Shown: in pieces, positions 1-31,159 of the stretch
Position numbering within the stretch: position 1 is the first letter of the stretch
Layout of the letters: every line of letters starts with the position of its first letter
NCBI GenBank assembly: GCA_964645485.1
Contig: CAZXZO010000021.1
Coordinates: 1-31,159 of the forward strand
Length of the DNA stretch: 31,159 bases
Direction: 5' to 3'
Source: an uncultured Candidatus Poseidoniales archaeon
Lineage (GTDB): Archaea > Thermoplasmatota > Poseidoniia > Poseidoniales > Thalassarchaeaceae
Program-made: the position numbers and the translations under genes
Notes under the pieces: generated by a model
Database searches by the model: none
Seen by the model: only the letters and a program-made list of their open reading frames with translations
Told to the model about the DNA's origin: nothing

Positions 1-90
1 GACCTTGTCCTTGACCTTGTCCTTGACCTTGTCCTTGACCTTGGCCTTGACCTTGTCCTTGACCTTGTCCTTGACCTTGGCCTTGACCTT
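1..90. repeat. 12-bp tandem repeat (GACCTTGTCCTT / GACCTTGGCCTT) x7.5 encoding (GQ)n on the minus strand
   Basis: Units start at 1, 13, 25, 37, 49, 61 and 73, with a half unit at 85-90. Units 37 and 73 carry the GGCC variant. The array is cut by the window start. Confidence 0.97.
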
Positions 91-604
91 CGCCTTCACC
101 ATCTTGGTCTGAGCCACCGCCGCCAGAGGTGCCACCGTTTCCGCTGCCATCTTCTGGTTGCTGGTAATCAGGATCGTAGGCGTCGGGTATACCGTCACCG
201 TCAGAATCCGAGTACTCGCCGTCATTAGGGTCGTTCGGGAACGGATCTGTGCTGTCAGGTCGTCCGTCGCCGTCAGTGTCAGCGCTGTTAGGGTTAGTAC
301 CCCGCGCGTATTCTTGGGCGTTCGTTAGACCGTCACCGTCGGGGTCTGCATTGGCATCGCCAGCAGAATTAGGGTTGAGGCCATTAGCCACTTCCCATCC
401 ATCTGGAAGACCGTCTCCGTCGGTGTCTGCATTCGTCATATCTGTTCCATGTGTCTGCTCTTCAGCGTTGGTCAATCCATCGCCGTCCCAATCAGCCCCT
501 CCGTCGGAGGGGTCAAGGGGGTCGGTTCCGTCACCTGATGCAGCAGATGCTGACATCAAGATCATCAATAGTGCGACCAACACACTCAGGTTTTTTCTAT
601 TCAT
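2..604 (-). CDS. Secreted Ca2+-binding protein with thrombospondin type 3-like (DxDGDG) repeats and a Gly/Gln linker; 3' end runs off the window
   Basis: Manual translation from ATG 604: MNRKNLSVLVALLMILMSASAASGDGTDPLDPSDGGADWDGDGLTNAEEQTHGTDMTNADTDGDGLPDGWEVANGLNP...DPDGDGLTNAQEYARGTNPNSADTDGDGRPD...DSDGDGIPDAYDPD...GEGEGQGQGQG. It has a signal peptide, five DxDGDG motifs, no stop codon to position 2, and a GGAG SD-like site 10 nt upstream. Absent from the ORF track. Confidence 0.88.
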   Translation of the reverse strand, partial: MNRKNLSVLVALLMILMSASAASGDGTDPLDPSDGGADWDGDGLTNAEEQTHGTDMTNADTDGDGLPDGWEVANGLNPNSAGDANADPDGDGLTNAQEYARGTNPNSADTDGDGRPDSTDPFPNDPNDGEYSDSDGDGIPDAYDPDYQQPEDGSGNGGTSGGGGSDQDGEGEGQGQGQGQGQGQGQGQGQGQGQGQGQGQG

Positions 605-633
605 ATTTTCATATCTCCTTTTTTTTAGTTTGC

Positions 634-961
634 AGAGAACCCGCTGTTCTCTCTTTCCAGGACAGTCCCAACGCGTTGGGATAACAATCTCTGGGATTGC
701 GGGGGTGCAAGACTACCAGTAAAGCATGCACTCAACTTAGTAATCTTAGGGGCGAAGAGAACTGAGGTGAAACCCATCAAATCGATGGACTGCGAGGCAT
801 CGCGCCCCGATTTCAACTCAGTATATTGACTATTATTGCCTTCTCCTATTTTCACGCCGTTTCACTTGTTTCATTCAGGGAACCCAGTGTTCCCTCTAAA
901 TCATCCGTGTTTGTGATACTATTTCAACGATTTGAAACCGGGCATCAGCCTAAAGCGGGTT
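634..961. ncRNA. Candidate structured non-coding RNA or long structured leader, family unknown
   Basis: Dense stems: 634-640/646-652; perfect 16-bp palindrome 666-681; 691-700/740-749 and 703-709/727-733 (with G-U pairs on +); 761-772/811-822 (11 of 12 pairs); 774-778/784-788; 792-795/800-803; 877-883/889-895; 922-927/932-937. No known family recognised. Confidence 0.35.
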
Positions 962-1327
962 TCATTTCGGTGTCAATCGGCGTAATTGAGCTTCAAATTT
1001 AGGCCCGCCGAGTAAGTGCATCACAGGAACTGCCAGTGTTGCAATTATCAAAATTACAAGAGATGCTTTACCCCAAAGTGGTAGAGAGGAGAAGAACATG
1101 GTCCAAAGAACCCACCCCATAATCAACCATAGAATAGGAGCGTATCGACCGCCAACTAGTGCAAGCCTTGCCCTTACAGTTGCGTCATCATACAGTTGAG
1201 GTGCTTCTTCTGCAGTGCAATATCCCTTCTCCACTCCACAACGGGCGCAGACAAGATAACGAGGCCCATTTCCAGAAATGAAGTGCTCTTGCGGGTAAAC
1301 GCTACGACACAGGCGGCAGGTTGGCAC
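962..1327 (-). CDS. Small membrane protein with N-terminal CxxC-x19-CxxC putative Zn finger and two TM helices
   Basis: GTG start 9 bp after the upstream stop, with GAGG upstream. C4/C7/C27/C30, followed by two hydrophobic helices (PILWLIMGWVLWTMFF; ASLVILIIATLAVPVMHLL). Confidence 0.75.
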   Translation of the reverse strand: MPTCRLCRSVYPQEHFISGNGPRYLVCARCGVEKGYCTAEEAPQLYDDATVRARLALVGGRYAPILWLIMGWVLWTMFFSSLPLWGKASLVILIIATLAVPVMHLLGGPKFEAQLRRLTPK

Positions 1328-1336
1328 ACTATTCCC

Positions 1337-3709
1337 TCAAACCCCTCGACCAAGGATAGGCACTTCAACGCTTTGACCAACAGTCCTGTTTGAACTAACT
1401 AAGAAATTATCTAATATCAACCAACCATCTGCACTTCCACACGATTCAGGGTGAAATTGAACACCCCATAAGGGTAAGTCATGATGAGCAATACCCATGA
1501 CTAGAGAGTTAGTTTCTGCATCCGTTGCTATCACTTTGAGTTGCTCGTTTTTGGGTTCAATAACTAGAGAATGATACCTCATCATACGTTGTTTTGGTGC
1601 CATTCTAGCAAATAATGAATCTTCATCAAAATCCATCTCTACAGCCACGCCATGAACTGCACCACCTGGTGAAGGATGTAATTTCCAACCTGCTGCTTCA
1701 CCTATTGCTTGATGTCCTAAACAAATTCCTAGAAGTGGAATTGGATTCTTCTCCGCATCTAAAATTGCACCCTTCAAAGCCATCTTGGCTAATTGCTGTG
1801 TTAATTGACAATTCGCTGGCCAGCCGGGACCTGGTCCCAAGATAATGTGAGTTGGCATGATTGCAGAGAGAAGGTTTTCAACTTCAACTGTTGATTTTTC
1901 TCCACGCCCCTCTACCACAATGACTTCAGCCCCAAGTTGACAACAAGCGTGGACAATATTCCATGAAAAAGAATCGAGGTTATCAATGAATAACAAACGT
2001 CGCTCACCTTCATTCACTGAAACAAATCCAGGATCACCTGCCTTCCATTCAATTGGTTCGGATGGAGCGATACAGACCTGCGGCTTAGAATTGAGCGATT
2101 TGTGTAACGCTTCGGTTTCTGCATTCAAGATTGGTACTGACTCAATTGACATTTCACCCTGGGGGATTTTAGTTGCTGAAGAACCCCAAGCAGCATCAAG
2201 AAGTGCCTGAGCTTTCCATTTTGCTTCCTCCACTTCTTGCAAGGAATTGGACTCAAAAACTAGCCCGCCACCAGCCTGTACTTTTCCTAACCAATTACCC
2301 GAAGGCCCACTTTCAGATTCTAAAGTGCGAATCAAGATATTCCAACACGCTAGACCAGAGCGCGGGTCATGAAACCCTAGAGAGCCAGTCCATGCACGTC
2401 GTGGTGTCGCTTCTAACTCATCTATTGCAGCAATAGTAGCCGTCTTAGGGCATCCCGTAATACTGCCACCGGGAAACAATGCTTGCAACGCATCCCAGCC
2501 ATCTAAATCGTCTCTAAGTCGGCCTCTAACATCACTCACTAAATGGTGCACAGTCGGATGTGACTCAATTCTCCAATCGTGCCAACGAACTGAACCAACA
2601 GCACACACCCTGCCAAGGTCGTTTCTTTCTAGGTCAACAAGCATCATGTGCTCACTTACCTCCTTACGACTTGCCGCCAATTCTCTCTTGAGAGCAAAGT
2701 CCCTATCACGCGAGCGGGCACGCGGGCGAGTTCCTTTGATTGGCCTAGTGGATAACTCATTTCCATTCATTTCTAAAAGAAGTTCAGGGCTAACACTAGC
2801 AAGTGAATAATCGAAATCAGGGATGTTCAACCATCCAGAATAAGGGGCTGGATTACTAGCAACTAATCGCTTGAAAACATCCCATGGGTCTTGCAACTTA
2901 CCTGACCAAATACGGCCATAATTCAACTGATAGAATTGGCCGTCACGGATTGCATCACGAACTGTATCTACTATTGCAGAATGCTCCTCATCAAATATGG
3001 TGGAATCTAGTGCAACCTTTTGGGCTAACGATTCCTGTTGAGTTGAGGTGGATTCCAACCAACTGTCAATGCCTTGACAACATTTCTCAAACCACTCATC
3101 ACGATGTGTTGTTATGACAGAAATTGTTCCTTCCGACCGGTCATGGATAATCCACCTATCAACCCTGAGAAGTGTTCCTAGAAGAGCACCCACAGGTGGA
3201 AGGTATTGAAGTTGCACAGGTTCAGTCCATTGCACTAAATCATAAGTTAGAAGTCCCGCAAAACAACCCGGTTGTAAGCCCTTTAATTTACAATCAAGAT
3301 TTGGTAAAAGATGGTTCATCTCTCTCAGTGTCGAGGATAAATCCTTACCTTCCACAGTCACTCTTTGATTCCATTTACAGCCTTCTTCCCATTGCTCAAT
3401 TCGCCAATCACAAGTTGATTTTGGCCCATCTAAATTGAGTTCGCCCTGTAAAGCAGAACCGTTTGAAATTGCTTCAGGTTGACGGATTCTAGATGGTTGT
3501 TGTGAGATAATCCTGATTATCGGTGGGCCTGCAATATATGTAAAGTTGGAATCAACAGAAATCGGGCCATTGGATTGAAGCAGGAGTTCATCAGGAGCAC
3601 CGTACTCACTTGCAGTTGGGCCAATTAGCCCAAATTCTCGTAGAAATTCGATGAGATCTGGTGCAAAACCATCTCTGTCATCAACAGGCCACTGTTTTTT
3701 TGCAGTCAC
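1337..3709 (-). CDS. pabB: Aminodeoxychorismate synthase, fused PabB (N-term) + PabA glutamine amidotransferase (C-term)
   Basis: MST-fold motifs GQFYQLNYGR, NPAPYS, SPELLL, RPIKGT, EHMMLVDLERNDLGRV, LFPGGSITGCPK. GATase motifs IDNLDSF, GPGPG, LGICLGHQ, RYHSL, QFHPES. Start moved from 3736 to GTG 3709 (GTGA overlap with upstream stop, GGAGG SD). Confidence 0.88.
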   Translation of the reverse strand: MTAKKQWPVDDRDGFAPDLIEFLREFGLIGPTASEYGAPDELLLQSNGPISVDSNFTYIAGPPIIRIISQQPSRIRQPEAISNGSALQGELNLDGPKSTCDWRIEQWEEGCKWNQRVTVEGKDLSSTLREMNHLLPNLDCKLKGLQPGCFAGLLTYDLVQWTEPVQLQYLPPVGALLGTLLRVDRWIIHDRSEGTISVITTHRDEWFEKCCQGIDSWLESTSTQQESLAQKVALDSTIFDEEHSAIVDTVRDAIRDGQFYQLNYGRIWSGKLQDPWDVFKRLVASNPAPYSGWLNIPDFDYSLASVSPELLLEMNGNELSTRPIKGTRPRARSRDRDFALKRELAASRKEVSEHMMLVDLERNDLGRVCAVGSVRWHDWRIESHPTVHHLVSDVRGRLRDDLDGWDALQALFPGGSITGCPKTATIAAIDELEATPRRAWTGSLGFHDPRSGLACWNILIRTLESESGPSGNWLGKVQAGGGLVFESNSLQEVEEAKWKAQALLDAAWGSSATKIPQGEMSIESVPILNAETEALHKSLNSKPQVCIAPSEPIEWKAGDPGFVSVNEGERRLLFIDNLDSFSWNIVHACCQLGAEVIVVEGRGEKSTVEVENLLSAIMPTHIILGPGPGWPANCQLTQQLAKMALKGAILDAEKNPIPLLGICLGHQAIGEAAGWKLHPSPGGAVHGVAVEMDFDEDSLFARMAPKQRMMRYHSLVIEPKNEQLKVIATDAETNSLVMGIAHHDLPLWGVQFHPESCGSADGWLILDNFLVSSNRTVGQSVEVPILGRGV

Positions 3710-4500
3710 GATGATTCCTCCTGTATGTCTGTCCAACCTGATTCTAAAGCTTGGTAAAATGATTCAAAACAAAGGTTGGCAAATTTATCTGAGTTTTTGC
3801 CCAGTGGTTGCCCATCTAATTCTGTGATTAATACTACACCGATTCCGGTACCAATAGCCACTAATGCTCTTGCTCTTGAAAGAAGATTTCTTGTTAGACG
3901 TCCAGGAATAAGAGGGATTCCTTCGTTCTCAAGTTGACTTTGAATTGAAGCAAGCGAAATTGAATCAAGCGCACCCTCTGAAGGTGCTGGATACCAAGCA
4001 GTACCATCATCATCTAAAAGAAGAGGAGTTGCCAAATGGCAGTCAACTACCGCATCATTATGGATTAAAAGCGCAATTTCACACCCTCTCTCTGCAGCAA
4101 GTACTCCTGCATCCTTGTAAGGCTGCCAATCTCCATGCTTACACCCTGTGATTTCACCCTCCCATCTTGGTGATGGAATTGCGGTGGCGCTTACGCGTGA
4201 AAGTTCATGATTAGAATTCGGTCTAATCAACTTCCATCGTGTTGATGCAGATATTTCACCATTCAAATTAAGATTCAATGTTGCTAAGCCAACACTATCA
4301 TCGTGCTTTGATTGTTCACTCATTGAAAATGCTGTAAGCATTGAACTCAATGCCTGTTTGCGGCCATCAATCGGCCATTCAATTGACAAGCGAGATGCAT
4401 GTTCTTTGAGGCGTTGAAGATGTGCCTCAAGATGTGCTACACTGGAGTCGCCGTCCCACCTTAGGGTGGTGAATGCTGAACTCCTTGCCGCTTCTGTCAC
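3706..4500 (-). CDS. Class IV PLP-dependent enzyme, 4-amino-4-deoxychorismate lyase (PabC)-like, divergent
   Basis: FTTLR...HLQRL N-terminal motif and candidate Schiff-base Lys121 (GCKHGD). Overlaps the pabB/A start by 4 bp. Function inferred from operon context. Confidence 0.65.
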   Translation of the reverse strand: MTEAARSSAFTTLRWDGDSSVAHLEAHLQRLKEHASRLSIEWPIDGRKQALSSMLTAFSMSEQSKHDDSVGLATLNLNLNGEISASTRWKLIRPNSNHELSRVSATAIPSPRWEGEITGCKHGDWQPYKDAGVLAAERGCEIALLIHNDAVVDCHLATPLLLDDDGTAWYPAPSEGALDSISLASIQSQLENEGIPLIPGRLTRNLLSRARALVAIGTGIGVVLITELDGQPLGKNSDKFANLCFESFYQALESGWTDIQEESS

Positions 4501-4560
4501 CCAACCACCACTCTCCTACGAGAGGTTGTTCCCCATCAATGCTCACCTTTGAGAAACGAA

Positions 4561-7500
4561 TCACAATAGGTCGTCAATCAATGAATCGAGTTCACTATCA
4601 CCGCTAGATGGGCTACTTGATGCAGTGTCACCAAACAAGTCCTCTGAAATTTCTGCAAGGCGTCTGCTAGCATCTGTTGGTGGTGTCTCTACTTGTTGTG
4701 CAAAGCCTGACTGAGCCTCCTGAGTTGTGCTGGTAACTTGAGATTCTCTTGATGCTTGAATCTGGGATGCTGCTGGCATTAAAGTTCCAGCCAAATCAAC
4801 ATCAGGCCCACGTGGGTCTAGACCATCTTCGTTGTCACTCCATCCTTCTTCTTGAGGTAAGCCCCAAGCCGCTTGGGCGAGTTCTAGTGCTTCGTTTCTT
4901 GAACGGTTACTGCGTCCACGGATAGCCAACAGTAGTACTGTTACGATAGCCAGCGAAAGAAGAATTGTGAGTAATGTGTTCATATCAATTAAGTCAAACA
5001 GACCAGAACTGGCTTCACCATCATCGTTACCATCACCGCCCCCATCAGTTGGTGCTTTGTACGGCTTCAATTCCTTTGCTTGCACCAAGTGTTTCCATGC
5101 ATTGCCATCATATGCTGATACTGCGATGAACCAATGTGTCGAATTATCGTATTGGGAAGTCTCATTGAATTCTTCTAATGACCAGAAAGTGCCAATGATT
5201 CCACCCTTAGCCAAATCCGCTTCATCGGTATTTTCGAAGCGTGAATCGCTAACAAAGATTCGATAACTGCGAATATCTGTTCTGACTAGTTCTTGCCACT
5301 CTACTTCAATTGCTCCGCCATCTTCACTCCATTGGATAGTGAAATCAACATCTGGAAGATGACCACCGGGGTCATCGCCTGAATTATCAATTGCTTTTCC
5401 AGAGCCTACGTTCAACAAGTCGCGGTGAGCATTGCCTGATGAATCAACAGGAACAATGGCAATATGAACAGGGATTCCTGACATAATGGCTGCACCACCA
5501 TCAATCATGTCAACAAGAATTGGTTGCTCAACATTTCTATCGAGAATCATAATTGGCTGACGGTGTCCACTACTTGTGTAGGCAATGATATCAGAATATA
5601 CCTCATAGTGGTCTATATCACTGGCATCACTCAATTCAAATTCAACATAAACTGCTGTCCCATTATCATTAGGAACATCTGTCACAACTGGAGCCTGTAA
5701 TCGGTCAGGAGCAATGATATCATCGCGATTATCTATCGGTGTTACCACTACTGAAGGTAAACCAGTCAAGAATGCTGAGCCATACAAATCATGAATTGTC
5801 ACAGTCACTGAAAGAGGAACATTGGGACGAATAGTATCTGGATTTGAATTCTCTACACTATCGCCATCATAGAGGGCTTTTGTCATAGTTAATCCAATCA
5901 ATCCGTCTTGTGAATTTATTGGGTATTGAATGTCCATTTTTATTGCTCCACAAGCACTCACATCATCTTTGCATCTTGCCCAAGTAGCGGCTAAATTATC
6001 CACCGGTTGACTGCTAGCCCAAATGACGTAGAAACCAAAGTCATCAACATCTGTTGCAGCCCAGCTGACATCAATCGCCTCGCCCTTATCTTGAGGGTGG
6101 TCCCATGCTGACAAGTTGTTCACCCTTGCTGGTGGGTCGGTTCCACGGAGGTTCTTCTCAGGTGCTACTTGAACAACTGTGACATTTCCATAATCACCAT
6201 TACCCCATGCATCAAAGGCAACGACAGTTACCCAATACAGGGTGTTATCCTCTAGAGGTGTTGCACCCCAGTGAGAAATGATGGTTGAGTTTGTTGAGCA
6301 ATCAGCAACAATCGTTGCATTAGCAAAGTCTGCTGCACTGGTTGGTGTCATCTCATCGGCGATGGAGGGACGCACAAGAACGGTATGCCACGCACAATCG
6401 TCTTCATTATTTGGCGTCCATTCAACAGTAATTCTACCTCCTTCATCTTCTGGAGTGTCGTATGCTGTAATGTTTTCAACAGGACTTGGTGGAATGCCAT
6501 CATTGATTCCACCTGTCGGCACTACTGGGCCGACAATTGTTGCATTTGCTGGGTCGTGAAGTCCTCCTTCATCAACACAAGTTAATGCAATCCAATACGG
6601 TTGGCCTTTTTCAAGTTGTAAAACCGTACTGTTAGCCTGACCTGTCAAATCGTTGCCTTGGGTTGGCAACCCGATTGCATCCGTAATTTCTTGGGTTACT
6701 GCCCAAATCCTAGTTCCTGCATGGTCGATAGCAGTACACTTACTCCACTCAACATACAGATCACCATCTGCTCCACCATCAGCAGGACCTGCGTTAGCCC
6801 AAGCAGGAGGATTTGGTACCTCGTCGCTGGCTGCTGCTGGACCCATAATCGACGAGGGTTCGCCAAGAGTTCCGTCATCATATTCAATCAGAGCAACTCC
6901 ATAAATATCGACTCCATCAACAATTCGTACACCATCAACAGTAGCAATTTCTGCTAGAGTTGTGGACCACATTGGGACTCGTGCATCAGGTGCTCTCATT
7001 GCAAGGTCGGCTGATGTTGGCATTGAACTCCAGTTACCTTCTTGCAGGTAAATTCGGTAGGCCGCCCAACCACTATCCTGGCTTGGCGTCCACTCAGCAA
7101 CTAATACGCCGCCACCATCATCAGGGCGGTCGAATAAATCTAACAATTCAATTGGTGATTCTGAGCGAGTCCAATCGTACTTGATGCGTACTTCTAAAGT
7201 GCCATTTAGTGGACTCTGTAAACGAATGTGTAAGTCACGGCCTTCTTGTGTTAAGGTGCCACGACGTGCTGCCAATGAGAATTCATTTTCCAAATTGCTA
7301 TTCAATTCCGTAAGATTCCACGTACCTGAATAATTCACACTATGAGACGCCACCCAAATTGCCGCACCTTCTACCGGGCTTGAGAGGGTTAGAGGCATCT
7401 GATGAATTGGGATACCATTCGGTGAGGCACTATTTGCTTGGCTAGGCAGAATTGCTGAATTGGAAGGACCAATCAGAGCAATTCTTTGCCCTGGAGTTGT

Positions 7501-10500
7501 GGAATTAGTAATGTCCCATGAGTTTCCTGAAAAAGTCGCTGACAACGGCTCTGCGCGCCGCATTGATTCTCTTTCAATATCCAAATGATTTGGTGCTGGA
7601 CCAAATCCAAACAACCCATTATCTGCAGTTGTCAACCAAATGCCATTGGCTCCAACGTAGCCACCAGTTAGCGAGAACATGTATTCTTGACGAATTACAT
7701 TATGCTGGCTTGAAGTAATATCAACCCAATCAACACCACCATTACTGAGAACGAGTAAAGTAGTTCCATCACTAATAATATCATTAATTGGCCATGCTGA
7801 AAATGACCATGATGGGTGTCCTGTTTCCATCTGATTAGCACCTGCATTCCAATGCATTAGCGGCTCCTCAAAGGTAGCAACGTGCACTCCCCACCAATCT
7901 GCTGCAATCGCCTTGACGTCATTTGATGGCAACATATCTACACGATACTGTTGCCCTGGCTGCATCGTTGTCAAATCGAATGATGTTGCCCCAGGTCTTG
8001 AAGCACCTTCACCATTATGTGATAAGAATAAAGTGGGACCAATTGATATTGTTGAATTACCACTTGAAATCGTTGTACTTGGCGCGTATGCTATACCGTT
8101 TACACGATTCCCAATCAGTCCAGATTGTGCATTGTATGTTGCAACAACTGAATGGCTTGGAACATCCCAGCGAACCATCCCTGCAGGTGTAGCGAGCATC
8201 AGCTCAGTCCCTTCAACCCAAATCTTGTCAATTATTGGCCCGGGAAGTCCATCTTGAGTCGTGATAGAGTCATCCCATGCTTGGGTAGTAGTATTCCATA
8301 CACCAATGCCACCATAAGTTGCAACCCAAATACGATTGTCATACTCAACAAAGTCACGAACGATGTTTGAAGGTAGACCTGCAAGCAGTGAGCCATCTGT
8401 CCAACTTTGAGTGGTTAAATTGTAAACTTGGAATCCAGCAGATGTTGTTGTTGTGCCCATCAGTCCAATTACTAAATCACTACCAGAACGATAGAGTCCA
8501 TCCATCTGATAATGTAGTGGAACCGGGGTTGCTGAAATTTGACCTGTTGTGATATCAACATGGTAAAGTCCAGCACTAGTTGTAACCCACAAATCGTTGT
8601 TAATTGGCAGAATTTCATTGACGATATCCCAAACGAATGGATACGCTTCAATCCACTCGATTGAGCCGTTTGGAAGTAGTTGGCCATGCAGAATCGAGGA
8701 ACCTGAATACTGTTGAGAGTCATCTGCAGATGTCAACCAAACATTTGTCCCACTGAAAGTGACTTCAAGCATTCTGCCGCTTGATAATCCTGCTAGAATA
8801 TCTACTGCACCTTTGTGCAATCCTGTTGAATTAATGATGTCAACTCTGTTGTATCCAGAATCGCCACCAGGTCTGCCAATAATCCAATCAACTTGGCTGG
8901 TGTTAGAAGGTCTAACCTCCATACTTGATCCCTGAGTACCTACATCAATTTTCATCCCCGAACCAAGTTGTCCACCACTTGCAGCGATTCTAGAAATTCC
9001 TCCAGAGCCCCCATCTTCATCGGTGTGTGAAACCATCAAAACACCGTCATGCCAACGCATTCCATCAGGGAATACTTGGTCTGGCATGATACCGTTTGTT
9101 GTCTCTGTAATAGTTCCTAGCCAGTGACCTGTAGTGTAACTAAATCTTGAAATTCCGACATCGTTGCGTTCAAATCCAACGTAAATTACATCGCCAATTT
9201 CATCACAAGCCAAAGCAACTGCATCATCATCGTCTAATCCTCGATTTTGGGTACTACCCTGTGTCCAACCTGATAACCATGAGTTGGTTTGCAAGTCATA
9301 TCTTGCAACACCACCCTGAGTACCGAAGCCTTGGTATCTAGACATTGCAATATGCATTATATCATTACAAACTTCCATTGAGAAGCCAAATCCAGCAGGG
9401 ATATTTGTGCTTCCTGCTGCCCAACTGCTCCAAGTTTGAGTAGTCCCGTTATACTGGAAAATACGACTATTACGATTCCAACCACTGTTTGCCATAGTAG
9501 TATACCACAGATCATCTCCAACGATTTCAATGTCGAAAATTGTATCCTCTGAATTTGAAGGCAGGCCACCATTGTCTGCTGTAAGAGTAGTTGCCCAAGT
9601 GTCATTATACATATCATATCTAGCAATACCTTCGTATGTTGCGAAGTGAATTAGCCCTTGATACAAATCAATGGAACGAATAGGTCCCACTAATACTGTG
9701 TCATCCCATTCATTGAGAAGATTTCCATTGTAGTCAAAGTGCCGATGAACCTTTTCCCCATAGGATGCAAAGATGTGACAAGCGGAGACATTGAGTGGTT
9801 CACATTCACCAGCGTAAACAGAATTGACCCGTAGAATTGAACCGGTTGCATCTAGAGCGTTACCCCAAGTGTCGTTTGCATGGTCCCAGCGAACAACACT
9901 ACCTGCGTCCAAGCCCCACCAACCTGATGGAGTTACACCAATCCACAACATCCCATCAGGGCCTTCTCCAATTCCGTAAACCAGGCCATTTTGATTTATC
10001 TGTTGGCCAGCATCCAAAGATGAGAGTGTTGTCATATTATCAAGGTCATAGCGATAGATATTATCGTTTGACTGGGTCCCTGCCCGTGCTTCTGAGTAGT
10101 ACAGAACATTACCAATAATTACCAGTTCCCCTGGCTCATTCTGACCGTTTGCTCTGCTGAATGTTTCTTCTACAGTCTCATTCACTAAGTCAATCAAACG
10201 GAGCCCAAAATCACCACCAATCCACACACGATGAGTTAGGCGGTCGGGGATTAGGGTCGTTACATCATTGTCAGTCACTAAATTATTTGAATTCGAAGAA
10301 TCCCACTCTTGAAGCCAGACATCGTTAATCCTGTCATACCGAGCAACACCCATTCCGTTCAAACCGATGTATGCAACATCATTGTATTCGTATGTAGGAG
10401 CGTTCCAAGTAGCCTCACCTGCTACCCACACATCAACAACTGTGTCGTTGACAACATCAATTATTCCAGCACCATAATTGGTTCCAGCATAGAGATTGCC

Positions 10501-12918
10501 ATTGTTGAGAATGGAAACTGCAAATACCCATGAAGAAGGTAGACCTTCTGGATTGGAGTAGTAATTCCAACAATTCTCTTCATGTAAATCTGATAGACGA
10601 TATTGACAAGCACCTGCATTAGTTCCAGCATACAGATAATTTGCATCAGAATCTAGAGCGTAAAAGTTTGAAGGATTGAATCCTCCCTGTGCCTGAATGT
10701 GGGTCCATGAAACTCCGTTGTATCGGTCAGCACCGTCAGCAGTTCCAACCCACATTGAACCGCCGCTATCGCGATGTAATGAGTATACATTATTGTTCGA
10801 GATTCCATTTCCACCTCTCGTTGCCCTCCATGTATCAACCACATCACCCGAAACTCGGTCAAAGATTAACACACCGTATCCGTAAAGCCCGAGGTACATT
10901 TGGTTGCCATCAGTTTCCACCGGCATATATGCTACATTATCCATCCCGGTAGAACGCCAAGAAGACAACAAAGTGTCATTTGTGATGTCAATTCGTAACA
11001 CCCCTTGATTGGATGCTATGTATGCGATTGCAGAACGTGCTGCAACCCCTCTGATATTATTTGTAAAAGAGTCAGACCGCCCGGTTGACCAAGACGATGA
11101 TACAGTTTTGTTGACCGCGTCAACTAAGGTTACACCAGCGTTTGAATGGCCAACTACGATTGTATCAGTAGTTACATCAAAGGCTAGATAATCAGCATCA
11201 TTTGAGTTTAGATTATCACTAATCGCTAGATGAGCAATTTGAGTTCCATTGAAAGCAAAATTATAGATTCCGTCATCACTAGTTGCTACCCAAACTGAAT
11301 TGCCATCAGTTTCTAATGCCTGATTGATAGTACCGGTTTCGATTGGTATTAACCAATGATTCAATTGTTTATCAAATCGGTCAATGACTCCATTTCCAGC
11401 AACCCAAACCACATTGTTTACTTCCAATGCATCATTCATTACTGCACTAGTTGGTCCAGATGCAAGTAACATTGTGGAAACGTGAGTCGGTGGGGTCGAT
11501 GGTTCGAAAAGTGCGAAACTTCCACCACCATCCCCAACAAGAATAGTGTCTACACCTGGTGACCTAACGCCACCGTTTGGCCAAGTAATCAAATCTACTC
11601 CATCACGTACTAAACCAACATCTTGTAGTGCCTTACTAGTAGAAAATGCACCCATAGTCATGTTGTAAAAATGAAGTGTGTCGCCAGCCAAGATGTGTAA
11701 CCATTCCCCACTTTGAGCCATTCCACGTACATCATTTGAATCAAGCCAATTTGCATCTGTCCAAGTGGCTAGCCATGAACTAGTTGCTACATTGTAGCGC
11801 ACGATTCCAGCATCTGCTAATCCAATCATTAGGATACCGTTCATCAATTCTAATTGGACTACATCATCACTTGGTAACGAGTTTTGAGTACTCCAAGTAG
11901 ACTGCCATTGGCTGCTTGAGGTGTCGTAACGCATTACGCCACCACCGTCAGTAGCAAGGTAAACTATGCCACCAACTTCCATCATATCTGTTACAATATC
12001 TAAGCCGGAAGATGGGTTACCAGCAACGCTGATTCCATCGGCTATCAAATTCGCCTCATTGGTACCTGCCCAAACTAATCCGGCTGAATCTGTCATCATC
12101 GCTGTAACTATCTCCGAAATACTTCCCGACATACTCGATTCAATTGAAAATGGACCTGAGAGTTCAGTAGAATCTGTTAGCGACCAAGCGCGGAATTTTG
12201 TCGGGCCATCATCAACTGAGACTAGAAGCATATCATTGAGAGTATCAACAACCATCGTACTCGCTCCGGTAATATTCTCTGCCAACTCTATAACGGGTGG
12301 GTCATTAGTTGCATCCAGTTGAACAACTGTTTCGTTGATCAGCAAATACATCCTACCATCTTCGGGATGAAGTGCTGAGGCACTTACATCAAGAGTAAAT
12401 GGTGAAAAGGTGACATATGCATCTGCGGGCCTCAATGCCTCAACAACCAAATCAGTAACTTCGGCATCACCGGGTAGGAGCCAAGATGCCCCTGCATTAG
12501 CATTAGGGGTTAGCCGAGAGGAGTGAGGGTCTGAGCCCATCAAGTCATTCTGTTGACCAAAACCTCCTAATCCTCGCCAATCCATGATTTGTGCTTGAGT
12601 ATCAACAAATGATAGTTGAGGCTGTTCTACCCAAGTGCCATTTGAGCCGTTAACTCGGACTTCAAATGACAAATTCTCAACAAGTGCACCAGGTGCTAAT
12701 GTGAGGTGTAAATCCCCTTCAGCGAGAACTCCGGTTGCAGGGTCTGCACCAACCGCATCAAGACTTATCCAACCAGTATCATTGGTTCCACCTGAACCCC
12801 ATTCTACCGCATTTCTGCGATTAACCACTGTTTCTAATTGCAAAACTGGAGTCAACGATGCGATTAGCATCAACCCGACTAGAAAAAGGGGGACTGTCGT
12901 TCTATTACTTTGAACCAT
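4561..12918 (-). CDS. Giant (2785 aa) single-pass surface protein: signal peptide, many two-component-regulator-propeller-like blades, about six FnIII-like repeats, C-terminal TM and acidic tail
   Basis: Uninterrupted 8.36-kb ORF with a hydrophobic N-terminus. Recurrent blade motifs (LPSDDVVQL, LPSSWVFAV, LPSNIVRDF, LPGPIIDKI, LPSNDVKAI; WxAT, GVxRYD). D-x-P-x-D-x-G...V-x-W repeats. TM LLTILLSLAIVTVLLLAI. Confidence 0.9.
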   Translation of the reverse strand: MVQSNRTTVPLFLVGLMLIASLTPVLQLETVVNRRNAVEWGSGGTNDTGWISLDAVGADPATGVLAEGDLHLTLAPGALVENLSFEVRVNGSNGTWVEQPQLSFVDTQAQIMDWRGLGGFGQQNDLMGSDPHSSRLTPNANAGASWLLPGDAEVTDLVVEALRPADAYVTFSPFTLDVSASALHPEDGRMYLLINETVVQLDATNDPPVIELAENITGASTMVVDTLNDMLLVSVDDGPTKFRAWSLTDSTELSGPFSIESSMSGSISEIVTAMMTDSAGLVWAGTNEANLIADGISVAGNPSSGLDIVTDMMEVGGIVYLATDGGGVMRYDTSSSQWQSTWSTQNSLPSDDVVQLELMNGILMIGLADAGIVRYNVATSSWLATWTDANWLDSNDVRGMAQSGEWLHILAGDTLHFYNMTMGAFSTSKALQDVGLVRDGVDLITWPNGGVRSPGVDTILVGDGGGSFALFEPSTPPTHVSTMLLASGPTSAVMNDALEVNNVVWVAGNGVIDRFDKQLNHWLIPIETGTINQALETDGNSVWVATSDDGIYNFAFNGTQIAHLAISDNLNSNDADYLAFDVTTDTIVVGHSNAGVTLVDAVNKTVSSSWSTGRSDSFTNNIRGVAARSAIAYIASNQGVLRIDITNDTLLSSWRSTGMDNVAYMPVETDGNQMYLGLYGYGVLIFDRVSGDVVDTWRATRGGNGISNNNVYSLHRDSGGSMWVGTADGADRYNGVSWTHIQAQGGFNPSNFYALDSDANYLYAGTNAGACQYRLSDLHEENCWNYYSNPEGLPSSWVFAVSILNNGNLYAGTNYGAGIIDVVNDTVVDVWVAGEATWNAPTYEYNDVAYIGLNGMGVARYDRINDVWLQEWDSSNSNNLVTDNDVTTLIPDRLTHRVWIGGDFGLRLIDLVNETVEETFSRANGQNEPGELVIIGNVLYYSEARAGTQSNDNIYRYDLDNMTTLSSLDAGQQINQNGLVYGIGEGPDGMLWIGVTPSGWWGLDAGSVVRWDHANDTWGNALDATGSILRVNSVYAGECEPLNVSACHIFASYGEKVHRHFDYNGNLLNEWDDTVLVGPIRSIDLYQGLIHFATYEGIARYDMYNDTWATTLTADNGGLPSNSEDTIFDIEIVGDDLWYTTMANSGWNRNSRIFQYNGTTQTWSSWAAGSTNIPAGFGFSMEVCNDIMHIAMSRYQGFGTQGGVARYDLQTNSWLSGWTQGSTQNRGLDDDDAVALACDEIGDVIYVGFERNDVGISRFSYTTGHWLGTITETTNGIMPDQVFPDGMRWHDGVLMVSHTDEDGGSGGISRIAASGGQLGSGMKIDVGTQGSSMEVRPSNTSQVDWIIGRPGGDSGYNRVDIINSTGLHKGAVDILAGLSSGRMLEVTFSGTNVWLTSADDSQQYSGSSILHGQLLPNGSIEWIEAYPFVWDIVNEILPINNDLWVTTSAGLYHVDITTGQISATPVPLHYQMDGLYRSGSDLVIGLMGTTTTSAGFQVYNLTTQSWTDGSLLAGLPSNIVRDFVEYDNRIWVATYGGIGVWNTTTQAWDDSITTQDGLPGPIIDKIWVEGTELMLATPAGMVRWDVPSHSVVATYNAQSGLIGNRVNGIAYAPSTTISSGNSTISIGPTLFLSHNGEGASRPGATSFDLTTMQPGQQYRVDMLPSNDVKAIAADWWGVHVATFEEPLMHWNAGANQMETGHPSWSFSAWPINDIISDGTTLLVLSNGGVDWVDITSSQHNVIRQEYMFSLTGGYVGANGIWLTTADNGLFGFGPAPNHLDIERESMRRAEPLSATFSGNSWDITNSTTPGQRIALIGPSNSAILPSQANSASPNGIPIHQMPLTLSSPVEGAAIWVASHSVNYSGTWNLTELNSNLENEFSLAARRGTLTQEGRDLHIRLQSPLNGTLEVRIKYDWTRSESPIELLDLFDRPDDGGGVLVAEWTPSQDSGWAAYRIYLQEGNWSSMPTSADLAMRAPDARVPMWSTTLAEIATVDGVRIVDGVDIYGVALIEYDDGTLGEPSSIMGPAAASDEVPNPPAWANAGPADGGADGDLYVEWSKCTAIDHAGTRIWAVTQEITDAIGLPTQGNDLTGQANSTVLQLEKGQPYWIALTCVDEGGLHDPANATIVGPVVPTGGINDGIPPSPVENITAYDTPEDEGGRITVEWTPNNEDDCAWHTVLVRPSIADEMTPTSAADFANATIVADCSTNSTIISHWGATPLEDNTLYWVTVVAFDAWGNGDYGNVTVVQVAPEKNLRGTDPPARVNNLSAWDHPQDKGEAIDVSWAATDVDDFGFYVIWASSQPVDNLAATWARCKDDVSACGAIKMDIQYPINSQDGLIGLTMTKALYDGDSVENSNPDTIRPNVPLSVTVTIHDLYGSAFLTGLPSVVVTPIDNRDDIIAPDRLQAPVVTDVPNDNGTAVYVEFELSDASDIDHYEVYSDIIAYTSSGHRQPIMILDRNVEQPILVDMIDGGAAIMSGIPVHIAIVPVDSSGNAHRDLLNVGSGKAIDNSGDDPGGHLPDVDFTIQWSEDGGAIEVEWQELVRTDIRSYRIFVSDSRFENTDEADLAKGGIIGTFWSLEEFNETSQYDNSTHWFIAVSAYDGNAWKHLVQAKELKPYKAPTDGGGDGNDDGEASSGLFDLIDMNTLLTILLSLAIVTVLLLAIRGRSNRSRNEALELAQAAWGLPQEEGWSDNEDGLDPRGPDVDLAGTLMPAASQIQASRESQVTSTTQEAQSGFAQQVETPPTDASRRLAEISEDLFGDTASSSPSSGDSELDSLIDDLL

Positions 12919-12971
12919 GAGTTACAACGCTTTCTGCTTTACTTATGAATGAAATGGCTTCATGGACCACC

Positions 12972-12988
12972 TGTATACTTCGTATACA
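12972..12988. promoter_or_regulatory. Perfect inverted repeat TGTATAC-TTC-GTATACA in a divergent promoter region
   Basis: 7-bp arms with a 3-nt spacer, between the giant gene and maeB. Function inferred only. Confidence 0.35.
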
Positions 12989-13085
12989 TAGGGAGTTTGA
13001 ATCCAAATATTCATTCATCTGAATGGGCAATGCAAATATCATAGTAGTGGGGCCGATTCAAATTGACATCGGAGATGAGCATCCC

Positions 13086-15368
13086 GTGAAAGAGAAAAAA
13101 ATCCGCCAAGATGCGCTGGATTACCACTCAGCAAAGCCTTTTGGCAAAATGAAGACTATTCCTACAAAGCCCCACGCCACTCAACGCGACCTGTCGTTGG
13201 CTTACTCTCCTGGGGTTGCCTATCCATGTTTAGAGATTGAAAAAAATCTGAACAATGCCTACAGATACACCGCCAAAGGAAATCTTGTCGCGGTAATCAC
13301 CAACGGGACAGCAGTTCTTGGGTTAGGAAATATTGGTGCTTTGGCAAGTAAACCGGTTATGGAAGGCAAGGGATTGTTGTTCAAGGCCTTTGCTGATATC
13401 GATGTGTTTGATATTGAAATCGATGAAACAGACGTTGACAAATTTGTTGAAACCGTCAAGCGAATTGCACCTACATTTGGTGGTATCAATTTGGAAGACA
13501 TCAAAGCACCAGAGTGCTTTGAAATTGAACGCCGCTTGAAAGAAGAATTGGATATCCCGGTTATGCATGACGACCAGCATGGAACCGCAATTATATCTGG
13601 CGCGGCGTTGCTCAATTCGCTTGAATTAGTCGACAAAGATATTTCACAAGTGAAAGTAGTAATTTCTGGTGCGGGTGCGTCGGCGATTTCTTGTGCTGAC
13701 CATTGGTTACAACTTGGAGTCAAAATTGACAATATAAAAATGATTGATTCCAAAGGAATAATCACAAAAAAGCGGTCTGAAGCGGGTGAACTCTCAACCG
13801 AAAAAGATCGATTCGCGATTGATGGAGAAGGGGGTGACCTTGCCTTGGCTATGGCTGGTGCTGACATCTTCCTTGGTCTTTCAAAAGGAGATATTGTTAG
13901 TCCAGATATGCTCCGTTCAATGGCTGAAAAACCGATAGTTTTCGCATTAGCAAATCCTGAACCTGAAATCATGCCTGATATCGCTTTAGCCGCCCGCCCG
14001 GATGCAATCGTTGCTAGCGGGCGGTCCGATTTCCCCAATCAAGTGAACAACGTTCTTGGATTCCCCTACATTTTCCGTGGTGCGCTAGACTGCATGGCAA
14101 CAAAAATTACTCAAAATATGAGAATGGCTGCAACCCGCGCCTTAGCCAACTTGGCAAAAGAGGCAGTTCCAGAGGAAGTTAGCCAAGCTTATGACCTTGA
14201 TTTCATTTCCTTCGGTAAGGACTACATCATTCCAAAACCATTTGACAGGCGCGTACTCGTGGGAGTTGCCTCAGCAGTTGCACAAGCGGCAGTTGAAGAT
14301 GGAGTTGCAGGCATTCCAGAATCAAAATTTAACATGGCATCGTATCAAGAAGAACTCGAAGCAAGGTTAGGATTAACCCATTCAGTAATGCGCACAGTGA
14401 TGAATCGCGCCAAGTCTTCTCTCAAGAGAATTGTTTTCCCCGAAGGTGATGACCCTCATGTTCTACGAGCGGCACATGAATTAGCCCATGAGAAAATTTG
14501 CATTCCAATACTTCTCGGGCGTCCTGATGTTATTGATGAACTCAAAGAAGAATACAATCTTGATTTTGAATGTGAAGTGATCAACCCCATTCAAGACCCT
14601 CGACGGAAGGGGACTTACCGAGATGGGTTGTTTGAGTTGCGAAGTCGTAAAGGGTTGACCATTATTGATGCCCAGAGAATTCTGAAATCTCGTACTTACT
14701 TTGGTGCTATGATGGTTGAAATGGGAGATGCTGACGGTTTCGTTGGTGGTTTGACTCGCGCCTACCCGACATTTCTCAAGCCTTGTCTAGAGGTGATTGG
14801 AACCTCGGGGGATGCACACCGTGTTGTTGGGATGTATATGATGGCAGTCAATGGGAAATTATTGTTCATCGGAGATGCTACAGTAAATGTTTATCCTGAC
14901 GCTAGAACTTTGGCAGAAATATGTGTTCAAACAGCACGTGTCGCAAAGCGATTTGGAATCAAACCCAAAGTAGCGGTGCTGTCTTTCTCTAATTTTGGCT
15001 CAAGCCGTGGACTGCGCTCAACTCGATTGGAAGATGCTATCGAAATCGCTCGCGAATTAGACCCATACATCTTGATTGATGGACCTATGCAAGCAGATAC
15101 TGCACTTTTAGAGGATATTCAGAAACAATATCCATTCATGGAATTTGATGGGGCTGCAAACGTCCTCATTTGCCCGAATCTCGCGGCCGCGAATATCGCA
15201 TACAAATTACTAGACCACCTTGGAGATGCGGAGATGACTGGCCCTATTCTAGAAGGGATGGCAAAGCCTGTACAAATCCTTCAACAGGGCGATGGAGTCA
15301 GAGAAGTAGTCCACATGGCGGCGATTTGTTCTGTGGAAGCACACCGCCATGAAATGGAGCGACTTTAG
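13086..15368 (+). CDS. maeB: NADP-dependent malic enzyme with C-terminal phosphotransacetylase-like domain
   Basis: ALDYH, LSLAYSPGVA, NLVAVITNGTAVLGLGNIG, KPVMEGK, GGINLEDIKAPECF, MHDDQHGTA, GAGASA, SDFPNQVNN, then the PTA-like RIVFPEG...IDGPMQAD. A likely GTG start at 13086 (GGAG upstream) gives 760 aa. Confidence 0.95.
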   Translation: MKEKKIRQDALDYHSAKPFGKMKTIPTKPHATQRDLSLAYSPGVAYPCLEIEKNLNNAYRYTAKGNLVAVITNGTAVLGLGNIGALASKPVMEGKGLLFKAFADIDVFDIEIDETDVDKFVETVKRIAPTFGGINLEDIKAPECFEIERRLKEELDIPVMHDDQHGTAIISGAALLNSLELVDKDISQVKVVISGAGASAISCADHWLQLGVKIDNIKMIDSKGIITKKRSEAGELSTEKDRFAIDGEGGDLALAMAGADIFLGLSKGDIVSPDMLRSMAEKPIVFALANPEPEIMPDIALAARPDAIVASGRSDFPNQVNNVLGFPYIFRGALDCMATKITQNMRMAATRALANLAKEAVPEEVSQAYDLDFISFGKDYIIPKPFDRRVLVGVASAVAQAAVEDGVAGIPESKFNMASYQEELEARLGLTHSVMRTVMNRAKSSLKRIVFPEGDDPHVLRAAHELAHEKICIPILLGRPDVIDELKEEYNLDFECEVINPIQDPRRKGTYRDGLFELRSRKGLTIIDAQRILKSRTYFGAMMVEMGDADGFVGGLTRAYPTFLKPCLEVIGTSGDAHRVVGMYMMAVNGKLLFIGDATVNVYPDARTLAEICVQTARVAKRFGIKPKVAVLSFSNFGSSRGLRSTRLEDAIEIARELDPYILIDGPMQADTALLEDIQKQYPFMEFDGAANVLICPNLAAANIAYKLLDHLGDAEMTGPILEGMAKPVQILQQGDGVREVVHMAAICSVEAHRHEMERL

Positions 15369-15411
15369 GCAATCATTGAAGCCCCTGTCCTTGTAGCAAC
15401 GGATTGGAGAT

Positions 15412-16857
15412 ATGATGGCTGACGATATCGATTCACTTTCCGACTTTGATGAAAGGTTGCTCCAAGGAGTTTTTGCCCGTGTTTGGCGCTATCTTGGGGA
15501 ATCCACTGATACAGATTCGCCAGTAACAAAATCCAAGTCTCCTCAAGAATTGAAAAATAAACTGGAATTGGCAGTTGGAACTAGCGGAGTTGATGTTGAC
15601 ACCATTCTTTCTGATATTGACAATTACCTAGATGAGTCAGTAAAAACCAGCCACCCTCATTTCATGAATCCGTTGTGGGGTGGCACCAATGTAGCATCCT
15701 TGGCTGGAGAATTCATTTCTGCTCTAACTAACACCTCAATGTACACTTTTGAACTCGCTCCAATGGCGACTCTAATCGAGAATGAAATGGTAGATTCAAT
15801 GTTGAAATTAGTTGGTTATCAGGCTGGTGAAGGAATCTTCACAACCGGAGGCTCTAACGGTAATTTGCTCGGATTAATGTGTGCCCGTGACCGCAAATTC
15901 CCCGATGCTCAGCGTTCTGGATTAGGTGGGAAACAACTGGTTGCATTCATCTCTGAGGATGCTCATTATTCTACAGCAATGGCGGCAAATGTACTCGGAA
16001 TTGGATTTGATAATCTAATTGCAATTCCTACAGATGAGTCCGGGGGAATGATTCCAAGTGAATTAGAACAATCAGTTGCCGCTGAAAAAAGAGCAGGAAA
16101 TTTTCCCTTTTGCGTAATCGCCACCGCTGGCACTACGGTCAGAGGTAGTGTGGACCCATTAGTTGAACTTGGTGAAATTTGCCGTCAAGAAAAACTCTGG
16201 CTCCATGTTGATGCTGCTTGGGGTGGGGCCGCTTTACTTTCACCAAAAACTCGCCCTCTACTCCGCGGAATTGATTTGGCGGATTCTATCTGCTGGGACC
16301 CACATAAAATGATGGGAATCCACCTTTGTTGTTCGGTTTTCCTTGTCAAAAACAGTGGTACTTTGAGGAGGGTTTGTGCACATACTCACAGAGCGCATTA
16401 TCTCCTTTTAGATGGGGCAGAAAATATTGACCTAGGTCACATGAGTTTGCAATGTGGAAGGCGAGTAGATGCCCTGAAACTATGGCTTGCATGGCGGGCA
16501 AAGGGTAACGAAGGTTGGGCTACACTAGTTGAACGATATTTCTCTCTTGCTGAATATCTTGTTTCCAAAGTAAAGGAACACACGCGGCTTGAATTAGTGG
16601 TTGAACCGGCCATGACAAATGTATGCATTCGTTATGTTGGCTTTGGATTAAATCAATCACGAGAAGATGTCATCAATCAAGGCATTCGAAATGAATTAAT
16701 TGCAAGTGGGAAATTTATGGTATCAACATCACAAATAGATAGCAGACCAATTATTCGTGCTGTAATCGCTAATCCAGGGGTAACTGAGAGTACCCTTGAT
16801 GAACTAATTTCCTCTATTGTTGAAATCGGCGATTCGCTTTCCTCCCAAGAAATTTAG
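15412..16857 (+). CDS. Group II PLP-dependent decarboxylase of the GAD/CSAD/GADL1 type
   Basis: HPHFMNPLW, SMYTFELAP, GIFTTGGSNGN, HVDAAWGG, PLP-lysine DPHKMMG, QCGRRVDALKLWLAW. Confidence 0.9.
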   Translation: MMADDIDSLSDFDERLLQGVFARVWRYLGESTDTDSPVTKSKSPQELKNKLELAVGTSGVDVDTILSDIDNYLDESVKTSHPHFMNPLWGGTNVASLAGEFISALTNTSMYTFELAPMATLIENEMVDSMLKLVGYQAGEGIFTTGGSNGNLLGLMCARDRKFPDAQRSGLGGKQLVAFISEDAHYSTAMAANVLGIGFDNLIAIPTDESGGMIPSELEQSVAAEKRAGNFPFCVIATAGTTVRGSVDPLVELGEICRQEKLWLHVDAAWGGAALLSPKTRPLLRGIDLADSICWDPHKMMGIHLCCSVFLVKNSGTLRRVCAHTHRAHYLLLDGAENIDLGHMSLQCGRRVDALKLWLAWRAKGNEGWATLVERYFSLAEYLVSKVKEHTRLELVVEPAMTNVCIRYVGFGLNQSREDVINQGIRNELIASGKFMVSTSQIDSRPIIRAVIANPGVTESTLDELISSIVEIGDSLSSQEI

Positions 16858-16969
16858 ACTAGATTTGTGTTTAGTCTGGGGTTGGTTTGCCACCCTTGTT
16901 GAGTAGAAGAATGAAATGATATCTTTCATTTTAGTTAATTCAATTCTCATCAAAGTTTGTTGTGGGCCT

Positions 16970-17173
16970 TCACTTCTCATCTGGTTTTTTTGTAGATAAT
17001 CCAATCACCAGCCCAATTATCCCCAATCCACATATCCCTTGTCCGATAAGCATATACAGCAAATAAATTGATTCATAGGTTCCTACTGCATCCATTTTTT
17101 CCCCAAAGATATAGGCCACAATGATACCAAGGATGATGACAGCCGTAGAAAGGATTACAATTCCTTTTCTCAA
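16970..17173 (-). CDS. Small two-TM membrane protein (67 aa)
   Basis: TTG start with a strong GGAGGTG SD, 14 bp after the upstream stop. Two hydrophobic helices and a basic tail. Confidence 0.7.
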   Translation of the reverse strand: MRKGIVILSTAVIILGIIVAYIFGEKMDAVGTYESIYLLYMLIGQGICGLGIIGLVIGLSTKKPDEK

Positions 17174-17187
17174 GAATCACACCTCCT

Positions 17188-17928
17188 CTACTCTTTTCTG
17201 AATAACTCATTCTTGACCATTTCATGGAGTCTAGAATCGTCGACTTCATCATCCTCTTTCTCGGACTCGTCTTCTCCTTCTTCTTCGGGTTTTGGTGTCA
17301 TATTCTCAATGATACTTGAGCCGGGTAGAGTAATTCCAAGCATTTTGCTAAAGCCTTTCATAACAACTCCCAAACCAATTAGAGCGAATAATCCAATCAG
17401 GCCCAAAAAGTGCACTGATTCCCAAAAGATTTGCCGAGTAAATCCGGGATGAAGGTCAGATTCAGATGGGTTGTCTGGATTGTATGCAACTTGATGGTGT
17501 GAGTAGAAACTCAGGCTCCTGAAACATGCGGGTTGGCGATTACTGCCAGAATTATAGCAGACCCACTCACCCTGATACAGGACTCCATCAACTGTGTAAT
17601 TCCAAACCCAGGTAGTATTGCTGGACAAGATTCTTTGGCCGGTATCATGGAAGAAATGTTTCTGATGAATTTCAGAATCAACTTTCTCCCAATCCTTCGA
17701 TTTCCACTCATCAGTCACGCCAAATCCTTCGGTGTAAGCAAAGATGCCAGCAGAAATTGAGAGCATCAGCAGACCACCGATTACTATCACTACAGATGGG
17801 ATTTCCTTGCCTTCGCCAAAACTAAATTCAAAGTTCGCACTTCCGAACAGCGGTTCATCTTCTATCTCTGGTTCATCATCCTCTGGATGTTCGTCGTAAT
17901 CGTCTTCCATGTTATCTTGTTCTTTCAT
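17188..17928 (-). CDS. Membrane protein, DUF3592-like (TM - beta domain - TM) with acidic termini
   Basis: Pattern W..V...I...WNYTVDGVLYQG...VAYNPDNPSES.L between two TM helices resembles DUF3592. GAGGAG SD. Confidence 0.6.
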   Translation of the reverse strand: MKEQDNMEDDYDEHPEDDEPEIEDEPLFGSANFEFSFGEGKEIPSVVIVIGGLLMLSISAGIFAYTEGFGVTDEWKSKDWEKVDSEIHQKHFFHDTGQRILSSNTTWVWNYTVDGVLYQGEWVCYNSGSNRQPACFRSLSFYSHHQVAYNPDNPSESDLHPGFTRQIFWESVHFLGLIGLFALIGLGVVMKGFSKMLGITLPGSSIIENMTPKPEEEGEDESEKEDDEVDDSRLHEMVKNELFRKE

Positions 17929-17948
17929 TTTTTCAACTCCTCAAATTC

Positions 17949-18920
17949 CTAAATTCTAAAATCACTAAACAAGGTAACCCCTTCAAAAAGGGACAGCCAA
18001 ACAAATCCAAGTGCAATGAGCATGAAAATGAAATTGAGGATGAGTTCCTGCCACCACTTCATTGTGTAATTCTTGCGAAGGATGCCAATATCCTCGAGTT
18101 TCTCAATTGCCATCTCACGGAATCCTTGAAATTTCTCATGCCTCCAAACGAACAGATGGAAACAACCGGTTGCGATTATTACAAGAATTATGAGGTCGAG
18201 AAAACCGAAATACCACGGCACACCGATGAGTAGAGCGGCCACTGGGCCCACCTTGATGAGTTCGTAATGTGATGAATAGAACCCCTTCTTCTTCATGAAA
18301 ATGAACTTACCAAATCGGAGCGGAACTTTGGGCCTGACTCGAATCTTTGAAGAATCACCATACTTCTTTCCCGGATGTGGTTCATCATTGTAGGGCCACC
18401 AGAACTGTGACATGTTGGCCACCTCGAACTCCAACTTGCATTGCGGGCATTTGACGGGAATCACACGGTTCCAAAGAAATGTGAAGAAATTTTCTGCGTA
18501 TCCCTTAGAATCCATACCAGGTTTTCCTTGATGAATACATCCAGGGCATTGTAAGTCAACTGCACCAGGATGATTGTAACCAGCCAACCATAATGCGGCC
18601 CCGATGTGGTAGATTGGCACGCCGACAATCGCTGCAAATATCACGAGTGCAAATGGGCCACCAGAATCTGGCCAATTACCCTCTAGGTGATTGTAAACAA
18701 CCCATGCGCAGAACGGTATGTAGAGTAAGATGAAGACTTTCAATTGGATGTACGGTCTAAGATTCGTGTAGGGATTCCAATCCCCATACACTTCTTCCTC
18801 GGTTTTCCCGGAGGGCAGCCAAGAATCATCCTTTTCAGCCGCCTTCTTCACTTTCTTCACGGCGCGTTTGATTTGGTACTTGTCATCACTCAAACCGACG
18901 CCGTCTTCCCACCATGCCAT
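17949..18920 (-). CDS. Hypothetical multi-pass membrane protein with a CxxC...CxxC pair
   Basis: 323-aa ORF with about five hydrophobic segments; LQCPGCIH and VKCPQCKL lie in the loop after the first TM pair. Confidence 0.75.
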   Translation of the reverse strand: MAWWEDGVGLSDDKYQIKRAVKKVKKAAEKDDSWLPSGKTEEEVYGDWNPYTNLRPYIQLKVFILLYIPFCAWVVYNHLEGNWPDSGGPFALVIFAAIVGVPIYHIGAALWLAGYNHPGAVDLQCPGCIHQGKPGMDSKGYAENFFTFLWNRVIPVKCPQCKLEFEVANMSQFWWPYNDEPHPGKKYGDSSKIRVRPKVPLRFGKFIFMKKKGFYSSHYELIKVGPVAALLIGVPWYFGFLDLIILVIIATGCFHLFVWRHEKFQGFREMAIEKLEDIGILRKNYTMKWWQELILNFIFMLIALGFVWLSLFEGVTLFSDFRI

Positions 18921-19126
18921 CAGACAAGCTGATTTTTTTTCACCATGATAAGTGTTTTACCTGCATCTGGCAGAGTTCATGCCTTCAACAAATAAAAAAA
19001 TCGAATCGCAAATTGCAATCTAGCGCTTCTGTATACGGCTAGTCCATTCATCGATGCCAATGTGGAGGCGCTGTTGCGGCAGCCCCTGTTAGAATAAAAT
19101 GCTTCAATTTTCTAATTAATTTCATC

Positions 19127-19273
19127 TTAATTCCATCCCTTCCAAATCCGCATTGCTCTCCAGTTTGCAATTGTGCGTTGACGACGAGCTTCACGCTCTT
19201 GATTTGCCTTCAACCTCGCACTTTCACTATCCAACCATTCTTCTAACCAAACATCCATACTCATAGCCTCCAT
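19127..19273 (-). CDS. Unannotated small protein (48 aa or slightly shorter), Trp/Arg/Glu-rich helical
   Basis: MEAMSMDVWLEEWLDSESARLKANQEREARRQRTIANWRAMRIWKGWN*. GGAGG precedes the downstream in-frame ATGs. The TATA-like element at 19309-19315 is equidistant from this ATG and the HxlR ATG. Confidence 0.5.
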   Translation of the reverse strand: MEAMSMDVWLEEWLDSESARLKANQEREARRQRTIANWRAMRIWKGWN

Positions 19274-19308
19274 TTTTGCCTCTTGGGCAATTAATAGGTG
19301 TAGCCCGC

Positions 19309-19315
19309 TTTATAT
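19309..19315. promoter_or_regulatory. Putative bidirectional TATA box (TTTATAT)
   Basis: Centre 19312 is exactly 39 bp from ATG 19273 (-) and from ATG 19351 (+). Confidence 0.45.
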
Positions 19316-19350
19316 GAACCATGGAGTGAAGTAGGGTAAATCTAAGTGCA

Positions 19351-19848
19351 ATGACTACACCACATAACATTAGCAACACCGGAGTTGAAGTAATGCCAGA
19401 ACCACCGATGATCCTCAATGATGATGAATATGATGAGGTTGCGAAAGCAATTGTTTTGACCGAAGAATTAGGTGCAAAAGTTCGCAAATTATTCCGTAAT
19501 AATTCGGATGAGGTTGTTCATGATATATCGTGGGAAGTAGATGCTGCGGTTGAAGCGTTAGATGTGTTTGCATCACGCTGGACAATTGAAATTCTAGCCA
19601 CACTCTATATCGCGGGTGAACGACGTTTCAATGAACTACGACGACTTCTAGAAGGTATCTCGAGTAGAACCTTGTCTGATAAACTGACTAGCCTCAGATT
19701 GTCTGGTTTTGTAGACCGTATAGTTGTAGATGGCCCTCCGGTAAAAGTTACATACAAACTTACCGAACATGGAGAACGTTCTGGACGCTTATTGAGCCCG
19801 TTAGTTGCCTACATGAAACTCAACAATGAGAGTGTAAAGAAAAGTTGA
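19351..19848 (+). CDS. HxlR-family winged-helix transcription regulator
   Basis: SRWTIEIL...RRFNELRRLLEGISSRTLSDKL..L...GFVDR......PVKVTYKLTEHG.. Confidence 0.88.
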   Translation: MTTPHNISNTGVEVMPEPPMILNDDEYDEVAKAIVLTEELGAKVRKLFRNNSDEVVHDISWEVDAAVEALDVFASRWTIEILATLYIAGERRFNELRRLLEGISSRTLSDKLTSLRLSGFVDRIVVDGPPVKVTYKLTEHGERSGRLLSPLVAYMKLNNESVKKS

Positions 19849-19861
19849 AATTTCGTCTAAA

Positions 19862-20563
19862 ATGGAGGTCACAGCACCAACACCTACAATAGGGACCGGC
19901 GACAGAAGAAATCCTATGGCACTACTGAAGCAGTTAGGAAGCCGTCATGCCCTAATCGGCGTAGCGGTTGCCGGATTGACTGGTTTGGGTTCATTGACGG
20001 CTGGTATTTTGCCATGGAATTGGTCAATGTCTGGCACCATCAGTTCATCTCACAATCGCAGTTGGGAACACCCATTGAGAAGCAAAATTCTCGATGCTCT
20101 TGACTCAAACCCGGGTATTTGTTACCGCCAATTACAACGTAATCTAAATGTTGCAAACGGCACTTTGCGGCATCACCTTGATGTATTGCAGACACAAAAA
20201 ACGGTTACTACAATGCCAGTAAATGGTAGAACTTGCTATTACGCGGGAGCACCAAGTCAGATTGAGATTCTTAGAGATATGAATATTGAGGATGAGAAAG
20301 CAGCAGAAATGCTTCCGGTTGGACTTTCACAAGTACAACGAGAAGTCGTTACACGCCTTGTCCAAGACCCACTACCAAAATCCCAAGCCTCACTAGCGCG
20401 CGACATTAGTCGTAGTCGTGCCTCAGTAAATAGCGCAGTACTCGTGCTTCGCCGACGAGGGATTCTATCCTGCACCCATTTAGATTTGGCAAACCACCTA
20501 CACGGTCTACGCACTGGTGCACTTGATTACGAGTGGATTGATGAGCGACCAATCGCAGCATGA
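19862..20563 (+). CDS. Winged-helix regulator with an N-terminal hydrophobic segment and two HTH modules
   Basis: Hydrophobic ALIGVAVAGLTGLGSLTAGILPW; HTH1 HPLRSKILDALDSNPGICYRQLQRNLNVANGTLRHHLDVL; HTH2 KSQASLARDISRSRASVNSAVLVLRRRGIL. Starts 13 bp after the HxlR stop. Confidence 0.75.
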   Translation: MEVTAPTPTIGTGDRRNPMALLKQLGSRHALIGVAVAGLTGLGSLTAGILPWNWSMSGTISSSHNRSWEHPLRSKILDALDSNPGICYRQLQRNLNVANGTLRHHLDVLQTQKTVTTMPVNGRTCYYAGAPSQIEILRDMNIEDEKAAEMLPVGLSQVQREVVTRLVQDPLPKSQASLARDISRSRASVNSAVLVLRRRGILSCTHLDLANHLHGLRTGALDYEWIDERPIAA

Positions 20564-20579
20564 ATCCCCAATTCGAAAG

Positions 20580-20681
20580 TGAATTAATAGTGAATTTACT
20601 CACTCTGAGCAGGGTCACACCTACTTAGTAACATAAATCATCGATTCGTGAATGAATTAATAGTGAATTTACTCACTCTGA
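20580..20681. repeat. Perfect 29-bp direct repeat TGAATTAATAGTGAATTTACTCACTCTGA x2, period 73 bp, each containing AGTGA-N6-TCACT
   Basis: Copies at 20580-20608 and 20653-20681, with a 44-bp spacer. Confidence 0.95.
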
Positions 20682-20765
20682 AAGAGGGCGCTTCGCGTTA
20701 AGTAGTCCTGAATCAACAAATAGCAACAATAGCACTTAGAACCGACGGACTTCGCCAATGACTAG

Positions 20766-21848
20766 ATGTTGAGACTCCGCCTTGAGCAACACCCTGCTCC
20801 CACTGGCAAGAAAGATGCTGACATGCTACTCGCATGGCTGCTCGACACATTGGGATTGGTGCGCCGACGAAATGATACCAATTCTACAGATGCCATTCAA
20901 CGCCCACTGCACAGATTGATGCGAGATCATTTGGTAAAAGAACCAATGAAAGGCGTTGATGCAAAGACTTTAGCAGACCAACTCGGAATCAGTATGACTG
21001 CTCTTCACCACCATCTGAAAGGACTTCAATCGGTAAGAATTGTAGCCTCCGAAATTGGTGAAAACGGATGGCAGATGCATCACCTCCGTTGTGGCTCTCT
21101 TGAGGCAGCCATTGACCTACTGCACCTAGAAGTTAGAGGAATTCTCGCCCTACGCCTTGCTCCACTCAAAGAATGGCAAACTGGCTCAGTAACTCAAGAA
21201 GGGGACGATGAAATAGAGAGTTTAGACCTAAAACTGAGTATTTGCGAACCTCGGCCACTACAAGGAAAAGAAGATGAAATTGATGCCTTTCTAAACGACT
21301 TTGGCCTGCGGGGGGAACGTCCAAAAAAACGAAGTGGACAAGATTTAACACGCCTTGTTTTTGAAAAAATGCTGACTGCAAATCACCCTATTTCCTTAGA
21401 TGAGGCGGTCTCTGAATGGGGCGCTACCCGCCCAAGACTGACAAGAACTTTTGACCGATTCAGAGCCGCTGGTTTGGCAGAACGTGTACTACGCCATGAC
21501 CGACTTTCAGTAATTCTCTGGGATGGACTCTCGAGCCAATATACTAGACGGGGGGAAGAGTGGTTACTCACTAAAGGTGGATTGAGTAGATTAGACGACA
21601 AGGTGGTTAAACAGGTCACAAAATCTCTGCGTGAAAACAAATTTGATTCCGAGCGCTGTGCAAAACTTTTCTCTTCGGTGAGCATTGAAGACCAACGTTT
21701 GGCCATTAACCTCCTAGGTGGGAGATTACCATACGGATACAGACTATCGGGAAGTACCGGGGAAGATGTATCGCGCCAAGTTTCACAAAGGGTTGAGAGC
21801 GTATTCAGCCGGTTGAAGCGGGTTGCTTCCACCATTGATGACTTGTGA
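20766..21848 (+). CDS. ArsR-like helix-turn-helix protein with an internally duplicated wHTH module
   Basis: Module 1: LLAWLLDTLGL...DAKTLADQLGISMTALHHHLKGL. Module 2: IDAFLNDFGL...ISLDEAVSEWGATRPRLTRTFDRFRAAGL. Confidence 0.75.
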   Translation: MLRLRLEQHPAPTGKKDADMLLAWLLDTLGLVRRRNDTNSTDAIQRPLHRLMRDHLVKEPMKGVDAKTLADQLGISMTALHHHLKGLQSVRIVASEIGENGWQMHHLRCGSLEAAIDLLHLEVRGILALRLAPLKEWQTGSVTQEGDDEIESLDLKLSICEPRPLQGKEDEIDAFLNDFGLRGERPKKRSGQDLTRLVFEKMLTANHPISLDEAVSEWGATRPRLTRTFDRFRAAGLAERVLRHDRLSVILWDGLSSQYTRRGEEWLLTKGGLSRLDDKVVKQVTKSLRENKFDSERCAKLFSSVSIEDQRLAINLLGGRLPYGYRLSGSTGEDVSRQVSQRVESVFSRLKRVASTIDDL

Positions 21849-21852
21849 ATCA

Positions 21853-22860
21853 TTATTGATTAATTTGGGCATTTTTTACTAAATTTGTAAGGAATTCTTC
21901 AACTGATTTCGACACCTGTTTTGCTTCTCTATTGGTATGTAATTGGGTTCGGAATGCCTTTCCTCCGGGCAATCCTTTGGTGAAAGAAAAGGCGTGACGT
22001 AAGCGGTTTTTACTGCTGTCTTCACTACTTAGACTACTGTCAAGTTCGATGTACCTCTTCCAAGCCCACAATCTGGCTACAAGTGTTTCCCCGGCTTGGT
22101 CGCTGAATTCCATATCCGCCCATTTTGGCTCCGAATTATTCCATCCAAGATCTCTCTTGATTTGATGAAAAATTGTTGGCCGGCCGATTGCTGCTCTTCC
22201 TATCATTAGGCCGGCCGCACCTGTTGCCTGCAAGCAGGCTGCCGCGGAATCTGCATCCACAACGTCCCCATTCGCTATCACCGGGATTTCAACCGCATTC
22301 ACAATCTCTGCAATTGCCTGCCAATCTGCCTCCCCTGAATATCGCTGACGTAGCGTTCTTCCATGTACGCATATTCTCTCTGCGCCAACATCCTCGCAGC
22401 GCTTGGCGAGTTCTAATGCATTAGTCAATCCATTACCAGTACCGAGTCTCATCTTTACTGTGACTGGCAATTGTGAGGATTCGACACATCTCTCAACCAT
22501 GCCAACTAATTCATCTGGCTTCCCCATTAATGCAGCACCAGCACAATGCCTTGTCACAACCGGTGCTGGACAACCGAAATTCAAATCAATAATATCGGCT
22601 TTCTCCTGAAGAAGTTCACAACTTTTTACCATCTCATCGATATTTCCGCCAAATATTTGTGGAATGAATGGTTTTTCACGCTCATCGCTTTCAAGTTTCA
22701 ACCAACTCTTGGCATCTTGGCGCGTCAAAGCAGCCGCAGCGGTGAATTCAGTAATAGTGAAATCTGCACCACATTCTCTTGCTAACAGGCGATAAGCAAG
22801 CCCTGTGACCCCTGACATTGGGGCAAGAAAGAGCGGAACTTGTTCAACCTCTAAGGCCAT
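21853..22860 (-). CDS. dusB: tRNA-dihydrouridine synthase, DusB-like
   Basis: LAPMSG, QIFG, IDLNFGCP, GAALM, VTVKMRLG, VHGRT, ADW..IA, VIANGDV, GLMIGRAAIGRP. Subfamily assignment (B vs A/C) is by resemblance only. Confidence 0.85.
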   Translation of the reverse strand: MALEVEQVPLFLAPMSGVTGLAYRLLARECGADFTITEFTAAAALTRQDAKSWLKLESDEREKPFIPQIFGGNIDEMVKSCELLQEKADIIDLNFGCPAPVVTRHCAGAALMGKPDELVGMVERCVESSQLPVTVKMRLGTGNGLTNALELAKRCEDVGAERICVHGRTLRQRYSGEADWQAIAEIVNAVEIPVIANGDVVDADSAAACLQATGAAGLMIGRAAIGRPTIFHQIKRDLGWNNSEPKWADMEFSDQAGETLVARLWAWKRYIELDSSLSSEDSSKNRLRHAFSFTKGLPGGKAFRTQLHTNREAKQVSKSVEEFLTNLVKNAQINQ

Positions 22861-22961
22861 TAAACCGGTGGAGGGAGTGTCATGCTACTGAACTTACCCG
22901 CTCATTTATCAAAAATTGATGATAGAAGCGGTTATGAATGGTTGTCCGGTCGCCGAGCCGA

Positions 22962-23576
22962 ATGGCTGAACAGAGTGCTCCCCTGCTAGCGTACGAGGAC
23001 TATGAAGCGAACGCTGTGCACATAGGTACTCAGACAAAGAGTAAGGACATGCAGAACTTCATTTCCAAGACTGAAACTGATGGTGCAACAATCCACCTAA
23101 TTGACGTAACTAAGACTGACGAAAGAATCAGATTCGCTGCTAATTTCATCAATAATTACGAGGCGCGTGACATTCTTGTAGTCAGCGCTCGTCAATATGG
23201 ACAGCGCCCGGCTCGCATGTTTGCTCAAGCAATCGGTGCTCGCCAAATAGTTGGCAGATTTATCCCTGGTACTCTTACCAACCCTAATCTACGCACTTAC
23301 ATTGAACCACGAGTTATCTTCGTGACAGACCCGCAAGCAGACTCTCAAGCACTTTCAGAGGCTGTCAAGAGTGGTTTACCAGTAATTGGAATCTGTGATA
23401 CCAATAATCATCTTCGCAACGTTGACTTCTGCATCCCTGCTAACAACAAAGGTCGTAGAAGTCTAGCACTAGTTTACTGGCTGCTATCTCGTGAAATCCT
23501 CAAGGCTCGAGGGGAAACAGATGATGCTACATGGGCACATCACCAAAAAGTTGAGAATTGGGAATCTTCCTTCTAG
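22962..23576 (+). CDS. rps2: 30S ribosomal protein uS2, archaeal type
   Basis: VHIGTQTK, ILVVSARQYGQ, GRFIPGTLTNP, EP...VTDPQAD.QA..EA, CDTNN, IPANNKGRRSLALVYWLL.REIL. The start may be 22938 or 22962. Confidence 0.97.
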   Translation: MAEQSAPLLAYEDYEANAVHIGTQTKSKDMQNFISKTETDGATIHLIDVTKTDERIRFAANFINNYEARDILVVSARQYGQRPARMFAQAIGARQIVGRFIPGTLTNPNLRTYIEPRVIFVTDPQADSQALSEAVKSGLPVIGICDTNNHLRNVDFCIPANNKGRRSLALVYWLLSREILKARGETDDATWAHHQKVENWESSF

Positions 23577-23675
23577 ATTTAATCTAGATTCATCCTACGC
23601 TATCAAGCGAATTAATGCCTATGTCATCTGTATCATGCAGGCGCAATGCTCTTGACTGAGCCTGCTTAGTTAGTC

Positions 23676-24914
23676 ATGATGGGCGATTCTTCAAGTGCTG
23701 GTGACGCCCCTTCAGGTGACACTATTGCTCCTGATGATTCCTTATCATTCGAGGCGACAAGAAGTGATGATGGGATCTGGCGAGATTCAGAAGGCGTGGC
23801 ACTCCCTGTTTCAGCAAGCGACTTAGAGCGCCACGCTTACTGCCCTCTATCATGGCATTTAGCTCGCTCTGGAGTAAAAGGTGCTGGCGATGCCATTGAA
23901 CTTGGTAAACAACGTCACAAAGAAATTGAGGAAGCGATGTCAAACTACCAAAGCCAGGACCTGAAAGCAAGAAAAGAGATGGTCATATGGACGTGGTGGT
24001 TCGCTATTGTGGTAACATTAACCCTTGACACTGCTGCATTTTTCTTCGTGGAAGAGGGAGTGATTGCTGACAGCGACTTTGGCCTTTTTGCCCGTTATCT
24101 TGTCCTTCTAGCCTTGGTTTGGTTAATCTTAGCGATACTTCTCCTATTCATACCTTGGAGAAGATTCCTCGGAACACCTTTCGGATTGGCCCAACCACCA
24201 ACTCCCTCTGAATTTGATATTGTCGACCTTGAACTCTACCTCTTTGAGAAAGATAACTCCAATTCTAGTGGCTGGTGGTATGGTGGGAAAGTTGAGTTCA
24301 CAATCTTACTTGGAAGTTTGACGATTGCTCTGCATGGATTAGCACTTTTTGAGGCTCAAGAGCGCTCAATTGCAACTTTTGTGCTTTTGGTAGCCACTCT
24401 TGGCTGGACATTTATTGCATCTTGGCAACTTCATAAAGGATTACTGGCAAATATTCTTGCTGAAGAAAAAAGCAAGGAACTTGGAATGGACAGTGGTTCG
24501 GTGCTAGCATACAATGATGACTCCAACTCTTCTGAACTGCTGAAAGACGACGTCACGGGTATTAGAGGGCGCCCAGACCAAATCATCATATTCGAAAATG
24601 AGGTTGTTCCTGTTGAACAAAAAACGGGAAAAATTCCTGCACAACCACACTTAAGCCATAAAATCCAATTGTATGCCTACCTTCATCTTGTTTCTAAAAT
24701 AACTAATAATCAACTCAAATATGGAATTCTTCGTTACGGAGAAGATGTGATCCACAACATAGGTTGGGGAGAAGGGGAGAGTAAAGTCTTGATGACTCAT
24801 CTCAATGAAATTCAAAGATTGATGGTTGAAGGTGGCGCTAAAAGAGACCACAATAGGCCAGGAAAGTGCCGAAATTGCTCTCGTCGGCATCGCTGTCCAG
24901 AAGCCCTTGACTAA
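23676..24914 (+). CDS. Cas4-family PD-(D/E)XK nuclease with four Cys Fe-S ligands, interrupted by a four-TM insertion; no cas operon
   Basis: SASDLERHAYCP (C56), G.QRH (H81), GIRGRPD (D301), PVEQK (E314, K316), HKIQLYAY (Q331/Y335), C398-x2-C401-x5-C407. Hydrophobic helices at about aa 103-125, 137-160, 208-225 and 232-252. Confidence 0.85.
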   Translation: MMGDSSSAGDAPSGDTIAPDDSLSFEATRSDDGIWRDSEGVALPVSASDLERHAYCPLSWHLARSGVKGAGDAIELGKQRHKEIEEAMSNYQSQDLKARKEMVIWTWWFAIVVTLTLDTAAFFFVEEGVIADSDFGLFARYLVLLALVWLILAILLLFIPWRRFLGTPFGLAQPPTPSEFDIVDLELYLFEKDNSNSSGWWYGGKVEFTILLGSLTIALHGLALFEAQERSIATFVLLVATLGWTFIASWQLHKGLLANILAEEKSKELGMDSGSVLAYNDDSNSSELLKDDVTGIRGRPDQIIIFENEVVPVEQKTGKIPAQPHLSHKIQLYAYLHLVSKITNNQLKYGILRYGEDVIHNIGWGEGESKVLMTHLNEIQRLMVEGGAKRDHNRPGKCRNCSRRHRCPEALD

Positions 24915-25510
24915 ACAGGGATGCACTCGTCTGGGTCGGCTCGCTCAGGGAATTCAATGCAAGGGCGGATGACTGAAACGGAGACTTCAAACTCGTCGTG
25001 GAAGGAAATTTGGTCAATTGGAGTATCTAATCCATATCCTTGAGCGTCAACTTCTAGTTCCCAAACTCCAAACTCAAAGGGAGGGGAAAATCTCTGTAAT
25101 GGTGGGTAACGGTCGGTTGTGGCATTTTCTTCCCAATATGGAGTGTCGGTATTTTTGTTGGCACCAGGTTCCCATAGCATTGCATGGACGTATCTCACTG
25201 TGCTAGTGATATTACTAGTCTCAACTCCAGCGATTTCGCTGAAATCCATTTGCACGCGGAAGAATACCTGTATTTCTTTGACTTCTGAGTCGATACGAAT
25301 TTGATGTGGTTGTGGATGGAATATAATGTCTGCAGGGTCTGTAGAATCAAAGACATGGTCAAAACCCAATACAACGACATCATCTTTGGTTTCTGGAACA
25401 CCCCTATTCCACTCCATCAACTCTCTGCTTGCAACCAAACCAATACAACCCGAAAAGACACTCATTGAGAGTAGAATGGCGGCGAGGAAGAGGGGTTTGG
25501 CGGCTCTCAT
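24911..25510 (-). CDS. Putative archaeal lipoprotein
   Basis: Basic N-terminus, hydrophobic core and lipobox-like FSGC (Cys22). Stop overlaps the Cas4-like stop by 4 bp (convergent). Confidence 0.7.
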   Translation of the reverse strand: MRAAKPLFLAAILLSMSVFSGCIGLVASRELMEWNRGVPETKDDVVVLGFDHVFDSTDPADIIFHPQPHQIRIDSEVKEIQVFFRVQMDFSEIAGVETSNITSTVRYVHAMLWEPGANKNTDTPYWEENATTDRYPPLQRFSPPFEFGVWELEVDAQGYGLDTPIDQISFHDEFEVSVSVIRPCIEFPERADPDECIPV

Positions 25511-25666
25511 CTAACTGGCTTCAACCACCCCTTTCATTTCAAGGCGACGGATATTGGAGCGGTTCGGTGGCTAAGTTTGCCTGTCAGCACTCATAGGGGT
25601 CATCACGCTTGAAGCAGTCAAGACTCGTCATCATTCAGGCAATTAACGCCAGCAAGTGACCTAATT

Positions 25667-28351
25667 TCAATCTTCACTATCCTTGCGGCGGCGTTTTGGG
25701 CGTCGGCGTTTTTCTACTGGCTCTGGTTCAGTCTCTGAAATCTTTGCCGGTGGAGGTGATTCACCATCATCTACTGAGAAGTCTGTGACTTCTTTTTTAT
25801 CCTTCAATACATTACCAACTACGGTATTATCAGGGATTAATTCGACTTCAACCTCTTGGCCGGGTAGTATTCCATCTTCGCCTGTGATATCAAAGATATC
25901 AGCCCGAATATCTGCATCGGATGCGCTTAACTCTACTTCGGAATCTTGCAGATGGCGACGTCCTTCCTTGTCTCCAATGATATCGTCAAGGTCAACCTTT
26001 TCCGTTTCGTGAGCAGACCGCATTGATGTAATCACTAATTCATCTTCTGCCTCTTCTTCGGTCAAATCAACTTCTTGTTGCTCACGGTCCGCTATTGCAG
26101 CATCAATTTCTTGCTCAGCCTCTGTGAGATGTTCATCCCAATCAGATTCTAACTGTTCCTCAGCATATCCCATTTCAGAAATTGCATCGCCGTAGTCTTC
26201 TGCACCACGCACAATCTCATCATCGTCTTCCTCAACTTCTTCCTCAACCTCGTCGTGAGCGATTTCCTTGCGTGTACGGCGCTCATAGAAGGAAGAGACA
26301 TCCTGAACAGTACCGCAATATGGACAGTACTCCATTACATCTGGAATGTTAGAATTACAAGATTCGCAATCATGGAATTGAGATAGCCCTTCAACAAGGT
26401 CAAACTCACAGTATGGGCAGAATTCCTCATCACCTTCAATTTCACCATCACAAGATGGGCAGTAATCGTAAGTTTCTCTCTCACCCTCTTCTGAATCCAC
26501 TCGTGTCAACTTAATTGCTGCTGCTAGAACTATAATTAACAGTAAACCTGCAAATATAAACAACAATGTTGAAGCAGTGAAATTTGATGATTCGGTCTGC
26601 GGACCATCATTACTGGTGGCTGAAATCGACCACGCTGCTGTCCATGTTGCTACAGAACTTCCTGCTGGAACAATATACAACTCAAAAGAACCGGCCTCAT
26701 CAGCCTTGAAACTACAAAGTATAGAATTAGTTCCAACTGATGCTGTGAAATTAACGCTCGTGGTGCTCAATACTTCCCCTTCTCCATGATTAAGACAGGT
26801 GAACACCTCGCTTCCGGTACCCTCGTCTGAAACAATGTCAATGGTGTATGTGTAGGTGTTTCCAACCACCAATGGCGTATGGGCTGGAGTCCAACTTTCA
26901 CTTTCTTGCAGAAAGCGCAAGCGAAGATTGCTATGCAATGTTACTGAACCAAAGGCGGTATTATCGTTGATATTGGAATCGTAACTAATAGCATTGGCCT
27001 CCCAACTTGCACTAAATTGTAATGCCCCTTCTTCACCACTTGGACCCACTACTGTAAATGTGAAAGTACGCTCTTCCCCACCTGGAATCCCCAACCCTAA
27101 CAACGGTTGTAAGGAATTGCCATCAAATGATGCTGATAAATCACCAATCACAGCTATTGAACCGGTATTAATTACTGTAACATCAAAATTAACCTGCTCA
27201 CCTGCTAAAATTGAATCACTCGATGCCGAGGCGTGAGGCGAAACCACCACATTAGGTTCTGGATGGATTGTGATTTGAGTGTCAAGATCATCATTGAACT
27301 GGATTGATTGTGGGACCTGCCTACTTGGGTCTATCCGCACTCTCAAAGTGTGAACACCGGGCTCAAGGGAAGGCATTTGTGACAAGGTCAACTCTTGCTC
27401 CCAATTCTGTAATGTCGCACTCTCGGTAAAGGTCATATCAAAGGAAATAACGCTGGTTTCAAGTTCGCCATCAACTAGATAGATTCCTACGGTTATCGTG
27501 CTATCCCCTGTCCCACCCATTCTGAGGATTTGACCACTAAGAGTCCAAGGACCACTAAGAGTTCCAAGAACTGTCTCTACTGTAATCTCAGGATTTGGTT
27601 GCTGATGATGGAGATAATCAGGACTAGAAAAAACGGTGAATGGTAGAGGAGTTGCGGCATTGTTTCCTGTGTCTGACTCCGTTATCCCATCAGATGCTGA
27701 ATTTGCAATTGCACTAATTTGATGATTGCCTGCCAATGGAGCGTTGAATGAAGTTTGAATTGTAGTTGAAAAACCAGCAAGCAAAGGTGAAACCGCGAGT
27801 TCTGTCAGGGTTGCACCATCAAGTTGAACCAACAAATGTGATGCTGGTGAGTCGAGGTTCCCTTGGTTAGTGACATCGACTGAAAGATTTACAACATCGC
27901 CTTGATGTAAATCCGTTGCCGGTGTGATAGAAATATTGCTGGCAATTAAATCAATTTTACCAGCGACTTCGAACTGTTTAGAAACTGAATTCGTTGAACC
28001 GTTGTGAGTAACAACAAGAACAACTGCATGAGTACCGAATGGCACATCTGACCAAGTACCAGTTACCTGCACAAAACCGCCGCCTGAGATAACTACTGTT
28101 TCAGTATGGAATGCAGTATTCGCTTGACTATCTGGATGTAGTGAAACATCAATATTTGTGATACTTGTAGAAATGTTGTTTGTTAATGTCGCGGTGACTT
28201 CAACATCATCACCTTCGGAAGGAGATGAAGGAGAGATGGCAAGCCCATCAACACTGAAATTGACATCACCCGCATTTGCAGCATAAATCACTGGCACCAT
28301 TAAGAGGAGCAATAAAATTCCCGAAGTGGTGATGGCTGATGCCCGCCCCAT
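25667..28351 (-). CDS. Single-pass surface protein: signal peptide, CARDB/Ig-like domains, TM, cytoplasmic double zinc ribbon, long acidic tail
   Basis: Start moved to ATG 28351 (MGRASAITTSGILLLLLMVPVIYA); the longer ORF overlaps the divergent gene. CARDB patterns DL..SNI...P...GDVVNLSVDVTNQG and E...NN. CPSC/CPYC/CESC/CPYC after the TM. Confidence 0.85.
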   Translation of the reverse strand: MGRASAITTSGILLLLLMVPVIYAANAGDVNFSVDGLAISPSSPSEGDDVEVTATLTNNISTSITNIDVSLHPDSQANTAFHTETVVISGGGFVQVTGTWSDVPFGTHAVVLVVTHNGSTNSVSKQFEVAGKIDLIASNISITPATDLHQGDVVNLSVDVTNQGNLDSPASHLLVQLDGATLTELAVSPLLAGFSTTIQTSFNAPLAGNHQISAIANSASDGITESDTGNNAATPLPFTVFSSPDYLHHQQPNPEITVETVLGTLSGPWTLSGQILRMGGTGDSTITVGIYLVDGELETSVISFDMTFTESATLQNWEQELTLSQMPSLEPGVHTLRVRIDPSRQVPQSIQFNDDLDTQITIHPEPNVVVSPHASASSDSILAGEQVNFDVTVINTGSIAVIGDLSASFDGNSLQPLLGLGIPGGEERTFTFTVVGPSGEEGALQFSASWEANAISYDSNINDNTAFGSVTLHSNLRLRFLQESESWTPAHTPLVVGNTYTYTIDIVSDEGTGSEVFTCLNHGEGEVLSTTSVNFTASVGTNSILCSFKADEAGSFELYIVPAGSSVATWTAAWSISATSNDGPQTESSNFTASTLLFIFAGLLLIIVLAAAIKLTRVDSEEGERETYDYCPSCDGEIEGDEEFCPYCEFDLVEGLSQFHDCESCNSNIPDVMEYCPYCGTVQDVSSFYERRTRKEIAHDEVEEEVEEDDDEIVRGAEDYGDAISEMGYAEEQLESDWDEHLTEAEQEIDAAIADREQQEVDLTEEEAEDELVITSMRSAHETEKVDLDDIIGDKEGRRHLQDSEVELSASDADIRADIFDITGEDGILPGQEVEVELIPDNTVVGNVLKDKKEVTDFSVDDGESPPPAKISETEPEPVEKRRRPKRRRKDSED

Positions 28352-28490
28352 ATACTCTCGAGACCACATACTGCACTTCAACCCTGCCGATTGATGCCGC
28401 CAAGCAGCAATGTCTGCAACAAGGTATTCTACAAGTAGAATACAAAGCAAGGGTTGAAGGCAAAGGTTAGGTGTCCTCAATTTGGTGACC

Positions 28491-30266
28491 ATGCGACGCG
28501 CTGGTGTGATTGTTGCAATTGTCGCAACCTTAATGCTCGCCCTGATACCTATTGGTGAAGTCACTGCAAAGGGTGGAAAAGTATCCGCTCCTACTTTTGG
28601 AACAGGTCCCAGCCAAGGTGAAACTTTAGCGGGAAGCGTGACAATTCTAGTTTCCACAACTAGTGGATTAGATGCTGTGAGCCTCGAAATTTTTGATGGG
28701 TCTACATGGTCTGAGGTAACAAATATCACATCCTCTACTTCTTGGCTTTACAACTGGGATTCATCTTCGGTTAGTGATGGAGGTTACCAATTCCGAATCG
28801 AAGGATGGGCTAGTGGTGTATCTAGTGGTGTAACAAATGGTGCGAACTTTGTAGTTGATAATACCGTCCCGAGTAATCTTGTTTTAGTTACTGAAAACCC
28901 TGATTATGGCGATGGTTTGGCTATTTCAACACGGGCTTGGTATGCTATTCCTAGCACCGGAACACTCTCTTTCACATGGAACGCAAGCGACACAAACCTT
29001 GACCATGCAACCCTTACAGATGTACCCACTCCTGGCTCTCCGTCTAACGATGGGCCTGGTTTTCTCGCTCATAGATGGGACTGGTCGACCGGGAGTTTCC
29101 CTTCTCAAGGAACTTGGGACCCTGTCTTAACTGTCTATGATGCAGCCGGACTTTCCTCAACTGAAACCCGATATATCGGCATTGACACTGTTGGCCCGAC
29201 TGTAGGAACTCCAACCCTTTCGATTAGTAGTGATTGGAACAATGCGCAGAATCTCGTGTTCTCAAATCTGTTCAATGGCGCTTCTGATAATAGTGGCTCG
29301 GGAATCGCTGGCTATGAAGTCAGAGATTCTGCTGATGCCACTTGGAACTCTATCGGCATTGGTGGTTCAGGAACATTAAGCCTACAAGAAGGGGTGCGGA
29401 CAATACAATTCCGTGCGATTGACAATGTTGGCAATCGTGGCACTAGTAGCGATTACACCGTTAAAATTGACCATGTTGCGCCAGTTGCGGGAGGATGGCT
29501 TGTACCAGAACTAACCACGGCTCTGACAGGAACTGTTGACATCACAGTTCAAGCAAGCGATTCTTTGTCTGGAGTTGACTCTTCATTGACCAAAATCCAA
29601 TACGGATTTGACTCTGATGGAGTCGGTCAAACGCCAGATATTACTGGCTCTTGGATAGATGTAGGATATGGATTATCAACTAGCCTCTCATCATCAATTG
29701 ACTGGTCCACCAAACAAGGACAATTCCTCTCACTCCGTACAGTTCTAGTAGATAATGCTAGCAATTCTGACAACTCTGTAACTCAACATTTCATGGTTTT
29801 CCCAAGCCTTGATCTGTCTTGGAATAGTGCTTCTGTGGATCGTTTGGTTGTGCGTGCGGGAACCGAAGGAAAAGTGAATGTGACATCTACTCTTGTGAGT
29901 AATGAAGGATATTCCGGTAGTGTCGTTGTTAGATTACAAACTGCGCCAGCAGACCGAAACAACAACGTTGCTTGGACAACAATTGAGACTAGAACTCTGC
30001 AGCCTGGTTCATTATCGGATTTACAAGAACAATTGGTTTGGAGCATCACGATTTTGAATCCTGGAGAAATCGATATTCGCTTGACTGCTGACTCTTCCGA
30101 TTCAATTTCAGAGAGAGATGAAGCCAACAATGATGCCTACATGGTGGCTCAAGGAGCAGACCAAAAGATGGTTGGTTCAGTGGCTTCGTTTTCACCAACT
30201 TTGCTGATGGTAATCCTTGCTGGATTATACTTTGGATTACAGATTTCTAGATCTAAATCTGAATAA
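28491..30266 (+). CDS. Secreted Ig-like/CARDB domain protein with C-terminal membrane anchor
   Basis: Signal peptide MRRAGVIVAIVATLMLALIPIGEVTA; Ig-like repeats ending DNT.P / DT.GP / DHVAP; TIQFRAIDNVGN; CARDB-like SERDEANND; C-terminal TM. Start 28482-28491. Confidence 0.85.
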   Translation: MRRAGVIVAIVATLMLALIPIGEVTAKGGKVSAPTFGTGPSQGETLAGSVTILVSTTSGLDAVSLEIFDGSTWSEVTNITSSTSWLYNWDSSSVSDGGYQFRIEGWASGVSSGVTNGANFVVDNTVPSNLVLVTENPDYGDGLAISTRAWYAIPSTGTLSFTWNASDTNLDHATLTDVPTPGSPSNDGPGFLAHRWDWSTGSFPSQGTWDPVLTVYDAAGLSSTETRYIGIDTVGPTVGTPTLSISSDWNNAQNLVFSNLFNGASDNSGSGIAGYEVRDSADATWNSIGIGGSGTLSLQEGVRTIQFRAIDNVGNRGTSSDYTVKIDHVAPVAGGWLVPELTTALTGTVDITVQASDSLSGVDSSLTKIQYGFDSDGVGQTPDITGSWIDVGYGLSTSLSSSIDWSTKQGQFLSLRTVLVDNASNSDNSVTQHFMVFPSLDLSWNSASVDRLVVRAGTEGKVNVTSTLVSNEGYSGSVVVRLQTAPADRNNNVAWTTIETRTLQPGSLSDLQEQLVWSITILNPGEIDIRLTADSSDSISERDEANNDAYMVAQGADQKMVGSVASFSPTLLMVILAGLYFGLQISRSKSE

Positions 30267-30305
30267 TGCAATGAGTTGAAGCATTTCCAAAGTTGCTGTT
30301 AGAAA

Positions 30306-31034
30306 TCATTCTTCAGCATATTGAATTGTTTCATCGTCTGCTAGTTCCATCATCTCATTGACTGCTTCTTCATCCTCAGGGTCCACTTGAGCATTCTTGT
30401 ATCGGCGCTCACGACTTCTTGCATCTGCTAAACCTGGAACCAATTCGTCAAATCCTGCAATTGCTGTATCACCTTTTTCTTGAATGTACTCGAGACGACG
30501 AGAGGCTAACTTTTGCTCTCTACGTTCCCGTTCTAGGGCTTTGATTACTGTACCGTGCTCTGCACCTTGTAAAATTCGCTCAACTGCATGGCTAGCCAGA
30601 GGGATTGCTTCCTCATCACCAATCAATACGATTGTGCTTCCATAAACAGCCATTTCACAACCTGAATTCTGCTCAATAAAACGGCGAATTTTGCCATCGC
30701 TTCCAATCAATCTTCCTCGCATGCGCTTTTGTTGAAGGTATTGTTTACCTGTCCATTCACGCATATCTATAAGTTTGAAAAAACAGTCGTCTTCTAATAA
30801 TTTGATTGCTTTTTGAGGTGACATTCCTCTGCCAACTGCTTTGACGATTTCAGGAAATTTCATCATCTTCACTGGGTCCGTTTTTTCAGGGTCCCAACTA
30901 ATTGAAATGTCACCGCTTTCAGAATCAATTTCAAGTGCGACATTGGCGGCTTTTTCCAGCGATTTGCGGGTCGCTCCACGCTTTCCAATCAATACCGCTA
31001 CGCGGTCCATTGGCACCCTAACTGAAACCTCCAT
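30306..31034 (-). CDS. KH-domain RNA-binding protein, Dim2/Pno1-type small-subunit rRNA processing factor
   Basis: Two KH GxxG loops (VLIGKRG, RLIGSDG), VKAVGRGMSP, GAEHGTV, plus a charged C-terminal extension. Confidence 0.88.
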   Translation of the reverse strand: MEVSVRVPMDRVAVLIGKRGATRKSLEKAANVALEIDSESGDISISWDPEKTDPVKMMKFPEIVKAVGRGMSPQKAIKLLEDDCFFKLIDMREWTGKQYLQQKRMRGRLIGSDGKIRRFIEQNSGCEMAVYGSTIVLIGDEEAIPLASHAVERILQGAEHGTVIKALERERREQKLASRRLEYIQEKGDTAIAGFDELVPGLADARSRERRYKNAQVDPEDEEAVNEMMELADDETIQYAEE

Positions 31035-31159
31035 TGAGGCGGCCGACTTACCCGCTCCATTTCAACCTCGCGTAGGGCCACATCTGATTTCAATTTGCGC
31101 ACATATCCGCTGGAAGCACTTCGGCATACCCTCTTACGCAAAATCTGAATTGGATTTTC

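Follow-up and report, generated by a model that had tools for sequence, protein, structure and literature searches.

A membrane-inserted, CRISPR-independent Cas4-family protein of Poseidoniales archaea, predicted to be a nuclease held at the cytoplasmic face of the membrane

The gene and its product

The open reading frame at 23676..24914 (+) of our window (the whole stretch of DNA that was analyzed, 31,159 nt) encodes a protein of 412 amino acids plus the stop (P0001), at exactly the coordinates given in an earlier note on this DNA. The note had read the product as a Cas4/AddB-type nuclease interrupted by membrane helices. The parts of the gene are as follows.

23676..24914 (+): whole ORF, putative membrane-inserted Cas4-family nuclease, assigned from profile matches and homologues
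23676..23801 (+): N-terminal tail, aa 1-42, variable (dN/dS 0.72) and disordered in the model (pLDDT < 50 at residues 1-15)
23802..23975 (+): N-half of the nuclease, aa 43-100, with SASDLER-x3-YCP; pLDDT 91-98; aligns with the N-terminus of 4r5q and 8d3l
23841-23843 (+): codon of C56, within SASDLER-x3-YCP, invariant in 85 sequences
23916-23918 (+): codon of H81, putative metal-ligand His on the helix after the C56 motif, at least 90% conserved in 85 sequences
23982..24050 (+): TM helix 1, aa 103-125, with conserved D118; from hydropathy; unbroken from the H81 helix (model helix 72-126)
24087..24152 (+): TM helix 2, aa 138-159; from hydropathy; model helix 132-158
24153..24290 (+): inter-hairpin loop, aa 160-205, predicted cytoplasmic from conservation, charge bias and the model
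24291..24353 (+): TM helix 3, aa 206-226, with conserved E207 and H220; from hydropathy; model helix 204-226
24366..24431 (+): TM helix 4, aa 231-252; from hydropathy; extends in the model (230-268) back towards the nuclease core
24432..24545 (+): linker from TM4 to the core, aa 253-290, with conserved Y279-x-DD; from conservation and dN/dS analysis
24546..24911 (+): catalytic core, aa 291-412, from Pfam, NCBIfam and PADLOC Cas4 matches, invariant columns, dN/dS of 0.06 and the fold match
24576-24578 (+): codon of D301, in the core motif GRPD
24615-24623 (+): codons of E314-Q-K316, core motif
24666-24680 (+): codons of Q331-x3-Y335, core motif
24867-24896 (+): codons of the Cys triad C398/C401/C407, core motif

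The protein has only four cysteines, C56 and a C-terminal triad (C398, C401 and C407, spaced C-x2-C-x5-C), and the other motifs of the Cas4/RecB type (H81, D301, E314-x-K316 and Q331xxxY335) are all intact; every hallmark that the note had listed was confirmed where it had placed it. In Pfam, residues 291-408 matched both PF12705 (PDDEXK_1; 39.5 bits, cut-off 22, 8e-10) and PF01930 (Cas_Cas4; 27.7 bits, above the cut-off of 22.7), and residues 44-116 gave a weak Exo5-like N-terminal match. The Cas4 profiles of PADLOC also matched the protein (best 1.4e-17), and the score against TIGR00372, the NCBIfam equivalog for CRISPR Cas4, was 55.7 bits, below its cut-off of 65. A phmmer search of the PDB sequences with the single protein gave no match, and a profile of 85 relatives was required to reach them. 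This profile matched the solved Cas4 structures 4r5q, 8d3l and 4ic1 through both the N and the C segments, with H81, D301, E314, K316, Q331 and Y335 aligned with their counterparts in 4r5q and 8d3l. Y55, C56, G298, P300, K316, H328, Q331, C398, C401 and C407 are invariant in the 85-sequence alignment, while H81, D301 and E314 are conserved in at least 90% of it. Two motifs are specific to the family: SASDLER ahead of the first Cys and HRNH ahead of the Cys triad, the latter being R390-x-H392 of our protein (RDH here, HRNH in most members).

Membrane helices and topology

The block that separates the N-terminal Cys/His segment from the core is about 150 residues long. Hydropathy places four hydrophobic segments in it, at about 103-125, 138-159, 206-226 and 231-252, and the AF2 model has helices at 72-126, 132-158, 204-226 and 230-268, in agreement with the four-helix insert described in the note. 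The TM block alone (residues 95-270) matched no Pfam family, and the protein gave weak DUF4328 and DUF2721 matches, both below their cut-offs.

The TM module consists of tandem repeats of a hairpin, present in 1, 2 or 4 copies and in many members as a single hairpin. When scored with a family hairpin HMM, 53 of the 68 homologous hairpins outscored every shuffled or reversed control; hairpin 1 of our protein (TM1+TM2) scored 14.4 bits, and the best shuffled or reversed control 8.5. Three polar residues are conserved in the TM helices of Poseidoniales, D118, E207 and H220, and of these D118 and H220 occupy the N position of the ALNG motif of the repeat, near the hairpin turn. The inter-hairpin loop opens with PWRR-x3-G-x-PFG-x-AQPP, which is invariant in Poseidoniales. 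The rest of this loop, an acidic stretch at about 176-205 between TM2 and TM3 and on the predicted cytoplasmic side, is variable (pLDDT < 50, dN/dS 0.29) and is missing from 4-TM relatives outside the order.

Every one of the 46 full-length representatives carries 2, 4 or 8 TM helices ahead of the core, and an even number brings both nuclease halves to the same side of the membrane, as the note had argued. The density of K+R was 0.216 on the nuclease side and 0.083 on the opposite side, where the loops are only 5-20 residues long; in the two-gene forms described below, the basic residues come after the N-terminal TM of the C-half. From the even TM count and the charge bias, both nuclease halves and both termini are predicted to be cytoplasmic.

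Predicted fold

The AF2 model was built from the 85-sequence alignment (pLDDT 82.5, pTM 0.80); an earlier one, from 20 close relatives, had a pLDDT of 57 and was discarded in its favor. In VIA-align comparisons, residues 25-412 of the model superposed on residues 5-200 of the Cas4 in 7mi4_A with a Z of 20.0 and an rmsd of 3.1 Å over 182 aligned residues, and the Z was 19.4 with 8d3l_I. The two other Cas4 structures, 4ic1 and 4r5q, gave Z values of 12.6 and 9.8 as a pair, and the Fe-S nuclease domains of Exo5, Dna2 and AddB/AdnB gave values of 12-14, while the structural matches of the TM region were generic long-helix proteins. A homologue of 399 aa, modeled independently in the ESM Atlas, superposed with TM-scores of 0.80/0.82 over 368 residues. 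In the predicted structure the two halves together rebuild one intact Cas4 domain, which places C56 at the position of the first cluster cysteine of Cas4. The note had proposed structure prediction to see whether C56 joins C398, C401 and C407, and the superposition implies that it would close an Fe-S cluster with them. Prediction of a complex with two protein copies gave a score of 0.00, which has no controls and bears neither way on oligomerization.

Distribution, forms and selection

We found more than 900 homologues of the same length. Of 41 related Poseidoniales (Marine Group II) genomes, 40 have the gene, each as a single copy; within Thermoplasmatota, 144 of the 201 genomes contain a match. 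It was not found in one entire Thermoplasmatota family (0/23 genomes) or in the streamlined genera of the host's own family, and we therefore consider it dispensable. The survey of the split architecture that the note had called for found it across the phylum, in forms with 2, 4 and 8 TM helices, which include a protein of the cultured Aciduliprofundum boonei (ADD08116.1), and in two-gene forms. The latter occur in 11 loci, where the gene is cut at a hairpin turn into two overlapping genes and each half retains one TM anchor (in the Methanothrix type, the N-half has 90 aa and the C-half 184 aa); they belong to some Thermoplasmatota, to Methanothrix and to some bacteria-like contigs, and some of these loci carry the names Methanothrix or Methanosarcinales. 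In one family member there are two TRAM domains, a type of domain that as a rule binds RNA. A search for fused forms beyond 722 aa found none, which is weak evidence, and among viral contigs the patterns used turned up no relatives.

The TM and split forms make up one clade of the tree (SH-aLRT 100), and 4.4 changes per site lie between it and the classical Cas4 of the same phylum. The Poseidoniales sequences form one clade, and the gene looks largely vertically inherited. Values of dN/dS were 0.13-0.20 for the TM hairpins, 0.14 for the N-half, 0.06 for the core and 0.72 for the N-terminal tail, and the TM hairpins are thus under purifying selection. In two DNA runs, possibly the source samples themselves, per-run contigs cover the gene from end to end with no joints. 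Together with the number of same-length homologues and the selection on the hairpins, this argues against chance or an assembly error, and the chimera that the note had named as a possible refutation is not the case. The membrane-inserted Cas4 is a conserved family, neither an oddity nor a chimera.

Genomic neighborhood and independence from CRISPR

Across 38 diverse loci we saw no conserved partner gene. The only recurrent neighbors were L15e, present in 7 loci, and a Trm1-like methyltransferase, present in 5, and neither a pilus, channel, ATPase or helicase gene nor Mre11/Rad50/HerA, replication or division genes showed a recurrent link. The neighbors form a stable housekeeping synteny (uS2, Dus, L15e, Trm1) and not defense islands. 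General co-transcription with uS2 was considered and rejected, since uS2 is divergent in 77/77 Poseidoniales loci from genome contigs; in a second set of 18 loci of the order it is divergent in 11 and co-directional in 7, and it is co-directional with the gene in this window. Searches of the gene's own genome, which is 82% complete, did not find ComEC (PF03772), NurA, the Translin family or Cas1. The genome encodes other large PDDEXK_1 proteins.

The note had seen no CRISPR link, and this holds well beyond the locus: the window contains no cas gene and no CRISPR-like array, and Cas1 was found in just 1 of 81 genomes of the order. Classical Cas4 and the TM form coexist within the same genomes of other Thermoplasmatota (for example G086 and G052). 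The TM family, a deep paralogue of CRISPR Cas4, is CRISPR-independent, and our gene fits the definition of Solo-Cas4 sensu Hudaiberdiev et al. 2017, which covers genes of the Cas4 family that lie outside CRISPR-cas loci. As the note had anticipated, public annotations of the homologues read CRISPR-associated Cas4 or Dna2/Cas4; the former label is misleading because the genomes concerned are without CRISPR.

Proposed function and alternatives

Our best explanation, to which we give a probability of about 0.6, is that the gene encodes a membrane-tethered, cytoplasm-facing and CRISPR-independent DNA nuclease of the Cas4 family (RecB-like PD-(D/E)XK, four-cysteine Fe-S type) that acts at the membrane. 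Fe-S binding, DNA cutting and action on DNA at or reaching the membrane are predicted properties. The two TM hairpins would sit inside the Cas4 fold, between the H81 helix and the strand with which the catalytic core begins. One Fe-S cluster would be shared by C56 of the N-half and C398/C401/C407 of the C-half, and H81 of the N-half would make one active site with D301/E314/K316 of the C-half. Because the His helix runs straight into TM1 and TM4 returns as a long helix, the nuclease would stand on a two-helix stalk at the inner membrane face. The cluster of the soluble Solo-Cas4 of Methanosarcina mazei is reported (PMC12501428) to be dispensable for cleavage, so that a "stapling" of the fold may not be needed for catalysis.

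As to its role, we tentatively prefer the confinement of a potentially toxic end-processing nuclease to a place where it would encounter linear or foreign DNA on its way into the cell (from viruses, plasmids or the environment) and not the nucleoid. The toxicity rationale comes from the M. mazei protein, whose over-expression is reported to reduce growth (PMC12501428). The genomic context, with no conserved partner in the 38 loci, lends the proposed role no support. Housekeeping synteny, vertical inheritance and absence from the viral contigs searched are not typical of antiviral genes, and we regard a housekeeping role at the membrane as about equally likely. The enzyme would then serve repair, recombination or chromosome maintenance, with the anchor for regulation or localization and incoming DNA uninvolved; it might clear or process chromosomal DNA where the cell divides or where that DNA is attached to the membrane, the anchor keeping a dangerous nuclease off the bulk nucleoid. 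A single-copy, largely vertical gene with conserved synteny (uS2, Dus, L15e, Trm1), the single Poseidoniales clade, the repair and replication nucleases Exo5, Dna2 and AdnB/AddB among the closest structural relatives, and the failure to find NurA in the 82%-complete genome all fit such a role, and repair genes are also typically lost in streamlined genomes. However, the 38 loci showed no recurrent link to Mre11/Rad50/HerA, replication or division genes, the other large PDDEXK_1 proteins of the genome could do end resection, and repair gives no reason for a membrane anchor that is conserved throughout the phylum.

A more elaborate form of the entering-DNA role, in which hairpins of several subunits could form a membrane ring above a Cas4 toroid, a portal that would thread entering linear DNA and destroy or process it, is by analogy conceivable and in our view doubtful. 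The channel proposed in the earlier note seems improbable. There the nuclease lies on a DNA-uptake or injection route, the TM bundle is the channel or its partner, the acidic loop is a sensor, and DNA is degraded or made single-stranded as it crosses the membrane. The predicted placement of the nuclease directly at the inner membrane face on its two-helix stalk would suit such a route, as would the conserved polar D118, E207 and H220 in the Poseidoniales TM helices and the rings that some soluble Cas4 form (the toroid of SSO0001, in a title cited in PMC13621843, and the high oligomer of M. mazei Solo-Cas4, PMC12501428). Yet the hairpin copy number varies (1, 2 or 4, with a single hairpin in many members), the outer loops have just 5-20 residues, D118 and H220 sit at the ALNG N position by the hairpin turn with no pore-lining pattern, the 82%-complete genome yielded no ComEC, and no pilus, channel or ATPase neighbor recurs in the 38 loci. 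The supposed sensor loop is predicted to be cytoplasmic, is variable and is confined to the order. The split Cas4-type nuclease and the even topology of the note were supported, and its channel and sensor were not; the processing of DNA on its passage through the membrane may still be a role of the protein. We give scarcely any credence to an ordinary CRISPR adaptation Cas4 that is encoded apart from cas1-cas2 and works in trans. The public annotation as CRISPR-associated Cas4 and the Cas4 profile matches would agree with it; against it are the Cas1 counts (not found in the own genome, 1/81 in the order), the TIGR00372 score below its cut-off, and the long branch to the classical Cas4 with which the TM form coexists in other Thermoplasmatota.

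Significance

The Cas4 family has been known for soluble nucleases that serve in CRISPR adaptation and DNA repair, and to our knowledge no nuclease acting on DNA at the archaeal membrane has been characterized so far; the protein described here is a candidate for one. It would also be an example from nature of how the fold of a soluble enzyme is reassembled across a membrane anchor, an idea for which the natural two-gene versions offer a test. The family is near-universal in Poseidoniales, which rank with the most abundant archaea of ocean surface waters, and its members in cultured Aciduliprofundum boonei and in Methanothrix make directly testable proteins available. If the portal reading were true, the family would serve archaea throughout a phylum, the CRISPR-lacking Poseidoniales among them, as an innate barrier or as an uptake nuclease. 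We found no description of a TM-containing Cas4 in the literature, and the word "transmembrane" is nowhere in the main text of the Cas4 phylogenomic survey (PMC5704561); as far as the literature found goes, the membrane-inserted, CRISPR-independent Cas4 family is an undescribed architecture.

Comparison with known systems

The likeness to EndA, NucA, ComEC and Kiwa is limited to the handling of nucleic acid at the membrane where foreign DNA enters, and we found no sequence or fold relation between these proteins and the TM family. Competence nucleases face outwards, whereas the TM-family nuclease is predicted to face the cytoplasm. Kiwa is described (PMC11785009) as a membrane-embedded complex that senses phage-induced changes of the membrane. 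Unlike membrane defense complexes, the TM-family gene is not in a defense island and is without a partner gene.

Exo5, Dna2 and AddB/AdnB share with the TM family a first cluster Cys that is far in sequence from the C-terminal triad, so that the cluster would tie distant parts of the domain together; in AddB the Fe-S cluster acts as a staple. Their inserts are soluble, or they have helicase partners, and no TM helices occur in the insert, whereas our protein has neither a helicase domain nor a helicase neighbor.

The CRISPR Cas4 proteins (SSO0001, 4ic1; Pcal_0546, 4r5q; type I-C, 8d3l; the Geobacter Cas4-Cas1 fusion, 7mi4) have what the model predicts to be the same fold, together with the catalytic His, D, ExK and QxxxY and the 1+3 cysteine pattern. 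The TM family differs from them in that its fold is broken by 2-8 TM helices, in having no link to cas1, cas2 or arrays, and in its specific SASDLER and HRNH motifs. Solo-Cas4 (PMC5704561; PMC12501428) is likewise a Cas4-family gene outside any cas locus. That of M. mazei is reported (PMC12501428) to carry a [4Fe-4S] cluster and to cleave dsDNA with Mn2+ or Mg2+. The described Solo-Cas4 members are soluble, whereas the TM clade is defined by its conserved insertion in the membrane.

Sequence hallmarks and predicted structure

The nuclease gene occupies 23676..24914 on the plus strand and encodes 412 amino acids, exactly the position given in the earlier note, and the Cas4 hallmarks described there are all in place: the only cysteines are C56, C398, C401 and C407, and H81, D301, E314, K316 and Q331/Y335 are present. 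Residues 291-408 match both PDDEXK_1 and Cas_Cas4 over the Pfam cut-offs, residues 44-116 give a weak Exo5-like Pfam match, and the NCBIfam cas4 equivalog scores 55.7 bits, under its cut-off of 65. The four TM helices placed by the note between the first cysteine and the core were recovered as four hydrophobic segments (103-125, 138-159, 206-226 and 231-252).

An AlphaFold2 model with 20 close relatives reached a pLDDT of 57, and with 85 diverse relatives a pLDDT of 82.5 and a pTM of 0.80, the low-confidence parts being mainly residues 1-15 and 170-199. The H81 helix and TM1 form one continuous run (72-126), and a second long helix (230-268) leads from TM4 back in the direction of the core. 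VIA-align superposed model residues 25-412 on the Cas4 domain of 7mi4_A (residues 5-200) with Z 20.0 and an rmsd of 3.1 Å over 182 aligned residues, and matched the type I-C Cas4 (8d3l_I) with Z 19.4; the next matches were Exo5, AdnB, Dna2 and SSO0001 at Z 12-14. Foldseek agreed with these fold matches, and a 399-aa homologue modelled in the ESM Atlas shares the overall shape (TM 0.80/0.82 across 368 residues). Given the superposition on Cas4, the two halves are predicted to rebuild one Cas4 domain with C56 at the place of the first cluster cysteine.

Membrane topology

The K+R density is 0.216 in the nuclease-side segments vs 0.083 on the other side, where the loops have only 5-20 residues. 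Because of this charge bias, the basic residues that follow the TM of the C-half in two-gene forms of the family, the lack of a signal peptide in the N-half and the assembly of Fe-S clusters in the cytoplasm, we place both nuclease halves in the cytoplasm as the probable arrangement; the note had expected them on one side of the membrane. The "acidic loop" would therefore also be cytoplasmic; it is variable and specific to the order, which argues against the sensor role once proposed for it. The PWRR...PFGxAQPP motif just before it is invariant in Poseidoniales.

An authentic gene

The nuclease aligns end to end with more than 900 proteins that are about 400 aa long; their named sources are Poseidoniales/Thalassarchaeaceae, and they carry the plain labels that the note had guessed ("Cas4" or "Dna2/Cas4 domain-containing protein"). 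One copy is present in 40 of 41 genomes of the order (17/17 among those of high quality), and per-run contigs from two DNA runs, which may correspond to source samples, span the gene without joints. Rough NG86 estimates of dN/dS are 0.13 and 0.20 for the hairpins, 0.14 for the N-half, 0.06 for the core, 0.29-0.40 for the loops and 0.72 for the N-terminal tail, so that selection acts on the TM block to a degree comparable with the enzyme's N-half. The homologues, the copy numbers, the unbroken contigs and the hairpin dN/dS together rule out the chimeric assembly of the TM part against which the note had cautioned. Over the variable tail (window 23744-23834), contigs of DNA sequencing run X1 fragment into several short alternative pieces, which suggests strain-level polymorphism.

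Breadth of the family and its hairpin repeats

Searching 1.84 billion representatives with a profile yielded 97 matches below 1e-30, and 144 of the 201 Thermoplasmatota genomes surveyed contain a family match. The full-length forms are:

2 TM helices, about 270-285 aa, e.g. Poseidoniia outside the order of the window
4 TM helices, about 320-345 aa, e.g. Aciduliprofundum boonei ADD08116.1
8 TM helices, about 500-600 aa, Thermoplasmata

The TM count is even in all 46 full-length representatives examined, in agreement with the even number on which the note had relied. With an HMM of 42 core-proximal hairpins (consensus motifs ALN(S/G) and ALVWLIGA), 53 of 68 other hairpins outscore every shuffled or reversed control; judged by these scores, the hairpins are homologous tandem repeats. 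D118 and H220 of the nuclease occupy the N position of the ALN(S/G) motif. One metagenomic representative of 635 aa (P0211) has 8 TMs and, at its C-terminus, a pair of TRAM domains (PF01938, 1.5e-15). Domains of this type usually bind RNA, a hint that the substrates of the family perhaps extend beyond DNA.

Natural two-gene and soluble forms

In five metagenomic loci and six Thermoplasmatota genomes the nuclease is encoded by two genes, and the break falls at the hairpin turn. An N-half ORF of 79-102 aa, with the SASE-x3-Y-x-YC segment, the His helix and a C-terminal TM helix, abuts or overlaps a downstream C-half ORF of about 170-185 aa, which has one N-terminal TM helix, the core and the Cys triad:

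L125:5753-6025 and 6001-6555, split pair (other pairs: loci L128, L129, L131, L133, L135-L138, L140 and L141)

Relatives of the L125 C-half (P0333) have Methanothrix or Methanosarcinales as source names, and some split loci adjoin bacterial-type genes, e.g. SLT and a SpoIIIAA-like ATPase, from which we infer that those loci are bacterial. In two metagenomic loci (L129:111-770 and L131:1151-1801), the gene immediately upstream of the split pair, in the same orientation, belongs to the Translin family (PF01997, 1.2e-6); in L129 it overlaps the N-half ORF. The three genes may form an operon that connects the nuclease with a ring protein that binds nucleic acids. No Translin match was obtained in the window's own genome. 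Genome G059 encodes a soluble, uninterrupted member of 205 aa without a TM helix (L139 / L196, G059:C2:204256-204663 region).

A quick ML tree on the concatenated nuclease parts, with the phylum's classical Cas4 included, unites all TM, split and soluble forms in one clade (SH-aLRT 100), within which Poseidoniales are also one clade (100). Split and soluble forms branch from within the fused forms (96), so that fission and hairpin loss look derived under this rooting; the soluble form, which falls among split and 2-TM forms, suggests a secondary loss. TM number shifted several times in the tree, whose deep branches are unresolved.

Genomic neighbourhood

The gene order HxlR-HTH-HTH-Dus-uS2-[nuclease]-199-aa protein-CARDB proteins is kept in 80 Poseidoniales loci. 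In the window, the neighbours of interest are:

22938-23576 (+), uS2 gene, co-directional with the nuclease gene
25667-28729 (-), CARDB-domain protein, kept in synteny with the nuclease across Poseidoniales
28482-30266 (+), CARDB-domain protein, likewise kept in synteny

The uS2 gene is co-directional in 7 of 18 loci of the order in one locus set and inverted (divergent) in the other 11, while it is divergent in 77/77 Poseidoniales loci (0/77 co-directional) of a second, contig-based set and inverted in three examined genomes without the nuclease gene, a pattern that suggests a local inversion in some members of the order. The nuclease was found neither in those genera of its own family that have small genomes, where three examined genomes show a gap of about 80-100 bp between uS2 and the 199-aa gene, nor in 23 genomes of one other family of the phylum. 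Outside the order the neighbours vary, with L15e in one case, NTPase_1 and Trm1 in another, and pyruvate:ferredoxin oxidoreductase and an MBL-fold protein in a third. A comparison of 38 loci, drawn from about 30 families, showed recurrence for L15e (7 loci) and a Trm1-like gene (5 loci) only, with no conserved partner gene and no defence island.

Zinc ribbons and a long, acidic C-terminal stretch are further features of the 1020-aa CARDB protein; as called, the two CARDB ORFs share about 250 nt, so that one start is probably mis-set. A 50-nt direct repeat occurs twice (86% identity, spacing of 73 nt) between genes, upstream of a 360-aa HTH gene (20559-20681), and may be a regulatory site. A giant ORF of 2785 aa (4561-12918, -), with only beta-propeller-type Pfam matches (PorZ_N, Reg_prop), presumably encodes a large surface protein. 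The ORF at 13023-15368 (+) joins a malic enzyme to a phosphate acetyltransferase-like domain (MaeB type), and the genes around it belong to ordinary metabolism (an aminodeoxychorismate-type synthase, a class IV aminotransferase and a PLP decarboxylase).

Relation to CRISPR adaptation and possible role

The window contains no cas gene and no CRISPR-like array, as the note had observed for cas1/cas2 and arrays. Cas1 was not found in the window's own genome (82% complete), and of 81 genomes of the order one gave a match. This match (G001:C35:950-1792, same genus, E 8e-84, 550-aa open frame) could represent a Cas1 of CRISPR, a fusion of Cas4 with Cas1 or the integrase of a casposon. Elsewhere in the phylum, classical Cas4 (PF01930, E 1e-45 to 1e-59) and the TM form occur together in one genome, e.g. 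G086 and G052. Judged by the scarcity of Cas1 and this co-occurrence, the TM form is a separate paralogue and not an adaptation Cas4.

Our reading, to which we give a probability of roughly 85%, is that the predicted protein is a membrane-tethered, cytoplasm-facing nuclease of the Cas4 family, its two halves brought back together because the TM helices between them are even in number. The role we favour is that of an end-processing nuclease that would be spatially confined at the membrane and would there meet arriving DNA; that it serves housekeeping at the membrane is about equally likely. According to PMC12501428, M. mazei grows more slowly when its soluble Solo-Cas4 is over-expressed. The note's idea that the TM bundle is a channel or sensor is unlikely, because the number of hairpin repeats varies and the outer loops are very short.

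No description of a TM-containing Cas4 was found in full-text literature outside subscription journals, where an earlier one may exist, or by a term search of the Cas4 phylogenomics paper; the note, too, knew of no characterised protein with this architecture. The nuclease model shares its fold with the Cas4 of 7mi4 and 8d3l. In the tree, 4.4 changes per site separate the family clade from the phylum's classical Cas4.

Follow-up and report, generated by a model that had tools for sequence, protein, structure and literature searches.

The 412-aa open reading frame at exactly 23676..24914 (+) of the window, by which we mean the whole 31,159-nucleotide stretch of DNA analysed here, probably encodes an integral-membrane, cytoplasm-facing PD-(D/E)XK nuclease of the Cas4 family with a four-Cys Fe-S site. 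On the evidence of the ORF list and translation, of relatives and of a structural model we put the probability of this reading at about 0.6. By analogy with characterised Cas4 enzymes, the protein would most likely function as a membrane-tethered nuclease that faces the cytoplasm and acts on single-stranded nucleic acid or DNA ends. The 2/4/8-helix family to which it belongs is previously undescribed, and the earlier impression that this architecture has no known characterised example agrees with the searchable literature, where a membrane-inserted Cas4 is not described. The gene is divided as follows.

23676..24914, + strand: whole gene, putative membrane-inserted Cas4-family nuclease, 412 aa (P0001)
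23676..23768, + strand: N-terminal tail, residues 1-31, variable and low-complexity (column conservation 0.40; pLDDT <50 for residues 1-15)
23769..23981, + strand: N-terminal Cas4 module, residues 32-102, with the C56 motif and the H81 helix
23982..24050, + strand: predicted TM1, residues 103-125, continuous with the H81 helix (model helix 72-126)
24090..24152, + strand: predicted TM2, residues 139-159, highest in hydrophobicity of the helices (KD 3.17); carries the hairpin motif A-L-V-W-L
24153..24200, + strand: Poseidoniales-specific motif P-W-R-x3-G-x-P-F-G-x2-Q-P-P, residues 160-175, directly 3' of TM2
24201..24284, + strand: variable acidic loop, residues 176-203, lineage-specific, low confidence, predicted cytoplasmic
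24285..24353, + strand: predicted TM3, residues 204-226, with invariant E207 and H220
24369..24491, + strand: predicted TM4 and stalk, residues 232-272 (model helix 230-268 into the nuclease core)
24492..24863, + strand: predicted PD-(D/E)XK catalytic core, residues 273-396, from profiles, conservation and a structure match
24864..24911, + strand: C-terminal Fe-S motif K-C398-x2-C401-S-R-x3-C407, residues 397-412, invariant in 90 sequences (pLDDT 86-89)

All Cas4/AddB-type hallmarks that the preliminary description had listed (C56, H81, D301/E314/K316, QxxxY and CxxCx5C) are intact at those positions and conserved in relatives. The N-terminal module, with which residues 55-109 of Pcal_0546 align, holds the motif SASDLERHxYC56PLSW, whose cysteine (codon 23841-23843) is the predicted first Fe-S Cys, and a helix bearing H81 (codon 23916-23918), a putative metal ligand. 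Within the catalytic core lie the predicted catalytic residues D301 (codon 24576-24578), E314 (24615-24617) and K316 (24621-24623), the QxxxY motif from Q331 to Y335 (24666-24680) and R390-x-H392, which is family-specific. The protein has only four cysteines, at 56, 398, 401 and 407, in the pattern C...CxxCx5C. Together with H81, D301, E314, K316, Q331 and Y335 they show no variation among 30 orthologues (47-86% identity); across 90 family members, down to 23% identity, the hallmark residues are invariant or at least 90% conserved, the four cysteines being invariant throughout.

Several family profiles match the protein. Residues 291-408 are matched by Pfam PDDEXK_1 (PF12705, 39.5 bits against a cut-off of 22) and Cas_Cas4 (PF01930, 27.7 bits against 22.7), the N-terminal Cys module (44-116) is matched weakly by an Exo5 profile, and PADLOC Cas4 models match the protein at 1e-15 to 1e-17. 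The score with the NCBIfam Cas4 equivalog TIGR00372, 55.7, is under the cut-off of 65, and the family has motifs of its own (KTGRxPxxPxFSH, HRNH and GKCxxCSRRxxCPE). The source genome encodes further PD-(D/E)XK nucleases.

After the H81 helix and ahead of the first core strand, the protein carries an insert of ~185 residues with four hydrophobic helices; aligned with Pcal_0546 Cas4, ~185-200 residues stand in place of a ~12-residue link. The four helices had been proposed before and are borne out, but not the placing of the insert straight after C56, since it follows the H81 helix. Membrane helices were called as Kyte-Doolittle (KD) peaks of at least 1.7, and the peaks at 107-125, 141-159, 206-224 and 231-249 coincide with four long helices of the AlphaFold2 model. 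TM1 carries the invariant W105/W107/W108 and a membrane-embedded D118, TM3 has E207 and H220 (polar position of the first helix of its hairpin), and TM4 proper (232-252, with W244) extends as the stalk helix. TM1, TM3 and TM4, the helices that hold D118, E207 and H220, are only moderately hydrophobic (KD 1.7-1.8). The stretch after TM2, residues 160-175, is the best conserved of the protein (column conservation 0.90), while the acidic loop 176-203 is the lowest-conserved part here (0.41); pLDDT falls below 50 for residues 166-187, and the loop is missing from short 4-TM and 2-TM relatives. Nine Lys and Arg residues lie on the nuclease side of the membrane versus one on the opposite side, and by the positive-inside rule the acidic loop (160-203) would be on the nuclease side, that is, cytoplasmic. 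These properties (poor conservation, low pLDDT, absence from shorter relatives and a predicted cytoplasmic location) speak against the loop as the sensor or channel partner that it was once suggested to be. At the same time, the invariant D118, E207 and H220, the motif after TM2 and the continuous H81-TM1 helix suggest that in Poseidoniales the insert is more than an anchor.

The AlphaFold2 model built from 90 sequences (pLDDT 83.8, pTM 0.81) was used instead of an earlier one from 30 close sequences (pLDDT 64). In it the two separated modules rejoin as a full Cas4 domain, borne by a stalk of two helices that are unbroken with TM1 and TM4, and long antiparallel helices project away from the nuclease. 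Residues 27/37-412 of the model were superimposed on whole Cas4 domains with VIA-align, giving Z 19.8 both for 7MI4_A (rmsd 3.1 over 184 residues, chain 5-201) and for 8D3L_I (rmsd 2.9 over 188 residues, chain 2-205). The best Foldseek matches are likewise Cas4, followed by AdnAB, Exo5, Dna2, SSO0001 and ACE1; the insert (78-271) matches generic helical hairpins only. Judging from the whole-domain superposition, C56 would join C398, C401 and C407 in one site. The suggestion that the two halves form one domain closed across a membrane anchor is thus upheld at the level of the model, where the halves reassemble and match Cas4 at Z 19.8.

Relatives carry their membrane helices at the identical site. 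In 67 full-length representatives the helices that separate the first Cys from the catalytic Asp number 2 (n = 15), 4 (n = 30) or 8 (n = 20), so that the count is even in 65 of 67, with two exceptions; these helices are 20-25 residues long and clearly hydrophobic (KD 2-3). In the same 67 representatives the density of Lys and Arg is 0.218 in nuclease-side loops versus 0.092 on the other side, and this enrichment predicts that the nuclease faces the cytoplasm. The premise that with an even number of helices both halves end up on the same side now has the backing of the family as a whole, through the 2/4/8 counts and the charge bias. Taken together, hydropathy, model helices and charge bias point to a polytopic membrane protein with both termini predicted inside (N-in/C-in). 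Retention of an even count is strong genetic evidence for an enzyme that has to act at the membrane's inner face.

In relatives the helices form repeated hairpins. A W motif is found in 95 of 174 even-numbered helices versus 6 of 174 odd-numbered ones, and the two halves of 8-TM inserts are homologous, scoring 33-54 bits where 300 shuffles give at most 25 and reversed sequences 11-20. The repeat is demonstrated in relatives only: between the two hairpins of this protein BLAST gives 13.5 bits, a score reached by 108 of 300 shuffles, and the repeat is undetectable. Asn in relatives is among the conserved polar residues inside membrane helices, yet across its range of 2 to 8 helices the membrane part has zero residues invariant family-wide. 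The hairpin array, present in one, two or four copies depending on lineage, would primarily be an anchor. One 8-TM lineage is fused C-terminally to two TRAM domains, nucleic-acid-binding domains whose presence fits a cytoplasmic single-stranded nucleic-acid substrate. Some of these TRAM-fused forms seemed to be without the N-terminal Cys module, which was found in frame directly upstream. Homologues of 899 aa and 497 aa, considered as further fusions, proved to be over-extended ORF calls in high-GC genomes, the real protein being a 2-TM form of ~265 aa.

In the mechanism that we propose, the chain would start in the cytoplasm and form the N-terminal Cas4 module with C56 and H81, the H81 helix would continue unbroken as TM1, and two helical hairpins would then take the chain through the membrane four times. 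TM4 would then return and run as a stalk helix into the core with D301/E314/K316 and QxxxY, followed by the C-terminal CxxCx5C, and the halves would come together again in a single Cas4 domain of ordinary kind, which the cluster would staple and a pair of stalk helices would hold at the inner membrane face. Cleavage of ssDNA or DNA ends is expected by analogy with characterised Cas4 enzymes, presumably on nucleic acid lying at the membrane. Such an activity might serve a housekeeping-type function in Thermoplasmatota, dispensable for streamlined lineages. We see about an even chance that its role is to process or degrade, constitutively, DNA ends that lie at the envelope and belong either to the cell's own chromosome or to incoming DNA.

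The gene is found in 98 of 151 sampled Poseidoniales genomes, as a single copy and all-or-none by genus, and in 205 of 301 Thermoplasmatota genomes (95 of 134 genera); the family is inherited vertically in most Thermoplasmatota. Around it a 13-kb syntenic block is conserved in Poseidoniales, and clean loss from seven small-genome genera of MGIIb indicates that the gene is not essential. It keeps a fixed position among housekeeping genes (ribosomal-protein genes, Dus, GlmS/GlmU): uS2 adjoins it in Poseidoniales and eL15 in all 8-TM loci. Orientation relative to the ribosomal genes flips between lineages, so that the adjacency looks like conserved synteny and not like an operon. No neighbour is universal across the phylum, each recurrent neighbour cluster being that of a single clade. 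Large surface-protein genes also adjoin the gene. An obligate link to the downstream secreted or lipoprotein-like gene (24911-25510) was considered and rejected, as that gene is retained, ~80 bp from uS2, where the nuclease gene is lost. Co-variation with archaellum or type-IV-pilus-like machinery was rejected as well: genera g1-g3 carry the gene but no archaellin, whereas g9 and g13 have archaellin but not the gene. An anti-correlation with NurA was also considered, but NurA was found in none of 61 sampled Poseidoniales genomes. The ESM Atlas gave a Planctomycetota 'hypothetical protein' cluster with a feature score of 0.93, which was absent from the structural Atlas search, and an Atlas search with the insert alone gave sub-threshold Thermoplasmatota hypotheticals only.

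The gene is independent of CRISPR. As had been noted at the outset, no cas1 or array is nearby: the window holds no tandem array resembling CRISPR and has zero Rfam matches, and Cas1 was not found in the source genome, which is 82% complete. Across the order Cas1 occurs in one of 151 genomes versus 98 for this gene. The expectation that it is a solo gene whose homologues may be annotated simply as Cas4 also proved right, Cas4 and Dna2/Cas4 being the names in use, and for genomes without CRISPR the annotation "CRISPR-associated Cas4" can now be corrected.

A dedicated innate antiviral barrier, in which a membrane-stationed exonuclease destroys injected linear viral DNA, is an unlikely role but one with several points in its favour. 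The Cas4 family is historically tied to defence, and the matches in PADLOC-DB are generic Cas4 and DruK nuclease models only; the ends of injected DNA first appear at the inner membrane face; and such a barrier would make up for CRISPR-Cas being nearly absent from Marine Group II archaea, with Cas1 in a single Poseidoniales genome. Loss from the most streamlined genera is also what accessory functions often show. Defence genes, however, have a patchy distribution, sit together in islands and often move by transfer, whereas this gene is single-copy, near-universal, vertical across the phylum and fixed among ribosomal-protein, Dus and GlmS/GlmU genes, an inheritance that argues against a typical defence gene. 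No other defence genes were found in the window or in related loci, no mobile-element genes are adjacent, and a tblastn search of 50,697 phage records gave no homologue. Moreover, catalytic core and membrane part are both strongly conserved.

It is more doubtful still that the protein is a membrane-tethered nuclease of RNA processing or decay, placed like bacterial RNase E and RNase Y. Some PD-(D/E)XK enzymes act on RNA, the TRAM domains of the fused 8-TM lineage are best known as RNA-binding, and ribosomal-protein neighbours recur in separate clades, uS2 in Poseidoniales and eL15 at all 8-TM loci. But the OB-like fold of TRAM could equally hold ssDNA, the flips of orientation weaken the ribosomal adjacency, and each of the nearest matches by structure is an enzyme of DNA. 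To our knowledge, characterised Cas4-family enzymes are all DNases.

A part in DNA uptake, as the cytoplasmic processing step in natural transformation or in the scavenging of nucleotides, with the hairpin bundle part of an import channel or docked on one, seems slightly less probable again. The membrane location would fit, Marine Group II archaea are heterotrophic with many surface proteins, genes for large ones adjoining this gene, and conserved intramembrane polar residues (D118, E207 and H220, Asn in relatives) are unusual for a mere anchor. Against this, uptake machinery is adjacent in no clade, archaellin does not co-vary with the gene, a membrane part of 2-8 helices has no family-wide invariant residue, and the downstream secreted protein is kept where the nuclease gene is lost. 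That the insert is not transmembrane at all, the protein being an ordinary cytosolic solo-Cas4 and the insert either a soluble bundle of buried helices or an artefact of annotation or assembly, is very improbable: three of the four segments are barely above the classical hydropathy threshold and contain charged residues, but the same site in relatives has 2, 4 or 8 clearly hydrophobic helices, the positive-inside bias and the outward-pointing helices of the model favour a membrane, and a chimera is ruled out by recurrence of the full-length architecture in hundreds of independent assemblies with conserved synteny.

Returning to the membrane-tethered nuclease, a highly speculative extension would be a constant eight-helix membrane unit, formed by an 8-TM monomer, a 4-TM dimer (as for this protein) or a 2-TM tetramer. 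The conserved polar residues within the membrane (Asn, His and Asp, here D118, E207 and H220) would form the lining of a conduit or sensor, and the unbroken H81-TM1 helix would couple the unit mechanically to the active site. We consider this improbable; if true, the protein would represent a novel type of archaeal transmembrane device, one that gates nucleic-acid cleavage or couples it to what happens at or across the membrane, for instance DNA entry, membrane state or an envelope partner.

CRISPR-adaptation Cas4 proteins (7MI4, G. sulfurreducens type I-G Cas4/Cas1; 8D3L, type I-C; 4IC1, SSO0001; 4R5Q, Pcal_0546) have the same fold, with rmsd about 3 A over 184-188 of ~200 residues in the best superpositions, and share D...ExK, QxxxY, the upstream His and the 1+3 Cys Fe-S pattern. 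The protein described here differs from them in its membrane helices, in the lack of a nearby cas1 or array, in its score under the TIGR00372 cut-off and in its family motifs. The Fe-S domains of AddB/AdnAB, Dna2 and Exo5 also share the fold (Z 13-15) and the iron staple of one N-terminal and three C-terminal cysteines. These enzymes, however, are soluble and helicase-fused or helicase-partnered, whereas the present protein has no helicase and is predicted to lie in the membrane. Solo-Cas4 and Cas4-like nucleases are likewise stand-alone Cas4-family genes in non-CRISPR context, and Argonaute-associated ACE1 (PDB 9IAB) is a structural match at Z ~12. Groups of this kind in the survey of Hudaiberdiev et al. 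2017 are described beside helicase, Argonaute or restriction-modification partners, while our family has no constant partner; the word transmembrane is absent from that survey, and 'membrane' occurs only in an unrelated gene name (PMC5704561). A solo-Cas4 of M. mazei is cited in PMC13621843.

Placing a nuclease at the membrane lets it meet a substrate that is confined in space, as with competence nucleases and RNases E and Y. With ComEC (and its metallo-beta-lactamase domain; ComEC is covered in PMC6299819), EndA, NucA and RNases E/Y our protein would share this idea only; at E up to 1 there was no Pfam match to Competence, Lactamase_B, beta-beta-alpha-Me or RNase families. Those proteins are anchored by a terminal helix or fused to a channel, whereas here the membrane segment is inside the catalytic fold. 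EndA and NucA are extracellular in their action, while for this enzyme an action within the cell is predicted.

Functions of Cas4-family nucleases outside CRISPR loci are poorly understood, and the present family adds to them a large, ancient, vertically inherited clade with membrane hairpins inside the catalytic fold and their count kept even. It is near-universal in Marine Group II, a still uncultured group that ranks with the most abundant archaea in surface-ocean waters; its wide presence there and in most other Thermoplasmatota sampled points to a widespread, unstudied step of membrane-associated nucleic-acid metabolism. The predicted Fe-S "staple", which would hold a soluble fold shut over an inserted membrane segment, would also be a natural example that informs the evolution of protein topology.

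As for the immediate upstream region, a 99-bp spacer (23577..23675) separates uS2 from the gene, and a 6-bp inverted repeat, TCTAGA-N5-TCTAGA (23572-23588), spans the uS2 stop.

The open reading frame of the target, a 412-aa protein, spans exactly positions 23676-24914 of the plus strand in the ORF listing and translation. Its product belongs to the Cas4-family nucleases, and its fold is interrupted by a membrane insertion that is modular, with two, four or eight helices in different family members. The translation bears out the positions claimed in the preliminary description for H81, D301, E314 and K316; Q331 and Y335 form the QxxxY motif, and the only cysteines are C56, C398, C401 and C407. 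Residues 291-408 match the Pfam models PDDEXK_1 (39.5 bits, cut-off 22) and Cas_Cas4 (27.7 bits, cut-off 22.7), the start of Pfam Exo5 is weakly matched by the N-terminal Cys region, and the score against the Cas4 equivalog model of NCBIfam is below its cut-off (55.7 versus 65). A 19-residue Kyte-Doolittle scan finds four hydropathy peaks (107-125, 141-159, 206-224 and 231-249; scores 1.72-3.17). The split Cas4 with four hydrophobic segments described earlier therefore stands, while the placement of the insert directly after C56 does not, since it comes after the H81 helix. Profile positions 37-86 align with residues 55-109 of the solved Cas4 Pcal_0546 and positions 289-340 with its residues 121-162, so that a link of ~12 residues there became about 185-200 residues in the target.

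A word-indexed search returned at least 927 homologues. The best 120 are 47-86% identical and nearly all full length, at ~400-425 aa with a few at 311 and 363 aa; where named, they are called 'Dna2/Cas4 domain-containing protein' or 'CRISPR-associated exonuclease Cas4' and come from Candidatus Thalassarchaeaceae, Poseidoniales or Thermoplasmatota. All hallmark residues are invariant in an alignment of 30 close homologues, as are W105/W107/W108, D118 (TM1), E207 and H220 (TM3), W244 (TM4) and, immediately behind TM2, the motif P-W-R-x3-G-x-P-F-G-x2-Q-P-P, the most conserved stretch of the target (0.90). Membrane helices are conserved on par with the catalytic core (0.71-0.82 and 0.75), and the lowest values belong to the N-terminal tail (0.40) and acidic loop 176-203 (0.41). 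Among 90 sequences with identity down to 23%, the four Cys, K316, H328, Q331, R390 and H392 are invariant, and conservation reaches 90% or more at D301, E314 and Y335. Judged by this conservation, the catalytic and Fe-S apparatus is complete, of Cas4 type and under strong purifying selection.

With 30 close sequences only, AlphaFold2 gave a poor model (pLDDT 64); with the 90-sequence alignment mean pLDDT was 83.8 and pTM 0.81, all five models lying at 82-84 and pLDDT falling below 50 only at residues 1-15 and 166-187. In this model the sequence-distant halves pack as one complete Cas4 domain, as had been proposed. Solved Cas4 structures have the same arrangement, in which one N-terminal and three C-terminal Cys bind the cluster. 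Residues 72-126 form a single unbroken helix, so the H81 helix is predicted to run directly into TM1; helices 132-158 (TM2), 204-226 (TM3) and 230-268 (TM4 plus stalk) follow, and then the nuclease core with its beta-sheet and helices. The top Foldseek matches are Cas4 proteins (SSO0001, type I-C Cas4, type I-G Cas4/Cas1), followed by MGME1, ACE1, Dna2, AdnAB and Exo5. A second structural aligner superimposed model residues 27/37 to 412 on 7MI4_A (chain residues 5-201; Z 19.8, rmsd 3.1 A, 184 residues) and on 8D3L_I (residues 2-205 of 218; Z 19.8, rmsd 2.9 A, 188 residues). Residues 78-271 matched only generic long helical hairpins, at Z ~10, below the meaningful level for helical proteins.

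Searched exhaustively with a profile, 1.84 billion cluster representatives gave 1272 proteins at E ≤1e-3 and 98 at E ≤1e-30. In the stretch from the first Cys to the catalytic Asp, full-length representatives (n = 67) carry two hydrophobic helices in 15 cases, four in 30 and eight in 20, the exceptions being one '7' and one '0'; the corresponding sizes are ~260-285, 325-410 and 500-600 aa. In a 31-sequence alignment all three forms share one insertion point, with SASDxERYxYCPLSW...G...H before the helices and GRPD, PVExKTGRxPxGPxFSHxLQ...Y, HRNH and GKCxxCSRRxxCPE after them. Public databases hold these proteins under generic Cas4 names. In the phylogenomic Cas4 survey of Hudaiberdiev et al. 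2017 (PMC5704561) 'transmembrane' is absent and 'membrane' occurs only in an unrelated gene name. Our full-text search of freely accessible papers found no description of a membrane-inserted Cas4; a prior one may exist. In the ESM Atlas, one cluster of hypothetical proteins (356 aa, Planctomycetota) has a language-model feature score of 0.93 against the target; the structure search gave no match to it.

In relatives the helices are built of repeated hairpins. An [AGS]-hydrophobic-x-W-hydrophobic motif marks the second helix of a hairpin (95/174 even-numbered versus 6/174 odd-numbered helices), and by eye (uncounted) the first often has a polar Asn/His/Asp followed by Gly/Ser. The two halves of 8-TM inserts are homologous to each other (33-54 bits; none of 300 shuffles above 25, reversed sequences 11-20), and hairpins of the 8-TM and short 4-TM forms are also related. 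This homology explains the 2, 4, 8 series, which lacks 6, by successive duplication. The target's own two hairpins show no detectable BLAST similarity (13.5 bits, reached by 108/300 shuffles), and we infer its repeat from the relatives; the motif positions left in it are A-L-V-W-L (TM2), G-W (TM4), D118 (TM1) and H220 (TM3).

An even number of helices, expected to return both nuclease halves to the same side, was confirmed in 65/67 representatives. Lys+Arg density in family loops is 0.218 on the nuclease side versus 0.092 on the opposite side, and the counts in the target are 3+3+3 versus 0+1. Fe-S proteins mature in the cytoplasm. Together with the positive-inside rule, this places the nuclease on the cytoplasmic side, and with it the long acidic loop 160-203; the two predicted external connections (126-138 and 227-231) are both short. 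We conclude from the sequences that the internal hairpin array holds the nuclease at the cytoplasmic membrane face.

The gene was present at E ≤1e-20 in 98/151 genomes of the order, nearly always in single copy. Fifteen genera have it in every sampled genome, and one family, by the names of relatives probably Poseidoniaceae (MGIIa), in 74/74. At the same threshold there was no match in 7 genera, those with the smallest genomes (1.3-1.5 Mb), of the family to which the window belongs, probably Thalassarchaeaceae (MGIIb); in five gene-less genomes of this kind, one of them single-contig, a broad profile found nothing at E ≤0.01. In two of these five (among them the single-contig genome) uS2 lies ~80 bp from the downstream gene, which indicates clean loss of the target gene alone. 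Across the phylum, 205/301 Thermoplasmatota genomes (at least 85% complete) and 95/134 genera have a match at E ≤1e-15, and 20 diverse loci plus four others all encode 2-, 4- or 8-helix forms except one mis-clustered ORF. Among 185,579 species genomes, a pattern scan yielded 549 confirmed relatives, the best 80 of which are all Poseidoniales; all named members seen are Thermoplasmatota. These data show a vertically inherited, single-copy chromosomal gene of most Thermoplasmatota, dispensable in streamlined lineages. One Poseidoniaceae genome has an intact copy and a second, fragmented one with three in-frame TGA codons (G062:C6:85786-86948), which appears to be a decaying duplicate.

Besides the target, the window contains the following features.

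Features of the window (coordinates, strand, description)
1-90: tandem repeat (12-bp unit, 7.5 copies) where the contig begins, within an open-ended ORF
4561-12918, minus: 2785-aa ORF
19351-21848, plus: three HTH regulators (HxlR type, HVO_0163-like, MarR/HTH_20-like)
24911-25510, minus: small protein, 199 aa, N-terminal signal/lipobox-like sequence, no Pfam match
25667-28729, minus: large surface protein, C-terminal membrane helix, then cytoplasmic Cys-rich zinc-ribbon-like motifs
28482-30266, plus: large surface protein with CARDB

About 13 kb are collinear in Poseidoniales: HxlR, two HTH proteins, Dus, uS2, the target, the small secreted protein, large surface proteins and a KH protein. Throughout Poseidoniales the HTH trio keeps its order and lies upstream of Dus and uS2. 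Of 86 loci, 82 have uS2, whose orientation differs between lineages; two loci carry the target inverted as one unit with the gene downstream of it. The gene of the 199-aa protein converges on the target, with a 4-nt overlap of the two stop codons, and is conserved beside it across the order, yet kept where the target is lost. The protein at 25667-28729 has CPSC...CPYC and CESC...CPYC motifs and ends in a long acidic tail; the start listed for it is too far upstream and runs into the neighbouring ORF. Elsewhere, eL15 adjoins every 8-TM locus examined, and one 2-TM form is flanked by PFOR subunits and a SIR2-domain gene. In one short 4-TM clade GlmS/GlmU lie downstream and the gene of a TPD-motif protein (PF14811, uncharacterised) directly upstream; in loci L088, L102, L104, L105, L107, L108, L113 and L118 it shares the strand of the target and overlaps it or lies 0-70 bp from it, which suggests an operon in this clade only.

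No neighbour is shared between clades among the loci compared. These loci bear out the reported absence of cas genes nearby, and defence and mobile-element genes are likewise absent. Cas1 was not found in the window's genome (82% complete) and occurs in 1/151 genomes of the order, no homologue of the target was found in the phage collection, and PADLOC matched it with nuclease-domain models only. The nuclease is thus independent of CRISPR. The sole Cas1 match (G037:C35:950-1792), from the window's own genus, lies within a 550-aa open frame, a possible Cas4-Cas1 fusion or casposase.

By analogy with characterised relatives the protein would cleave ssDNA or DNA ends, and its membrane location would set which nucleic acid it meets. 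RNA is a minority alternative as substrate, favoured by the ribosomal-gene neighbours and by one 8-TM lineage (P0210; L111:6964-8898, minus strand) that keeps the N-terminal module and has two C-terminal TRAM (nucleic-acid-binding) domains; this fusion is also consistent with a cytoplasmic substrate of single-stranded nucleic acid. The true start of the fused protein is upstream of the called one, the in-frame N-terminal module having no ATG. Classical defence is less favoured, because the inheritance pattern is the opposite of that of defence genes; the role that we favour is constitutive and of housekeeping type, acting at the envelope on ends of DNA, whether the cell's own or incoming. NurA was found in 0/61 sampled Poseidoniales genomes. 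Bulk end resection need not depend on the target, since the window's genome has other PD-(D/E)XK nucleases, including domain-bearing ORFs of 1285 and 1664 aa (G000:C12:19353-25405), possibly AddAB/AdnAB-like enzymes. The invariant intramembrane D118/E207/H220, the conserved cytoplasmic post-TM2 motif and the unbroken H81-TM1 helix suggest that the Poseidoniales insert has gained a role beyond anchoring.

Follow-up and report, generated by a model that had tools for sequence, protein, structure and literature searches.

A Cas4-like nuclease split by transmembrane helices in an uncultured Poseidoniales archaeon: architecture, distribution and co-occurrence with type IV pili

Introduction

What might be the role of a Cas4-like nuclease whose fold is interrupted by a membrane anchor and whose gene lies away from CRISPR loci? 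The question is raised by positions 23676–24914 (+) of the window, i.e. the whole stretch of 31,159 nt analysed here, which hold an ORF of 412 amino acids encoding a membrane-anchored Cas4-like nuclease in a fused form with four transmembrane (TM) helices. Its source belongs to the Poseidoniales (Marine Group II, MGII), which are reported to outnumber all other planktonic archaea in surface waters (PMC6461757). The role of the solo-Cas4 proteins is unknown (PMC5704561), and it has yet to be explained how archaea that lack ComEC take up and process DNA (PMC10133366). The family to which this protein belongs offers a concrete candidate in both cases; irrespective of function, it is unusual for a predicted Fe-S nuclease to be assembled from two halves that each have their own anchor, or around a TM hairpin present as repeats. 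No published account of a TM-split Cas4 was found in the open-access literature.

Gene and conserved motifs

The initial annotation of this ORF had described all hallmark residues of Cas4 as intact, and each was found at its position: C56, H81, D301, E314, K316, Q331xxxY335 and C398/C401/C407. The protein thus has the PD-(D/E)XK catalytic triad and the QxxxY motif of the Cas4 family. It has no cysteines other than C56, C398, C401 and C407, and this set of four (one plus three) is invariant across the family alignments. The C-terminal part of the ORF was matched by the Pfam profiles PDDEXK_1 (PF12705; 39.5 bits against a cut-off of 22) and Cas_Cas4 (PF01930; 27.7 bits against 22.7). The equivalog profile for CRISPR Cas4, TIGR00372, scored 55.7 bits, below its cut-off of 65.

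Along the gene (all features on the plus strand), the N-terminal nuclease arm (residues 44–100, 23805..23975) carries the first Fe-S cysteine, Cys56 (23841–23843), and His81 (23916–23918). It is followed by a first TM hairpin (23982..24155) consisting of TM1 (residues 103–124), a short acidic outside loop and TM2 (residues 137–160), the latter with a conserved tryptophan, W149. An acidic cytoplasmic linker of low model confidence (residues 164–203, 24165..24284; pLDDT under 50) leads to the second hairpin (24291..24428), which is formed by TM3 (residues 206–225) and TM4 (residues 232–251) and is a diverged copy of the hairpin unit repeated in the family. The catalytic core (24501..24911) contains D301 (24576), E314 (24615), K316 (24621), Q331/Y335 and the remaining Fe-S cysteines, Cys398/401/407 (24867–24896). 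Upstream lies the syntenic gene for ribosomal protein S2 (rps2, 22938..23576, +), and downstream a convergent, likewise syntenic gene for a predicted lipoprotein of no known family (24911..25510, −), which stays in place where the nuclease has been deleted.

A chimeric assembly as the origin of the TM part was considered and ruled out, since many of the 927 homologues retrieved are colinear with the protein over 94–100% and the same neighbours are found across genera.

Fold and membrane topology

The initial annotation had placed four TM helices between the first cysteine and the catalytic core. This was borne out by a hydropathy scan, in which four hydrophobic segments were seen at approximately 103–124, 137–160, 206–225 and 232–251, and by an AlphaFold2 model built from 59 homologues (pLDDT 82.9, pTM 0.80), in which these segments form long helices. 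Residues 26–412 of the model align with residues 5–201 of Cas4 (7mi4_A) with a Z score of 19.3 (187 aligned, rmsd 3.3), and a second Cas4 structure (8d3l_I) gave Z 19.2. Because this alignment runs across the whole Cas4 domain, the N-terminal arm and the catalytic core are, as modelled, one Cas4 domain with the helices looped out; the earlier proposal of a Cas4 fold closed across a TM bundle is in this respect upheld by the prediction. For the form with eight TM helices found elsewhere in the family, a model-based co-fold of the halves matched Cas4 with Z 17.6.

The bias of Lys and Arg towards the inner side of the membrane placed both termini in the cytoplasm in 178 of 179 members with an even TM number, in agreement with the earlier argument that an even count returns the two halves to one side. 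Among 71 split pairs (described below), the same bias put the relevant ends inside in 70 N-halves and 60 C-halves. The nuclease domain is accordingly predicted to lie inside the cell, unlike known competence nucleases. The assembly of Fe-S clusters is cytoplasmic, which agrees with this topology. The architecture as a whole is well supported by the sequence analysis and the models, from which the cytoplasm-facing orientation is also predicted. A soluble insert or an odd TM count, either of which the initial annotation had held to be fatal to its proposal, is dismissed: by a simple hydropathy scan rather than a dedicated predictor, 279 of 292 full-length proteins carry 2, 4 or 8 TM helices, and by length the 13 proteins with odd calls belong to, or adjoin, the classes of the even forms.

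The acidic loop (164–203) had been suggested to act as a sensor or channel partner. As the nuclease is cytoplasmic by charge bias, this loop is internal; it is also disordered and long only in MGII, and the role of an external sensor is therefore abandoned. The outside loops of the protein are only about 12 and 5 residues long, with a range of 4–15 residues in the family. A role of the TM bundle as a channel is likewise not supported, with forms having two helices, or one helix on each of two proteins, being common. No channel-like fold match was seen with a low-confidence model of the whole eight-TM protein, which returned generic helical-bundle matches alone (Z up to 10). The family alignments show conserved polar residues and a tryptophan within the TM helices. 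A homodimer prediction for residues 24–412 scored 0.00, which is evidence neither for nor against a dimer.

Architectures within the family

The survey for a split architecture that the initial annotation had called for revealed a large family, with two-gene forms and forms of differing TM number that the annotation had not foreseen, as it had not foreseen a cytoplasm-facing nuclease. Six TM helices were found in no full-length member, and the insert consists of one homologous hairpin present in 1, 2 or 4 copies. Compared with one another, hairpin profiles outscored reversed controls in 36 of 36 pairs (medians 48 and 16); the two hairpins of the MGII form are too diverged for a direct match to each other.

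Two genes encode the nuclease in 71 of 80 loci, the groups represented being Methanotrichaceae (with Methanothrix), Methanofollis, Thermoplasmatales, Anaerolineae and others. The N-half, of 80–95 amino acids, carries the first Cys and the His and ends in a helix, while the downstream protein of 170–185 amino acids consists of an N-terminal helix and the catalytic core. The gene break is at the outside loop, leaving one anchor on each half, with one cluster ligand on the first protein and three on the second. A soluble fused form is rare (L053, P0243) and nests among the split forms. The catalytic D/E/K residues are intact in 419 of 424 family sequences.

In a quick tree based on 137 columns, which does not order the architectures, TM number shifts repeatedly, and changes between the split and the fused form are seen even inside Methanofollis. 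This tree placed 118 family rows, two of them anchorless, on one side of a branch and the sampled soluble Cas4 proteins on the other, with support that is not strong (SH-aLRT 92). The weak matches retrieved were soluble CRISPR Cas4 or other Cas4-like proteins. No viral copies of the nuclease were found in a search with one pattern.

Several variants were also noted. Nine C-half genes (L048, L072, L084, L088, L097, L104, L106, L108 and L115) have no ATG, GTG or TTG at the start of the TM-coding part, and their frame appears to open at an Ile codon, which suggests a non-standard start codon in C-half genes of the Thermoplasmatales type. Three proteins (L032:1495–2322 and P0147, both of the MGIII-like genus g28, and P0231) keep the four cysteines and lack the catalytic Asp, with the His also lost in the g28 pair; these variants are probably inactive. 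One genome, G460, holds both a fused four-TM copy and a split pair (L301, L305). The eighth-ranked ESM Atlas match to P0001 was a bacterial cluster of 356 amino acids, mostly from Planctomycetota (score 0.93, 193 shared features), which could represent a further group of membrane-split nucleases.

Genomic context

The earlier remark that neither cas1 nor an array is nearby was confirmed: no cas1 was found in the source genome, which is 82% complete, and no CRISPR array is present in the window. The syntenic neighbours are non-cas across genera, and no defence-island context was found at the family loci. Databases tag family members as CRISPR-associated Cas4; the many so labelled in contexts without CRISPR are misannotated.

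No conserved partner gene was detected, the neighbours being housekeeping and lineage-specific. A fused or adjacent helicase was not found at the examined loci, an XPB-like helicase lying two genes from the nuclease in Methermicoccus only. The 412-residue protein gave no Pfam match for a GIY-YIG or DUF4041 domain. At 27 loci of the Methanothrix type, the next gene downstream of the split pair encodes a thermonuclease-like protein with a signal peptide (one example being L080:4913–5569); this neighbour, named by the ESM Atlas only and missed by the Pfam and PDB profiles, is predicted to be secreted and has altered catalytic residues.

Distribution and selection

The family was detected in 159 of 221 genomes of Thermoplasmatota, in 9 of 131 genomes of a phylum sample around Methanothrix and in 21–27 of 101 Chloroflexota; cultured carriers include Methanofollis and Methermicoccus. 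In a class-wide sample, 139 of 141 genomes of the sister family carry the nuclease, nearly always in single copy, as do 40 of 43 genomes of the MGIII-like family. In the source organism's own family it occurs in 30 of 113 genomes, seven small-genome genera having none (0/83), and a search of five genomes from these genera with the family profile gave no match. The rps2 and lipoprotein genes flank the nuclease in other genera as well; in four of the seven nuclease-less genera rps2 directly abuts the lipoprotein gene, so that the nuclease has been cleanly deleted. Within the genus, dN/dS was 0.07 for the whole nuclease and 0.03–0.06 for the helices, compared with 0.06 for rps2.

Co-occurrence with type IV pili

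Because the neighbours are housekeeping and lineage-specific, gene loss was used to probe function. In all, 59 genes are present both in the source genome and in the covered part of an MGIII-like genome (1.15 Mb of about 1.3 Mb) and absent from a 97%-complete nuclease-less relative; about 12 of these 59 are pilus-related, namely two sets of ATPase and TadC, pilins and KaiC-like ATPases. In the class sample, all nuclease-positive genera have an orthologue of the pilus ATPase, which all seven negative genera lack. Two of these seven keep only FlaI, the archaellum motor, and the source genome has the nuclease and pili and no FlaI match; a link to the archaellum in Poseidoniia is thus not supported.

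The pattern extends to the phylum. Among the 221 genomes sampled, 156 have both a PilB-type ATPase and the nuclease, 47 have neither, 15 have the ATPase only and three the nuclease only. The nuclease is in this way nested within the distribution of the ATPase in Thermoplasmatota, with 47 of 50 ATPase-less genomes also lacking the nuclease; the three nuclease-only genomes are incomplete assemblies, each with another pilus-type ATPase match. Matched contrasts in the presence and absence of the two genes occur within three families, and small MGIII-like genomes (0.7–1.6 Mb) keep both nuclease and pili. Most of the lineages that lost both have small genomes and lose many other genes too, and related genomes do not count as independent cases. 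In one genus the nuclease and PilB-type ATPase genes stand head to head (G441:C10, G415:C33), which could be chance.

In Chloroflexota, a TadA-type ATPase is present in 21 of 21 genomes with strong nuclease matches and in 70 of 101 overall, the carriers being kin, and ComEC (91/101) is too widespread to be informative. In the sample centred on Methanothrix the link is reversed, 7 of 9 nuclease carriers having no pilus-type ATPase. Neither DprA nor SNase was found in five Poseidoniia genomes, an SNase-like neighbour occurring in the Methanothrix-type loci only. A link to TctA in Poseidoniia was also considered and is not supported, as TctA does not track the nuclease.

In the source genome (G000), two type IV pilus assembly loci and a cluster of pilin, KaiC and probable prepilin-peptidase genes were located at C2:127754–132862, C19:18583–21553 and C27:13045–17948. 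All of these loci are lost in the seven small-genome genera of the source family, and this pilus loss may itself be undescribed.

Relation to known systems

In solo-Cas4 proteins, Cas4-family members with four Fe-S cysteines are encoded outside of CRISPR loci, inherited vertically and kept under purifying selection (PMC5704561), and each of these properties was also observed here. The main text of that study makes no mention of a TM insert, of a gene split in two or of repeated hairpins. Hudaiberdiev et al. (2017) found a monophyletic solo-Cas4 group in many Chloroflexi (PMC5704561), which may include the split form. The best fold matches are CRISPR Cas4 proteins (7mi4, 8d3l and SSO0001, 4ic1; Z 19), with the same layout of catalytic and Cys residues; the protein differs from these in its sub-threshold TIGR00372 score, its insert of 150 residues with TM helices and its lack of cas1, cas2 and an array. 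The nuclease domains of AddB/AdnA, Dna2, Exo5, MGME1 and ACE1 have a related fold (Z 9–13). In AddB, Dna2 and Exo5 a single N-terminal cysteine and three C-terminal ones are tied together across an insert by an iron staple. All of the related nuclease domains named are soluble and mostly linked to a helicase or an Argonaute, whereas the present protein has TM helices as its insert and no fused or adjacent helicase.

SNIPE (Saxton et al., 2026; PMC13190303) is likewise membrane-bound, cytoplasm-facing and placed to cut entering DNA, a placement that for the present family is a prediction. SNIPE, however, combines GIY-YIG and DUF4041 with a variable N-terminal anchor and a patchy occurrence, whereas the present family has a PD-(D/E)XK Fe-S fold, a conserved internal anchor and the distribution of a core gene. 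The 412-residue protein is consequently a member of the Cas4 family fitting the definition of solo-Cas4, and is neither a CRISPR Cas4, a SNIPE protein nor a helicase-nuclease. For this membrane-anchored split form a role is put forward below as a testable hypothesis.

Possible function

Our preferred reading, held tentatively and at somewhat less than an even chance, is that of a membrane-tethered, cytoplasmic Fe-S exonuclease of Cas4/AddB type that processes DNA imported by a route linked to type IV pili. By analogy with the Cas4 family (PMC5704561), the protein would bind an Fe-S cluster and degrade single-stranded DNA in the 5'–3' direction from a free end. From its anatomy, the helices are expected to pair within the membrane, and the cluster and active site of the split form could therefore come together nowhere but at the membrane, at a distance from the bulk of the chromosome; the TM bundle would be an anchor or docking module and not a channel. 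The least certain part is the substrate, suggested to be imported DNA by the co-occurrence with pili and by transformation in M. maripaludis, which requires pili and a secreted thermonuclease (PMC10133366). Imported DNA might be either trimmed to 3' single-stranded tails for recombination by RadA or degraded to nucleotides as food. The M. maripaludis machinery (a type IV-like pilus, the TctA-like MMJJ_13030 and the thermonuclease MMJJ_16440; PMC10133366) resembles the present case in the pilus link in Thermoplasmatota and the thermonuclease-like neighbour in Methanothrix. It differs in that its thermonuclease is secreted, the nuclease described here being predicted as cytoplasmic, and in that TctA does not co-vary with the latter.

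Several observations count against uptake through pili: the Methanothrix-type carriers without a pilus-type ATPase, the missing partner gene (together with DprA and SNase in the five Poseidoniia genomes, and with TctA untracked), the existence of a soluble fused form, and losses occurring mostly in small-genome lineages that shed many genes. The M. maripaludis transformation screen also gave no Cas4-annotated gene, going by annotation (PMC10133366). It is rather doubtful, though conceivable, that the family is a missing cytoplasm-side part of pilus-dependent DNA uptake in Thermoplasmatota including marine groups II and III, in which the pairing of TM helices where DNA is taken up would put together the Fe-S staple and the 2-, 4- and 8-TM forms would be interchangeable builds of one membrane module.

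An unlikely but substantial alternative is a housekeeping nuclease for DNA repair, the processing of chromosome ends or RNA turnover, whose place of action would be controlled by its membrane tether, much as RNase Y is anchored; the co-loss with pili would then be a by-product of streamlining. It is consistent with a vertically kept, single-copy gene that is syntenic beside rps2 and dus, under constraint close to that on rps2, with housekeeping neighbours in other lineages, with retention in pilus-less Methanothrix-type genomes and with fold matches that include AdnA, AddB, Dna2, Exo5 and MGME1. Such a gene has nonetheless been lost by clean deletion from all 83 genomes sampled in seven genera, while small MGIII-like genomes keep it along with their pili; all three within-family contrasts match pilus loss, and a helicase is neither fused nor adjacent.

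The initial annotation had proposed that the enzyme handles DNA as it crosses the membrane, either for uptake or in destroying injected viral DNA. Action at the membrane stands, and a role in DNA entry has gained indirect support from the pilus co-loss in Thermoplasmatota; defence as the lead explanation was given up in view of a near-universal, single-copy gene with a dN/dS of 0.07 and housekeeping neighbours. A more specific version, a SNIPE-like gatekeeper at the pilus base or another entry site that destroys viral or plasmid DNA on entry and becomes dispensable once the pilus receptor is lost, is distinctly unlikely. The combination of membrane anchor and cytoplasmic nuclease is the general design of SNIPE (PMC13190303), the co-loss fits the pilus as a receptor equally well and the tree shows recurrent changes in TM copy number, but a presence of 139/141 contrasts with SNIPE in at most about 10% of the genomes of a clade (PMC13190303). 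The TM helices are moreover as conserved as the core, purifying selection also acts on the outside loops, which are short, and neither a defence island nor GIY-YIG or DUF4041 was found.

Least probable is a signal-gated split enzyme, in which TM-helix pairing in response to a partner, membrane stress or Fe-S availability would switch on nuclease assembly, for example for programmed DNA breakdown or the release of DNA to neighbours: the prevalence of the two-gene form with its ligands divided one and three, the conserved polar residues and Trp in the helices and the apparent lack of a standard start codon in some Thermoplasmatales C-half genes would suit it, but there is no sensor domain, the outside loops are very short and, since split and fused forms interconvert within Methanofollis, being split is not essential.

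Other features of the window

Besides the nuclease locus, the window contains three consecutive genes for HTH regulators (HxlR, HVO_0163-like and double HTH) at 19351–21848 (+). Upstream of the double-HTH gene at 20766, two direct repeats of 50 nt, 86% identical and 73 apart, lie at 20559–20681 with an AT-rich near-palindrome, a weaker copy being present at 16671; these are possibly transcription-factor sites. A protein of 2785 amino acids encoded at 4561–12918 (−) contains beta-propeller (PorZ/Reg_prop) repeats and is probably a large protein of the cell surface. Two opposed genes for CARDB surface proteins, one with a zinc ribbon and an acidic tail, occupy 25667–30266; their ORFs overlap by about 250 nt, and the start at 28729 is therefore probably over-extended. 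At 1337–4500 (−), a fused chorismate-binding and GATase gene adjoins a class IV aminotransferase gene, forming a pabAB/pabC-like pair. The contig end (1–460) contains a 12-nt tandem repeat and short repeats, and probably belongs to a minus-strand coding region of repetitive sequence.
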